Shown here piece after piece: positions 1-64,000 of a stretch of 64,000 nt of DNA. The position numbers and the translations under genes are program-made. The DNA lies in NCBI GenBank assembly GCA_030141605.1, contig JAQGDQ010000386.1, positions 1 to 64,000 of the forward strand, in the 5' to 3' direction. Numbering within the stretch: the stretch's first letter is position 1; each line of letters starts with the position of its first letter. The notes beneath the pieces were generated by a model, which had not been told where the DNA came from, made no database searches, and saw only the letters and a program-made list of their open reading frames with translations. This stretch comes from Tubiluchus corallicola (taxonomy: Eukaryota; Animalia; Priapulida).

Positions 1-242
1 ACATATGCAATGTGTATATTATTGTTATGAAGGAAAGAAAAATAAAAAATATTGTTTGAATTTTAAATTTTAATAAATAAGGGAAAGTTGTTCAATGGCA
101 TGACACTAATATAAGAGATATTAATATTGAAAAGTCAGAAGAATTCTGTTTTAATACTAATAATAGTAATATAAATTGCAAATCAGAATTTTCTTTCGGA
201 TAAATTTTGTGGCCCTGAAAAGGGCCGGTTGGTTATATTTAA

Positions 243-463
243 GGTTCTCGATGATTCATATGAAGTTCAATTGAAGAAATTGTACACGCAGTTGGATCCG
301 CGTCATGTTCGGAAGCAGAAGTGGTTCTCGATGATTCATATGAAGTTCAATTTAAGAAATTGTACACGCAGTTGGATCCGCGTCATGTTCGGAAGCAGAA
401 GTGGTTCTCGATGATTCATATGAAGTTCAATTGAAGAAATTGTACACGCAGTTGGATCCGCGT
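243..463. repeat. 80-bp tandem repeat, ~2.8 copies (mirror at 3082-3302)
   Basis: GGTTCTCGATGATTCATATG recurs at 243, 323, 403; overlaps the stop codon of the Q-rich ORF. Confidence 0.92.
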
Positions 464-1158
464 CGTCTGTTGTTGTATGGGCGTTGTCTATAACGTTGTC
501 TGTTATGCCTGGGATGTATATGTTGTTGCTGTTGTGGTAATTGTTGCTGTTGTTGTAATAGTTGTTGCTGTTGTGGTAATTGTTGCTGTTGTTGTAATAG
601 TTGTTGCTGTTGTTGTAATTGTTGTTGTTGCTGTTGTTGTATGCGTGAAATGCGTTCAAGTTGGGTTTGCACATGGGCCATGAATTGTTCAAGAATTTGT
701 TGTTGGTGCTGTTGTTGATTTTCCTGTTCCTGTCCTTGTTCTTGTTCGTGTCGTTGTTCTTGTTCGTGTCTTTGTTCTTGTTCGTGTCTTTGTTCTTGTT
801 CGTGTCTTTGTTCTTGTTCGTGTCCTTGTTCTTGTTCGTGTCCTTGTTCCTGTTCGTTTGGATTCAACTGCAATTTCTCCATTTTCTGTAACATAGACAT
901 ATTTTTGTTAAAAAAACAAAGATTTTTCAAACAATATGGAAAATTATTCTTCATTTCATTTTTTGCATAACATAACATGTATGAAACCAAACATGTTATT
1001 CAGAAAACTTTAGACTTAAATAGTTTTAGATATTTTGATAATAAATGCTAATGTAAATTAATATAAGAGAAATTTATTACCTTGGAAATATTGCTTTTTC
1101 CTCCGAAGACAAGACAAAGAATGCCAAAAAATAGTACTAATGCCAGTGTAAAACGCAT
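427..1158 (-). CDS. Putative two-exon secreted Gln/Glu-rich protein (exons 1081-1158, 427-885), copy A
   Basis: Mirror copy of 2387-3118 in the left arm of the palindrome. Confidence 0.55.
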
Positions 1159-2344
1159 CTTGAAGAAGTGCTGAAATTTTGGCGGCTACAGATTTTTATA
1201 GCTACCCAGGGATTAAGACGACTGAATTGTTACACGGACGTTAACGTACATGCTTAATTGTTCTCGTTACGCGGTCGTTACAGTACACGTCGCGTTTCAG
1301 ATATTGAGCAGCGGAAATTTTTATAGTGTGTACTCCAACGCGAGTGTGAAATATGTCACTTTCAATCCGAATGTGTACTTTAACGGCAGTGTAATGTGGT
1401 TCAATGCTAATCCGTTGAATTGTAAAAAGACACGACGTTGTTAATAAGAAATTTCCAACTGATGTAATTAAAACAGAATTTAAAGAAATTAAGACTGCGG
1501 GCCTTACAATAGCTGTGTTTAAACTTTAAATTTCTAAGTTTCGTACGCTTGAGAATCGAACATCGTAAGACGTAGCCTATAAGCCTATAATTGTACTGCC
1601 GCCTGAACAACCATGGATGTTTAATAAATTCGAAGCCGCCGCAGCCTGCCTCAGAGGTTTACCGCTTTGGTAGTACAGCTGAGCAGAATCGGTACCAGAT
1701 GTAATATCAAGCACTTAATGATTTTAATGAAAAGCAGTAAAATAGAGGGCAGTGTTTCGAGATAGTTATGATTTTGCTAACTAAGAGTTTTATAGTTCAC
1801 ATTTAATATTTTAGTATACAAGTTTATATTGCACAATGTTTTTCATACCACGTAAAGTATATCGCTTAATATTGTAAATCTTCTCACATAACTAATTGTT
1901 AACTTAACTAATTTGTACTACAAACTAAAAAAAATTATATAGGGCTAATTACAATTATAGGCTTATAGGCTACGTCTTACGATGTTCGATTCTCAAGCGT
2001 ACGAAACTTAGAAATTTAAAGTTTAAACACAGCTATTGTAAGGCCCGCAGTCTTAATTTCTTTAAATTCTGTTTTAATTACATCAGTTGGAAATTTCTTA
2101 TTAACAACGTCGTGTCTTTTTACAATTCAACGGATTAGCATTGAACCACATTACACTGCCGTTAAAGTACACATTCGGATTGAAAGTGACATATTTCACA
2201 CTCGCGTTGGAGTACACACTATAAAAATTTCCGCTGCTCAATATCTGAAACGCGACGTGTACTGTAACGACCGCGTAACGAGAACAATTAAGCATGTACG
2301 TTAACGTCCGTGTAACAATTCAGTCGTCTTAATCCCTGGGTAGC

Positions 2345-2376
2345 TATAAAAATCTGTAGCCGCCAAAATTTCAGCA
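2345..2376 (+). promoter_or_regulatory. TATA box plus initiator-like element (mirror copy at ~1169-1200, minus)
   Basis: GCTATAAAAA followed ~26 nt later by TTCAGCA, 11-16 nt upstream of an ATG opening a signal peptide. Confidence 0.5.
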
Positions 2377-2386
2377 CTTCTTCAAG

Positions 2387-3118
2387 ATGCGTTTTACACT
2401 GGCATTAGTACTATTTTTTGGCATTCTTTGTCTTGTCTTCGGAGGAAAAAGCAATATTTCCAAGGTAATAAATTTCTCTTATATTAATTTACATTAGCAT
2501 TTATTATCAAAATATCTAAAACTATTTAAGTCTAAAGTTTTCTGAATAACATGTTTGGTTTCATACATGTTATGTTATGCAAAAAATGAAATGAAGAATA
2601 ATTTTCCATATTGTTTGAAAAATCTTTGTTTTTTTAACAAAAATATGTCTATGTTACAGAAAATGGAGAAATTGCAGTTGAATCCAAACGAACAGGAACA
2701 AGGACACGAACAAGAACAAGGACACGAACAAGAACAAAGACACGAACAAGAACAAAGACACGAACAAGAACAAAGACACGAACAAGAACAACGACACGAA
2801 CAAGAACAAGGACAGGAACAGGAAAATCAACAACAGCACCAACAACAAATTCTTGAACAATTCATGGCCCATGTGCAAACCCAACTTGAACGCATTTCAC
2901 GCATACAACAACAGCAACAACAACAATTACAACAACAGCAACAACTATTACAACAACAGCAACAATTACCACAACAGCAACAACTATTACAACAACAGCA
3001 ACAATTACCACAACAGCAACAACATATACATCCCAGGCATAACAGACAACGTTATAGACAACGCCCATACAACAACAGACGACGCGGATCCAACTGCGTG
3101 TACAATTTCTTCAATTGA
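2387..3118 (+). CDS. Putative two-exon secreted Gln/Glu-rich protein (exons 2387-2464, 2660-3118), copy B
   Basis: TATAAAAA at 2345, TCAG initiator-like site at 2371, ATG 2387, signal-peptide-like MRFTLALVLFFGILCLVFG-GKSNISK, donor AG|GTAATA, acceptor TTACAG at 2659 in phase with (EQEQ[G/R]H)n - polyQ - Arg-rich tail; AATAAA at 3562. Confidence 0.6.
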
Positions 3119-4388
3119 ACTTCATATGAATCATCGAGAACCACTTCTGCTTCCGAACATGACGCGGATCCAACTGCGTGTACAATTTCTTCAATTGAAC
3201 TTCATATGAATCATCGAGAACCACTTCTGCTTCCGAACATGACGCGGATCCAACTGCGTGTACAATTTCTTCAATTGAACTTCATATGAATCATCGAGAA
3301 CCTTAAATATAACCAACCGGCCCTTTTCAGGGCCACAAAATTTATCCGAAAGAAAATTCTGATTTGCAATTTATATTACTATTATTAGTATTAAAATTAT
3401 TAGTATTAAAACAGAATTCTTCTGACTTTTCAATATTAATATCTCTTATATTAGTGTCATGCCATTGAACAACTTTCCCTTATTTATTAAAATTTAAAAT
3501 TCAAACAATATTTTTTATTTTTCTTTCCTTCATAACAATAATATACACATTGCATATGTCAAATAAAACTTAGTTTTAACCGTTTAGTGGTTAATATTCA
3601 ATCAAATAATATCGTTTTGAACGTATTGGCCATTATTTGCCTCTATATACTGTAAGCTGAGAACTCATACAAAAGTTATATAATTTGTACTTTAATAATA
3701 TTGTGGATAATGAGCCGAAACGCAGTACGGCTTTGATTTGGTGCGAAAAACAACAAAATAGTAACTGCGAAAAATGATAATAATTAACAAACAATAAGTG
3801 GTGCTTAACAAGTAAGCAAATGAGTTGAGAAAAACGACTGTAGATTTAGTATTACGCATTTAAAATTAAAGTGAAGACATACTATTGCTGGTTTTCAAAA
3901 TATTATACTTAATGCAAACTTATTTTATTTTCTCTCGATTGCTGTGAAAATAATAACAATGTGGGCTTAATGTTTAAACCGTTACAATAAGTTCGTCTAT
4001 GTACATCTTTAGTGCTGCCCATTACTATCAAATTACAATAGAAATAAGTTTAACATACACACAGTGGGTTTGATGGAAATCACTTATAAACGCGGTTAAT
4101 ATAATAATATATAAATATTGGCTATAAAAATGAACAGAAAAAATTTACTGTGTGAAAGTTTTTTCGCATTTTTATCGAAGTTTTTATCCATTCATAGAGA
4201 CTGTGAACGACATCAGTACGAAGCATGAGTGGTCACATTTGGAAAATAAGTTTATATTCAATTATGATCACACAATCCTGACAAGAAGTGGTATAAATCA
4301 TACGATAAGATCTTTTCGCAATTACGACATTTTCGCACTCCCACTGCAAAACAGGATTAGCCTTGCAACGCTGCCCTTAGAGTACACA

Positions 4389-5095
4389 CTAGGGTTCTAA
4401 TTGTGATATATTTCGCACTCGCAGGCAGCTTTTTGCTGAATTAAACTTATAGACAGAATACAATGGATGACGTCACAACAATGCCTTTGCGTCAACAGTT
4501 TTCTAAGCGAAAATTGTCGAAAATAAAACATCCAATTAACTCGTCGGTACTCCTCTCGGTGGACCAGCCCTAACATATAGTCCACATCATCGTGTAGCCC
4601 TGTCCTTCCTCTTTGTAAAGAGCCGTATATCTCCTTCCGAGAGTCCCACTGGGCGCCGCTAGAACGTTTTTCCCGCAGGCTGTTTGGCCAAAATTTCGAA
4701 AAAATCGCGAGTTGGGTCCGGGAAAACGCCCGTTGCGGGACGCCGTGGCCCTCTCGCGAATTCTAAATAGGCCTATGACACCCATCGCTGAACTGGCTAT
4801 CTATCCATACCCAGTACCCCCCTCGGCCCATTCCCGTTCTCTACATCTCAGCCGTATAACTTTTGCAAAAAGCGGCCGAAAAAGGGCCATTTTTGGAGGT
4901 TTTTCGCCCCCCGTTCCTCCCGGTGGGCCCCATTCGAAAAATAAACCATCAATGAGACGACACTAGATCGAGACCTTTCGTTTGATGTATAGATCGCCGC
5001 AAATGGTGCCCTCGTCCGGGCTGTAGCCTCGAATCTTATATATATATAAATAAATAAATATATATATATACCAAGAATATTAATATAATAGTAGA
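4389..5095 (-). mobile_element. Non-autonomous Helitron (707 bp)
   Basis: Minus strand begins A|TCTACTTATATATTAAT (5'-TC) and ends CTAG|T at 4389, with a degenerate palindrome TGTGATATATTTCGCA ~9 nt inside the end; A^T target, no TSD; segments 4421-4645 and 4983-5050 recur at 62340-62593 and 62104-62170. Confidence 0.68.
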
Positions 5096-5716
5096 TAATG
5101 ACTAAAAATATCACTATAAGTTATTGTAAATGTATTGCATATCAGATTTATTGATGTTATAATCGTAATAGTTGTCAACTGTTGTCAAATTTTATTAATG
5201 TTTATTGGATATCACAATTCATAGAAATTCTATAACGTGTTTGTTCATTAAACTGGAATGCATTCATTATTATTCATATTGCTTATGGTAATATATTTCA
5301 GCAACATATATATATTTTCAGTAATATAAGGTCAGCAACTTACAATGATGCTCTTATCCAATTCATCCCTTTCATCCTCCCTTATTTATATAGAGACACA
5401 ATAAACAGATACAGTGCAATACTTATTGTATTTTATCTGTTGCATCAAGGTTGATGTTCAGAAACTCCACAAAAGTTGACAGAGTTGCTGAACTTGGCAT
5501 GCAGTTTGCCCATTCCTAAATATGAGAACTACCGTAGTAATTGACGCACTAATGCAGTAATTTCATACGCTGACTTATATGTTTAAAACAGTAACAAAAA
5601 TATAATTACATATAAACTAGACATAGATTAAGCTAAGTGCTTCATTAGTCTTCAAAAGTTTTCTTAATTCCTTTATATGAAATGCATCTATTTTTTTCAG
5701 TCTTATATATCAGATG

Positions 5717-6073
5717 TTATTTTCCATGTTTTACTTTTGAGTGTCTTTTTACACCGGGTAAGGTATTAAATAGTCTCCCACGGTGTTCGCACAGAAATAG
5801 TTTTATATTCTCAATTTGAATAATATGCTGATTCTGCTTCTCTTTGTGGACTCTTAATCCGCTAATCGTCGTTAACGTATGCCCACATATCTCACACAGG
5901 TACTGTTTTTTGTCTTGGAAATGCGAAATGGTAATGTGCCGCCTGAGTGCACTAAAACTTTTAAACAGGCGACAGTATTTATCGCACCTAACGACCTCCA
6001 GTTTTCGCAAAACCACTCTACTGTTAAAAATACAGCAATCTGTAAAGTGACCAACTGTGCAGTATATTCGCAT
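5717..6073 (-). pseudogene. Intronless triple C2H2 zinc-finger ORF, partly degenerate
   Basis: CDKYC..F..FSALRRHITISH; CEICGHTLTTISGLRVHKEKQ; CEHRGRLFNTLPGVKRHSKVKH (some ligands lost). Confidence 0.6.
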
Positions 6074-7434
6074 TTAGTCAAGGGGGCAGGTGCGTGTTAA
6101 AAAATTTTTGTCCTTTTATTCATATGTTCATTTTCGGCATCGATCTAACTACGATGCCGCTAGCGAAAAACTCACTAGAGGGAAGCACGCATGTTTGACC
6201 GTGATGTAGTACGGGAAACTCGTACGTAAATGAGAAGAAATACTGACGGCCTTGAACGAGGAGATATCTGATACAGATTTTGAAATAGAACTGTCTGGCA
6301 GAACGTCTTTCATGATAGTAAACTCCACTCCACTCTTCATCTTTCCTGCAAAACATTTCGAGATGGATCGGGAGGCCATGCAGGCACTGTTGGAATCGGA
6401 ATTGATTGACAGGATGATTATAGCCTTGAAATAGCCTATACACTACTGGGCGAAGGAGAAGGCAAAGTACCAGCGCCAGCGCCATCCCGGCGCCATATTT
6501 CTGTGTAGGCACACCTACGTGTTGATCAGCAAATGGGCATTGCATCCCAGCATAGGCCTCAGACGGGCAGTTGAAAGACTGAAGAGGAAAGACGAGGACT
6601 GCGGTGCCGGCACCACACTCATTCCGACTTAACCCGGCATCAACCTCCATCTGGAAGAATATGAAAAACTGCAGGGGGAGATAGACAAAATAGTCAACAA
6701 CGAAGAATACTACGAATGTCTGTTGTCGCCACGGCGTAGAATGACACTTTGTCAGGTTTCCTCTGCATCGAGGGAGTGTCCGTTAGAGATGAAATCTGCT
6801 AAATGGACAGTGTGTCATCATCAGTAGAATGGGATGCAGAATGTTGAAAGGAGCAGAGACGAGAAGACAGGTTCGCGAGGAACTGGACAAACTGGATGGA
6901 AGGAAGTCTGCCAGCAATGTCATCAGTGCCTCTGCCCCTCCGAGTGAAAGCAGACGCGAGAGAGGGACACAAATGGACATCTTTCGAGTGGAGGAGGAGG
7001 AGAAAGATGAAGAAGACAAACTCGTAGTTTCGATGATGCCCCCTCCATCACCACCGATGGTGGTGACCCCACTGCACCCTCTGCCCCCAAAAACCTAGAA
7101 ATGTGAAAGAATGGCTCATCAAGTAACTAGTTGTTCTTAGTGAACAACAACAACAACAACAACAATACTATAACTATTGTTCTTCTTCTCTTACAGGATT
7201 ATAAACAACCACTGTAGGGTTTCAAACAACATCTAACCACCATTCCTCGCAAGCAACATCCGGCGACGCGTGGTGGCAAGCGTGCCAACGCATGTAAGAG
7301 TGCCCTTAGCAGGGTCATAAAAATACACCCTCGAAAAAATCAAGTCTCTGGAATTTGTGAACAATCACAAGTAAATCGTCATCGAAGGAAAACTCGTTCC
7401 TGACATCGTAGAAGGACTCCCCCCACCATCGCAG

Positions 7435-7896
7435 ATGTCTGAATCTAACATAGTTCTCACCATAGATGCCTTCCAGTGTGGAAAAGAATACCTGGTCAAA
7501 AATTTGGTAATTCGTGAAATAGAGACCGATATATATCACAACTACGCCTTCAAACCGCCCCACCCCTGGAATCGTGTTCCCCAGCACATGCGATCCACCT
7601 ACAACTACCTAACCAGACACGTACACGGCATCTCGTGGGAGGGAATGATCGAGTACGCAGAATTGGAAAACATTCTACGACAGACCACAAGAGGCAGGAT
7701 CACCTAGGTCAAGGGAGCATAGATGTACGATTTCGTCAAAAAACATCTTCCCAAAAATCGCTTAATCATACGCGTAGAGGATCTGGAAAGCGAACGCGCA
7801 CCACCCGCCATACGCTGGCAAAGCAATGGACGAGGCAGAACAATTCGGGCATCCGAAACGATTGCCAACTACATTCTAACCTCATTCACAGCCTAG
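7435..7896 (+). pseudogene. Maverick/Polinton-type DEDD exonuclease-like ORF with two in-frame stops
   Basis: IVLTIDAFQCGKEYLVKNL..FKPPHPW..YNYLTRHVHGISWEG.IEY.EL..IL; frame continues past TAG 7705 and 7720 as *VKGA*MYDFVKKHL..VEDLE; resembles (from memory) the FKPP..W / HGL.W / YVKG ORF family of Mavericks. Confidence 0.62.
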
Positions 7897-9183
7897 TTTT
7901 ACCTGTGTGACTATATAGTTGTCGACCTATTTTTACTGCTGAATGGTCGAGCAGGATAGCCATAATTTTGGTTGTCCTAGCACGTTTAACTAGAGTGAAG
8001 TCTTCTGGTGAAACAGTCACAATATTCTCTTGGTCAGCAGTGAGTAAAGAGTTACCATTGCACACAGATTCACGGATTAGGAACGCTGTGACGTTTACAA
8101 GCAGACAGTGCTTTCTAGAAGAGACACGGTTATTTCTGGCAACGTATCTGTCAATGCAGCACTGCTAAGGCTATGAACTTGTTCATTACGTTTGTAGCTA
8201 CTTGTTGCGAGCCTGACAATAAGGTGATGGACATAGAAGCATTAGAATGCTTACAGCATTGGACTTCTACACTGCAGCACTTCAATCCGCAACTGTCATT
8301 CAGCTAGTGACGAGACCACTCATGATGCAGGTTGAGGATTCCGCGTTGAATGCTAGCATGTACGGAGTGGCCCAGAAGTTAGGCTACTAGGTACCTCTCT
8401 TAATCAGTCAAGAATAATACTGCCAGTGCTTAAAACGTGCCCTTAGCGCAGGTGTTTACGTTATGTAGCAAACCTTGACTTTGAGTGTTTTGTATGTTGC
8501 CTTTTTTGATGCAGCAGAATGTTGTAGTACATTTTGAAGTTTTTGTGCGTCATTATACTGTGAGTATTACGATAGTAAAACAGTTTTAACTATTCAGTTA
8601 TTGAATCAATTGCGATGAAGATTCAATGTTTCATTTTGTTTAATAACCACTATGCTGTTTTGTTCAATTATTATTTTATTTAATAACACTTATGCTGTGG
8701 TGATCTGTTTAAAATTGCTGATCTCACCAACACGAAATATAACATACTGCTCAGTAGCGACCCCCCCCACCCCACCCCCAAACACTACTTAGACCATAGC
8801 CACTGTCTGAGGTAGGATAGCTGGTTACATTTAATTAGTGGTTGAGCTTGGCCCTGGAAGATAACCAACTGTAACCAGTGCACTCAGCACCTACCAACGA
8901 CTAGCTAAGTCTGTCTTCTCTAGGTCATAACTGAAATCACAAGAAATCTTTCTAGATGCAAATAACTATTGACAGTTGATTGAGTAACGTATGATGTAAT
9001 CTGCAAATTACTTTTGCTCAAGATTGGCAACCCTTGAATTTGTGGCTTCACAATTTCGATTTTTGTCTCTTAGGCAGAAAATTTTCGGTTTTTTGTGAGT
9101 AATACAATTCTTGTGTTCATCAGCATGGCTGAATCGCACTAACTCATGAAATTCATTTTCAATGTATATTTGATTTTTTTCAG

Positions 9184-11669
9184 TTCTTGACGATTGCTCA
9201 CCTTTTTCTTGCAAGAATGGAGGATCATGCATAAATGGCTTGAACTCGTTTGCTTGTCATTGTCCAATTGGATATACTGGAGACTATTGTGAACATGGTA
9301 TCTGCATTTTTTTTGAAAAAAAAAATTTAAGTGATGTCTTTCTTACATTGTAAGGCATGTTTGCCCAATCCTTGTGCTATAGAGTGCAAAATATTTATTG
9401 CTTTTTTTCATTTTTCAGTACAATTATTTTCATTACAGTGTAACTGCTGTCAACTAATATTGCACAGTCTGCTGTTTGCGAATGTTCTCCCTAAGGAGAA
9501 ATCAAAATAAGTCTTTTTGGGTTCAAATGACTTTTGATAATAAATGATATCCATAACTTGCTTAAATTTGTTATTCAAAAAAGAGAATAATAACTCTTTG
9601 TGGACTTTTAGGCATATCTTTTCACCCATGAAGTGTAGACAGTCCATAAGCTGTCGTAGACACTAAACATGGTTTTAAAATATTACCAGTGGTATGATAT
9701 GGAAAACACGCTTGGTCTTCTAACCTTTTGTAATGGCTTGGCTCATGCCTGAAACATGTGACTGTCACAGTCTGTCAATTTGCGAGGAAATTTATGTGTA
9801 CTGTTCACACTACTTGCTAACGATTATCATTTGTTGTGCTGTAATCTGCAAACTGATAATGTCTTATTTTGTGGAACAACGACTGTGGTTTGATGGAATC
9901 ATTCTTGATTATCCTAAAACGTAAAAAGTAGAAACTCTTATGTTTCTTGTGTTTATGGGCACCGTTGAACTGCACTAATTCATAAAATTATGAATTATTA
10001 TTGCCTCTATTGCCTTTTTTCATGTTTTAAAACACTTGTTGTCTTAGCATTGCACAGGTCTGTCATTTGCAAACATTTTCCCTGAAAAGCACGAATTACT
10101 AAGCAATCTTTCTGCGTTCGAATGATCATCGACAGTTGATGGACGTTTTCTGCAAATTACTATTGCTGAAGATCGGTAGCCTTTGAATTCGTGTTCTCCC
10201 AGTTTCGATGTTTGTCTCTTAAGCAGAAAATTTTCCTCCATGCACATTTTGCCATTCACTAAGCTTTGACACAACCTAACTATTAAATAAATTGTCACCT
10301 AGCTTTAAAAATGTAGGAGAAGATACAGCATGAAGCAAAAACAATTAGATCCCATTTCTGTCACCATTGCATGAATCTAGCAAGTCACAAATAAACATAT
10401 ACTCCGCTTGAGAGTTCTAACTTAAATTGTAACTGAGAATTCTAAATTAATGCTTGTTTAATTTTAAATTCTTTATAGTTTCTGCAGCTTGTAGTCTGTA
10501 ATATGACAGTTGCATGCGATGAAAAAATTATGATCTGTACCAGAACGTTTGCCATTTCCTGCTTTTCAACATTTCAGCTAATATTTAATAATAATAGTAT
10601 AGAATTGCAAAATATTTTATCTAAGAGAGCCACACTGTATTATGCACACACCCAAGACTCACTCAAGAACTGAAGTGCCTTCTCAAATTGACCAAAATGG
10701 ACTTATCATCATTACGCATGAGATCCTGATTATAAATTATATTTTTTTTATAAGAAAATTTAGCATACAACAATCTAGAGCTCCACTCAATATTTTCTCA
10801 AGCAACCAGAATCTGGATCTCTAGACATTTCTCAAACGTAATCCACTAAAGCAACATTCTTATCATTACCATTACTCTAAAAGGTAGACAGTAGTGTTTT
10901 ATTTAAAAAAGGCAATTTTCTTGTTTTTTAGATACGAAAGTATGTATTTTGTTAAATACCTGTGCTTAAGAAGTGCAAAACGCTTATTGTCTTCTTTCAA
11001 GTATTATCTTAGTGGTGGACAGGTTTTCTGTTTGCAAATGTTTTCTGTGTGAAGCACAAATGGCTTAAAATGTTTCTGGGCTCAAATGATGCCTGCAAAT
11101 GCAAATACAAATAATTGTAATTTAGGTAAAATGCCACTTAATTTTTTGTGATGTCACAATGAAAGTTCTCTTAGAAGTTCCAAAACGATGTGATAACTTT
11201 TTTGATCCCTTGAGAACTTGTGATACATTTTTTGAAAGTAACCATGCCCAACATTCTCTAGCAAATCAAGTTAGTGCTGTGATCAGCCCGTAAAATGCTA
11301 ACTTGACACATAAGAGTATTTTTAAGTTATTTTAGCAAGATCCAAAAGTGACAAGAGTTTAATAACTTATTTATACAACGTGCATTAACATTTTCTTTTT
11401 TTATCATTCCTATTATAATTTAAATAAAATATAAGTAAAAAAACCTTCAAACTTTGATACTACATATAATGATCGTTTATAACCTCAAATGATATTTCTT
11501 GTTGATATTCTTATGCATTCTTTTTTCAGAAACCAGATTTAGAGAAGGAAATTTCTATGCCGCTGTATTTAACTCTGCATCTGACAGAGCTCCAGTTCAT
11601 GTCACAACAATGATCCATATCATTATGGTGTTCTCAACAATTCGTGCAAGTCTTTTAATAATTCACTGA
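9184..11669 (+). CDS. 3' end of a plus-strand EGF-domain, probably GPI-anchored protein gene (exons 9184-9297, 11530-11669)
   Basis: 114-bp phase 1-1 exon LDDCSPFSCKNGGSCINGLNSFACHCPIGYTGDYCEH with TTTTTTCAG/GT borders; phase-1 terminal exon ETRFREGNFYAAVFNSASDRAPVHVTTMIHIIMVFSTIRASLLIIH*; AATAAA at ~11813. Confidence 0.68.
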
Positions 11670-12227
11670 CCAAATAGAAAGGCAGAGTATTTAATGATTT
11701 AAGATTTTGAAGCGTAGTCATATAAGCCAATTTTTTTCCAAGCAAAACGTATCATAGAACACCATAATGCATAATACCGTATGTATTGTAAAACATACGT
11801 TACATGATTTTTAATAAATGCTTGGTTTAAATTTATTCAAAACGTAATTTGACAATTGTAGCTTTGAAACAGCCAGTTTGACAACTGACATATTTTGTTC
11901 CCTTTTGGCAGCTAAATCCTAGACAGGTGCTGTACAATGGTGACCACAATATTTTTATACTTAGGAACTACCTAATTAATATAATTTAACACTTATTTAT
12001 ATCTCGTTTGTTGCATTACTGTCAACAAATTACTTTGAGAAGCTGACAAAAGAGAGAATACTGTGAGTAAATCATGTCTGACATGGCGGCAATAAGTGTA
12101 GCTATTTTAGTAATGACTAACTGTTTCATGAACAAAACTACATTGGCAAGTAGGATATATCAGCTACCCATTTGATTTTTAGTTTTTCTTAAGTATCAGT
12201 CATGCTCAAATTGACAAAAGCCAACAC

Positions 12228-13775
12228 TCTCTATTATTAAAACGTCTGAAACATGGTGCAATCAGTATGATTTCTGCGCACAATTTTTAAACAAAAATGT
12301 GTTTTTCTGCAGAACTAAATCAAGGGATATGCTTGTTCTTCATGAGGCTGTCTTTTATTGATGATTTGAAAATTTGTTTGAAAATTTTTAAAAATAATTT
12401 CGATTCAGATTCCAAATCTTGAAAATTTTGTTTGATTAGAGTTCTAAAGTCAAAAGTTTGATTAGATTTGAATTCGCTTTCTGATAGAGATTAAAATTGA
12501 AATTGAGAAAACCCTGATATGTAACCATGTTGTCAGCCATCTCGAAAATTGTGGTCATATTGGACAAATTTCTATTAGCCCGTTGTCAGAATTAGTCACC
12601 TTCACGAGCTCTAGCACTATGCAAACTTTCATGCTTTTGAATCAAAAGGAGCATCTTTTTCACCACTCTGATAGACCAAATACCCATTCCCAGGTCAAAT
12701 GGTGGCCATCTTTTTCGCAGCGCTCAAATTTCAGCTTAATTTGGATATGTTATTCTCTGGACCAAATGCACTGCACTGATAGGCCCCATTGATTCACACA
12801 TATTACAAGACATTCAAAAAGATATAAAGACTTTGGACATATTTAGCAAACAACACAACTTTACATTCCAAGCTTTATGTTATATAATGCATTAACAATG
12901 CTCTTTCTGTGTTGAGGGTTTGAATATCGTCCACAAATTAGTAAAATTAAACTCCAATAACGATCCAACAAATGCACATAGGGCTACTCGATTATCCTTT
13001 TTTTAAAAAAAGTAAAAGGTGACTGTAAACAGATTACGAAACAAAAAGCAAATGAACAGCAAAAAAACCATTGAAACATAGGTACAAGGTCAGACTGAGA
13101 ACTTCCATAACGGAAGCTGCTGTCAAAGTTGCTCATTTATTCCTAAACACAGTTTGTTAGCAATCTTTTGCTGATAGTTTTTCATCAATAGATACTGTCG
13201 ATGAATGTATAATACTGTAAATTTAATTACACAAATTAAATTTATCTGGACAATCATATTTTTTGTCTTCTTACTGTCTCATTGCAGCCTCTTATCTTGA
13301 TTAGGCATGATCATCAAATGTTCAAGTTATCATGCTCATATTCATTCAACTGTTAAAGTTATGATTTATCTTTACAATGCGACCAGTGAACCTTACATGG
13401 AATGCAGCAGGCATTACTATGTGTTACCTTATTGCAAACAATTTTTTAATCTGAGTTAGATTCAAACCTAAAATTGTAGAGTCGTATAATTTGGCAATTA
13501 AACAACAAGCGTTCTCTATTATTATAACGTCTGAGACATGGTGCAATCAGCATGATTTCTGCGCACAATTTTTAAACAAAAATGTGTTTTTCTGCAGAAC
13601 TAAATTAAGGGATATGCTTGTTCTTCATGAGGCTGTCTTTTACTGATGATTTGAAAATTTGTTTGATTATTTTTAAAAATAATTTCGATTCAGATTCCAA
13701 ATCTTGAAAATTTTGTTTGATTAGAGTTCTAAAGTCAAAAGTTCGATTAGATTTCAGTTTGCTTTCTGATAGAGA
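12228..13775 (+). repeat. Dispersed direct duplication of 263 bp (12228-12490 and 13513-13775)
   Basis: Near-identical TCTCTATTATTA...CTGATAGAGA blocks at a constant offset of 1285. Confidence 0.9.
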
Positions 13776-14212
13776 ATGCTCACCGCAAATTTAGATTGGC
13801 CAATGACTTTGTTCTGGTCACATTTGTATAAAAAAATAAGTGGAAATGATGTAATGATTTCGTTTTACCAGAAGTTTTTTATTTGAAAATAGAAGGAAAA
13901 AAATCTTGATACACTAACATAGCAACAGACATGCAGTTACGAGGTGATGTTTTCCCTACTGAAGCTAAGTAAGAATAAATTGACAAGTTTGTGCACTTAA
14001 AATTTTGCTCAATGACTTACATAGTATAAAACTCATGGGAATTAGCTACAAACATACATTATAATAATTCATTATACAATTGTGAAAAATTTACACATTA
14101 AATAATTTAAGCATAAAAACAAAACAAACTCCTTGCATCACACAATGTGGTCAAATTGTTTGAATGATGTTACGTATTCATTACCTAATAATGTTTCTTG
14201 TCTTTGCTTCTG

Positions 14213-15558
14213 TTAAATACCAAGAAATGCCTTTCGCTTTAAAGCAGATGTACTTGGTTCTTCGACGAGAGAACTTGGCGTATGATCTGAAACTAGCTTA
14301 TCTCTCCTTAATGCAGCTGCTCTTTGCCGTTTAACTGTGCGAGAACTTGGTGTATTATCTGAAACTAACTTATCTCTCCTTAATGCAGCTGCTCTTTGCC
14401 GTTTAACTGTGCGAGCCTGAATTAACTTATCTCGCCTTAATGCAGCTGCTCTTTGCTTGCTTTCTTCAGCCATTTTACAACTTCGTAAAATGTCCTCTAG
14501 GCACTCCGTCTCTGTGGATTTTTTAATCTCTCTCAGGTCTGTGTTTTCATAGATGTCTTTTGCTCTAGTTATGAGTTTAACTGTGTGGTCAAGTACTTCA
14601 TAATCAGTGGCTCTTTCATCCAAGTTTTTTACAGCCATATGAAATGCTCTCATGACGATCATTCGAAACATATTCAGCAGGTAAATTGCCGCAGAAAAAT
14701 TGAAAATGAAGAAAAATGCAGGTCCAAACAGAGAGTGCGCATTTTCATAATTTTCAAATCTGCCGCCACTCAGTAACATGCCCACTAGTGATGCCATAGA
14801 TATTAAAAACGTATTGAACTCATGGAGAATGTAGCTAAACACAAGCATGCCAAACAATGCAAACGGCAACAGTACTAATGACAAAATAATCGTGTAGTTA
14901 AATAGGGCATCTACAGAAAAAGCAATTGTATCCGGAAAGAGAAACATCATCTTATTAAATGACAGTATTTTCCACAGTTTGATAGTTACCAAGACGACCA
15001 GAAAACCCAGAACATACGTTAGTGTAAAATCCCAAAATGCAGCTGTGTAAAAACTCAAGAATTTTGATTGTTCTGCCCGCTTGTTTTCTTCTAACAAATT
15101 GTCAGTGAGTTTTGCCTTTTTCACAAACAGGATGAATCCCGTTAGGGAAAGGACAATAATGCTAAACTCGACACAATTCCAGGTCTTTTTAAAATAGCTG
15201 AACTTCAGTTTGTTAAGTTGTTTTCCTTCTCTATAGATAAACACTCCAAGTAGCACAAGGTAAAAAATTTGGCTTGATATTATTGTCCCATCTACTGCAC
15301 TTGCAAATGTAACCAGGTTCAAAGTAAAAATCTGATACAATGGAAAAATGCCACCGGTATTACTAAATTCCAAAATCATTAGCACAATGCTGAACAAGTT
15401 TGTGTTGGAGTTGAATAGAGTCATCTCGATCATCACGGCTCGAGTGCGATCATCAATCCAACGCGAATCAATCAATGAATCAATAATCAATTCATTCTGT
15501 GAGCGATTGCGAGTCAATTCCATCACATAGCCACCACCACTGTAGAAAGCTAAATGTC
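14213..15558 (-). CDS. PKD1L terminal exon: polycystin cation-channel domain and C-tail
   Basis: [34 protein letters not shown]; [10 protein letters not shown]; FALFGMLVF; LFGPAFF..LLNMF; TAA at 14213-14215; candidate polyA signal (TTTATT on +) near 13878. Confidence 0.95.
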
Positions 15559-18500
15559 CTGTAATAAAAAATGTAAATTCAGAGGACTTATTACAATGCA
15601 AAACAACTAACTTTATGCCAGTGTACAGAAAACTTTGTATACCAGCGTAGAGTAAGTTTTACCAATTATCAGTACTAGTAATGAACACACATCGACAAAC
15701 TGATGAATGCAGACCAACTACTACAAGCACTCGTACAGCGGATTAACCAAAATTCAGCTGACCACAACGTTCCACTAATTAAGTGCTCAGTTGTAAATCA
15801 ACATGATCGTGATTGCTTAATATAATAAGAGTAACATTTTGTATGTTTCGTCATTAATATCTGCCGTTTAATTACTCAGGACAAAAAACCTGCAATGGCA
15901 TGTAGAGGTAAAACAACATAAGAGCTTAATGTTCTGAAGTCATACTGATGCAACACAACCAAATATTACGTTCGCATTTTAAGAGAATTATAAGCCTGTG
16001 CGTTTGAGAATCTAGCAAGAAGAAGTTACAACAGAAACTTTTGAGTGAGTAAACAGGAGAACTGATTGTACCATTAAGTTTAGTAAATCAATGATGTGAC
16101 ATCCCTCCATTTTAATTAACCTCTTCAATCCTGTATTCCAGCTGGTGCTCTGGAATATTTTATAGAAAATGAAAAGTTGCTGCTGCTTCTGTCACTGCTG
16201 TGTTATCATGCTGCTGTTTCCCACCCTACAGCCACTGCCACCGCTGTCACGAACTACTGCTTTTTTGTAAAATATGTAAGCCCAGTGATTCATATTCAAA
16301 TTGTGTCATTTATCAACCACACAATGTTGAACCAGCCATATCAAATTATATGGACGAACTGGCTTGACCTATTATCTACTGTTGCCTGATGACATGACTA
16401 AAAATCTGGCAAGGTAGTTTCTAATTTGTTCTACACTGTTCTATTTCTGAGCCATTTGAATAGACAAACATTGATAAAAAGCAGAAAAAAGCTACACAGA
16501 AGGCAGCAGTCACAATTTAGGCAGACGATACAGCAATAACAGCAATCTTTTTTGCAAGTTTATCCAACTGAGTAAACAGAAGAAATGATCATTGCAGCAT
16601 TAAATTTATTGGATAAAAGATGGCTGCTATTTCAAGCTTCAGCTAATGATAACTTTTGCAGGTACCTGCATAAGGTAGTGTTCGCAATTCCAATGTTGAG
16701 CGAAATGTCCAGTGGTCAGTAGGAAAAGAAGGAAATTGACGTTCACGCCATCCAGGCGAATACGGGGCAATATCCTCCCAGGGCCAAGAATAAGCAGAGA
16801 CACACTTCCTTCCAAATGGTTCCATAAGATGATGTATTGAACACAAACCTAAAATGTAAAAAAAACAGGCAGTGCAAGTCAATGGAATGCATGCAAGTCA
16901 CCAAGACAAACTTTTCAAACCACACAGAGAATTTATCAAACCCTGAACAGTACAAATCTGTGCCTAGCTTCCACTTAGTTTTGACATTACCAACCTGGCT
17001 TTATGCGTAATTGTCTCAGTCTCACAACACCAACTAACAGCGTAGTAATATCTGCAGCATATCCATGTGGTGCCTCTTCTCCATTGTACAGTGTATCTGG
17101 ATGCAAGCTAGGTTGCAAAGTGTTCAGGATGTAATCCCACATGGAACTCACACTTGATATCTATAAACAAAACCATATAACAGTGTGATATACAAACAAA
17201 AACAAAACTAAAGTTTATTTGAATAAAACAAGAGCTCAGCAGGGTTTCTGACACAGGTACCTTACTTCAGTGACACGATACAAAAAAAAGATACCATAAA
17301 AAAGGCTAAAATTCACTTTTACTTTTACAGCAAACTAACTCACTTTTCCAGCTAACAGAGCATCTACTTAGCACTAGAAAAAACTTGTTTGCAGAATAAA
17401 AGTATTTCAACTGCTTCTTGTAATTTACGACCAATTTCGGCTTAATAATGTAAAGCAGGAGAAATTTGGTACAACATGTAAACTGTCACACAAAAAAGTT
17501 GCATTTGCAGGAATAAGTTTACATATTGTATTAATGTATACGGAAAATTATTGCCAAAATCATAGCAAAACCATTAGGTTTTTACTGCCAGCGATGTCAC
17601 TCGCAGGGACTCACATGTCATCCTGGATGTTAGCAGAACCAGGAGAGATATCGATTAGAAATACACAAATTCACAAGAGAAAGTTTGGCTCAAACTAGCA
17701 GAAGCAGGAGCGGCACAAATTCGTGCACAAATTCACAAAAGAGAAAGTTTGGCTCAAACTAGCAGAAGCAGGAGAGGCACAAATTTGTACACAAATTCAC
17801 GAAAGAGAAAGTTTGGCTCAAACTAGCAGAAGCAGGAGAGGCACAAATTCGTGCACAAATTCACAAGAGAAAGTTTGGCTCAAACTAGCAGAAGCAGGAG
17901 AGGCACAAATTCACGAAAGAGAAAGTTTGGCTCAAACTAGCAGAAGCAGGAGAGGCATAGATTCACACACAAATTCACAAAAGAGAAAAGTTTGCGTCAA
18001 GCTAGCAGAAGCAGGAGAGGCACAATTCGTACACAAATTCACGAAAGAGAAAGTTTGGCTCAAATTAGCAGAAGTAGGAGAGACACAAATTCACGAAAGA
18101 GAAAGTTTGGCTCAAACTAGCAGAAGCAGGAGAGGCATGGATTCACACACAAATTCACAAAAGAGAAAAGTTTGCCTCAAACTAGCAGAAGCAGGAGAAG
18201 CATGGATTCACATGCAAATTCACGAAAGAGAAAGTTTGCCTCAAACTAACAGAACCAGGAGAAGCATGGATTCACACACAAATTCACGAAAGACAAACTT
18301 TGGCTCAACTAGCAGAATCAGGAGAGGCACTCGCTAAACTTAGTTAACCAGTTAAATCACATGCGAATTTACAACAATTAGTCCAAGATTGTTTTTAAAA
18401 AGACAAGAAGACCGCATTTCGGCTGAACGGGCATCTCGCTAACACAAAACACGAAGAGGTTACCCTTGAAAGGTTACAGGACTGTCACATGAATGCCTAA

Positions 18501-21500
18501 AACAAATGAACGACAAAACCTTTGATGATCTGGACAGACTTATCCTGTTTTGTATTCAACTAGCAACTACCATACTCGAGAATTCAATTGTAGCACATGT
18601 ATTTATCAACTTTGTAGTTTTAGACAGGCAATAATTCGAATTTGACCAATCACAGAGTTCAGGATATGTGAATTACAAGTAGGTAGGTTATGGGGCCTTA
18701 AATTAGAAAGGGTGATTTATTTTGTTGTAGTACTAAAGTAACCTACAGAACAGTTACTGTAGCATTGATCACGAAGGTAGAGGACTAGAAAAGAGATGTC
18801 AAATGCATTGATGACGAAGGTAGAGGACTAGAAAAGAGATGTCAAATGCATTGATCACGAAGGTAGAGGACTAGAAAAGAGATGTCAAATGCATTGATGA
18901 CGAAGGTAGAGGACTAGAAAAGAGATGTCAAATGCAGATTGGCTGAAACACCTCCCTCCAACATTTATTTATGTAAAAGGTTAATGAAAGATACCTACAT
19001 CGGTAAATTTCGTACTTCCCACATAAGATGCATTGATGACTACATCCTCTACAGTTCTAGTCACCATGTACGACCTAAAAAATGTAAAAGAACTAGAGTG
19101 AATCCTCGCTTTATGCCCCCCCCCTAATTAGCGATGTTTCATTTTAACAATACTAAACATTTGTCTGACTTAACAACGGTTGTTTCCTTTTAACGACAAC
19201 TTTTTTACTTTGCTCACATCCATTTTTTTACCTTATCAACAACATTACTACCTAATTTATAGCAATAAAACAGTACATATTGCATTATTATGTTCTAAAA
19301 ATGCACTAATAATAGAAAACAGAACAATTATTATTATTATTATGTTTTTGCTTTGCGACTGACTGCTAAATGCTAGCCATATGTATAAAACGTTTTTTAA
19401 CATTTTATTAAAACTTTGTAATTTTTTGATGTTTCAAAGTGTTGATTTTGTCATATGCCAATAAAACTTCAAAGAAGCCTATGAAATATATTATCAAAAG
19501 ACTGTTTGTCATAAACTGCTTAAAGAAGTGTATAACTTGTGAAGGGTCAGTTTAAATCACAATTACAAAACAACTTCCAAAAGAAGTTGTATCGTGTTTT
19601 ATAAACACCATTCAACACATTTGTATTTTTGTAAACAGATTAAACCTTCATGATAGGCAAGTGTAATTAAAAAAAGTTTAAAAGCGACACTACATCTGTT
19701 GCATCTCTATACCCACCTTGAATCACGGAAATTATAGACAATAACAGACAAGCTTGCTATGAAACATAGGAAGAGAATAATCTCTTTAAGAATCGCATTA
19801 ATTTCGTTGGTGTAATCCTTATTCTCCCGTGCAACCACTACAAACTTTTTATCAGGAGGCGTGTACATGTAATGCTTTTGTCTGTATCTCGAGTTCCTGT
19901 GCAAAAAATGTTTGAATTAGGCTAATTAACAAAACCATTATAATCTAGTGTGTTACCAAAAATGGGGGACTGACTGGACACAGCTGCCAAACTTCCAAGA
20001 CGGCCTGATTTTTAGCCCTTTCTTACAGTATTTTGGACATGGACAGTTTTATAAAATTTCGCATTTTGGCCCACTGTCCCGGGACACTAAAAAGCAAAAA
20101 AATGATCCTGCACTTTGGAAGTTTATAACTCCAAAATGTTCATAGATAGACACTTGGTTGCTATTAGGGACGAATAGGAACTTACATGTGAGCTGTCCTT
20201 TAGTAATATTATTAGTGATTTGGAACACACAAAGTGGCCAAATTACATCATCAATGCCCTTGAATCCATTTCACAAAATCAATAGTCCAGTCTGTTACCC
20301 GAAAAACGAACTCTTAGCTTCGTACTAGATGACAAAATGCTATATATTAGGTATGTTGCATGAATAGTGGCTCACAGATAATTAACCACATTGACATTCC
20401 AGAAGTTTAAACATGGGCACTCTCACTCCTGTTTAACACAGGATGGACAGGACTGATTAAGACAACGCCGGCCCTAACTCTAATTCAGCACAGCTCAAAA
20501 ATATAAAGAAAAATACCTTGATGGGAAAACTGCTCATTGGGAAACTTTGTCCCGGAGGTCAATCTGCTCCCAGATCGGGGAATGTTAAAACTTTTACAAT
20601 AAATACAAATTATACAATTTTGTTAAACGAAACTGAAGTGCTTACATAAATATGATACTACCCAAGTGTGAAATGAAAATAGTTTTACAAACCTTTTATA
20701 AGCATCAAGCCATTCCTTTTGTAGATAAGTATTTAAATTCATTAGTGATGTGTCAAAATGTCTTTCCTCAACCTCAACTGATGGCTTTTTGAAAATAAGT
20801 GCCGTTAAAGCAGCAACAACAAGAACTTTACCAGGTTGAAGTACAAAAATACTTTGAAATATCCCAGTTATCATAGAGATCAGCCAGTCTACACTTTTCC
20901 TGTATCCGTACTTCAGACCATAGAGCATAACCAGGTATGAACAGATAAGACAGGTGCTAATTACAAGAAACCATCCAATGTATAAACACCACCATGGCAG
21001 TTGAAATGTTGTCTGGGGCTTTGGCTCAAGTTCAGAACGAGCTTTTCCCACATCTTGATAACTTATATGTGAAAAACTTTTCATCATTGAAGCAAATTGT
21101 TTAGAATTGACTTCCGAATTTTTCAGGTTACTCGCACAGTCTTTTATGCTTGTTACCTAAATTATACCAAAAAATATTTGAATAAATTACACCAATCTCC
21201 CATTTTCTGGAAACATATAGTAAGTCCACTTCACCTAGCTTTAAGAAAAACGAGAAATGCCAAGAAGCAACGGTTTAACCCTTACAGTACCTAGTTGACT
21301 TTTTGGCTGGGCCGTATTGTGTTTTTCACATTTCACAATAGCTTTTTGTTGTGTGTTACTAAAACAGAATCTTGTAAATAAACAAATAGTCATATTAATC
21401 AAATAGTGTTAATAAACACTAATATTGAATATTAGTTTTATTTGTACGCATGCACACACATACATGTGCATGCACTCAAGAACCTTGACAAATAAGCACG

Positions 21501-24500
21501 TAGTTATATTTAGAAACAAATTTTCACAGCAGTTATAATATTAATCCACATTATGCGATCTTTTTATATAAAATGCAGAACAAGCTACTAAACATACGTT
21601 TCACCAACCATTAACAAATGATTTTGTGTGAGAATGTACCACATTATACAGTATTGTGGAATGCACCTGGCTTCAGAAGCTGATTGGCTGGTGTACGTTA
21701 CTTGTTGCAAAGCCATTGGAATCTCAAGGCTGTTAAACATTTCTACATGTTTTTGCATGGCTGTAGCAGCGAAATGAACAGACCTGAGTGACTGCGCTTA
21801 GAGATGAGCTGAGCTTTGGCAGCAGTCTATTACTTCCGTCCCTTATATGAAAAATATAGGCGGCAGTGTACCACCTTCTGTAGTGAAAGGGTTAACGAAG
21901 TACCTTTAAATGTGAAATGAATACCCACTAAAAGGTATCTTATTAATTTGTAAAAATAAATAAATAAATATTTAAAGTAATTTTTAAATTGCAGACTTGC
22001 TAGGTCGCATTTGCAAATAGCGTACTGCACATGTTGCTTGTTTTCAAAAAGCTGGAAATGCTAGCTTCCCTCATGCGCTCAAGCGAGACAGGGTTGTCAA
22101 ACGCCGCAGATATGCAGCATTGCAAACATTTCCGATCTGTCGTGATTAACCCTATAAAGGGTTGAACAGCCTGCCTAGCCATTCACCTGGTGCATGATTG
22201 CAAAGCACCTTGTGATTGGCTGAAATGGATGCTTCCGTGGAGTTAGTCAGTGCCCGATTTACAGGGGACATAGAGGGCAATTACCCCGGTGGTAACATGC
22301 GAAAACTTGTATGTGGTGTGGTATGTTAAATTGCATTTGCTCTTGCTTTTATTGAGGTGCGATATATAAACGTATCTGCTAGGTTGCTAGTTAGGTACTT
22401 ACTACGTTGGCATCTCAGGTCAGACGGCTAGTTTTGATAATGAACTAAATTCCAGATCTAGTGCAAGTGCAAAACTGTAAAAAAATCTTAATTAACCATT
22501 TTCGTTGATTTTTAATCATACGCAAAAGGTCATCGCAAGTTTACCTGCGTCACATACGTCAGTCCAAACATTTCTTCTAGGAACGCCTCTTCTTTCTGTT
22601 TAAATATGCGCCTATACGTTCTAACGATTCTCCCTATAATATCACTAAATGTAAAAAAAATCAAACATCAATGTTCCTCGCAATTGAATTCAGACTACAA
22701 AATTTGCCTGACAATTTTAATTTATAGCAGTGGTGACAAAATATGTTTTAAGTGAAGCAGGATGGTTTTGACACACATGAAAAAGGCCACTGAACTAATT
22801 AGAATCCCCAAATCCAAATATGAAATTTCTTTGTACTTCTTAAAATAGACTTGAAATATTAACGACACAGGCAATTATTGTCAAAAGTCTACTACTTCTA
22901 AAATGATTATTTATCCTACAGTCAAATTCCTGTAACACAATTTGGCTTATGACGAAACTCTCAGCAGTATGATAATTTTATTATGTCCTGCCAAGGTTAT
23001 AATAAAACCTATGTAATCACTTATGCTTAATACGAAACTCGTTACTCTGCAACCCCATTTTATACGATGATTTCTCAAAGCTTGGCAATATGAGTTCAAT
23101 ATAAAAACGGTTGTAATAAGATTTCTGCTGCAAGTTAAACAAGCGTAAGTTATGTTCATCGATCAGAAGATAAACATTATAGAGACTATCAGCATCATAA
23201 TATAAGCCATTTCACATTAGAAATGACATTAGGAGTTAAGTGTACAATGGATAGTAGAAAACACGCTTAATATGAAAAATCCTGGATCTGATGAAAAAAC
23301 GCATTCGAATGTATATTTAAAAATACTTAAGCAGCTAATTATCTAGTTAATTACACGATTCTTTCCAGTTATAAGTTTTATAACATTGTTGCTACATTAA
23401 ATGCCATGATTTACATTGCTCTGATTACAAAAGAAAATCCTGTCTCTAGCTACATCATTATTCCATAGCAATGCACACTTCTTCTTCTGTTGGTCTAAAC
23501 AGCTTGGACATTGAGCCTCTATCCTTTATTAGAGCACCCCACTATTTCCTGTCTGCAGCTACAATTTTCAACTCCTGTGATGCTATTGTCACGTTTGTTC
23601 TCAGAGGCTGTAAATCTTTAGTAATTCTTGATATCCAAGTTGTTCTTGGTTTCGCCTGGATGTCGTTTAGCAGGTTTCAGTGCCTCGTTTAATGCTAATC
23701 TTACTTGTATTATGCTATTGTCACGTTTGTTCTCAGAGGCTGTAAATCTTTAGTAATTCTTGATATCCAAGTTGTTCTTGGTTTCGCCTGGATGTCGTTT
23801 AGCAGGTTTCAGTGCCTCGTTTGATGCTAATCTTACTTGTATTATGCTATTGTCACGTTTGTTCTCAGAGGCTGTAAATCTTTAGTAATTCTTGATATCC
23901 AAGTTGTTCTTGGTTTCGCCTGGATGTCGTTTAGCAGGTTTCAGTGCCTCGTTTGATGCTAATCTTGTATTACACTGTATGCAGCACTTTTAAACATGAA
24001 ATAGGCAGCAAACTTAAAAACAACATCTCTGGCTTAATTACAAAAACATGAATACCACTGTGTAACAGTTTCGTAAGTAAATAGATACAGTTATATCAAG
24101 AAAACTTCACCAAACAGCGATCACATAACTAACTCAAGCATATCTAATATAAACATAACTCCGCTCAATGATACTGAGGATACATTAGCAATTTAAAATA
24201 GTAAAGATTAACTGTTACATATCATTAAGAACTAATAATCAAAACACCTCCTTATTTCTTCTATACAAGGTTATAAGAAATAATTATTAACAATTACCTC
24301 CACAGTGTACTCTCATCTGAAGCTTTGCCAACCAAATTATATCCCCCGTAATCTAGCTGCCTTCGTCTTCTGCTGAGCCGAAATATATAAACGATAATGA
24401 GGTTAATGGGAAGTACCACCAAGCTACTGGTTATACCTACAAAAAATCAATAAAAACATTCATGGAAACCATAACCGAACAGCCCATTAGATGTAGTACA

Positions 24501-27500
24501 ACATGAATCACGGAGCATGTAAAAACATTTACAAATTAATGTTCATATTATTTAATAATAACACCTGAGCAAAAGAAATAATAATGGAAGTAATTTTTAC
24601 ATAAAAACAAAGTATTTAATTACAATCAAACCTTGCTGCAATGCCAACCTCACTTTATGTCCAAATTTTTAGCAAGACAAGATATCTATATTCGCATAGA
24701 CATGTATGTATTAATGCATCTCATTTCATGCAAGTACACTTTTTGGTGAACCAAATGGTGCACACTGGGATGGTGGTGCTCTGCTGTTTTATCATGTGGT
24801 ACAAATATTTCAAATTATGAAGAATTTCTCTAGTTATGCAAGTCTTTCTAACAAGTACATAAGCATAATGCCAAGTAAAATAACTTTCTATGGGTAGTTT
24901 TTTTGAGACATCCTTTAAAATTTCGTTTTTTTTTCTCCCTTAAAGTTCATTACGTTTACAATACAGCAGTTGTATGGCAGTAACAGTCCACTTTAGGTAG
25001 CGACTAAGTTATATAACATGTTTATTATAGATACAAAAATTGCATTGGCAGATGGTGGTATTTTCTGTGGTACATGATACATTACGAATACTAGGCATAA
25101 CCACCAAAAATGCATTATGGTGCAACTGGTATTACAATGATGTACAGTAAGGTTTGATTGTAAAACTATTCGTAACTAATAACAATTAAAGGTTACTGAC
25201 TAAGCAGGATAACTACCTATAGACAGCTGTACCCAGGAAAACCTGAATACTTTTCCAACTACTAGTTGATCTTCAGGATTATCTGTAGGAATCCCATAAA
25301 ACATGATATTTGCCAACATTGTAGTTAAAAGCAACGTCAAGACGCAAGCTAGTCTCTGAAATATAAAAACAAATGTAAAAATTCTACGTCCAAGTCTTAA
25401 AAAATGACTTATCAACGAGAAAAAGCAGTATTATGGTAAAGCTGGCATTATAACCAAGAAGCCTCTCATTATATTAAACAGCCATGTTGTACAACTTGAC
25501 CACTGTACGTGGTCGTCCAATGTTGCATGATGCTCGGAAATGTTTAATGTTCGAAAATATTAAAGCAATATGTTTGAGACTTTTTGGAAAAAGCACATTT
25601 TGAGCAAAAGTTTGTATGTTCTATTGTTTCAACACACTTTTTTGCTGTCAAAATTTGAAACAGCTTCACAGAAAAATATTTATTAGCATGAGGCATAAGG
25701 TCTATCCAGTAACCTGTACAGTGCACAATTGTTTGTAATGATCCACTAATGTTACCTGAAGTGTGTTGGAGCTCACACAGTAAAAACACGGGCCTTCGAG
25801 CACTCTTTTTTATAAAAAACGTAAAGAATAGATAGATGACAATTCGAAAGTTACTGTGATAGTTTACATTATACTTGGAGTACCAAAGTTCATCAGTGTA
25901 GTTTGCATTTTACTGAAAATGATAAAAGTTATCAATACAGTTTCCATTATGTTGAAAGTTATGGCTGAAATTTACAATTTCCCACACACAAGAAATTAGT
26001 TTGTGAAGCAGAAGAGTTAGAATTAGGGTTAGGGTTAGGGTTGGAATTAGGGTTAGGGCTAGGGTTGGAATTAGGGTTAGGGTTGGGGTTGGAATTAGGG
26101 TTAGGGTTAGGGTATTTATATTGTGCAGGGAGGTGAAAACTCCTTCAAAAGTTACCAATATCTTAAGTATCAAAAACTTCAACAAAAAGTACCTGCACTC
26201 TAGTAAAATTGCTGTTTGCAGGCCTCAAGAATATGCTGGCCCAAAGATGGTTATCCTTCATGTCACGACGTGTATTGTTCTTGAACAAGTTAGAAAACAT
26301 CTGTAAATAATCAACATTTTAGATAAAGTTAGACAGAAATGTATCAATATATAGTTTTAGGGTAAATGTAGACCATGAAACTAGACTTATTAATCTTATA
26401 AATAATCAATAATCAACAATAAACATTTTAAAGTCAGAACAAGTAGTTTTCTAGGAAAAGTGTCATTCACTTACAACATTAAGAATAAGTAAATATATAA
26501 GTAGATGTGCTGAATTAATCCATGCTTAGATTTAACTCACATTTGAAACACATTTTTAAGTCTCTAAATAACAACAGCTGCCATTTTTTCTTCTGCACTC
26601 TCCCAGAGAAGCTAAAGAAGAGTTTGGTTATTTCTTTAATACGAAAAATCTCTCTCAAATGTGACAATCATTTATCAGCAAATCGTTTAAAATTGGTAAA
26701 AAGTAGCATTAAATACAATAGGGGCTGCGCAGACTCACAGTTAATAGAATTAGTCACCTAATTGACTTAAAATGCGAATGACTTGATCTGGTGTGGCAAA
26801 TGTGCTTTAAAACTGTAGGCAACCGACTCAAATAAATCTACATAATTGACTCAACGGTTTTGCTACAGGTACAAGAATAACTGGAAGCTAAACATTTAAT
26901 CACTTGTCTAGTGGTTTCCTCTGAAAGCTCTCACTGCTTTTCATTGAATGCATAATCAGTTAACTGTTGCTATTATACCACCAATACAGCACCAGTAATT
27001 TGGCAGTATTCCTTGTGACTTTACAAGTGTAAACATCACAGAACAACTAAGGACATAAGAGTTAATTTTGAAGAAAAAAGAGCATACATATAAAGACTTA
27101 ACATTTAACGCTCTCGTAGCACTTGCAGTGCATAATATACCGAAGAGTAATGACTTATACTTCTGTTCTAGTAATACTTACACCAATCGCCTAATACAGG
27201 GGTGTGCAAACTGCGGGCCGCGAAGAGGTTTGTCAACGTAATGAAAGTGCGGGTAGTTTTTTTCTCTAGATCGGATGGCATTAACCCTTACAAGACCGTT
27301 GTCACTTAATGTCACTGTCGGACATGACGAAATTCAACGTTGCTCACTTGGAACACAAAAAAGCGATGTAATCACAGAACACAGCAAACTATCATGGAAG
27401 CCGCCATTCAAGCGCTCAAATGTGCAAGAAATGCGAGAAGCAATCTGATTGGCTGGTAGGAAGACCAATTAGCCAATCTCTAGGCTTCTATTGTCGGGCC

Positions 27501-30500
27501 TGTTGATCTGTCCAGTCATCTTCTTGGTCATAGCAGGTAGAACATTTTGACTTGGGTATTTTACAAAATAAATTATAAATAAAATTATAAAATAACCAAG
27601 TCAAAATGATCTACCTACTATGACCAAGAAGACGACTGGGCAGACCAATTTGTAAGTAGCCAGCAAACTGAAAAAGTGTGGTCACCCTGATATAGGGGGA
27701 TGCCCAGATTTTAGTTTCAGCTTAGGCTCAGTAGTACACACCTCAATCAGTGGCTATTTCATCGTTTCATCAGATGTGATGTTCTTATAGATCAGAATCA
27801 TGGATAAGAAAAAGAGGAAGATTGAAGAAGAACAGCAAGTCAAAACAGATTAATATGCGCTGTACTACACAGACTGTGTGATAGACATTACTAATATGCA
27901 TTGTAATGAAATTACCACTATCTGTCGTGAAAGTAGAAATATATGGTTTTAATATAAATTTTAATAACTTCTAAAATAGTTTCTTGAGTGTAGTAGTGCA
28001 GTAGTAATGATGTGCGCAAATCGGATGCAAAAAAATCGTTATTGGGATTACTGTACTTGGCTCCTCGACCAAACTGCATGTGGCCCACAGGAATTACGGG
28101 AATGTTTAATGTGACCCGCCTAGTCAGATAATTTGCACACCCCTGGCCTAATAGATTCAGTTCGTTAATGGGATCAAAACACTTGCATTCCAAAGTGAAT
28201 CTATTAAACTGTGCCTACTGTATTCAAAATCCCAACAGAATTCTAACACACAGAAAATGTAACAACTGCCATGAATGAAACTGGTTAGTTATGAAACAAG
28301 TAGGGATAGTAATTGAAACAGTGTTAATTTAATGAAGAAACAGCACACACAATAACCACAATGTCTGCAAACTTCAAGAAATATATATAATTAGATTTAA
28401 ATTTAATTAAATGACACTAAATGTGTGGTAAACATTTATCTTGAGTTATAAAAAATTCTTGAAATGTCACCTTGAGTTGGCTACTAGTGGCTGCAGGAAT
28501 AGAACAATAGACAGTTTTGTGGCCTCGGTCAAGAGCTAACCAATTTTGGTAATTAAAAAACCAGGTCTGATTCGTCTGACCGTCTCGAATCACAACTTGA
28601 TTAAGAAACCTGTAAAATTAACCAACTGATGAATCACACAGTCAATCAGACAATCATTAAAGAAATTAATTAAAGGAAAACAGGGTGACTTTCCTGTCAC
28701 ATCCCATTTTAAAGTATGGTAAAAAGTGTTCATTTTAACATTGTATAATAATGACAAAACATTTCCGATAGTTAATTAATAGATTAGTAATTTAATTAAT
28801 CGTGTGCGAGCCTAAACTCAACAAATTTTAAATTTAAAATTAAAATTTTAACATTACAGCTGTTACACGTGAGCTGTTACTTCAACACTGGACACTTCTG
28901 AACTGAGAGATACAACACCTTTCCGAGATGCAGGCACTGGTGGACATCTAACTATAGTGAATGGCAAAATGCATGTAACAGGGTTGAAGTAACTAGACGT
29001 GCGAATGCGAAGTTACGTTTCTGTGGTGATAATTCTTACACGTAAGCCATTCTTGAAAACGTAGTATGTTCCCTTTCAATATTTCATAGAGTAGATTGTT
29101 TTGAACTATAGTTCAAGAATGTTCCCGGTTTTCCTTCAAGCAAATATCATTCAATCAACTAGCCAACTCATAAGAAACAAATCTTTGATAATCTAATTAC
29201 AATGGATTTACAAAGTATGAAGCAAACGAAACAATTTTGTTTAAATTTATTACATTCAACTTATCAACCTATTGTATTTCGTACATCAACATATCAGAAG
29301 ACTGCATAGCAGTATAACGAAAACATGAATACTTTGACTTTGATTAGCAGAGTTCGATTAACTTGCCATTCAGGGTGGCTTCCAGCATTATCATGCCATA
29401 GCTCAATAGCTGTCAAATCACCAAGACATTTCTTTGTGGTCAGCATGAACCAGTCTTCTGCACCTCTGTGCATGATTGTTCTTGTCTTGTCCTCCAAAAT
29501 GACCGGGTTGCTGGACATGTTCTTACCTAATACATTTAAATAGTGTAAATTAATCAAGCTGCGTTCTTAAAGCAAGTATCTATACAAAAGTCGATCAAAA
29601 GGTTTAGTAAATTAGTCTTTCTTACAATATTCTAATCCTCGGCTGCTTATGACTCAGCAAATCACCAAATGGGTAAAAAGAGCATAAAAACTAAAGTGCA
29701 AATGCAACACAAAACAACCCTAACCAAAGCATAGTGAACTCCTACTTTAATACCATAGAAAGTCCTTTAGTTACAAACAACTTTCAGTACTACTTTGCTA
29801 AAAGAACAATTTATTTTATAAAAACTTTTTAATGGTAGTACCTATAAGAACAATGGCAACGTGAGCTGAGGTGCCGGCGCCATTCGTTATCCCAGTGTAT
29901 GTCGTAATCAAGTAAACATAAGTATCATTTGGACTATTGTCTTCTAATAAAGTCACACCCAACTAAGAACAAATTACTGTTAAGTTAATAGTAACCACTA
30001 AACAGTTAGACTTTTCTTATCCCATAAAAACAAAATCTATAGTAGACCAAATGCAAATTTAGAAGTAATGGCGGAACAGAGAAGCTTTCTTTGACGTAAA
30101 AGTCTTTCATCGTACTACAGCAGCAACAATGTCAACAAAACAAAACGAAACTGCAAGCACACAATTCGCCAACATTTGAAAAAGCTCACTATACATTTAC
30201 AGTGCATTGCTTCTTAAACTTAAACTTTAAAATTTGTTTTAATAAGATTTCATTGTTATATTTCCGATAAAATAACTTGCAGCTTGTTCTAAGAAGTCTT
30301 TCATAAACTATTGGCATATTTACATTGTAACACTGACAGTCCGTGAGCACTGTTCATTTTGAGCCAGACGTCAATCAAAAAAGTAGAAATATCCATATTT
30401 GTCAAATAAATGTAACTACATCAAAATGGAATTTATTGCCGACCAATTTCAAACAAAACAGAATTATCAAATTCTGTTCTGTTGCTACTAACATAATGGC

Positions 30501-33500
30501 TTGTTGGTTTGTGGAGTGTTAAACAGTTTCTTACTAATCAATATATGTAGAATGTAAGATAAATTGCTAAATTATCTATATAATATTATATCATATATCT
30601 TTTGGCTATTAACTACTGAACTGTATTTTGACGTTGCTTCTAAATTCTGGTAAATTTCTTTATTTTAGATGTCCTAATATTGAACAGTTTTGTTCGAAAC
30701 TGGTTGGCAACAAATTCCATTTCAATCTAAAAGTGCTGTAAAATGCATTGTGTTATTAAATATAAAATTTATTTACACCTATAGTTATGCACTGACATAG
30801 AACATCTTTAATAAACTGTGCACAAATGTCTCAGAGTAAACTGTTTAACAAATTTGTTGTGCAATCATTTTATTTTACTAACCCGAAGCTCGTCCACTTT
30901 ATCTTCTCTCCTAGCATATAAGAAAAACACGAAGCAAATTATCCAAACCAGCACAACAAAAACCACCACAACCGGATTATCAAAAAACGTAAGAAACAAA
31001 GCAGCATCTTTGAACGGGTGAATCTCATTCGGTGTTGCGAGAAGACTTCCACCAAAAATTGACATGTGTGAACACTGGCAGTGTATCTGCTGCGGAGAGG
31101 TGAAAGGGCCAACCTGAAATTAAAACTCCAACTTGCATTCAGTAATGTAATAAAAATTTTAAAGCCAACTGGATGATTTCTAGACCATGCTTGTTGTCTA
31201 AAATCTCCATTTATGAACTATAATAATAACTAAACATATCTTTACTCTTAACCAATGGGTTACAGCAGGGGTTAGCAAATTGCGGCCCGCCGAGAGATTT
31301 GTCAACCTAATGAAAGTGCGGCCTGGGCGATTAATGGAGTGTATCCAGCTGAAGTCCGTGCCAACGATCCCAAAGTGCGGGTAGTTTTTTCTACTAAATC
31401 GGATGCCACTAACCCTTACAAGACGGTTGTAGCTTAAAGTCACTGTACTACACAGACTGTGTGCGACACATTACTAATATGCATTGTAATGAAATTACCA
31501 CTATGTGTCCTGAAAGTAGAAATATATGGTTTGTAATATAAATTTTAATAACTTTTAAAATAGTTTCTTGAGTGCAGTAGTAATGATGTACGCAGGTCGG
31601 ATGCAAAAAAATCGTTATTAGACCTTTCTGTACTTGGCTCCTTGATCAAACTGCCTGTGGCCCGCAGGAATTGCGGGAAAGTTAAATGTGGCCCGGCTAG
31701 TCAGATAATTTGCACACCACCTGGGTTACAGGCTAGAAAGTAATAGGTAGCACAGCTAGTTATCATTGATATGCGTCTTGAACATATTTGCAAAAATAAA
31801 GGCGCATTACCTCAATTTCAAATTCTATGCTGGCCTAACGCATTAGTTCAGAAAATCAGTTGTGACCAGATACTATAGATCATAACCACAGATTATATAT
31901 TTATAAGAAAGAATTGGCTAAATTTGTATGTAAAGACTAGAGACTATAGATCATAACTAGGGGTTATTCACAAAACAGAACTAGCTAAATTTGAAAAAAA
32001 TTACAAGCTTAATGTCAGACTTTATTCTTGGAAGGACCAGGTTTTTACCCTGTCATAATCACTTGTTACCCTCTCATTATGCAGGTCCTGCCATTGAAGA
32101 CGTATTTTTGTGCCGGTTACAGCTTGCAAAAAATGCATCACCTCTTAATTAAAAAAACTACCTGACACCCGTCATCAGACCATTCATCCAGTGTTTCATT
32201 CCAATAAAGACATCGTACTGATTGAAATGACAAGTTGAAGTTGATGTAGAACAGCTCAACGGGTGCTGAAATAAACAGTTACATTTATACAAGGCAAGTA
32301 AGCTGTAAAAATCTTTACATTGGTTTACTGAGATTACAATTAGTTTCTCTCTTTTTATTTGGTGCAGTAAAAATGTTTAATCACTTCTTCGTATTATTAA
32401 CGGACATGGGACACCTACACATTAAACTAATGACCCATGGCTAACAAGCACTCTTTAGCATTAAAATTACCTAGCAATACGATGTGCTACAAAATGCAAA
32501 TGACCAAGTACGCATCTAAATATATGCAAGTAAAACATGTTATAAGAAATCATTTAACAATCATTTAACAACTGCCCCCACCATCCCAGCCCCCTTTGAC
32601 CATGTACACACAATGCTTTGTCCAGTTCACAAGAAAAGAGTCAGCCATTGGAATTGGAGGATTAACTAACCTTGCAGTGAAGATATGATAAAACATCATT
32701 ATTTGGAAAGCGCCATTTTGAGAATCCAAGATGGCCACCAAGTTGATTATTGTAAAAAATGGAAAGATAATTTTTAGGTTAAAGCAGATCCTAAGCTCTC
32801 CAAAACCCTATAGGATATCTAATCTCCAAAAACTTTTAAGGAACATTATGTATGAGGCTAAATGCTTGATTTGGACTCAAAATATCATTTAAGTAAAAAC
32901 ATTTTTACCTGGTGTGTCATTTGCAGATAAGTAACAAGGAAACTTTACTCTTTCATCCGAAATCGTAAACCACTTCATGCAAGGACAAGTAAACGTGAGA
33001 TAGCTTGTTGTTACTACTACCTAAGTAAACGTCAAAACAACTTGATAGAACATAGGTAAAGATTGTAACTATTAGCAAGAGTAATATACATACAGGAAAA
33101 TGAAATATTTCTGTAAGTAAAAATTACACAAGATAACTAGCCATTAAGTACAACAAGTGGTTATTTAAGATTTTAATAGAAGTTTCTACACAGGAGGGTA
33201 GGTCCAGCTGTTGAAAACTTAGTCCTCGCTTAACGACACCTTGGATTTTAGCCTTCAACCGGGCTGCTTGCAAGATTTTTTTTCTGGCAAGATATTACTG
33301 ACACGCTGAAGTACCCAACAACATTTTCACCGTTTAACTAATGTTACTGTAAATATTATAATTTATCGTCAGCAATCAGTATGGTGGTTCTGACAGCGTA
33401 GCCAAATAAATCGTATAAATCATCTTACTTATACCAGACTTTCGTTGTTATCTGCTCGACTCATTTTGCCTGGAATGTATTACAAATACTAAAGCCACGA

Positions 33501-36500
33501 CTTGCTGTAAATAGATGGTTACGTATGCTAAGAATGATCTAGTCTTAAATCTTTAATGTGCTTTTGAGTATGAGTTAAATGGGAGTATAAACAAATGCTG
33601 TAACCAGGGACTACTAAATACAGTAAAAAAACACTCTACATATATTTAGTTAGCTCCACCCGCAACTATGAATTTTAAATATGTTTCAAGCAATGATTTG
33701 ATAACAACCTGTTTACTTAGCTATACCAGCTACTCTAACCATCACCTATAAGCTGCTGCAGTTGCTCAGCTTATCCAGTTATTTCAGCTAATTCTGGTCT
33801 TAGTGTACTCATCAGTATTTATTTTACAACCTTTGGACATTCTGTAAAACTGATACAAAAGTCCACTGGATTACAGAGATAATACAAAAACATGAAAGAT
33901 AAAGTGCATAATTAGTATCTACATAACAATTAAACAAGCGTATTAATTAATGAAAAAGCCAGTGGCAATCTAGCAAGTATTAAACAAACGAATGTAAAAC
34001 ATGTAATGTTATCAACGGAAAGTATTGAATTTAGCTTAAGTTTAGGTTCTTTAATATAATTATACACAACAGTCAATATCCTACAATTTACTGAGATACT
34101 AGTGATCTGGAGTAAATTACATAAAATGTATGCTTTAACATTATTAATCAAGTTTTCGTAATTTCCAAGATCTTCATTGACAAATAGATTTGACATTGAT
34201 AACATCATACATTGTGTAGTAGCAATAGACAGCTGTGTATTCATTGCTGTGCCATGCTTAGTGACACAAGAGTTATGTTGTAAAAGCAAAAATAACTTCC
34301 CATGTGTACATGTATTTTTTATTTTTTTATTGCAGGAAAACATTAAAGGATCTTGAATTATCAGCAACTTGCACTATTTTCTGCAGCAATCACTAAGGTA
34401 CCATTACTTGAAATTTCAGCTAATATCAGATCTAGTAGTTGTAATCATCAAATCACTGGTCGCAAGGTATTTACTGCAGTAAAAATAGTTAAATTATTTT
34501 GCAATTTACTTGTAAATGTCATACCTTTTCTAGCAGCCAACCCGTCTGGAAAAATGATTTTTGAATCCACATTGTAACACTTTGCAAAAGTTTTACAGTT
34601 CTTGTGGAATACATGAACCTATCAATCCTATAAAAATACATAGAAATAACAGTAAGGTACAGACTAACCTATAACTAAGCCTGCTTTACATCTGTAATGC
34701 TGTGTGCTTTATACAAAAGATTTTTTAAAAGCCTTTAAATAATTTCCGTCATGTAATTGTACCCTGTTGTTCAGTTACAGTCAATGATAAAAGCCTCATA
34801 GTAGGTTTGTGTTGTCTGTTGAAGTTATAGTCAACTTTAAATAATTAGAGGTTATTGAAATACAAGAGAGCTCTCTTGAGACTTGTCATCATTAATACAG
34901 AAAGATATTATGCTCTTTATAGTCTCAAAAATTATTTATTCAGTAACTTTCGGCCTAGTCAGCTTCATCACCTGCCTAGAAAGTGCTAGTAACTTGAGAG
35001 TGATAAGACACCAAACTGATAAGACAGACAATGTTGCCCAATTTTAGAAAAAAATGCCCCCAGAACTTTATAGAAGCACATTTTCATAATTTTCTTTTAG
35101 CCAATGATGAGCGTGCATATTTCTTAATAAAATTTCAACCAACAGACAATAGCGCCATCTTCATTTTAGAACATAACGGTATAAAACATTAATGAACATA
35201 CAAACATATGAAAAACAGCTGCTAAGCACAATTGATGATTCTTTTATGTAATTGTCGCCCGCAGATTCTTGCAAAATAATATGTCTATAGCAACCGTTAA
35301 CCCTTTCACTACGCAATTGCATCTTAACTGGTCTGCATTGACTTTTGCACGTTTGACAATAGCTTCTTGTAGTGCGTTACTAAAATAGAATCTGGTAAAT
35401 AAACAAATGAGTTTGTTATTAAACACTAATATTGAATATTAGTTCTATTTGTATATATGTACACAAAAACGTGCACACAAGTATGCACTTAATTACTCAT
35501 GCACGCATTTGCCCACCCACACAAATAAACATGTTAAAAGAAGACTTAAAAACGAGTGTTCACAAAAATCACACGACTAATCTAAAGCATACAATCATTT
35601 TATAAAAAATGCAGAAACAGTGACTAAACATAAGTTTCATTAAACATCAACAAGTGATTTTGGGTGAGTTCTCATCTTGCAGTAGAGTATCGTAAAATGC
35701 ACGTGGCTTCAGATGGTGAAAGGCTGGTTAGTGTTATTCCTAATCCCAAGGTTGTTAAACTGTTTTACAATGTTCTTGCATGGATGTACCAGCAACATAA
35801 ACAGGTCCGAGCAACTGGGCTTAGTGCTGAGTTCAGGCGACAGTCTGATGCCGTCCGTCCCAAACACAAAAAACGTAGGCAGTACGGTGCCGCCTTCTCT
35901 AGTGTAAGGGTTGAGCGACCACACAAATTTTGTTCTTTGTAGAAATAGATGTCAAATGGAATATGCATGCAATCCTGCTCGTTGTATTAGAATCAAATCA
36001 CATAATAAATAAAAAATAAATAAAATACTGTGTAGTAGGCCTACAATATAAAATGTTCAAAGCTCAACGTAAACTTTTACCAAACGGCAATGAAGGTAGC
36101 ACCAACTTACTGTGCACGTCCAAAGTTATTGTTCCCACCAGCTAGCTCAAAAATGGGTGATATACCACCAGTTCCATGGAGTTCAATAAACACCCTAGCG
36201 CCAGTGCCACTATAATCTGTATCAGCCGTGTATGTTTTTATGTAGTAAGTTGAATCATCTGACAAAAACAAAAAAGACAAACTTACTATCTTTAGTTTTG
36301 CTGACAGAAACTACTATATTGTCTTGTACTTGTTACAAGCCTGGGAACCTACCAGGACTTTCCAAATAACTATCATTCTGAAAAATGGAAATGAAAAACT
36401 AAAAAGTATACAATGTGTTTACTTCATCACAGTACCACAATATGAAAAAGACTTGACAGGGTTTACTGATTCTATAATATATGCTCTATATACTGTATAA

Positions 36501-39500
36501 CCAGTGAGATGCTTGAGTGACTCACCGTGTGGGGAAGGTACTTTTCTGTATCACTGCCTGACACCCTAGACACCCACTGCCTGAAGCGTCTAGACACCCG
36601 AGGGAATAGAGGGATGCAGTCCTTGCTTTGTCCAAGTAGATTAGTGAATAGGTTATAAGATTAGGGTTGTAAGTGAACAAATACGAAAAGATGGATATAG
36701 AAGATAAACATTAGAAAAAAATTCTTATGCAATATCCCACCAAATTTCTTTTTCACTTCAAGCTACAAAGTTGAAATATAAGAAAAAGCTAAGCAACTCA
36801 CCTGTATAAAATTTCTCGGCGATATCAGTATCATACACAATGGGAGGATCCTTTGTCCACCAATTTTTCGCACAAAACGTTTTCTTCTTTTTGGTAAAAT
36901 TTGTGCAATTGACTGAAGCATTGAAATTGCATATATTCAAATTTAATGAACATTCATCAAGGCAGTCCTGACGCAGTGCAGAATCGCAAGGAGGTTCACA
37001 CAAATGACACTGCTTGACACACTCAGTAACACTGACATTGCAATGTTCTGTGACATATGCACTGCACTCACCATAAATATTCCTACAATGTTGCCTGTCC
37101 ACATCTAGCTGTGTTGTTTGAACACAAGCAGAGTCGTACTGAAAGACGCATTCAGTGGTGCCTTCACAGTATCTGCTTTTTTGATCTAAACAAGTTGATC
37201 TCAGATTTACACATGTAAGATGACACTCTTCAAATTCATACTTACAATAATCAATGCAAGACAAAACTTTCCCATCACAATTTGCATTGCACTGGCTAAG
37301 TTCATTTGTGCACCTATGAATACAAGCGGTATCAGTTGCTGTACAGTTGCTTACACATGCACCTTGGTTAATACTACATTTCTCAGAACAAGTATCTTTC
37401 TCCACTTGACAGTCACCTCTACGTTTGTTCAAAAACTCTTTGCAGTTGAAGTCACAATTCATGTAAATGCCATGACAAGTCTCATTCACAACTTCAAGAC
37501 AGTCCTTCAAAGTGTTCTCACATTTTTGAGAAACATTTTTACAATAATCAATCCACTCATTGTAGCAGCGATATTTCTGCAAACAAGCATCAACACTGCA
37601 GCTTTTAGATTTTTTATTGTTTTTACACTCAGAAGAAACTCTCTTGCATTCTTGTGATGGACCAAAACAAGGAGGAGTAAAATATTCATTGAACATTATG
37701 CCAATGTAGTAGTGAATTGAACTGCTGCGATTGTTGTATAATACTACACTGTTATCTGGTTGGTCACTTGTAAAAAATGACTTAGCATTAGGAACGGGAA
37801 TTTCATAGACGGATGAAAAATTTGAAAAATCTTCAAGAACTGGCCTTACATCCTCTTTAAAAATGACCTGAAAATTAGAACAGTATTACAACAAACTCAT
37901 CAAAAAGCATACCAAGTCAAATATCACATGCATTCGCTTAAGTATCAAGTGACATCAACGGGACGTCAGTGTTTTTTCTGTTGATACTTTAGCCGACACT
38001 AACATTAATTCTGTACTGCAGTGGCTCTATAAGCAATCTAACTAAGAAAAGTTTAAACTAACAACTCATTTTGACACATGACCAAAATCTACTTTAGCAA
38101 GCTGCCCTCTGATTTTTTTGTCAAATGATTTCAGCTACACTGCATTTAAGCTTAATTTCCGTCCGTGTTACTGATAATTGTTCAGGTTTTTCCATGACAA
38201 AAGTGCAATAGTTCTGACTGTTGCACAGAATGAACGTTTTTTTGCAGCTTAAATGTCCAAGCTTTCACCAACAGTAGACTACAAACAGAACAACATTGTT
38301 ATAGTAAACATACCAGGGACCCAGGAAAAAGTACTCCATAACCGTGATACTCTATAAGCATATGCTGATAATAATATGCATATGACTAGTTAATAGATAG
38401 ACATGCATGTATTAATAATAAAAGTGTACAAATAATTTACAATATGTGGCATCATAGAGAACGTAAAAATACTTTTCAAAGATGTTGACAAGTATCAACT
38501 ACTTTACAGTATATTCAGATTCTAAGAAATACACTTCATGTGATTTCAATAAACAAAAATAGATGAATGTTTCATATCAAATTTTGTGTACCCATTCTGC
38601 TGTAAATTTACTTGACAGGTTCAATAAAGTCAAGCGGGAATCAAAACAGCTGGTCAATTTCGTTTATGCAAAATTTTCGTTTGTCACTTGAGTTTTTGTC
38701 ACATAAAAAGTTTTTGCAGCAAAGTAACTGCAGTAGGATTCATCACTTGGAAATGTTAGCTCATTAGCATGCTGTCAGTGTAGGTACATAGATAAAACAG
38801 CTGGTGCTACACTAGTATGAGACTCATTGTTTCTCTACACTAGTAGACAAAAAGATCTTTGGACACGACATGTTAACAGCTTCGCATACTCCATAGCCAA
38901 TAACTTTTTGCAGCTCCAGGTGGGGCGCGTTAAATTTAACCGTAAATTAATTTGCAAACCGCTGACAAAGTTAAAGTACGAAATAAAAACCAATAAATAT
39001 ATAGTTATACAGGCAATTTGGCCCCATAAAAAGTCCACAATATGCAATAACAAAGTGTGCAATAATGCAGTAATAATAACGATGGCAGTTTGTTATTTTT
39101 TGTGAGTTTGCATTACTGATGTGCAAGCAATAAACCATGTGTGCTATAATAGTGTTATACTGCATCTATTATACAATCAACTATAAGCTGTCCAAGTTTT
39201 ACCACAGGACTGACCATATGTCTAATTGTAAGTTTTATCACTGACAATTATAAGGAAGCCTGGTACAATGTCTGGTACATAATCTTGTAATGTAGTCAGT
39301 AACAAACATAATACTTGCTAACTCGATAAATATAATATTTTAGAAAATAAAATAATCACACATTCAACTTAACTAAGTAGCTAAACTTAATTAAACAAGA
39401 GACGTCATCCTTATTTTTTCAAAAAAATAATTTACAAAAACGGCAACCAAAGTTTTTTTTACAAAAACAAATAATATTTTACGTACTTTTAAAGTTGCGT

Positions 39501-42500
39501 TCTTTTGCAAGCCCTCAAAACCCAATATGAAGAAACTGTAAGAACTGACAGTGAAATTGTAAACAGTGATATCTTTGTCAGTATAATTTCCATAATGCTG
39601 GACCACAAAAGATGCAACCAATGAATCACTTGTTGCTGTAAATATTCAAAAAAATTAAAAAAATCATTACTGCTTCATTACTTAGTCTTTCTTAGTTTAC
39701 TCTTCATAAATTAAAATTGACGATGATAGCTTGTTAACACTGCCTTTTAAATTAGTTTGGTTTAAATATAGTTAATTTATTGTAATATGACAGGGATTAC
39801 AATATGGTTTGAACAAAACAGTTTTACAACTGGTAGACATTCTTACCAATGGAACATAACACTTAGAAAAGTGCAGACAATAAATGAACAGTAGAAGCAT
39901 TATATTCAAATTCAGTTTTTTTATTTCACCAGCAAATCTGAAACCAGCCGATTTGAGTGTCGGCAAATCGTGCCTACACCTCCCTGCGGTCCCAACCAGG
40001 CAACTTCACTCGGTAGGCTAAAGTAGGACGTCACCAACGACCGGGGGTGAATCTGAAACTTAAGGAATTGGCGGGAGGGCGCCACCAGTAGTAAAATGTT
40101 GCAGTCGGGCTTCGATTTCGTCCCAAGCGGAGGTTGAGAGGGCAACCTCACAGACTGTCGAGCAAGACGTACTCCTAATCCTTACGAGGGTGCCAACCGG
40201 CCACATTTTACAACTAAGCGGCTTACGAGACGCATGGGAAACATCCAAGTATCGAGAACAAAAGTGGAAGTGCACCACAGGTAGTGCCATTAATGGCTTA
40301 AGCTTGCTGGGTAACAAGCTTACATAGGTTGCAGTCTGGCCGTGACTTTCATACTGGCAGAGGCTGACCTCGCAGAGGTGGTTTTATTTCACCAGCAAAG
40401 AAGCAAACTACAATAATACATACTATACATGTACAACTTTTTTGTATAATTCAAAAAACAACAACAACAAAAATAATTTCTGATTCCATCAACATAGCAA
40501 TTATAGTGTTGAAGCTTGTCGCATGGGAGCTATAAAGATGACCTTATTAAGCCAAAATGAAATGTGAAACGAAGAATGGAGATGATGAGGAAAATAAAGA
40601 AGAGCTACGTTGCAGTTAGTAGAAAGAAAAATGAAGAAAAGAAGTCAAAAGAAAACATAAAATAAGAAAACATGTTCAGAATAGCTGCAACTGATTTTTG
40701 ACAAGAAATCATTGCTAGATGCCGTAAGACCGATAGGAAACACCACCCAAGTGAATTATTCACTATTAGACATAAGACAGAAATATACGCCATTTCAAAC
40801 ACTTTTTAAAAGTATTTATAGATTTGCTGCTTTTAATGTTTGGACGAATATAAAGAGGCTGTGAATTTAAGAAAATGTCTATCAATATTCATTCTACAGT
40901 ACAATAAGGCATAAAATACTGATTAAGACAGGTATTATTGTGTTTAATCACACAATATTGGATAAAAAAAGTTGTTGGAAATAAACTGAAATGTGTTTTG
41001 TACATATATGTGGAGAGGTTAAATGAAATTAAATCTTCTAAAATTAAAATACTACAGTTTCGAAGTAAGTAGAGATTTAGTTAGTTGTCTATTTTCTTTG
41101 ATATCTATTTGAGATAACCAAGTCTGTAGGATAAGTTCTGCCCCATAACACAAAACAATGTTAAGCAATGCAAAATTAATGTATTATATAAAGATGATAA
41201 ATGAAATTTACATGGTTTATATTTGATAAAGGAAATTATTCAAGGTTTTTGCAATTTTTTGACTTATCGTGTTTACATGAGGCTGCTTCCAATCTAAGTT
41301 TTCATGAATTACAATTCCCAAAAATTTGAAAGTACTCACACGCTCGATCAAACAGCCATTGGCATACATATTTATATCCTTTCGAAGTGTTTTTTTTTAA
41401 TGAAAATCATGCTTTTTGTTTTGTTGGGATTAAGAGATAATGTTAGATCAGAACAATCTGTAATTACAGGTAGTGTCTCATTTATCTGTTTTATGGAGTA
41501 AGAAGAGAGACTGAGAAATAAGGTTGTGTCATTAGCAAATTGAAATAGGTTCAAGTTGTGTAATAAGTTACTTAAATCATTTATGTAAAGCAAGAACAAC
41601 ATGGGTCCCAATATGGAACCCTGAGGAACGCCACATTTCATACCCGACAACAATTCTAACTTCTTACTTGTTGAGTATGACTGGCTAAGTAACTGACAAA
41701 CAAGGTATTGGTTGTGCCTCGAATTCTATAATGAGTCAGTTTTTGAAGAAGAATTGAGTGGTCTATAGTGTCGAATGCTTTTCATAGGACACAGAAAATG
41801 TCTGCTGCTAGAGAATTGTTTTCAATAGTGGTTACAGTGCATCACTATTTTTGAAAAGGGGTATCATTACAGCTTGTTTTAATTTATTAGGAACATGTCC
41901 ACTGCTAAGTGATGCATTTATTATATGACTAATAGGTGTAGCAATGGATGGCATTGTATCATTAATTACCTTGGGAGAAAAATTGTCTATTCCTGGACTT
42001 TTACTTGAGTTTAACGTTTTACAGATGCTTATTATCTCGGCAGGACTAATTGGTTTAAAAAAAGATCTTAAAACAATTTCCCATTAAATGATCCGCTTAA
42101 TGCTTGTTTGAATTTCAAATTTTATTTGCAAGAGATGGTGCCATACTTGCGAAATATTCATTGAATTTATTTGGGGTTCAGTAAATTAACATTCTGTCTT
42201 TGCAAATATATTGTTCGAGATTCTCAGTTTCTGCAGCTTGGCTGGCTACTTTAGATGCAATAGTTTTCACTAAGGCTGTAAGATCATTGTTCTCTTGTTC
42301 AGTATTTTCTAACCTTGTCACACATCACACAAAGATTATCATATTTAGTTTCCAAAGATGTTTGTCCTGCCTCAAGTTTTTTCAAACCAATTTGGATTTT
42401 GCCCATTTCAGACATCATTTCTGCTCTAAATTTTTACAGTTCAGATGAAAGGTTTTCGTCAGTATTAGATTTCATATTACCTTCAATATAATGTCACATT

Positions 42501-45500
42501 ACAGTATGATTGCGAGCAGTGTAGATCCTGCTACAACAATACCTAGCGTAATGTTGAGAATGACATGCGTAAACAATGTAAACAAGTACAATGGTTAGAA
42601 GTGCTTAATTAAAAATAAAAATTTCCGTACAAACTTAATACTTGAGTATTAACAGTTATAAGTAGATATTGATGGCCAAGAAGAAGTAGATAAATGACTT
42701 CATTTGTCGACAGATTAATATCCTAATATTATACGTAATTAACAGAATACAGTTCTTGTTTAGCAAGATATCACGAGTCTGGCGATATAAGGGGCAGCTA
42801 CTTAGAAAATGACCAGTGGTTTCAAAAGAGGCACCGCATCTATAAGTAGGTAACATGGGGTTCCCTGACTTTCTTTTTGGTTACAAGGATAATAGAAACG
42901 AGAATTCTACTAATACGTTCACATTCAGTAAAAAAACTTGATTCAAACGTCTACCATACATTTCTAAAAAGCTTAAACATGCTCAGCAGCAAACCAAAAT
43001 CAATTAACAGTACCTTGTGTATCAATAAAGAAATCCAAAGGTCGTGAAATTGGTTCCTCTTCACGTTTCGACGGGTCAGTCATACTAAAACTCAATACTG
43101 GGGTATTCACAAGCAAGGCAGATTCATCCCAGACAAATGGGTTTTCAGGAACAACATACATCTAGCAAGCACAACATAATGATAAACACTATCTGTTAAT
43201 TGACCAAAAATACGAACCTACATAATAAGAATTTGTTGAGCTATTCTATAAAATGGCAAACTATATGAATTTGTTAAACTATTTGACAAAATGGAAAACT
43301 AAGTGCTTCAAAGCCTCACTCCGAAACACTTCAAACATTAAATAGTGCGTAAATAAATTAATAAACTTACCACTGCATCCACGGTTTTGTCAGCCACAGC
43401 ATCTGTGATTTTATCGTCCAGTGAGGGTTCTAATGGAGGGAGAACTACACGTCCAGAAGCTTCTAGATCAAATTGAAAACCTAGAAATAGGTGAACATAT
43501 ATGACAGGAAAATTAAAAATGATATTATCAATAAACACCATTTATTAGACTCACTGTTAATAGAATCAGTCACCTAATTGACTCACAAATGCCTGGGTAC
43601 CCACTCCATAACCCTGTTAGTAATGGAAAAATGGCTAAGTAAACTTACTACTGCAGTTAGATTTAGTTTGTACAGAGACAACATACAGATACTATATTAA
43701 CCACAAACAAAAAAATTTACTTGTAGTAACCATTTGAAGGCTAATATATTAGTCATAAAAATTTACATATGGGTACGGGTGGCGCTGTTGTAATGTGAGC
43801 TACATGGAAGAAATCTCAGCCCTTCTCTGTCATGCTGGGCTAATAGCCTGCGAGTACTAATACTATCAGCTTCAGGTTCAAGTCCCAACTGGTCAACAAT
43901 TTTTCAGTGTCTCCTTTGTCTAACTCATTATAATTAATTAATGAAACTTGTTTTACCTTCAGAGCTTTTGGTGTGTTTTCTGTCCACTTTAAGTTTAAGC
44001 GAATCGGTACTGATCGTACTAGGTTCTTCACCAAGAATTTTATAATCAAGAACAACTTTTGCAACAGTGTCGACGATCTTCAACGTTTTCAAGGATGTGT
44101 CTTTTGCCTGTTTAAAAATACATGGTTACTGTAAGTATAGAAAATGTCAGGAAATGTATCGTTTCAGGAAAAGTATCCAATAAAAAAATTAAGTACTTCA
44201 CAATGAAATTGGAATATAGAAAGGGCAACCTACAAAAAATAGTCAGATTAGTGTGGACATAAATAAACTAACTCAACTTACTTTGTTTAAATGGAAATGA
44301 TACTGAAAATTTCTACCAGGAAGAGGTTTAATTGTGTCCAAAAACATTAAAGGATAACTAGCCATAACATAGAAATCACAAATGCCATTAGGCATACACA
44401 GGCATTTTTGAAAATTATCCATTTGTATAATCCACTTATAGCGAGTTTCAAGGGACCATGAAAATTTCCTCCCCACAACCGACTCTCATTTATGATGAGG
44501 TGAACTGTTTGAGTAAACAAGATAGAAATTAAGATTATACAAAGTGGATGAAACAAGGATGAAAAGAGCACTTTCTTCTGGGACTGGCTCAAGTTTCTTA
44601 ATGAGTGCCATTCTTAAGCAAGTAATTAATCACAAGAGTAAAGCTTTAGTGTTTAAATTTTCTTTTTTATATAGGATTAAGGCAGTATTTTACGCAATAA
44701 ATAAAACTGTCATGCAAGTTTCTTTTCTCTAAGTTAAAACTGCTGTGATTCATTGTGAATTCTGTTGATAGTTCAGTGTGTTTGCCTGTTTGTGCACGGC
44801 TACTCACGATCATATAAATGCTTTGGATGTATTTTGCACTGAACGCGGTTAGCTCTGTGTGGGCGGAAACCAAAGCTGATTTTTATTTAAATCTGCACAG
44901 GACAATTTATTTTATAATTATAAAGCATTTTCAACATGGACCAATGTCAGCTAATATCTAATTACCCATGTGTAACTTAACGTAAAATCACTGTATTTAT
45001 TCAAAACAACATCTTTATTAGAAATTCAACTTTGAAAAGTCATAGAATTACTTATTATGCAACAAAGAACAGTTTATTTTTTTAAAAAATTCTGTTGTTT
45101 TGCCTACTTTACATAAAATTGCTTCACAGGAGGAGCTGTCAAGTTTTGATAAGAATGAGAACAGATTCAGTTGCTGGTGATGACGTAAAAACTGCTTAAG
45201 TTTATCAATGGCTTCAATGGTGTCATTCAATGTAACGCATTCACAAACTGGTTCTTTTTCTGCATCTGTATCATGTCATTGATTCGTTCCGACTGTAAGT
45301 TACAATTACAGCAGGGCCAGTAGCTGCAAACCTATTTGAACATCTGCATCTTCTGTACTTGATCTACCTTGTTTTATGCACCAGTAGTAAACTAATCCTC
45401 ATGGTGATCTCTTTGCTCTTGTTGAATGGTGCCAATTTGCCCTTTGTTTTATTACTTGCACTCATTATATGCACACGAAATACAATCACAGGGCCATAAA

Positions 45501-47581
45501 ATTCACACGTAGGAAGCAAAATATCGGATCTCTGTAAGCAAGGTTCAAAGATATTATTTAAGCCTAATAATTGACATGTCTTTGAAATTTACTCGCAATA
45601 ACCAGAAACTCTTTATAACAGAACTTGCTATAAGTGGATTATACTGTATAATAAAAGAAAACAAGCGAAAGTTACGTCTTCTATTATTTTGTCTTTGCTT
45701 CGATTTTCCTCTAGTGACACTTTATCTTCCACGATTTCATATCCCTCATCTTCATCAAGCAAAATTTGTTTTCTAGCAGATTTAACAGCGCCACCAAATA
45801 TGCTTGACATGCCAATCATCACGAATCTGCAACAAGATAAACAATAAACAAAAATAAAATAAACAGTGTGCAAATATACAGCGTGCTGCCAGATTGATTG
45901 ATAACATGCAGAGTATGCAAAATACTAAATAAGTAAGACAAACAATTTTCCCAAGTGGAATTTAATTTTAATGAAAAGATTGTCACAATTTCTGGTAGAG
46001 CTATAAGAACTGTAAACGTTCATACTTTGCAGCATTTACCAGTTCAGCATCGATAGTTTTTTCCAAAACATGCTCTTCCATTTCGCTTCCTATTTCAGTG
46101 AACTTTGTCATGGCATTTTGCTGAAAATTATGACACATGAATAAACCCAATACATAAATGAATACAAACACAACAAACGAATAACAGCAAAGTTCACACA
46201 TTTATTCACCGCAAAAGGTATAGAGATTCTTTATGATAAATAAATGCCAATAATAACCAAAAAAGTAGATAAATTAATACCATTGCTTGTGGTGATAGTT
46301 CCTCAACAACCACGGAGGTTTGGCTAAGAAGTACTGCAACTTGTTCTACAGATTCGCAGTTGTAAAGTGGAGTCTTAGCCAAAACATCCATAATAGAGGA
46401 CCGAACCTACCAAATCAAGTTATCAGTAAAGTTAGCATACAGATATTATTCCTGAAAAGCGGGTTTCTTTAATCATTTCATGTAAATACTAAACTATTAT
46501 GATTACAGATATGCATACTATTGACACTGCAGCCATTTTGTAAATATAGTGTGAAACAATGCATAAGATTTTGCACAAAAAATAAACACCCATAATAAAA
46601 TACCGTATATTATCTAAAATGCTAAAAGTTTTGCAAAATAAACACTATTATCTAATATGCGATTTTTATAAAGGATGAACAGCATTTCAAAATTGTAAGT
46701 GTAATCAATACACTTCAAAACATCGAGCTTGATTTTGCCTAAACAACATTAATAACATCAAAAAAATGGAATCTATAAACAATAGAAGAGCATACTAGCC
46801 CTTTGTATCATTTGATGTCACGTCACACCATTGTACATGCGCAGTATCGATTTCAGATGGGAATAAGATACACAATAAGAGAGACATCGGCCTGGTTTTA
46901 AATTTATTGTTGATTAGAATTCATACAAATGGGTGGAAATATATATATATATATATATATAGTCTGATTTGTTGTTTTTATAGAAAGAAATGCATAACGC
47001 TTACGTCTACGAGTTGTTGCTTCAGATGTTTTGCTGTTATTGAAATATGTAGTTTAAATTAATTCATGACTTTGTAAGAAAAACCGCACAACTATATAAT
47101 TAAAAGAGTGGTCACCCAAAATATAATTAATTGTAACTTACAAGATTTGGAGCATATACATTATTAATTTTTATCACAACTCTAACATTAAATAAAACAC
47201 AGGAAGGATAACCAATCATATATAATTAATCACTGATTATTACATAATTACTATGCAATAAGCACAATGCACTAATCTTAGATATAGGACGAGCAGATTA
47301 GCATATGACTATTGAAAAAAATGTTAAAAAGGAAAAAAATAAACTAATGAGTTAGGCGGATCATTTAACGTCTGCTTATAGGAATAGCAAGCATCAAATG
47401 GTCACCTGTACAGAGGTGACAATGAATATTATAACTTAAAATGAAGCCGGTATAACTGATTCAAGGTTAACGTAATCTAAAAGCACAGCCTGACCGACTC
47501 TAGGTAGATTTGCAAAAGTCTTGCAGCAGAGTTGAACTCAATCACGGGAATATGTGACTTAATAATTATAATGATAATGAA

Positions 47582-47613
<32 letters not shown>

Positions 47614-47645
47614 CAATAATAACAACAACAACAACAACAACAACA

Positions 47646-47678
<33 letters not shown>

Positions 47679-50600
47679 TTAATAATAATTATTATTATTA
47701 TTATAATAATAGAAGTGCAAATTACCTCTGCCTTTACATGTAACAGAGCTTTGAGTTTTTCATTTCTTTTTTTGTCGTCTGTTAACTGAATAAACCTAGT
47801 TTTGTTATCATTTAGCAATGCAGTAGCGGTTCCCACAAGCTTAGCAACACCTAAGAAAGTAACCATGCACTTAAATTCTGTAATAAAACTTTTAATTGAA
47901 AATGATATGGCAGACTTTAAAACCAAAACAACCGCTGACAGTGTAAAAGCTACAAATGAACAGAAACACTGTCCACATACAGTTTGAATTTTTTTTTTTT
48001 TTGAAAAACGCAGAACAACTGAAAGACCTGTGAAGACACGCTCTGCTTGTCTATGATGACTAATAAGCGGTTTAGGCAAGAACATGGTGACCTCATTGAA
48101 GTCTGGAAAATTTTGCATGGCTGCTATGATACCTCTCTATCCCTTCATTGTTGTTGGAGTTCAATAAGACTGGTGATGTTCAGCGACCTATCACGCGGGA
48201 CCATAGCTTCAAGTTAGCCAAAAAGCAGATGCAATAAAGTACAGAGTTTAGTTTATTGGAAATCGCATGGTGAACCCCTGAAATGTATTACCAAGCACAA
48301 GTGGCTTTCGTTCAGAGTATAGAGATTGTCAAAAATTGATTCATAACCACAGTGCTGCCAATCATTACTCTACATCCTATGGACTTCTTTACTTACTATA
48401 ACATCTATGACTAAGTTTGCTGCCACTGTTCCCGCCAACTTGGTGTTTTTTTTAAATTTCTGTTTGATAGTCGATGAAACTGATGCTTTGTTGGTGAAAT
48501 GTTAAAATCAGCCTAAAGTCCCAAGGACTAACCCTACAGCCGCAAAGTGGTATTTGATAACTTGTAAATGACTCATTAAAAGCACACAAAAAACATTTAC
48601 TAACAAAGAAAACATGGGAGTGTGAATGCTATAGCGTACAGACAAAAACTTGCTCCAAAGAATAAATAAAAACATAATCAGACATACCTTGGACATCACC
48701 GGTATTAAAATACGTTTCTAACTTACTGGGTGCAGTACCATTAGAAACGATTAAATCCTTTAACAAATAAACAATTTGGACTGCTTGCTCAAAGTCTGTC
48801 TTAGTTGGTGCACCTGGTTCATATCCTACTGGAAAAACCTAAAAATTAGAAACACACATTGTCATTGTTCTTAATAAGCCTTTTCACAGTTTTGTTGAGC
48901 ACATACGCAGTTGGTTACTGTAGGTCACAAGTGTACCATAAGAACACGTCCTAACTACAACTGGCACGTAACATGTGGGTAAAGCAAAGCTGTTTGCCAC
49001 ATCAGTTCAGTTGTAATACATCCAAAGTGAGTAAATTAGTCGGTGTCTACTGTACCATTTTAAAAGTTGGCTCTGTGCACACTCTCTGTTGAAAATACAA
49101 AAATTCAAATTATTTTGTTTCGTTCTATAAAACGCAGCGCAATTGACATCAAACATATTGGTCTAACGCTCCGCCTCCTCTGTAACATAAACACACTCAA
49201 CGGCATTCGGGACAACAGCTTCCACTGGACAACAAGTGTCTAAACTAAACTAAATAACATGACAGTCACAATTAATGTCTAATCAGCAGATAAGCAGAAT
49301 GAAAGCAGCTATTTTTAGCAGCATGAATGAAAGCATGAAGAAAAGCAGATATTTTTACACGAAATTAAAACTTCAAGTAGCCAAAAAAATACTTATCGAT
49401 TTAAACAGAATGTAGAGGTGAAGTTTCAAAGCACTACAAAATGTAGAGACATAAGTATAATAAAGAAACTAAGCCAGTTAGCCTTGCTTTACAATAAATG
49501 GACAACAAACTATATTTATGAAAATTTCTTTTGCCTTTGAATATACGAGCACATTATACCTGCAACGTATTTGAACTAATTTTAACTAATCATGTGGTAG
49601 TTCTTAAGTTTTTATCTACTTTTTGCATTTTTTCAACTGTTTGTTAGATTACAGAATTATTTTAATCCTCAAACGATCTTGCCCAAGTTACATAAGTCAT
49701 AAATCCCAATGGCATCTTTTAAATGTGATTATAGCCAGGAAAATTGCAGAAAATTGACTATTTCAGGATAAAAATTTTACGTTGATACATAACATAAATT
49801 TTGACCATATTTGAATTATTTTGGACCGTGAAGATCTTATTGAGGTTCATAAAAACTGACCAGAAAAGAAAACATTTAGCTTGAATATGAATTCCTATGA
49901 GTGTGCTCGATTACCACATAATCCTGACAGTTGTCACGTATTCCCGTAGATGAGTTCATCTCTGTCGCTGGGTTTCAACTATTGCTAATTGGCCATTCCT
50001 ACCACCTGCACAAACCTACCTAGAAGTGCTCATGCTGTAATTTTTACATGCATGTTAACCTTGAATCATTCACACCTGCCAACTCGGGCTTCAATATAAA
50101 GTTATAAATTTCATTGTCACCTCTGTTCAAGTAGGCCATTTTACATTTGCCATCATTACAGCAGCGTTATATGATCTGCCCAATTAACCACGTTAAGTTA
50201 ATTTGTATTCTTTATAGTTATTACTTGTCTTTAAGTAGCTTGCAAGGTCGTACATTTAACTAAACTGTGTATTTTGTTAATAGTAACTCATAGATGCAAG
50301 CGCTACACATTTCTTCATATAAAAAACGAAATTATACTATGTATTTCCACTAATTCACCTGCAATTTTAATCGACAACCTGTAATAAGATCTAAAACCTG
50401 GCTGATCTCTCTCCTGTAAATGTATGAAAAGTTGAACATTTTTCATAAGACTATAACATATACCGACAATACATAGTTAGAGCTCTTGTCCGGAAAGACG
50501 AGGTAATCAACCGGTTCTGTGGGCATGTGAAAAATATGCACACTGATTGGACAGTCAGCAGAACTTGACTGAGAATGATTGAAATTTTGTTTGACATCAT

Positions 50601-53600
50601 TTAGCACCTTACCTTTATTGGCAAACGTACTCGAGCAGCACACTTATAAACATCCGAGACAACCACAAGAATGTGTGCTGAATAATTTCTCTCGGGTAGC
50701 CCGGGAGGAAGAATACATGGGGGTGAAAAAGGATCAATACTGTAGTGCAGTAATGTTTCTGAAAATAGATTTTATATAATAAATAATATTGTATACAAAC
50801 AATAATTAACATTAAATTGTGAAGGCAAAACTATATTCATAATAAAAATAATAAAGATTAATATTTTTATAGATGTGCTTATTTTTACAATCAGAATATT
50901 GTAATTCTAAAATCGACATAGTTTTAGTACCATTAAAAAACATTTTAAAACAGACAAGCATGTTCAGCGACCCCAGCCATCCATTACAGGATTATTTAAA
51001 ACTCTCAATTTTACTATTTACAGTTGTCGAAACGGAGATTTGTATACAACATGTTTCATTACTCAAGTTTTGATTGAGCTGCATTCATGACCACAAAAAT
51101 CTTCATAATGCATTAAGATGATGCAGTTTTCCCATGTTCAGTCGAGAACAAACTACTAGCATTCAAATGGCGATGCAACAGATAGCATATATTTCTCTTA
51201 GTCTGCCTTTAGTCTGGCACAAAAACTTATGAACTACATTGGCAAGACCAAGAACAGACACGACTTTCTCTTCCTCCCACCCAAAACGAACAAATACAGA
51301 GTGATTATTCACAAATGGTGCGCACAAAGGTTTCTTGGTGTATTTAGAATAAAGGTTTGAGAGTGTTGCAAAATTATTTAGAAGATATTGTGTCTGTTCT
51401 TGGTACCATCAATGTGATTTATAAGTATTTTGCAGTACCACTGTGGCAATTCTTACATAGGGCAGACTAAGAGAAATCTAGGCTATCGAGTACATCAGCA
51501 TTTGAATGATAAAAGACTGATCTCAAATGAACATTAGCGAAAATGCATCAGCTTAATAAGAAGATTTTACATATTGCATTAAGCTGACGCAGTTTAGCTG
51601 ATGTTCAGTTGAGACCAAGCTATTAGCATTCAAATTATCATTCACATTAGCATGCACCAGTTAGCCTAGATTTGTCTTAGTATGCCTTATGTAAAAATCG
51701 CCACAGTTGTGCTGCAAAAATTTATAAACAAAATTACATGGCTTAAGTCAGAATTTGATCTGAGGAGGCACATTACATATATATCCTTCAGCCAAAGTCA
51801 AATCAGCAATTTGGAGAATTTTAAAACATAATTTAGTCTCACAATGAATGGCTGGAGTTGTAAGGGATGCCATTTTCCTGAACTGTCATGTATTGGGACT
51901 CCTTGGAGATTTTAATTCTAGAATTATTCTGACTTTGAAAATGATATAGGTACCCATCGAAACAATTTTAGATAATTTCATACTTTCTTATAGTATTGAA
52001 ATCAACCTGTGACAATGTACTGAATTATTTTATAATGAAATTTGACCTCAGTTCTGTACTTTTTAATCTATATTGCACTAGTCTTTCAGACTAACTTACA
52101 CCTTCTGTTTTATATAGTGCTTGTCAGACTACGTTTTGATTACGAGTTACTGCGTACATTCTTTTCAATTCAATTCAAAATTTTTATTTATCCACCTCCT
52201 TATGTTACAAAGGGTTTGAAACTATAGTCAGTAAATTATGTTAACGAACTAGAGATTGGAGTGGCAAAGGACGCAGTTATCGAGCAGCCACCCCTACATA
52301 AATTATTTTTAGATACCACAGCTTTTTAAATTTAATGTATACGAATATGTTGTGTCGATTAATTGTGCTACTATCTGTTGTGAATTTAATATACTGTCTG
52401 ACGAGACAATAACTAGCTTTGCACAAATGAGATTAATCAATTTACTGATATTTTGAAGTTTATTGTTGGGCAAAATGAGCAAAATAAAGCAGCATAACAG
52501 AATTCATAGAAATACAGTTGCATGAAATGCAATAAAAATTAACCATGCAATATAAAATAAATTAAATAAACTAAAATAAAAAAAGAAATAAACTGAAACC
52601 AAACGTTACAATAACCTATAGTTAGAAACAAAAACATTAACAAGACCAGAATAAAAAGAAAAACAAACCAGAATCAGATTGTAATTAGAACGTCAGTTAA
52701 TTCGATGAAACAAAAATATGCAGATATAGCCTTGCATATTAACTTAATGAGATGAGCTAAAATTTGCATGCTTAACATTGTTACCATGCAATAATAATGA
52801 TGATGATGATGAAGATAATGATGATGATGATGATGATAATAATAATAATAACAATAATAATAATAATAGTAGTAGTAACAGTATTAATAATTAACAAATG
52901 CAACAGGAATGAAAGCACAGTAAATTTACCACCAGAATGATCATATGCTGTCCAGTTTGTTAAATATTCATCTTATATCTGATAATTATGTAAATTAAAT
53001 AAGGAGTAGTGATACCTATATATGAGTATCTATATTTCTTTTTGTGTGTATAATTCCTGTGTTGGGACTAAAAGTCTAACGACTGGAATGTGTGCATTTC
53101 TTTTATTTATAATAATCAAAATAATTTTATACCATTTTTCCTATTTTGTTACGCATACTGTGTGCTATGCCATTTTTAGACTAAATTCAAAATTGATAAT
53201 TTAACACTCTACATTACCTTTGATGTTTCCAGTGTCAGCTCCGCTTTCATAAAAAAATGAATAAGTCAGCGGTTCATCTTCGTCTTCAAATCTTTCACAT
53301 GTTATTTCAAATTCTGTTTCCAAAGCATTTCCTTGACACAGACAAAGGTAAAACTCATCAATGCCAGTACAAGTTTTGCAGATAATAAAATGTGCAAACG
53401 ATTACGTAATAGCAAAACAATTTCTCACCAAGATTTTTCCACATTTTTTAGTTAGACGCAAATATGAAACTTCATTGGGTTTTTTGCACAGAATTTAATT
53501 TTTAACTAAAGTTGAAAAATAGTACACCATTACAAGTACAGTATAAAAACTGCTTACCTTCATCTGGCTTAACAACACAAGTTTTTTTAGTAGGAGGACC

Positions 53601-56600
53601 GTTTACAACAAACTTGTACCCACCAAACACTCCGCTTACATCAACTCTTCTTCCTAAAAAAACAATATCAGAATTTACAGGTCTAGTTTTTATTTTTGAA
53701 TACTGTCAAATAAATTGTATAAAGTACAATGCTACAAGTAATGCTGATAATATCTCAATGTTACTGCTATTAATGTTACGCATTAGTACACAATTGACAC
53801 ATGTACGCACTCATTAAAAGAACAATCAAGCCTTCTGGAAAGTTAGGCTTATTTCAATGTTTGAAAAAATGTTAGAAGGACACTAATAAAAGAGTGATAA
53901 GTTCAGATGTTATTAGTAAAATCACATTTCACATTCATGCTTTATAAACACTCTCTGTTGTGCTTTTCTAAGTTTAAATAATAAGAATAAAGTAAATCCA
54001 ACATGATGAGTGACTTGTCCTTTCCTTTAAGACGTTAACATAATAATTATTCAATTATGGTTAACATTTGCGTGCAAAGTAGGTTTTAATCAGCGTTTAT
54101 TTTCTTCCTTGTGTTCAAAATAAAGTGGATTATTCAGCAGGTATTTTCTTTAATGTTAGAGTAACTGGTGAAAAAATTGCTGTTTTGCCTTTACTCTTAA
54201 AATGGAAAATAAAAACCAGTATTTCGATATACGGAATTACAATGTGCTTAACAGAAAGTAAAAATCAATATTTCGATATATGGAATTACAATGAGCTAAA
54301 CGGAAAGTAAAATCAATATTTCGATACATGGAATTACAATGTGCTAAACGGAAAGTAAAATCAATATTTTGATACATGGAATTACTATGTGCTAAATGGA
54401 AAGTAAAAATCAATATTTCGATATATGGAATTAATACCGAACCTTCAGCTTTAATCTTATAAAGAAAATCCTTGACCAAAACATTTTCTTTCGGGATAAT
54501 GAGGACTTGTGTGCCAGCAGATGCTGTTGTATAAAACTCATCAGAGACGTCTCTACTTTCAGTTACTGAATAGATGCTCCAGGTAAAGTGAAATGGCTCG
54601 GCATCATTCTTGCAGTTTGTGCAAACAGCGTGTAGAGCTATCTTTTCTCCCGCATTCACTTTGTGCAAGCAGTTCCTCAAACACCTTTAGAACAACAGGC
54701 CAGATAAAAACAAAATAAAAAAGATTATATCAAAACAAAAAGCACTCAACTTTGCACACACACAAATAATTAATACAAAACTAAAGTAAACATTTTCTCC
54801 GTACTAATCACCAATCATCATTGAGTACAGTTTCCTATATGACGCTCACATTACTACAATTTACATGTTAACTAGCCAGAGAATTTTTAAAATAAACTTT
54901 GAATTAACAAAAATATTCTCAAAAGATTGGTGCCATTAGAATACCTAATTTCAATAGTTGGTCTTTCTCCTGGTAAAGCAATTATTTCTTGCTTGGCTAT
55001 GACGGCAGTTCTGCCTTTTCTTCCAAATGACAGAGCAAAAGTCAATGTTATGTCCTGAGGTAAAGATCTAGGAGGAATGGTAATAGCTGATTCTGAAAAA
55101 CGACAAAGCGTACTATTAACAACAACAACTTAAAAGTTAGAATATCATCTCTTGTTTGGTCTTCATCCTTGCGCTTTCACAATACAATCAAACCTCTTCA
55201 TGACACCTCCGTTATACCGCCAAACATGTTTACCGCCTGCAAAATGGTCAGGAACGAAACAGCTGTATTCAACTGTATATAAAAATAACCCGTTATACTG
55301 CCTTCTGTTACCTGCCATAAGCCACGGAAATATATATATATATACATGTTCAATAGGAAACACTATCAGCAGTCTCAACTAACAGCAGAGACTTCTTGGT
55401 ATAATGCCAACTGTACAAGGCTGATATACGCTCCGCTGAGTCATAGACACTAGTCAGATATCACGTGTCGTATAGACTAATGCCAGTTACTGTGTTTGAA
55501 AGCTGTACCATACAATGTACATCGCTCATGTAAACAAAAACTTCTTAATAAAGATGAATGATTTTGAGTGAGTTGTTAATTCACAGATGACTAATTTAAT
55601 AATTTTGTTTTAATTCATTAACTCTTAGAGTGAAAATTGAGGACTCTAATCTGTGTAAATTGGACTGACTGTTGTGATTCATCTAGGGGAAAATTTAACA
55701 CACCTCGTTATAATTCAGACTTTTTTCCGATCAAAAAGCGGGTAGTATAAAGAGGATCGACTATATGCATAAATCACCATTATTACACTGTTAATTGTAC
55801 GCAATTAAAAAACACAAACTAAATTATGTTCTAAACTTGTTTAAATTGTTGACATTGAAAATGGTTGTTTGCGAGGGCAGCTAAAAAGACATGTTTAAAC
55901 AAAATACTTAGCTATAAAAATGTATGTAACATTTGAGATGCAAAAAATTAAATATATTAATAGTAGCTTAAAGGCAGAAATTTCGTTACTTTTTAAGCAC
56001 TACTACTGTAGCATTTTCAGATTGACATGCAATGCTAAATGACAAACCAGAAATAGATACCGTCGTATGATAACGTACAGCGCTTCCTTGTTAAACTCCG
56101 CTAGCCACTTCATGTACATGATGTGCAAATACTTAAAGAGCAGTAAAAATGAAAAACATCACCACAATTTAAGAATCACAATCAATTCATAATTTTAGTT
56201 CATAATCGTTGCAAAAATTTAAAAGGTTTAATTACTCATACCATTAAAAGGAAGGAGAGTCACACTATTATCAAAACATCCTGGGAGATTAGGATCAGGA
56301 ATGCGGCCTGTACCAACATAGCAGTACCATATATACCTTAAATAAATAGTCATTAGTGTTACTTATTTATAAATTGCTAACTTAATAAAATTTATACAAT
56401 GCTAAGAAATCTGTCTGCAAGTAAATAGACAGTTTCGCTTGAATTGTCACATTATTTTACAAGTTTATAGTGATGCTATTACATTTTGTTAGATCATAAA
56501 TATCAAACATTGTAAGACCTGCTTTGAAATCAGATATAATTCCCAATAGTTATACGATACTTACAATCATTGTGAAATTCATATTTAAATGATTGTTTAA

Positions 56601-59600
56601 CAAAAATCCAACAAATAGTGAAAATTGTTTATTTGTTCTTACATGTATGGAGGATCAACATGATTGGTGTGATTTATACCATAAACAAATTCGTGATACG
56701 TATATCGATCAGGCTGCTTGTTGTTTGCTTCATTTACGGTTTTGCTAGCATAGTATTCATCACTCTCATGTCCAAAACCAAAGTCATCATCGTTATCCAT
56801 ATTTAGATGAGCCCAGTGTTCATGCCCAGGGTCGCTGTATGGAGGATAGTCAGGATCATACGACGCAGAACCATTTATCACAAAGCTTTGATTCCAATTG
56901 ATATATCTGACGTCACCTCCTCGCAAAATTGGCATTAATTCTGAGGGATATATAATGATCCAACCCTAGATAATACAAGTATAGGCACAAATTAATATGT
57001 TTTGCATCAATTTAAAACAGTAACATGCTTTTTTGTAATTAAGATATGTATCATTTTACACGTAGAATGGAGAAACTAGCACAGAGTTTTGTACTAATAA
57101 AATTTAGTAATTGTATTATTGTGTTACCGAAGATATTAAATTACTCAAAGTGGAGTTTAATATTTCTTAGAAAAGGTTGAAAAAAACTGCGCAATTCCTA
57201 AAAGAGAAATGTACAGCAAATCAACATGAAAATATGTCACATGCCAAAGACTACATGAATAAAATTAACATGAATTAAATCACCTTGTGCGTATTTTTCA
57301 CAACATTTTCTGTCTGTTCAGATGACACTGTCAAACGTATGACATATGTCCCTGGTCGCAGGAGCTTGGAAGGTACTATAAGATAGTGGAGAGACACATT
57401 AACACTTTTAGGCAGCTTAATTAAATTTGCCCAGGATGGAACAGGGTGATCTTCAGATATGCGAAAGATGTGCCATTCATACCGCAACTGAACTTTCCTG
57501 GTGCAAGTGTCATACACTATTGAGGACACTATGAATTCGTCACGAACTCTAAACTTTGGTGCTTCGCTACGATTATAACCAACATTAACAAGATTGATGT
57601 TAGGCAAGCAATCATCTGGATTGTCAAAAATGTTAAAGGTGAGAGATGCATTCCAGTAAACCCAGCCTTCGATAGAGCTACGTGCAGTTACCATGTATGT
57701 TCCTTTTTTAGCATAAGAGTGACTGTATTCACACGCCACTCCAGGGATGGTTTCACTAACAGCAATACCTAAAATTTTGTGAGCACATGCAGATGTTTCA
57801 TTAATAGGAATAAACTTTTCATGATCATAAGTGAATGTGAATTGATCACCCATGTCCCACTCAAACACGACATCTCCAAAAGTTCTGGAGTCATTTGAAT
57901 ATATGAGAAAGCAAATAGCATCACCAGTGTCATATGCAGGTAGATGCTCATCCTCTTCTGTCTTCTCCTGGAGTAGGACCAAATTTCGAAACTTATCTGA
58001 AATAGTTGCATTTAATAAACTGGAGATTACAAACTATCCTTAAAAAGCACAACAGTTGTACTTGATGGTTTAATCTATAACAGCATAACAACATAATTTA
58101 ATCTTCTAATACAGGACAGTTGTATCTTAACCAAGCAGAAAATGCTACTAAGATGTGACCAGCACCTTAATTTGGACATGGATCTCTCATGTTTCTAAGC
58201 AATGACGTAAGTCGTCACCATTGCATCAAACGTGTCTTCTTATATTGCACGCGTTTTTGTATACATTGTTCTACACATAGTTTATTTAATATAAACTCAT
58301 TCTAAACACATTGTCATTAGAAACGTATTTGTACATCATGAACTCATTATCAAATGTTTAATATGTAGAAGCTCTATCTCTGTTGGATTGCCAGCGATTA
58401 AAGTTTAAACACAGCAAACAATTTTTGGGTACTTAAAATTTTACACTATCTATTAAAAACTACATGATATTAGTAAGTATAGTATTCGGTGCTACTAAGT
58501 TAGGTTATATCTTTCCTGTAAAACCAAATGCTCAAGGACAGGAAAACACACGAAACAAAAGCAGTTAATTTGGACACAATGTGCAGAAAAGCAAAAAACA
58601 GAGAATGCTTCAGGAAACAAAAATGCATACAACAAATTTGACATTACTTGAGCGTTAGTGATTTCACGTAACAAGTTTGACACAACAGCCGATCAGCGAC
58701 CGAAAATGAATCACGTGGTACAGTTAGAATTCTGTTTCACATGCGTCTTTTGTTTCTTGTCTGCGAGATACATACCATCTGTGTGTGTGCATTCAGTAGA
58801 AAAACCATTCAGTAGAAAAATGATACAAAACAACTGGAAACAAAATTGTTTATCGTTTCTCGTTTTCTACCCTCCATGTAAGAGTGGCTCAAGATATTAC
58901 TACAATTATTTCAAATTACGAGATAAACTGAATGAAAATCTTTGCTTAGTTGAAACAAAGTTTAAAAAGTCAACTATTTCATGCTTACATACCAACATCA
59001 CATAAAAAGCCTATAAAGCCTTTTCTGCATGTACAGTTGTAGCCACCAGGGAAGTTAGCACAAGTACCACCATTTTTGCAGGGATCATTCACACATTCAT
59101 CTATGTCTGCAAAAATAGATAAATTTACTAAGACGTGGATTTATATTAAATCAATTACCACCTAACAAGAAATGCAATAATTCTTTTATTCATTTAGGTT
59201 CCAACACTATTGACAGTAAACATAAGAAAATATTTAAGATGTTTTCGTTTTTCTTAAATCTACCTTTTGCGATTATATTTCAGCAAAATTAAAGAATGGA
59301 ATGATAAAAAGTGCAGAAAACTTAAAAAATTTGTACTATAAAAATTTGAGCACAATCGTGTAACTTCTAGCCATTAATGTTTTGAAAAGAGAAAGACGTC
59401 TGTTTCAGAACTGACTATAAAATAACTTTTTCCTAAATTGTTTTTACCTAGGTAAGTAAAGATATCTCCTGGTATTAGGGCACCTAGAACAAATTTCAAT
59501 AGAATTTTTCCCTTCAGATTCTGTTAAAATATGGCTTCAGGTGCCTTCAACAAAAAATTTGCCAAAATCAGGATTGGTACTTTTGAGAAATACAGACAAA

Positions 59601-62600
59601 GCTCTTTATTAATTCATTATTTATTACTTAATCAAAAGCTACAATACATATTAGTAAACGGATACAGTGTGAACAAAGAAAAAAGCAAATAATACAATGC
59701 ACGTGCAAACAATGGGTGACAAATACTGTCTACTTTGGGGCCACCTAAGTTGGTATTAACCGAGTCTGGCATTTAGCAAAGTGCATTAATACATACATAT
59801 AAACATAAACATATATGTCTATGCAAATATAGATATTTTTTTGCCAAAAATCTGGGCATTCAGCGAGGTTGGCATTATAAGGGGAGGCATAATAGTGAAA
59901 TTTGACAAGTTTTTGAAATTCACTGGTACACTTTCCAGTCAATAACACACATTTTCACCTAGGCCTGATGGTTTAGGTGATATAACGGATTGTTGGCTCT
60001 AATAGGGGCCATCTTGGATTTATGCGTATATCTCAAAAGCACGAATCGCGATTTTGTGGACGATTTTTTGTTGAGGATACCTGAAACGACATTCAAACAT
60101 TCTGAAGAGAAACTTCTACTCAAATTTTAGGTTACTTGTTATCTTTACCTGCCTAAAGGTGCAAATTTATTTATTATTCACAGCCAGGCTTCCGATTAAA
60201 ATGAAAGTTATAGCGGTTTATTTATAGTGATTTAGATAGTCGACAAGGAATGATCAGGTGGTTCTGCAGATCTGAGACATTAAAAACAGCAGTAAAGCAA
60301 AAAAATTGTAAAACTTCAAATGGTCATACCTTTCAGTTTGTATGTATTTTTCTGTTTTTTCTACCATTAATGAAAAAATTTATTGTGTGAGACCAGGGGT
60401 GTAGCTCAATGGTAGTGTGCTCGCTTTACACCCGCGAAGTCGCGAGCTCAACTCATGTCCTAGTGATACCAAAAGTATGAAAAATGGCATCGCTAATTTT
60501 TCGATCGAGCACATGGGTTTTTTGAAATAACGTGCGGTAATAATAACCGGGACCATGCTAAAAGTAACTAATGAGTAGTCCCTGTGGTGCATCCTAATGA
60601 AATTGTTATTTTTATTATTAGTTGGACCAACGCTTTCGACATATATGTACGTAATAACTTAAAACTATAGTAGATAAGAAATTTACCCTCACTACAGTTC
60701 CTTCCTGTATATCCTAGTGAACATGTACACGTATAGCCATTCAAGTGGTCAGTACATAAACCATTCAAGCACGGACCATCCAAACAATCATCAATATCTA
60801 AAAACCATTGTGTATATTGTACATCACACAATCAAAGATAAGAATACTAGTTTATAAAAAATATGGAAAAGCATGAAACAGTCCATGTTTGCAAAATATG
60901 AAGAAAAACTAAAACTCCTTAAACACTAGTAACTATTTAATCGAGATTTCCGTATGTGTTCTGTGAAAGTAGTAATTAAGCACTAATGAAACACAAAATG
61001 TATGTTTTGTACATCATTTACCACAGCTGTAGAAGTCAAAAATAAAATGAAAACTAAATTTAAAACCAGCAAACATAAACCCACTTTCAGGTAAAATGTT
61101 ATTCTTATTGTTGATGTAGTCACTATTACATTTTCACATTGGTTTTTAACATTGGTTATTGACATTGTTTTTAACATTGATTTTTAACAATGGTTTTTAA
61201 CATTGGTTTTTAACACTGGTTTTTAATATTGGTTTTTAACATTGGTTATTGACATTGTTTTTAACATTGGTTATTGACATTGTTTTTAACATTGGTTTTT
61301 AACATTGGTTTTTAACATTGGTTATTGACATTGTTTTTAACATTGGTTTTTAACATTGGTTTTTAACATTGGTTATTGACATTGTTTTTTTTCTTCATGA
61401 CTTCATGCTGACAGACATGTCTGTGATGTAGCAATTTACTGCAGTGTGTCATATCAAACATCAAAATATTATGGAAAAAAGCATCAGGCATCAACAGGCT
61501 AGAAGTTCTGACCACTTAAAAATATTCAGAACGCGATTTTACAATTGTATATCATTCAACTGAACCGATCATCGCAGGTCAGTTGATGGACCTTCCTCAC
61601 GGCTGCGCGTATGCATCAGTGATAAGCAGTAAAACTGTGTTGCTATTAATGCTGTTATCATAACTACAATTGCTGACTTCACAGAATCTACATAACATAA
61701 CAATCACATTAAATTTACAATTCAAGATTTAACATTGTTCAATTAACCCTTTTTAATTTTGAGACTTTAAACTTAACATACAACAATAAGAATCAGTATC
61801 CTACTGCTTAAACGCAAAAAAGAGCAACATTTACCTATTTCACAGTGACGACCTGTACAACCGGGTATGCATGCACAGGTAAAGTTATTAACAGCATCTA
61901 TGCAGGTGCCTCCATGCATACAATAAATGTTCTCACAGTCATCAATGTCTGAAAGTATTAAAATTAAAAGTAGACGCCATCGTTTAACAAAGGAAAACAG
62001 AGTTTTAACGCCACAAGATCGTATAATCATAATCAATAAAATCACTGTTAAAACATATTTAACCACATAAAACATATATAATAATTATTATTATTATTTT
62101 GTCTGATGTATAGATCGCCGCAAATGGTGCCGCCGTCGAAGCTGTAGCCTCGAATCTTATATATATATAAAGCCCATACCAGCGAAATTAATATATAGAC
62201 TAGCAAAGGCCCCGCAAAAGATTTTGCGTATAAATACACGTGTAATCAATAATACGCGAACGTCCTACCTAGTCCTCATGTACAACGAAAGCCCGTAACA
62301 TCATGCCTACTGTTTGTTTAACTAATGCAAAGCCTGTAGCTTTTACTGAATTAAACTTATAGGCAGAGTACAGCAGGCAGCTTTTACTGAAGCAGAGTAC
62401 AATGGATGACGTCAGCACAATGGAATGCATCAGCAGTTTTCTAAGCGAAAATTGTCGAAAAATTGCCGAAAATAGAACACCTAATTAACTCGTTGATACT
62501 CCTCTCGGTGGACCTGCCCTAAAATATAACCCACATCATCGTGTTGCCCAGTTCTTCCTCTTTCTAAAGAGCTATATATCTCCTTCCGAGAGCTTTAACG

Positions 62601-62887
62601 TCACAAGATCGTATAATCATAATCAATAAAATCACTGTTAAAACATATTTAACCACCATGATAAGATTCTGTAAAGAATGAACTATGGAAACCAAGGACA
62701 AGAGCTGTGACAATTTATGAAAAAATACCAAAATTAAAAAACACGGAAAACACACAACATTTCAAAACCATACTTATTTGGCACGCATGTCCTTCATATC
62801 CAAGCATGCAGGTGCATGTAAAAAAATATATATGATCAATGCAAGTTCCACCATTTTGACACGGTTGATCCTTACATTCATCAATGT
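14213..62887 (-). CDS. Polycystin-1-like (PKD1L/REJ family) 11-TM receptor-channel gene, 5'-incomplete, 40 exons, ~2860 aa in window
   Basis: Hand-spliced exons (5'->3'): 62774-62887, 61835-61948, 60687-60797, 58993-59106, 57284-57996, 56643-56965, 56242-56336, 54945-55092, 54443-54684, 53558-53653, 53218-53331, 50613-50758, 48727-48838, 47726-47850, 46281-46406, 46026-46120, 45676-45826, 43957-44107, 43371-43480, 43014-43161, 39487-39635, 36802-37867, 36111-36258, 34525-34627, 32909-33020, 32162-32265, 30883-31113, 29842-29962, 29367-29526, 28471-28609, 26193-26300, 25217-25355, 24298-24436, 22545-22644, 20693-21156, 19717-19896, 18999-19074, 16995-17160, 16666-16848, 14213-15558. All junctions are AG/GT (one GC donor), intron phases chain without frameshift, no internal stops. 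Family motifs occur in order: [22 protein letters not shown]...[55 protein letters not shown]. The exact paralogue is not assignable; small extra exons could have been missed. Confidence 0.93.
16666..17160 (-). CDS. PKD1L exons 38-39: polycystin (TOP) domain
   Basis: [28 protein letters not shown]|GLC..C..YS..YSPGW. Confidence 0.9.
17625..18330. repeat. Intronic minisatellite, ~52-65-bp unit, about 11 copies
   Basis: Repeated CACAAATTCACGAAAGAGAAAGTTTGGCTCAAACTAGCAGAAGCAGGAGAGG. Confidence 0.92.
18762..18936. repeat. 43-bp tandem repeat x4 with 86-bp higher-order dimer
   Basis: GCATTGAT(C/G)ACGAAGGTAGAGGACTAGAAAAGAGATGTCAAAT at 18762, 18805, 18848, 18891; C/G alternates. Confidence 0.93.
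18999..26300 (-). CDS. PKD1L exons 31-37: TM2-TM6 region
   Basis: [21 protein letters not shown]|[20 protein letters not shown]; [11 protein letters not shown]; [10 protein letters not shown]; [11 protein letters not shown]; YTPPD. Confidence 0.9.
21279..21891. mobile_element. piggyBac-type MITE, copy 1
   Basis: TTAA|CCCTTACAGTAC ... GTAGTGAAAGGG|TTAA; internal similarity to 35301-35910. Confidence 0.8.
23477..23970 (-). mobile_element. RTE-clade LINE 3' remnant with a 132-bp segment triplicated in tandem
   Basis: Minus translation [19 protein letters not shown]...AADRK*W (RTE C-terminal RGRP..TW / A.DR..W pattern) and short (GAA)n tail; 132-bp unit at 23581, 23713, 23845. Confidence 0.65.
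26017..26112 (+). repeat. Interstitial telomere-like repeat, (TTAGGG)3TTGGAA higher-order unit
   Basis: TTAGGG arrays punctuated every 24 bp by TTGGAA/TTAGAA. Confidence 0.9.
27197..28145. mobile_element. hAT (Charlie/SPIN-like) non-autonomous element, long copy
   Basis: TIR CAGGGGTGTGCAAA ... TTTGCACACCCCTG; perfect 8-bp TSD GCCTAATA (27189-27196, 28146-28153); relic [11 protein letters not shown] at 27800. Confidence 0.9.
28471..29962 (-). CDS. PKD1L exons 28-30: canonical cytoplasmic PLAT domain
   Basis: [22 protein letters not shown]..; [30 protein letters not shown]|[19 protein letters not shown]. Confidence 0.92.
30883..32265 (-). CDS. PKD1L exons 26-27: GPS autoproteolysis motif and TM1
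   Basis: [18 protein letters not shown]|[29 protein letters not shown], then hydrophobic [27 protein letters not shown]. Confidence 0.92.
31266..31723. mobile_element. hAT MITE, short copy of the same family
   Basis: CAGGGGTTAGCAAA ... TTTGCACACCACCTG; perfect 8-bp TSD GGTTACAG; both ends homologous to 27197-28145. Confidence 0.88.
32909..36258 (-). CDS. PKD1L exons 23-25: additional (extracellular) PLAT/LH2 domain
   Basis: [33 protein letters not shown] / IDRF...GWLLEK / [11 protein letters not shown] gives a complete PLAT pattern over exons 36111-36258, 34525-34627, 32909-33020. Confidence 0.85.
35301..35910. mobile_element. piggyBac-type MITE, copy 2
   Basis: TTAA|CCCTTTCACTAC ... CTAGTGTAAGGG|TTGA; shares e.g. 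ACTAATATTGAATATTAGTT with copy 1; similar length (~610 bp). Confidence 0.78.
36802..37867 (-). CDS. PKD1L exon 22: GAIN segment carrying a ~41-Cys insertion
   Basis: 1066-bp open exon, phase 0 in and phase 1 out, compatible with both neighbours; repeated C-x6-C-x3-C spacing. Confidence 0.85.
39487..48838 (-). CDS. PKD1L exons 13-21: helical and beta parts of the GAIN domain
   Basis: [15 protein letters not shown]; [10 protein letters not shown]; [15 protein letters not shown]; phase-consistent splice sites. Confidence 0.82.
39937..40381 (+). mobile_element. 445-bp GC-rich retroposed element (RTE-5'UTR-like) with 18-bp TSD
   Basis: TTTTATTTCACCAGCAAA directly repeated at 39919-39936 and 40382-40399; sharp GC increase; begins with an HDV-like ribozyme fold. 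Confidence 0.78.
39946..40030 (+). ncRNA. HDV-like self-cleaving ribozyme fold (5' P1 strand missing)
   Basis: P2 CGU(G)CCUAC/GUAGGACG; P3 ACC/GGU; L3 UCCCUGC; P1 3' strand CCCAACC; AG-GCAAC; short P4; J4/2 GCUAAA; same order as the antigenomic HDV ribozyme. Confidence 0.66.
40780..42560 (-). mobile_element. Decayed CR1/L2-like LINE (ORF1 fragment joined to RT region)
   Basis: ENLEQY (ORF1-like), [59 protein letters not shown]; multiple stops and frameshifts. Confidence 0.85.
42656..42856 (-). mobile_element. LINE ORF2 C-terminal zinc-knuckle remnant
   Basis: [22 protein letters not shown] matches the C.CG..ET..HF...C..Y...R pattern. Confidence 0.65.
47559..47711. repeat. Compound trinucleotide microsatellite (ATA/ACA/ATG)n
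   Basis: Direct reading; lies just inside the intron after exon 47726-47850. Confidence 0.95.
50613..56965 (-). CDS. PKD1L exons 6-12: REJ module
   Basis: [17 protein letters not shown]; CLRNC..KVN; [17 protein letters not shown]; [23 protein letters not shown]; [15 protein letters not shown]. Confidence 0.88.
51110..51740. repeat. Three diverged ~170-bp units in alternating orientation (forward-reverse-forward)
   Basis: GCATTAAG..GCAGTTT..ATGTTCAGT..AGCATTCAAAT..TCTTAGT.TGCC at ~51110 and ~51576; reverse complement at ~51380-51558. Confidence 0.72.
52790..52880. repeat. (ATG)n/(AAT)n microsatellite
   Basis: Direct reading. Confidence 0.9.
54199..54433. repeat. 48-49-bp tandem repeat, ~5 copies
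   Basis: GAATTA recurs at 54234, 54283, 54331, 54379, 54428. Confidence 0.92.
57284..57996 (-). CDS. PKD1L exon: PKD-like repeat and start of REJ module
   Basis: FEWDMGD...[12 protein letters not shown] matches the PKD-domain WDFGD / H.Y...G.Y.V pattern; followed by YEWHI and [13 protein letters not shown] of REJ. Confidence 0.88.
58993..59106 (-). CDS. PKD1L exon: calcium-binding EGF domain (not in ORF track)
   Basis: 114-bp phase 1-1 exon, [38 protein letters not shown]. Confidence 0.9.
59451..60153. mobile_element. MITE with long imperfect TIRs (possibly PIF/Harbinger)
   Basis: GGTAAGTAAAGATA...CTTCAGA...TTCAGGT..TCAACAAAAAAT at left mirrored by ATTTTTTGTTGA..ACCTGAA..TCTGAAG..TATCTTTACCTGCC at right; TA-containing flanks. 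Confidence 0.55.
60395..60590 (+). mobile_element. tRNA-derived SINE
   Basis: GGGGTGTAGCTCAATGGTAG (A box), degenerate B box GAGCTCAACTC, then a non-tRNA body GTGATACCAAAAGTATGAAAAATGG. Confidence 0.65.
60687..60797 (-). CDS. PKD1L exon: calcium-binding EGF domain
   Basis: 111-bp phase 1-1 exon, [37 protein letters not shown]. Confidence 0.9.
61136..61390. repeat. 13-14-bp minisatellite (AACATTGGTTTTT / AACATTGGTTATTG)
   Basis: Direct reading, roughly 18 units. Confidence 0.92.
61835..61948 (-). CDS. PKD1L exon: calcium-binding EGF domain
   Basis: 114-bp phase 1-1 exon, [38 protein letters not shown]. Confidence 0.9.
62067..62593 (-). mobile_element. Permuted Helitron fragment containing a 3'-end/5'-end junction, flanked by a 63-bp host duplication
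   Basis: Minus strand CGCAAAATCTTTTGCG-GGGCCTTTG-CTAG|TCTATATATTAAT at 62199/62200; both halves homologous to 4389-5095 in swapped order; 62004-62066 repeated at 62594-62656. Confidence 0.75.
62774..62887 (-). CDS. PKD1L exon: calcium-binding EGF domain
   Basis: 114-bp phase 1-1 exon, [38 protein letters not shown]. Confidence 0.9.
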   Translation of the reverse strand, partial: TLMNVRINRVKMVELALIIYIFLHAPACLDMKDMRAK

Positions 62888-64000
62888 CTGTAACATAATG
62901 AAACACTGATGAAATTGCTACTCATAATGCAAATGTACCTTACTGTACACGGCAGCGCAGAACAATGTAGAGAACTGTAAATAGGAAAACAAGTAAATTA
63001 ATTACATAAACACTATTCATGTTCTAATTAATAGACATATTAATGATTTAGCTTAAGAAGTTTAGAAAACTTTACGTCATGTATTAGACATTCCCTGTAA
63101 TTTGCTCAGTAGCATGACACATTGTATTTCTGCCATTGACACATATGCAAAAATAGTAGTTAAATGAACTTCAAAGTTGCGTAAACGCATAAATGAATTG
63201 AACAACAGTATTTTAAACTGATAGGACTGTTAAACCAATGCCCTAGAATTAGTACTTTGGGTAAGAACAAGTTATTTATTAGCAGATGGAATGCTATGCA
63301 AAAATATGAATATTCCTAACAGGATCAGGTCAGTAGAGAACTGTTTTGGACAATATATAATACCACGGTTCTCAAGCAATGACATCATGTGTTTACTAAA
63401 TACACTGTTAATTAACTAACTGAATAGCTTAACATGTATATTAGCAGTAAAATTACTTTTATTTCTGTTCTTATCAACATTGCAAATAGCCACTAAATGC
63501 TATACGTTTACTTGTTATTATTCCATTATCAATTATGAAAACGTGAATAAATGATATACATTGTGCATTCAAGAAGCCAAGCATGAAGCCATTCACTTTA
63601 CTCTTACTAGCAGTGATGTAGTTCATAGGGGAGCAATGAGAGCAACTACTCCCCCCCCCCCCAGCACATTTTTCAGAAGAGGCGACTTTTCAACAACCTG
63701 ACTTATTGCTGTATTTGACCAACCTGCCTCCCGTGTACTTGAAATGAGCGAGAATTTATGCAACTCATTTGTCAAACTTGGCTGATTGAGCCAAGAATCA
63801 AATTGCTCCCCAAATCTAATTACTATAATATATTCTAGTCACCCGTTGATCCTTTGGCATAGATAAACATGTAACTGCTTCATGTGACAACATGCCTTGT
63901 TTATGTACTTGCTCCCCCTAACTTTAGAACCTGGCTACTCCTGTGATAGCAAGAATGACCGTTGATTAAGTAAGTCATGGCAAAGGAACGTCTGACCAAA

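Follow-up and report, generated by a model that had tools for sequence, protein, structure and literature searches.

Can a polycystin-1-like receptor carry a Cys-rich module and a second, extracellular PLAT domain inside its GAIN domain, beside the strand on which self-cleavage occurs, and if so, could the addition affect receptor activation? These questions are raised by a minus-strand gene of the priapulid Tubiluchus corallicola (assembly GCA_030141605.1, contig JAQGDQ010000386.1, positions 1 to 64,000, hereafter the window). In the usual view, GAIN is a closed unit with extra domains placed in front of it, and the PLAT domain of polycystins is always intracellular. An earlier reading of the DNA from its letters and open reading frames (the sequence-only reading) proposed a Cys-rich block and a second PLAT domain ahead of the GPS motif; this arrangement is present at the DNA level, as an open, phase-matched frame with a PLAT profile match.

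Gene model and family membership

Eighteen exons between 48838 and 28471, joined in a splice model made from sequence alone, connect in phase to encode 1130 amino acids with 0 stops; the two alternative frames of the same join contain 59 and 121. The phase check spans 48838-28471 only, and the gene runs off the end of the window on its EGF-like side (Table 1). The window also contains, at 149-3396, a perfect inverted repeat of 1,447 nt that is likely to be an assembly oddity.

By its domain content, the gene is a polycystin-1-like receptor of the PKD1/REJ family. Three open stretches of the ectodomain match Pfam REJ above the cut-off; the GPS sequence before TM1, C-Q-C-S-H-M-S at 31080-31060, fits the motif CxCxH-X with cleavage before S/T; the cytoplasmic PLAT domain directly after TM1 groups with polycystin PLAT domains (support 99/91); and the polycystin and six-helix cation-channel domains are recognized by Pfam (E 1e-23 and, for PKD_channel, 6e-37) and by collinear tblastn matches. 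The model contains no hydrophobic segment before TM1 (maximum Kyte-Doolittle value 1.38, versus 3.25 for TM1), and therefore the extra PLAT domain is N-terminal of TM1 and the cytoplasmic PLAT domain follows it, in agreement with the extracellular position first proposed. A hidden transmembrane helix that would put the extra PLAT domain in the cytoplasm is ruled out by the same hydropathy profile.

Table 1. Features of the gene, listed from the EGF-like side toward the terminal stop.
Feature	Position	Strand	Evidence
EGF-like ectodomain exons	60571..62921	-	Pfam EGF/hEGF; three scanned, a fourth seen near 59100
PKD-like repeat and REJ exons	54240..58033	-	Pfam REJ on three open stretches, weak PKD; outside phase-checked span
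Eight exons U7-Y: helical region, GAIN subdomain A/B strands, NPF motif near 43143	43014..48838	-	phase-matched
Exon Z: likely first GAIN subdomain C strands	39487..39635	-	phase-matched; strands assigned by inference, pairwise similarity not significant
Exon A, 5' part: likely last subdomain C strands, ending HYYIGIMF	37693..37867	-	free-excision scans
Cys-rich module and KDPP linker: antiparallel helical hairpin stapled by disulfides (predicted), turning near 37345-37322	36802..37669	-	Cys periodicity, mirror symmetry, low-confidence AlphaFold helices
Extra PLAT, exon B (starts in phase 1)	36111..36258	-	frame/phase, profile match, six-frame scan, X1 contig
Extra PLAT, exon C	34525..34627	-	frame/phase, profile match, six-frame scan
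Extra PLAT, exon D (ends in phase 1)	32909..33020	-	frame/phase, profile match
Exon E: extended strand 10 of GAIN, then GPS motif (first half)	32162..32265	-	Pfam GPS, similarity to P0002
Exon F: predicted cleavage site between M and S of C-Q-C-S-H-M-S (31068-31060), stalk, TM1	30883..31113	-	phase-matched; motif compared with PMC13197933
Canonical cytoplasmic PLAT, three exons, GC donor at 29366	28471..29962	-	Pfam PLAT, profile 87.1 bits, splice ends
Remaining TM2-TM11 exons, polycystin and cation-channel domains, terminal stop	14213..26306	-	tblastn, Pfam; outside phase-checked span

Placement of the insert within the GAIN domain

From the NPF motif to the Cys of strand 10, the model has 587 amino acids, versus 160, 169 and 193 in all three comparators with a normal GAIN domain (P0002, L002 and L011), which come from four relatives (one with GAIN) and 11 loci (two with a GAIN exon; the nine others, from which no GAIN exon was recovered, are left out of this count). 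This excess of about 400 residues between two conserved anchors supports a position inside GAIN, as the sequence-only reading had it. The flanks are similar to those of P0002 (exons U2-Y, z 5.8, 0 of 1,000 shuffles; exons E-F, z 26) and L002 (exon Y region, z 8.4, 0 of 2,000 shuffles), and the region before the insert matches L011 poorly (z 0.9). Exon E, which contains half of the GPS motif, scores 22.2 bits (E 2e-4) against Pfam GPS, marginally below the cut-off of 22.5.

According to PMC11697300, subdomain C of polycystin GAIN domains is an additional beta-sandwich located between strands S9 and S10, strand 10 runs through both sandwiches, GAIN loops are frequently longer than 50 residues, and no experimental structure of a polycystin GAIN domain existed as of that publication. 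In free-excision scans, the left boundary of the insert falls at residues 445-481 in the top six placements with each of the three comparators, and the extra PLAT domain ends about 16 residues upstream of strand 10. With this topology, the GAIN loop suggested earlier is likely to belong to the accessory, polycystin-specific subdomain C just before strand 10, outside the catalytic core. The exact loop is one that we infer, because pairwise similarity across the nine-strand subdomain C is not significant with any of the three comparators (z 1.45, -0.29 and -0.62), which themselves differ by about 30 residues in this region. A short Cys-closed loop of the CFG..KDPP kind occurs in cnidarian PKD1L proteins. 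The suggestion that such a loop (CFG..C..KDPP) of invertebrate PKD1L proteins is split by the insert was not confirmed; the loop is absent from all three comparators in the alignment.

The Cys-rich module

The Cys-rich module (residues 469-740 of the model, 272 amino acids with 41 Cys) forms the end of exon A, in which the complete Cys block shares a single open frame with both presumed GAIN strands. Pairs of Cys at lags of 7, 11 and 22 number 17, 19 and 19, where chance would give about 6 (0 of 5,000 shuffles at every one of these lags). The spacing is 11-periodic and mirror-symmetric: an axis with 13 Cys pairs was reached in 14 of 20,000 spacing shuffles, which weakens to 449 of 20,000 if the regular core is kept fixed, and an alternative register of 12 pairs is nearly as good. 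Such spacing fits a disulfide-stapled antiparallel helical hairpin, which is the likely structure of the module. AlphaFold predicts, with low confidence (mean pLDDT 47.5), two helices of about 50 residues that align to antiparallel hairpins, and the fold matches of this prediction (best Z 10.5) are generic helical hairpins that indicate a common helical arrangement only. The rod-like block of about 270 residues described by the sequence-only reading is supported, but because a hairpin returns to its base, the PLAT domain would be located beside GAIN and not at the tip of the rod.

No profile or sequence match connected the module to a known family of Cys-rich domains, and it may be a new disulfide-laddered hairpin fold. 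Relatives of exon A were found neither among 294 candidates of 623-2,000 amino acids nor among 1.84 billion representatives at E <= 0.001, nor in the ESM Atlas, PDB sequences or Foldseek, and none of 17 pattern matches in JGI metagenomes was confirmed; full-length orthologues (>2,800 amino acids) would exceed the size range of the three word searches.

The extra PLAT domain

Exons B, C and D together match positions 3-105 of 116 in a PLAT profile built on 245 LOXHD1 repeats, with 59.5 bits (E 4e-16 at Z=25,000); the cytoplasmic PLAT domains of this gene and of a Hyalella PKD1-like protein score 87.1 and 59.0 bits, respectively. The domain alone scores 66.4 bits, compared to a maximum of 4.7 over 1,000 shuffles. 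When 2,060 open stretches were scanned in six frames, the five best-scoring were the three cytoplasmic PLAT exons plus exons B and C, followed by a stretch with 8.1 bits; exon D by itself was not among the matches. The Pfam match to PLAT before the GPS motif that had been expected was not detected when exons A-D were scanned singly, and exon B alone had only a chance nanobody match in PDB; it is the LOXHD1-based profile that provides the PLAT match at 32909-36258 named beforehand as a test. What was called a complete domain in three exons is a full-length type of match that is near-complete: the core Y, T-G, G, F and W positions are present and 19 of 42 consensus columns are kept (24 of 42 in the cytoplasmic PLAT domain). 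The low column conservation and the long branch of the extra PLAT domain in a tree would also fit relaxed selection.

Acidic residues act as Ca ligands in Ca-dependent PLAT domains. The extra PLAT domain has 9, versus 18.3 +/- 3.2 in 1,764 LOXHD1 repeats (1st percentile, 10), with consensus D19, E45, E55 and D70 replaced and D12 and D50 retained, and therefore the binding of Ca once attributed to it is doubtful. The cytoplasmic PLAT domain of the gene is also acidic-poor (10 residues). Compared to LOXHD1 repeats, the extra PLAT domain is richer in aromatics and lacks the HDN motif.

Splicing, proposed mechanism and alternatives

The splice model predicts that exons A-D are included in the receptor mRNA. 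Exon A (37867-36802, 1066 nt) and exons B-D have AG/GT ends, with phases of 0>1>2>0>1 into exon E. Scored with a matrix trained on the other 14 exons, their acceptors rank at the 96-99.5th percentile of 1,094 AG in the gene span; among the 1,328 GT there, their donors rank at the 90-99.6th percentile. Eight of ten skip patterns tested lose the frame, including joint omission of A-D; omission of A-B-C keeps it, as does that of B-C-D. The joints listed from runs X1 and X2 include none that fits any modelled intron, which is uninformative either way. Contigs of X1, which cover introns, occupy 22 of 30 bins of 32.1-38.0 kb, and none of those listed spans the insert exons.

The architecture of a Cys-rich arm plus outer PLAT domain in GAIN is very probable. 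On this basis it is tentatively proposed, with confidence slightly short of even, that GAIN carries an arm of about 420 residues, added by splicing, that binds a lipid surface or a partner and likely relays contact or pull to the cleavage strand; if the architecture is granted, the coupling mechanism is somewhat favoured. Once exons A-D were included in the mRNA, the receptor would cleave itself between H-M and S, with the two halves staying associated, as in polycystin-1. The insert would bud off a subdomain C loop ahead of strand 10, with the hairpin extending some 7-16 nm (arms of 50-108 residues at 1.5 A per residue). The PLAT domain would lie at the hairpin base, some 16 residues before strand 10, and would bind through an aromatic-rich surface in a manner that is probably Ca-independent. 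Binding or tension would move strand 10 and expose the stalk, and the channel formed with a PKD2-type partner would be gated. In the activation proposed for PC1, the stalk is exposed upon removal of the NTF or a conformational change of GAIN (PMC9672506). An extended version, in which the outer PLAT domain and a disulfide-stapled lever on the cleavage strand constitute a sensor of membrane contact or tension that gates the polycystin channel and is switchable via the three-exon cassette, is speculative and considered unlikely.

A possible but doubtful alternative is that the insert is expressed and folded as mere decoration of a tolerant loop, an adhesion, spacer or ligand-binding add-on comparable to the N-terminal domains that vary among REJ proteins and uncoupled from cleavage or gating. 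The commonness of long GAIN loops (PMC11697300), the differences of subdomain C among the comparators and the fast evolution of the extra PLAT domain are in its favour, as is SpREJ7, a PKD1-family protein in which an insertion of about 430 residues (428 foreign residues) likewise breaks a conserved ectodomain fold, namely REJ, with no domain named in the available text (PMC1934368), whereas the insert here breaks GAIN and holds a PLAT domain. The short distance from the PLAT domain to strand 10, which itself continues into the catalytic sandwich, speaks against this alternative, as do the intactness of all four exons and the highly ordered Cys pattern. It is rather improbable that only the Cys module is constitutive and that B-D are an optional cassette, skipped in many or most transcripts to give isoforms that have or lack the outer PLAT domain: these exons comprise 363 nt between phase 1 introns and their omission leaves 0 stops, and the donor of exon B is the weakest of all 18 (90th percentile), but skipping of B, C or D alone shifts the frame, so that they must be handled together, their acceptors equal those of the neighbouring exons in strength, and an X1 contig, from a second DNA source, covers exon B with three differences (two silent, one Ile to Thr) and no frameshift, albeit a very small sample.

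That the PLAT exons are left over from a different gene, or that the region is mis-assembled, and that they fit the polycystin frame by chance, would agree with the greater resemblance of the extra PLAT domain to LOXHD1 repeats than to polycystin PLAT domains and with the presence of a likely assembly oddity in the window; it is very unlikely given the phase match of five successive junctions from Z-A to D-E, the order of B-D along the profile, the union of presumed GAIN strands and Cys block in exon A, and the lack of a Met in the open frame upstream of B. Least credible is a main role of the PLAT exons in closing a short secreted form, a PLAT-ended ectodomain without the membrane part. Read-through of exon D reaches a stop after six codons (32891), with AATAAA/ATTAAA at 32359 and 32381, but the donor of D is strong (98th percentile), such signals are common in DNA of 34% GC, and the product would lack strand 10, leaving GAIN unfinished.

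A natural graft of about 420 residues in subdomain C would point to a site next to the cleavage strand that tolerates insertion, and would offer a handle on how ligand or force reaches the GPS, by placing tags or force probes at the matching loop of PKD1-like proteins; an insert deletable in frame could serve as a control. The scope of these statements is one species and three comparator GAIN domains.

Relation to known systems and origin of the extra PLAT domain

The PKD1/REJ family of 11-TM proteins (human PKD1L1-3 and PKDREJ, sea-urchin SpREJ3-6; PMC1934368, PMC5318412) has the same order of REJ, GAIN/GPS, TM1, cytoplasmic PLAT and channel, to which the gene here adds about 400 GAIN residues as a Cys-rich module and a second, outer PLAT domain. 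PLAT domains of PKD1/REJ-type proteins are described as always intracellular (PMC1934368), and for the same S9-S10 region the available text of PMC11697300 describes no domain inserted in subdomain C. An architecture search returned 422 proteins, and among the matches listed, the best 120 of 422 were the query and 119 multi-PLAT proteins of LOXHD1 type. An extracellular or second PLAT domain or a GAIN insertion in polycystins was not found in the published literature, with subscription journals and database architecture tables outside the scope of the search. The architecture appears to be a new variation within the known polycystin-1 family, its rarity being judged from three comparator GAIN domains and this literature.

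LOXHD1 repeats (PMC8051682) and lipoxygenase PLAT domains (PMC8740744) share the fold family and are the closest sequence matches of the extra PLAT domain, but they are domains of repeat proteins or enzymes, whereas the extra PLAT domain occurs once, in the ectodomain of a receptor, and has half as many acidic residues as usual. Hair-cell mechanotransduction is reported to require LOXHD1 (PMC8051682), and stretched membranes to be bound more tightly by Alox5a-PLAT but not by Alox12-PLAT (PMC8740744). In blastp against 1,767 PLAT domains, the best eight matches were LOXHD1-type repeats (27-34% identity) and the gene's own cytoplasmic PLAT domain ranked 1,412 of 1,638; the loop length of the extra PLAT domain is shared with 897 of 1,014 scorable LOXHD1 repeats. 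Recent duplication of the gene's own PLAT domain is ruled out by 29% identity over 85 amino acids and by different intron positions. The extra PLAT domain looks LOXHD1-like rather than like a copy of the cytoplasmic one, a matter that the tree, which does not reject an origin from polycystin PLAT domains (p-AU 0.31, long branch), does not settle. With phase 1 introns on both sides, it is a cassette of class 1-1, to which shuffled extracellular modules belong (PMC8001218), and it likely came from outside the gene by exon shuffling.

Gene model

The window's DNA is rich in AT (about 34% GC) and in introns, and most of it is filled by one minus-strand gene that comes in across the right edge and ends near 14213. 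Pfam found on the open stretches of this gene, in order, EGF, REJ, GPS (cleavage motif), PLAT, polycystin and cation-channel domains. Three PKD1-like proteins used as tblastn queries gave collinear matches over the transmembrane region. The gene belongs to the PKD1/REJ family, with a predicted architecture not found in the literature searched. Eighteen consecutive exons were modelled from 48838 to 28471 (minus strand), encoding 1,130 amino acids with no stops and with phases that agree throughout; the exon joins are a model from sequence, and exons beyond this interval are based on Pfam and tblastn only. All 18 acceptors are AG; 17 of 18 donors are GT and one is GC, located at 29366-29367 (minus strand) in the second exon of the cytoplasmic PLAT, apparently used and required for the frame. 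With a splice-site matrix trained on the 14 other exons, exons A-D have acceptors at the 96-99.5th percentile among 1,094 AG sites and donors at the 90-99.6th among 1,328 GT sites. The predicted cytoplasmic tail (14213-14460, minus strand) holds three copies of a basic 11-residue unit, likely a recent internal duplication, and a REJ exon (56642-56965, minus strand; Pfam match to residues 4-44) continues beyond the match into an acidic His-/Tyr-rich stretch of about 70 amino acids, possibly a further loop insertion.

Exons of the predicted insert
Feature	Coordinates	Strand	Basis
Exon A	37867-36802	-	phase-matched model
Exon B	36258-36111	-	phase-matched model
Exon C	34627-34525	-	phase-matched model
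Exon D	33020-32909	-	phase-matched model

A predicted second PLAT domain before TM1

Single PLAT exons are too short for Pfam's reach. A profile of 245 repeats, from 15 of the 119 multi-PLAT proteins among the matches listed, matched joined exons B, C and D over positions 3-105 of 116 with 59.5 bits, and scored 87.1 for the cytoplasmic PLAT of the gene and 101.8 and 59.0 for those of the PKD1-like proteins P0002 and P0004 (Hyalella). The isolated extra PLAT scored 66.4, whereas none of 1,000 shuffles exceeded 4.7, and in a six-frame scan of 2,060 stretches exons B and C each ranked in the top five, in profile order. The model contains no hydrophobic helix upstream of TM1 (first transmembrane helix), so the extra PLAT would be extracellular. 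PLAT in the PKD1/REJ family is described as always intracellular (excerpt of PMC1934368), and zebrafish and planarian members as having one PLAT, after GPS or TM1 (excerpts of PMC5318412 and PMC11448475), whereas this gene is predicted from genomic sequence to have a second, before TM1. Neither a second or extracellular PLAT in a polycystin nor an insertion into its GAIN (the self-cleaving domain) came up in the literature searched.

An origin of the extra PLAT outside the gene is likely. Among 1,767 PLAT domains, a set dominated by the multi-PLAT repeat protein LOXHD1, its top eight blastp matches are LOXHD1-type repeats (27-34% identity); the cytoplasmic PLAT of the same gene comes 1,412th of 1,638 matches, and those of P0002 and P0004 are unmatched. 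One loop has six residues, as in 897 of 1,014 scorable LOXHD1 repeats (750 of 1,764 being unscorable), and seven in all six scorable polycystin PLATs; intron positions also differ between the extra and cytoplasmic PLATs. In a tree of 71 rows, with two half-domains left out, five polycystin PLATs form one clade (99/91) with the extra PLAT outside on a long branch, but constraining it into that clade is not rejected (p-AU 0.31). Phase 1 introns flank cassette B-D, and exon shuffling of extracellular modules uses this class (excerpt of PMC8001218).

The extra PLAT keeps 19 of 42 consensus columns (cytoplasmic copy, 24), and the HDN loop is replaced by a Phe-Phe loop. It has nine acidic residues (LOXHD1 mean 18.3 +/- 3.2) and 19 aromatics (12.4 +/- 1.9). 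The low acid count argues against assuming calcium binding by this domain but does not prove its loss, because the cytoplasmic PLAT also has few (10). PLAT domains bind lipids and proteins (excerpt of PMC8051682); a dependence of binding on tension was seen for Alox5a-PLAT, a domain that inserts hydrophobic residues, and was not seen for Alox12-PLAT (excerpt of PMC8740744).

Position of the insert in GAIN

Three ordinary GAIN domains, from P0002 and the metagenome loci L002 and L011, served as comparators. Upstream of the insert, the sequence matches L002 (z 8.4, 0 of 2,000 shuffles) and, over exons U2-Y, P0002 (z 5.8, 0 of 1,000), with no match to L011 (z 0.9); for exons E-F the match to P0002 reaches z 26. 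The interval between the NPF motif and the strand-10 Cys measures 587 residues versus 160, 169 and 193 in the comparators, and free-excision scans with all three place the surplus between residues 445-481 and 863-891. A polycystin-specific nine-strand subdomain C lies between strands S9 and S10, and S10 passes through both sandwiches (excerpt of PMC11697300); this topology and the position of the surplus make it likely that the insert sits in subdomain C, immediately before S10. The exact loop must be inferred, since similarity within subdomain C was not significant in any of three comparisons. The CFG..KDPP loop of other invertebrate PKD1L proteins, which the sequence-only reading takes the insert to split, is absent from all three comparators. 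The GPS, C-Q-C-S-H-M↓S with cleavage predicted before S, fits the CxCxHL↓T form (excerpt of PMC13197933) and the H-X-S/T form (PMC13062082).

From the NPF region to GPS, GAIN is one exon in L002 (5030-5680) and L011 (4057-4659), whereas the same span here has six introns. The Y-Z intron inside GAIN holds a broken non-LTR reverse-transcriptase frame (41375-42083, minus strand; Pfam RVT_1, E 7e-10).

The Cys module

The module has 41 Cys in 272 amino acids, with spacing enriched at lags 7, 11 and 22 (0 of 5,000 shuffles each) and not at 4 or 18. Reflection about an axis that lies between Cys577 and Cys584 yields 13 Cys couples, the outermost 469-692 (14 of 20,000 shuffles of the spacing; 449 of 20,000 when the regular core is kept fixed); displacing the register by one repeat yields 12. 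Single-sequence AlphaFold, poor overall (pLDDT 47.5), gave two helices of about 50 residues, for which structural alignment finds antiparallel hairpins of a generic kind (best Z 10.5, rmsd 4.2, 113 aligned); Foldseek gave no matches at E <= 0.001. Searches of sequence representatives, the ESM Atlas, JGI metagenomes and the PDB found no relatives. We read the module as a disulfide-stapled helical hairpin with both ends returning to GAIN, which would put the extra PLAT at the hairpin base.

Possible function of the graft

The protein likely behaves like other 11-TM polycystin-1-like subunits, with GPS self-cleavage and a retained ectodomain, and activation would likely follow ectodomain removal or a GAIN shift that exposes the stalk, as proposed for polycystin-1 (excerpt of PMC9672506). 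The graft would supply a binding arm with its C-terminal end some 16 residues short of strand 10, and in this way binding or pull could reach the cleavage-site sandwich; this reading is tentatively preferred, at just short of an even chance. Its main rival, a graft that sits passively in a loop able to tolerate it, is somewhat unlikely; GAIN loops of more than 50 residues are common (excerpt of PMC11697300), and the REJ of SpREJ7 is split by 428 residues (excerpt of PMC1934368).

The frame is broken in eight of ten exon-skip patterns tested, joint skipping of A-D among them, and stays open for B-C-D and A-B-C; the exon B donor is the weakest of all 18. That the PLAT cassette is optional appears distinctly improbable. 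Unrelated remnants or mis-assembly are a very improbable explanation. A contig of run X1 covers 35412-36286 with exon B (at least three exon differences: two silent, plus an Ile-to-Thr change), and a 151-nt X1 contig lies within exon A with 13 differences. Exon B is thus supported in a second DNA source; its linkage to the other exons is not. A secreted short form is scarcely credible.

Other features of the window

Inverted arms of 1,447 nt (149-1595 and 1950-3396), 100% complementary and 354 nt apart, lie over low-complexity Asn/Gln-type repeats and either reflect an artefact of assembly or form a palindrome of very recent origin. A GC-richer island (4400-8300, reaching 46%) contains short broken frames in both orientations, one of them a C2H2 zinc-finger frame at 5720-6073, and is probably a decayed mobile element.
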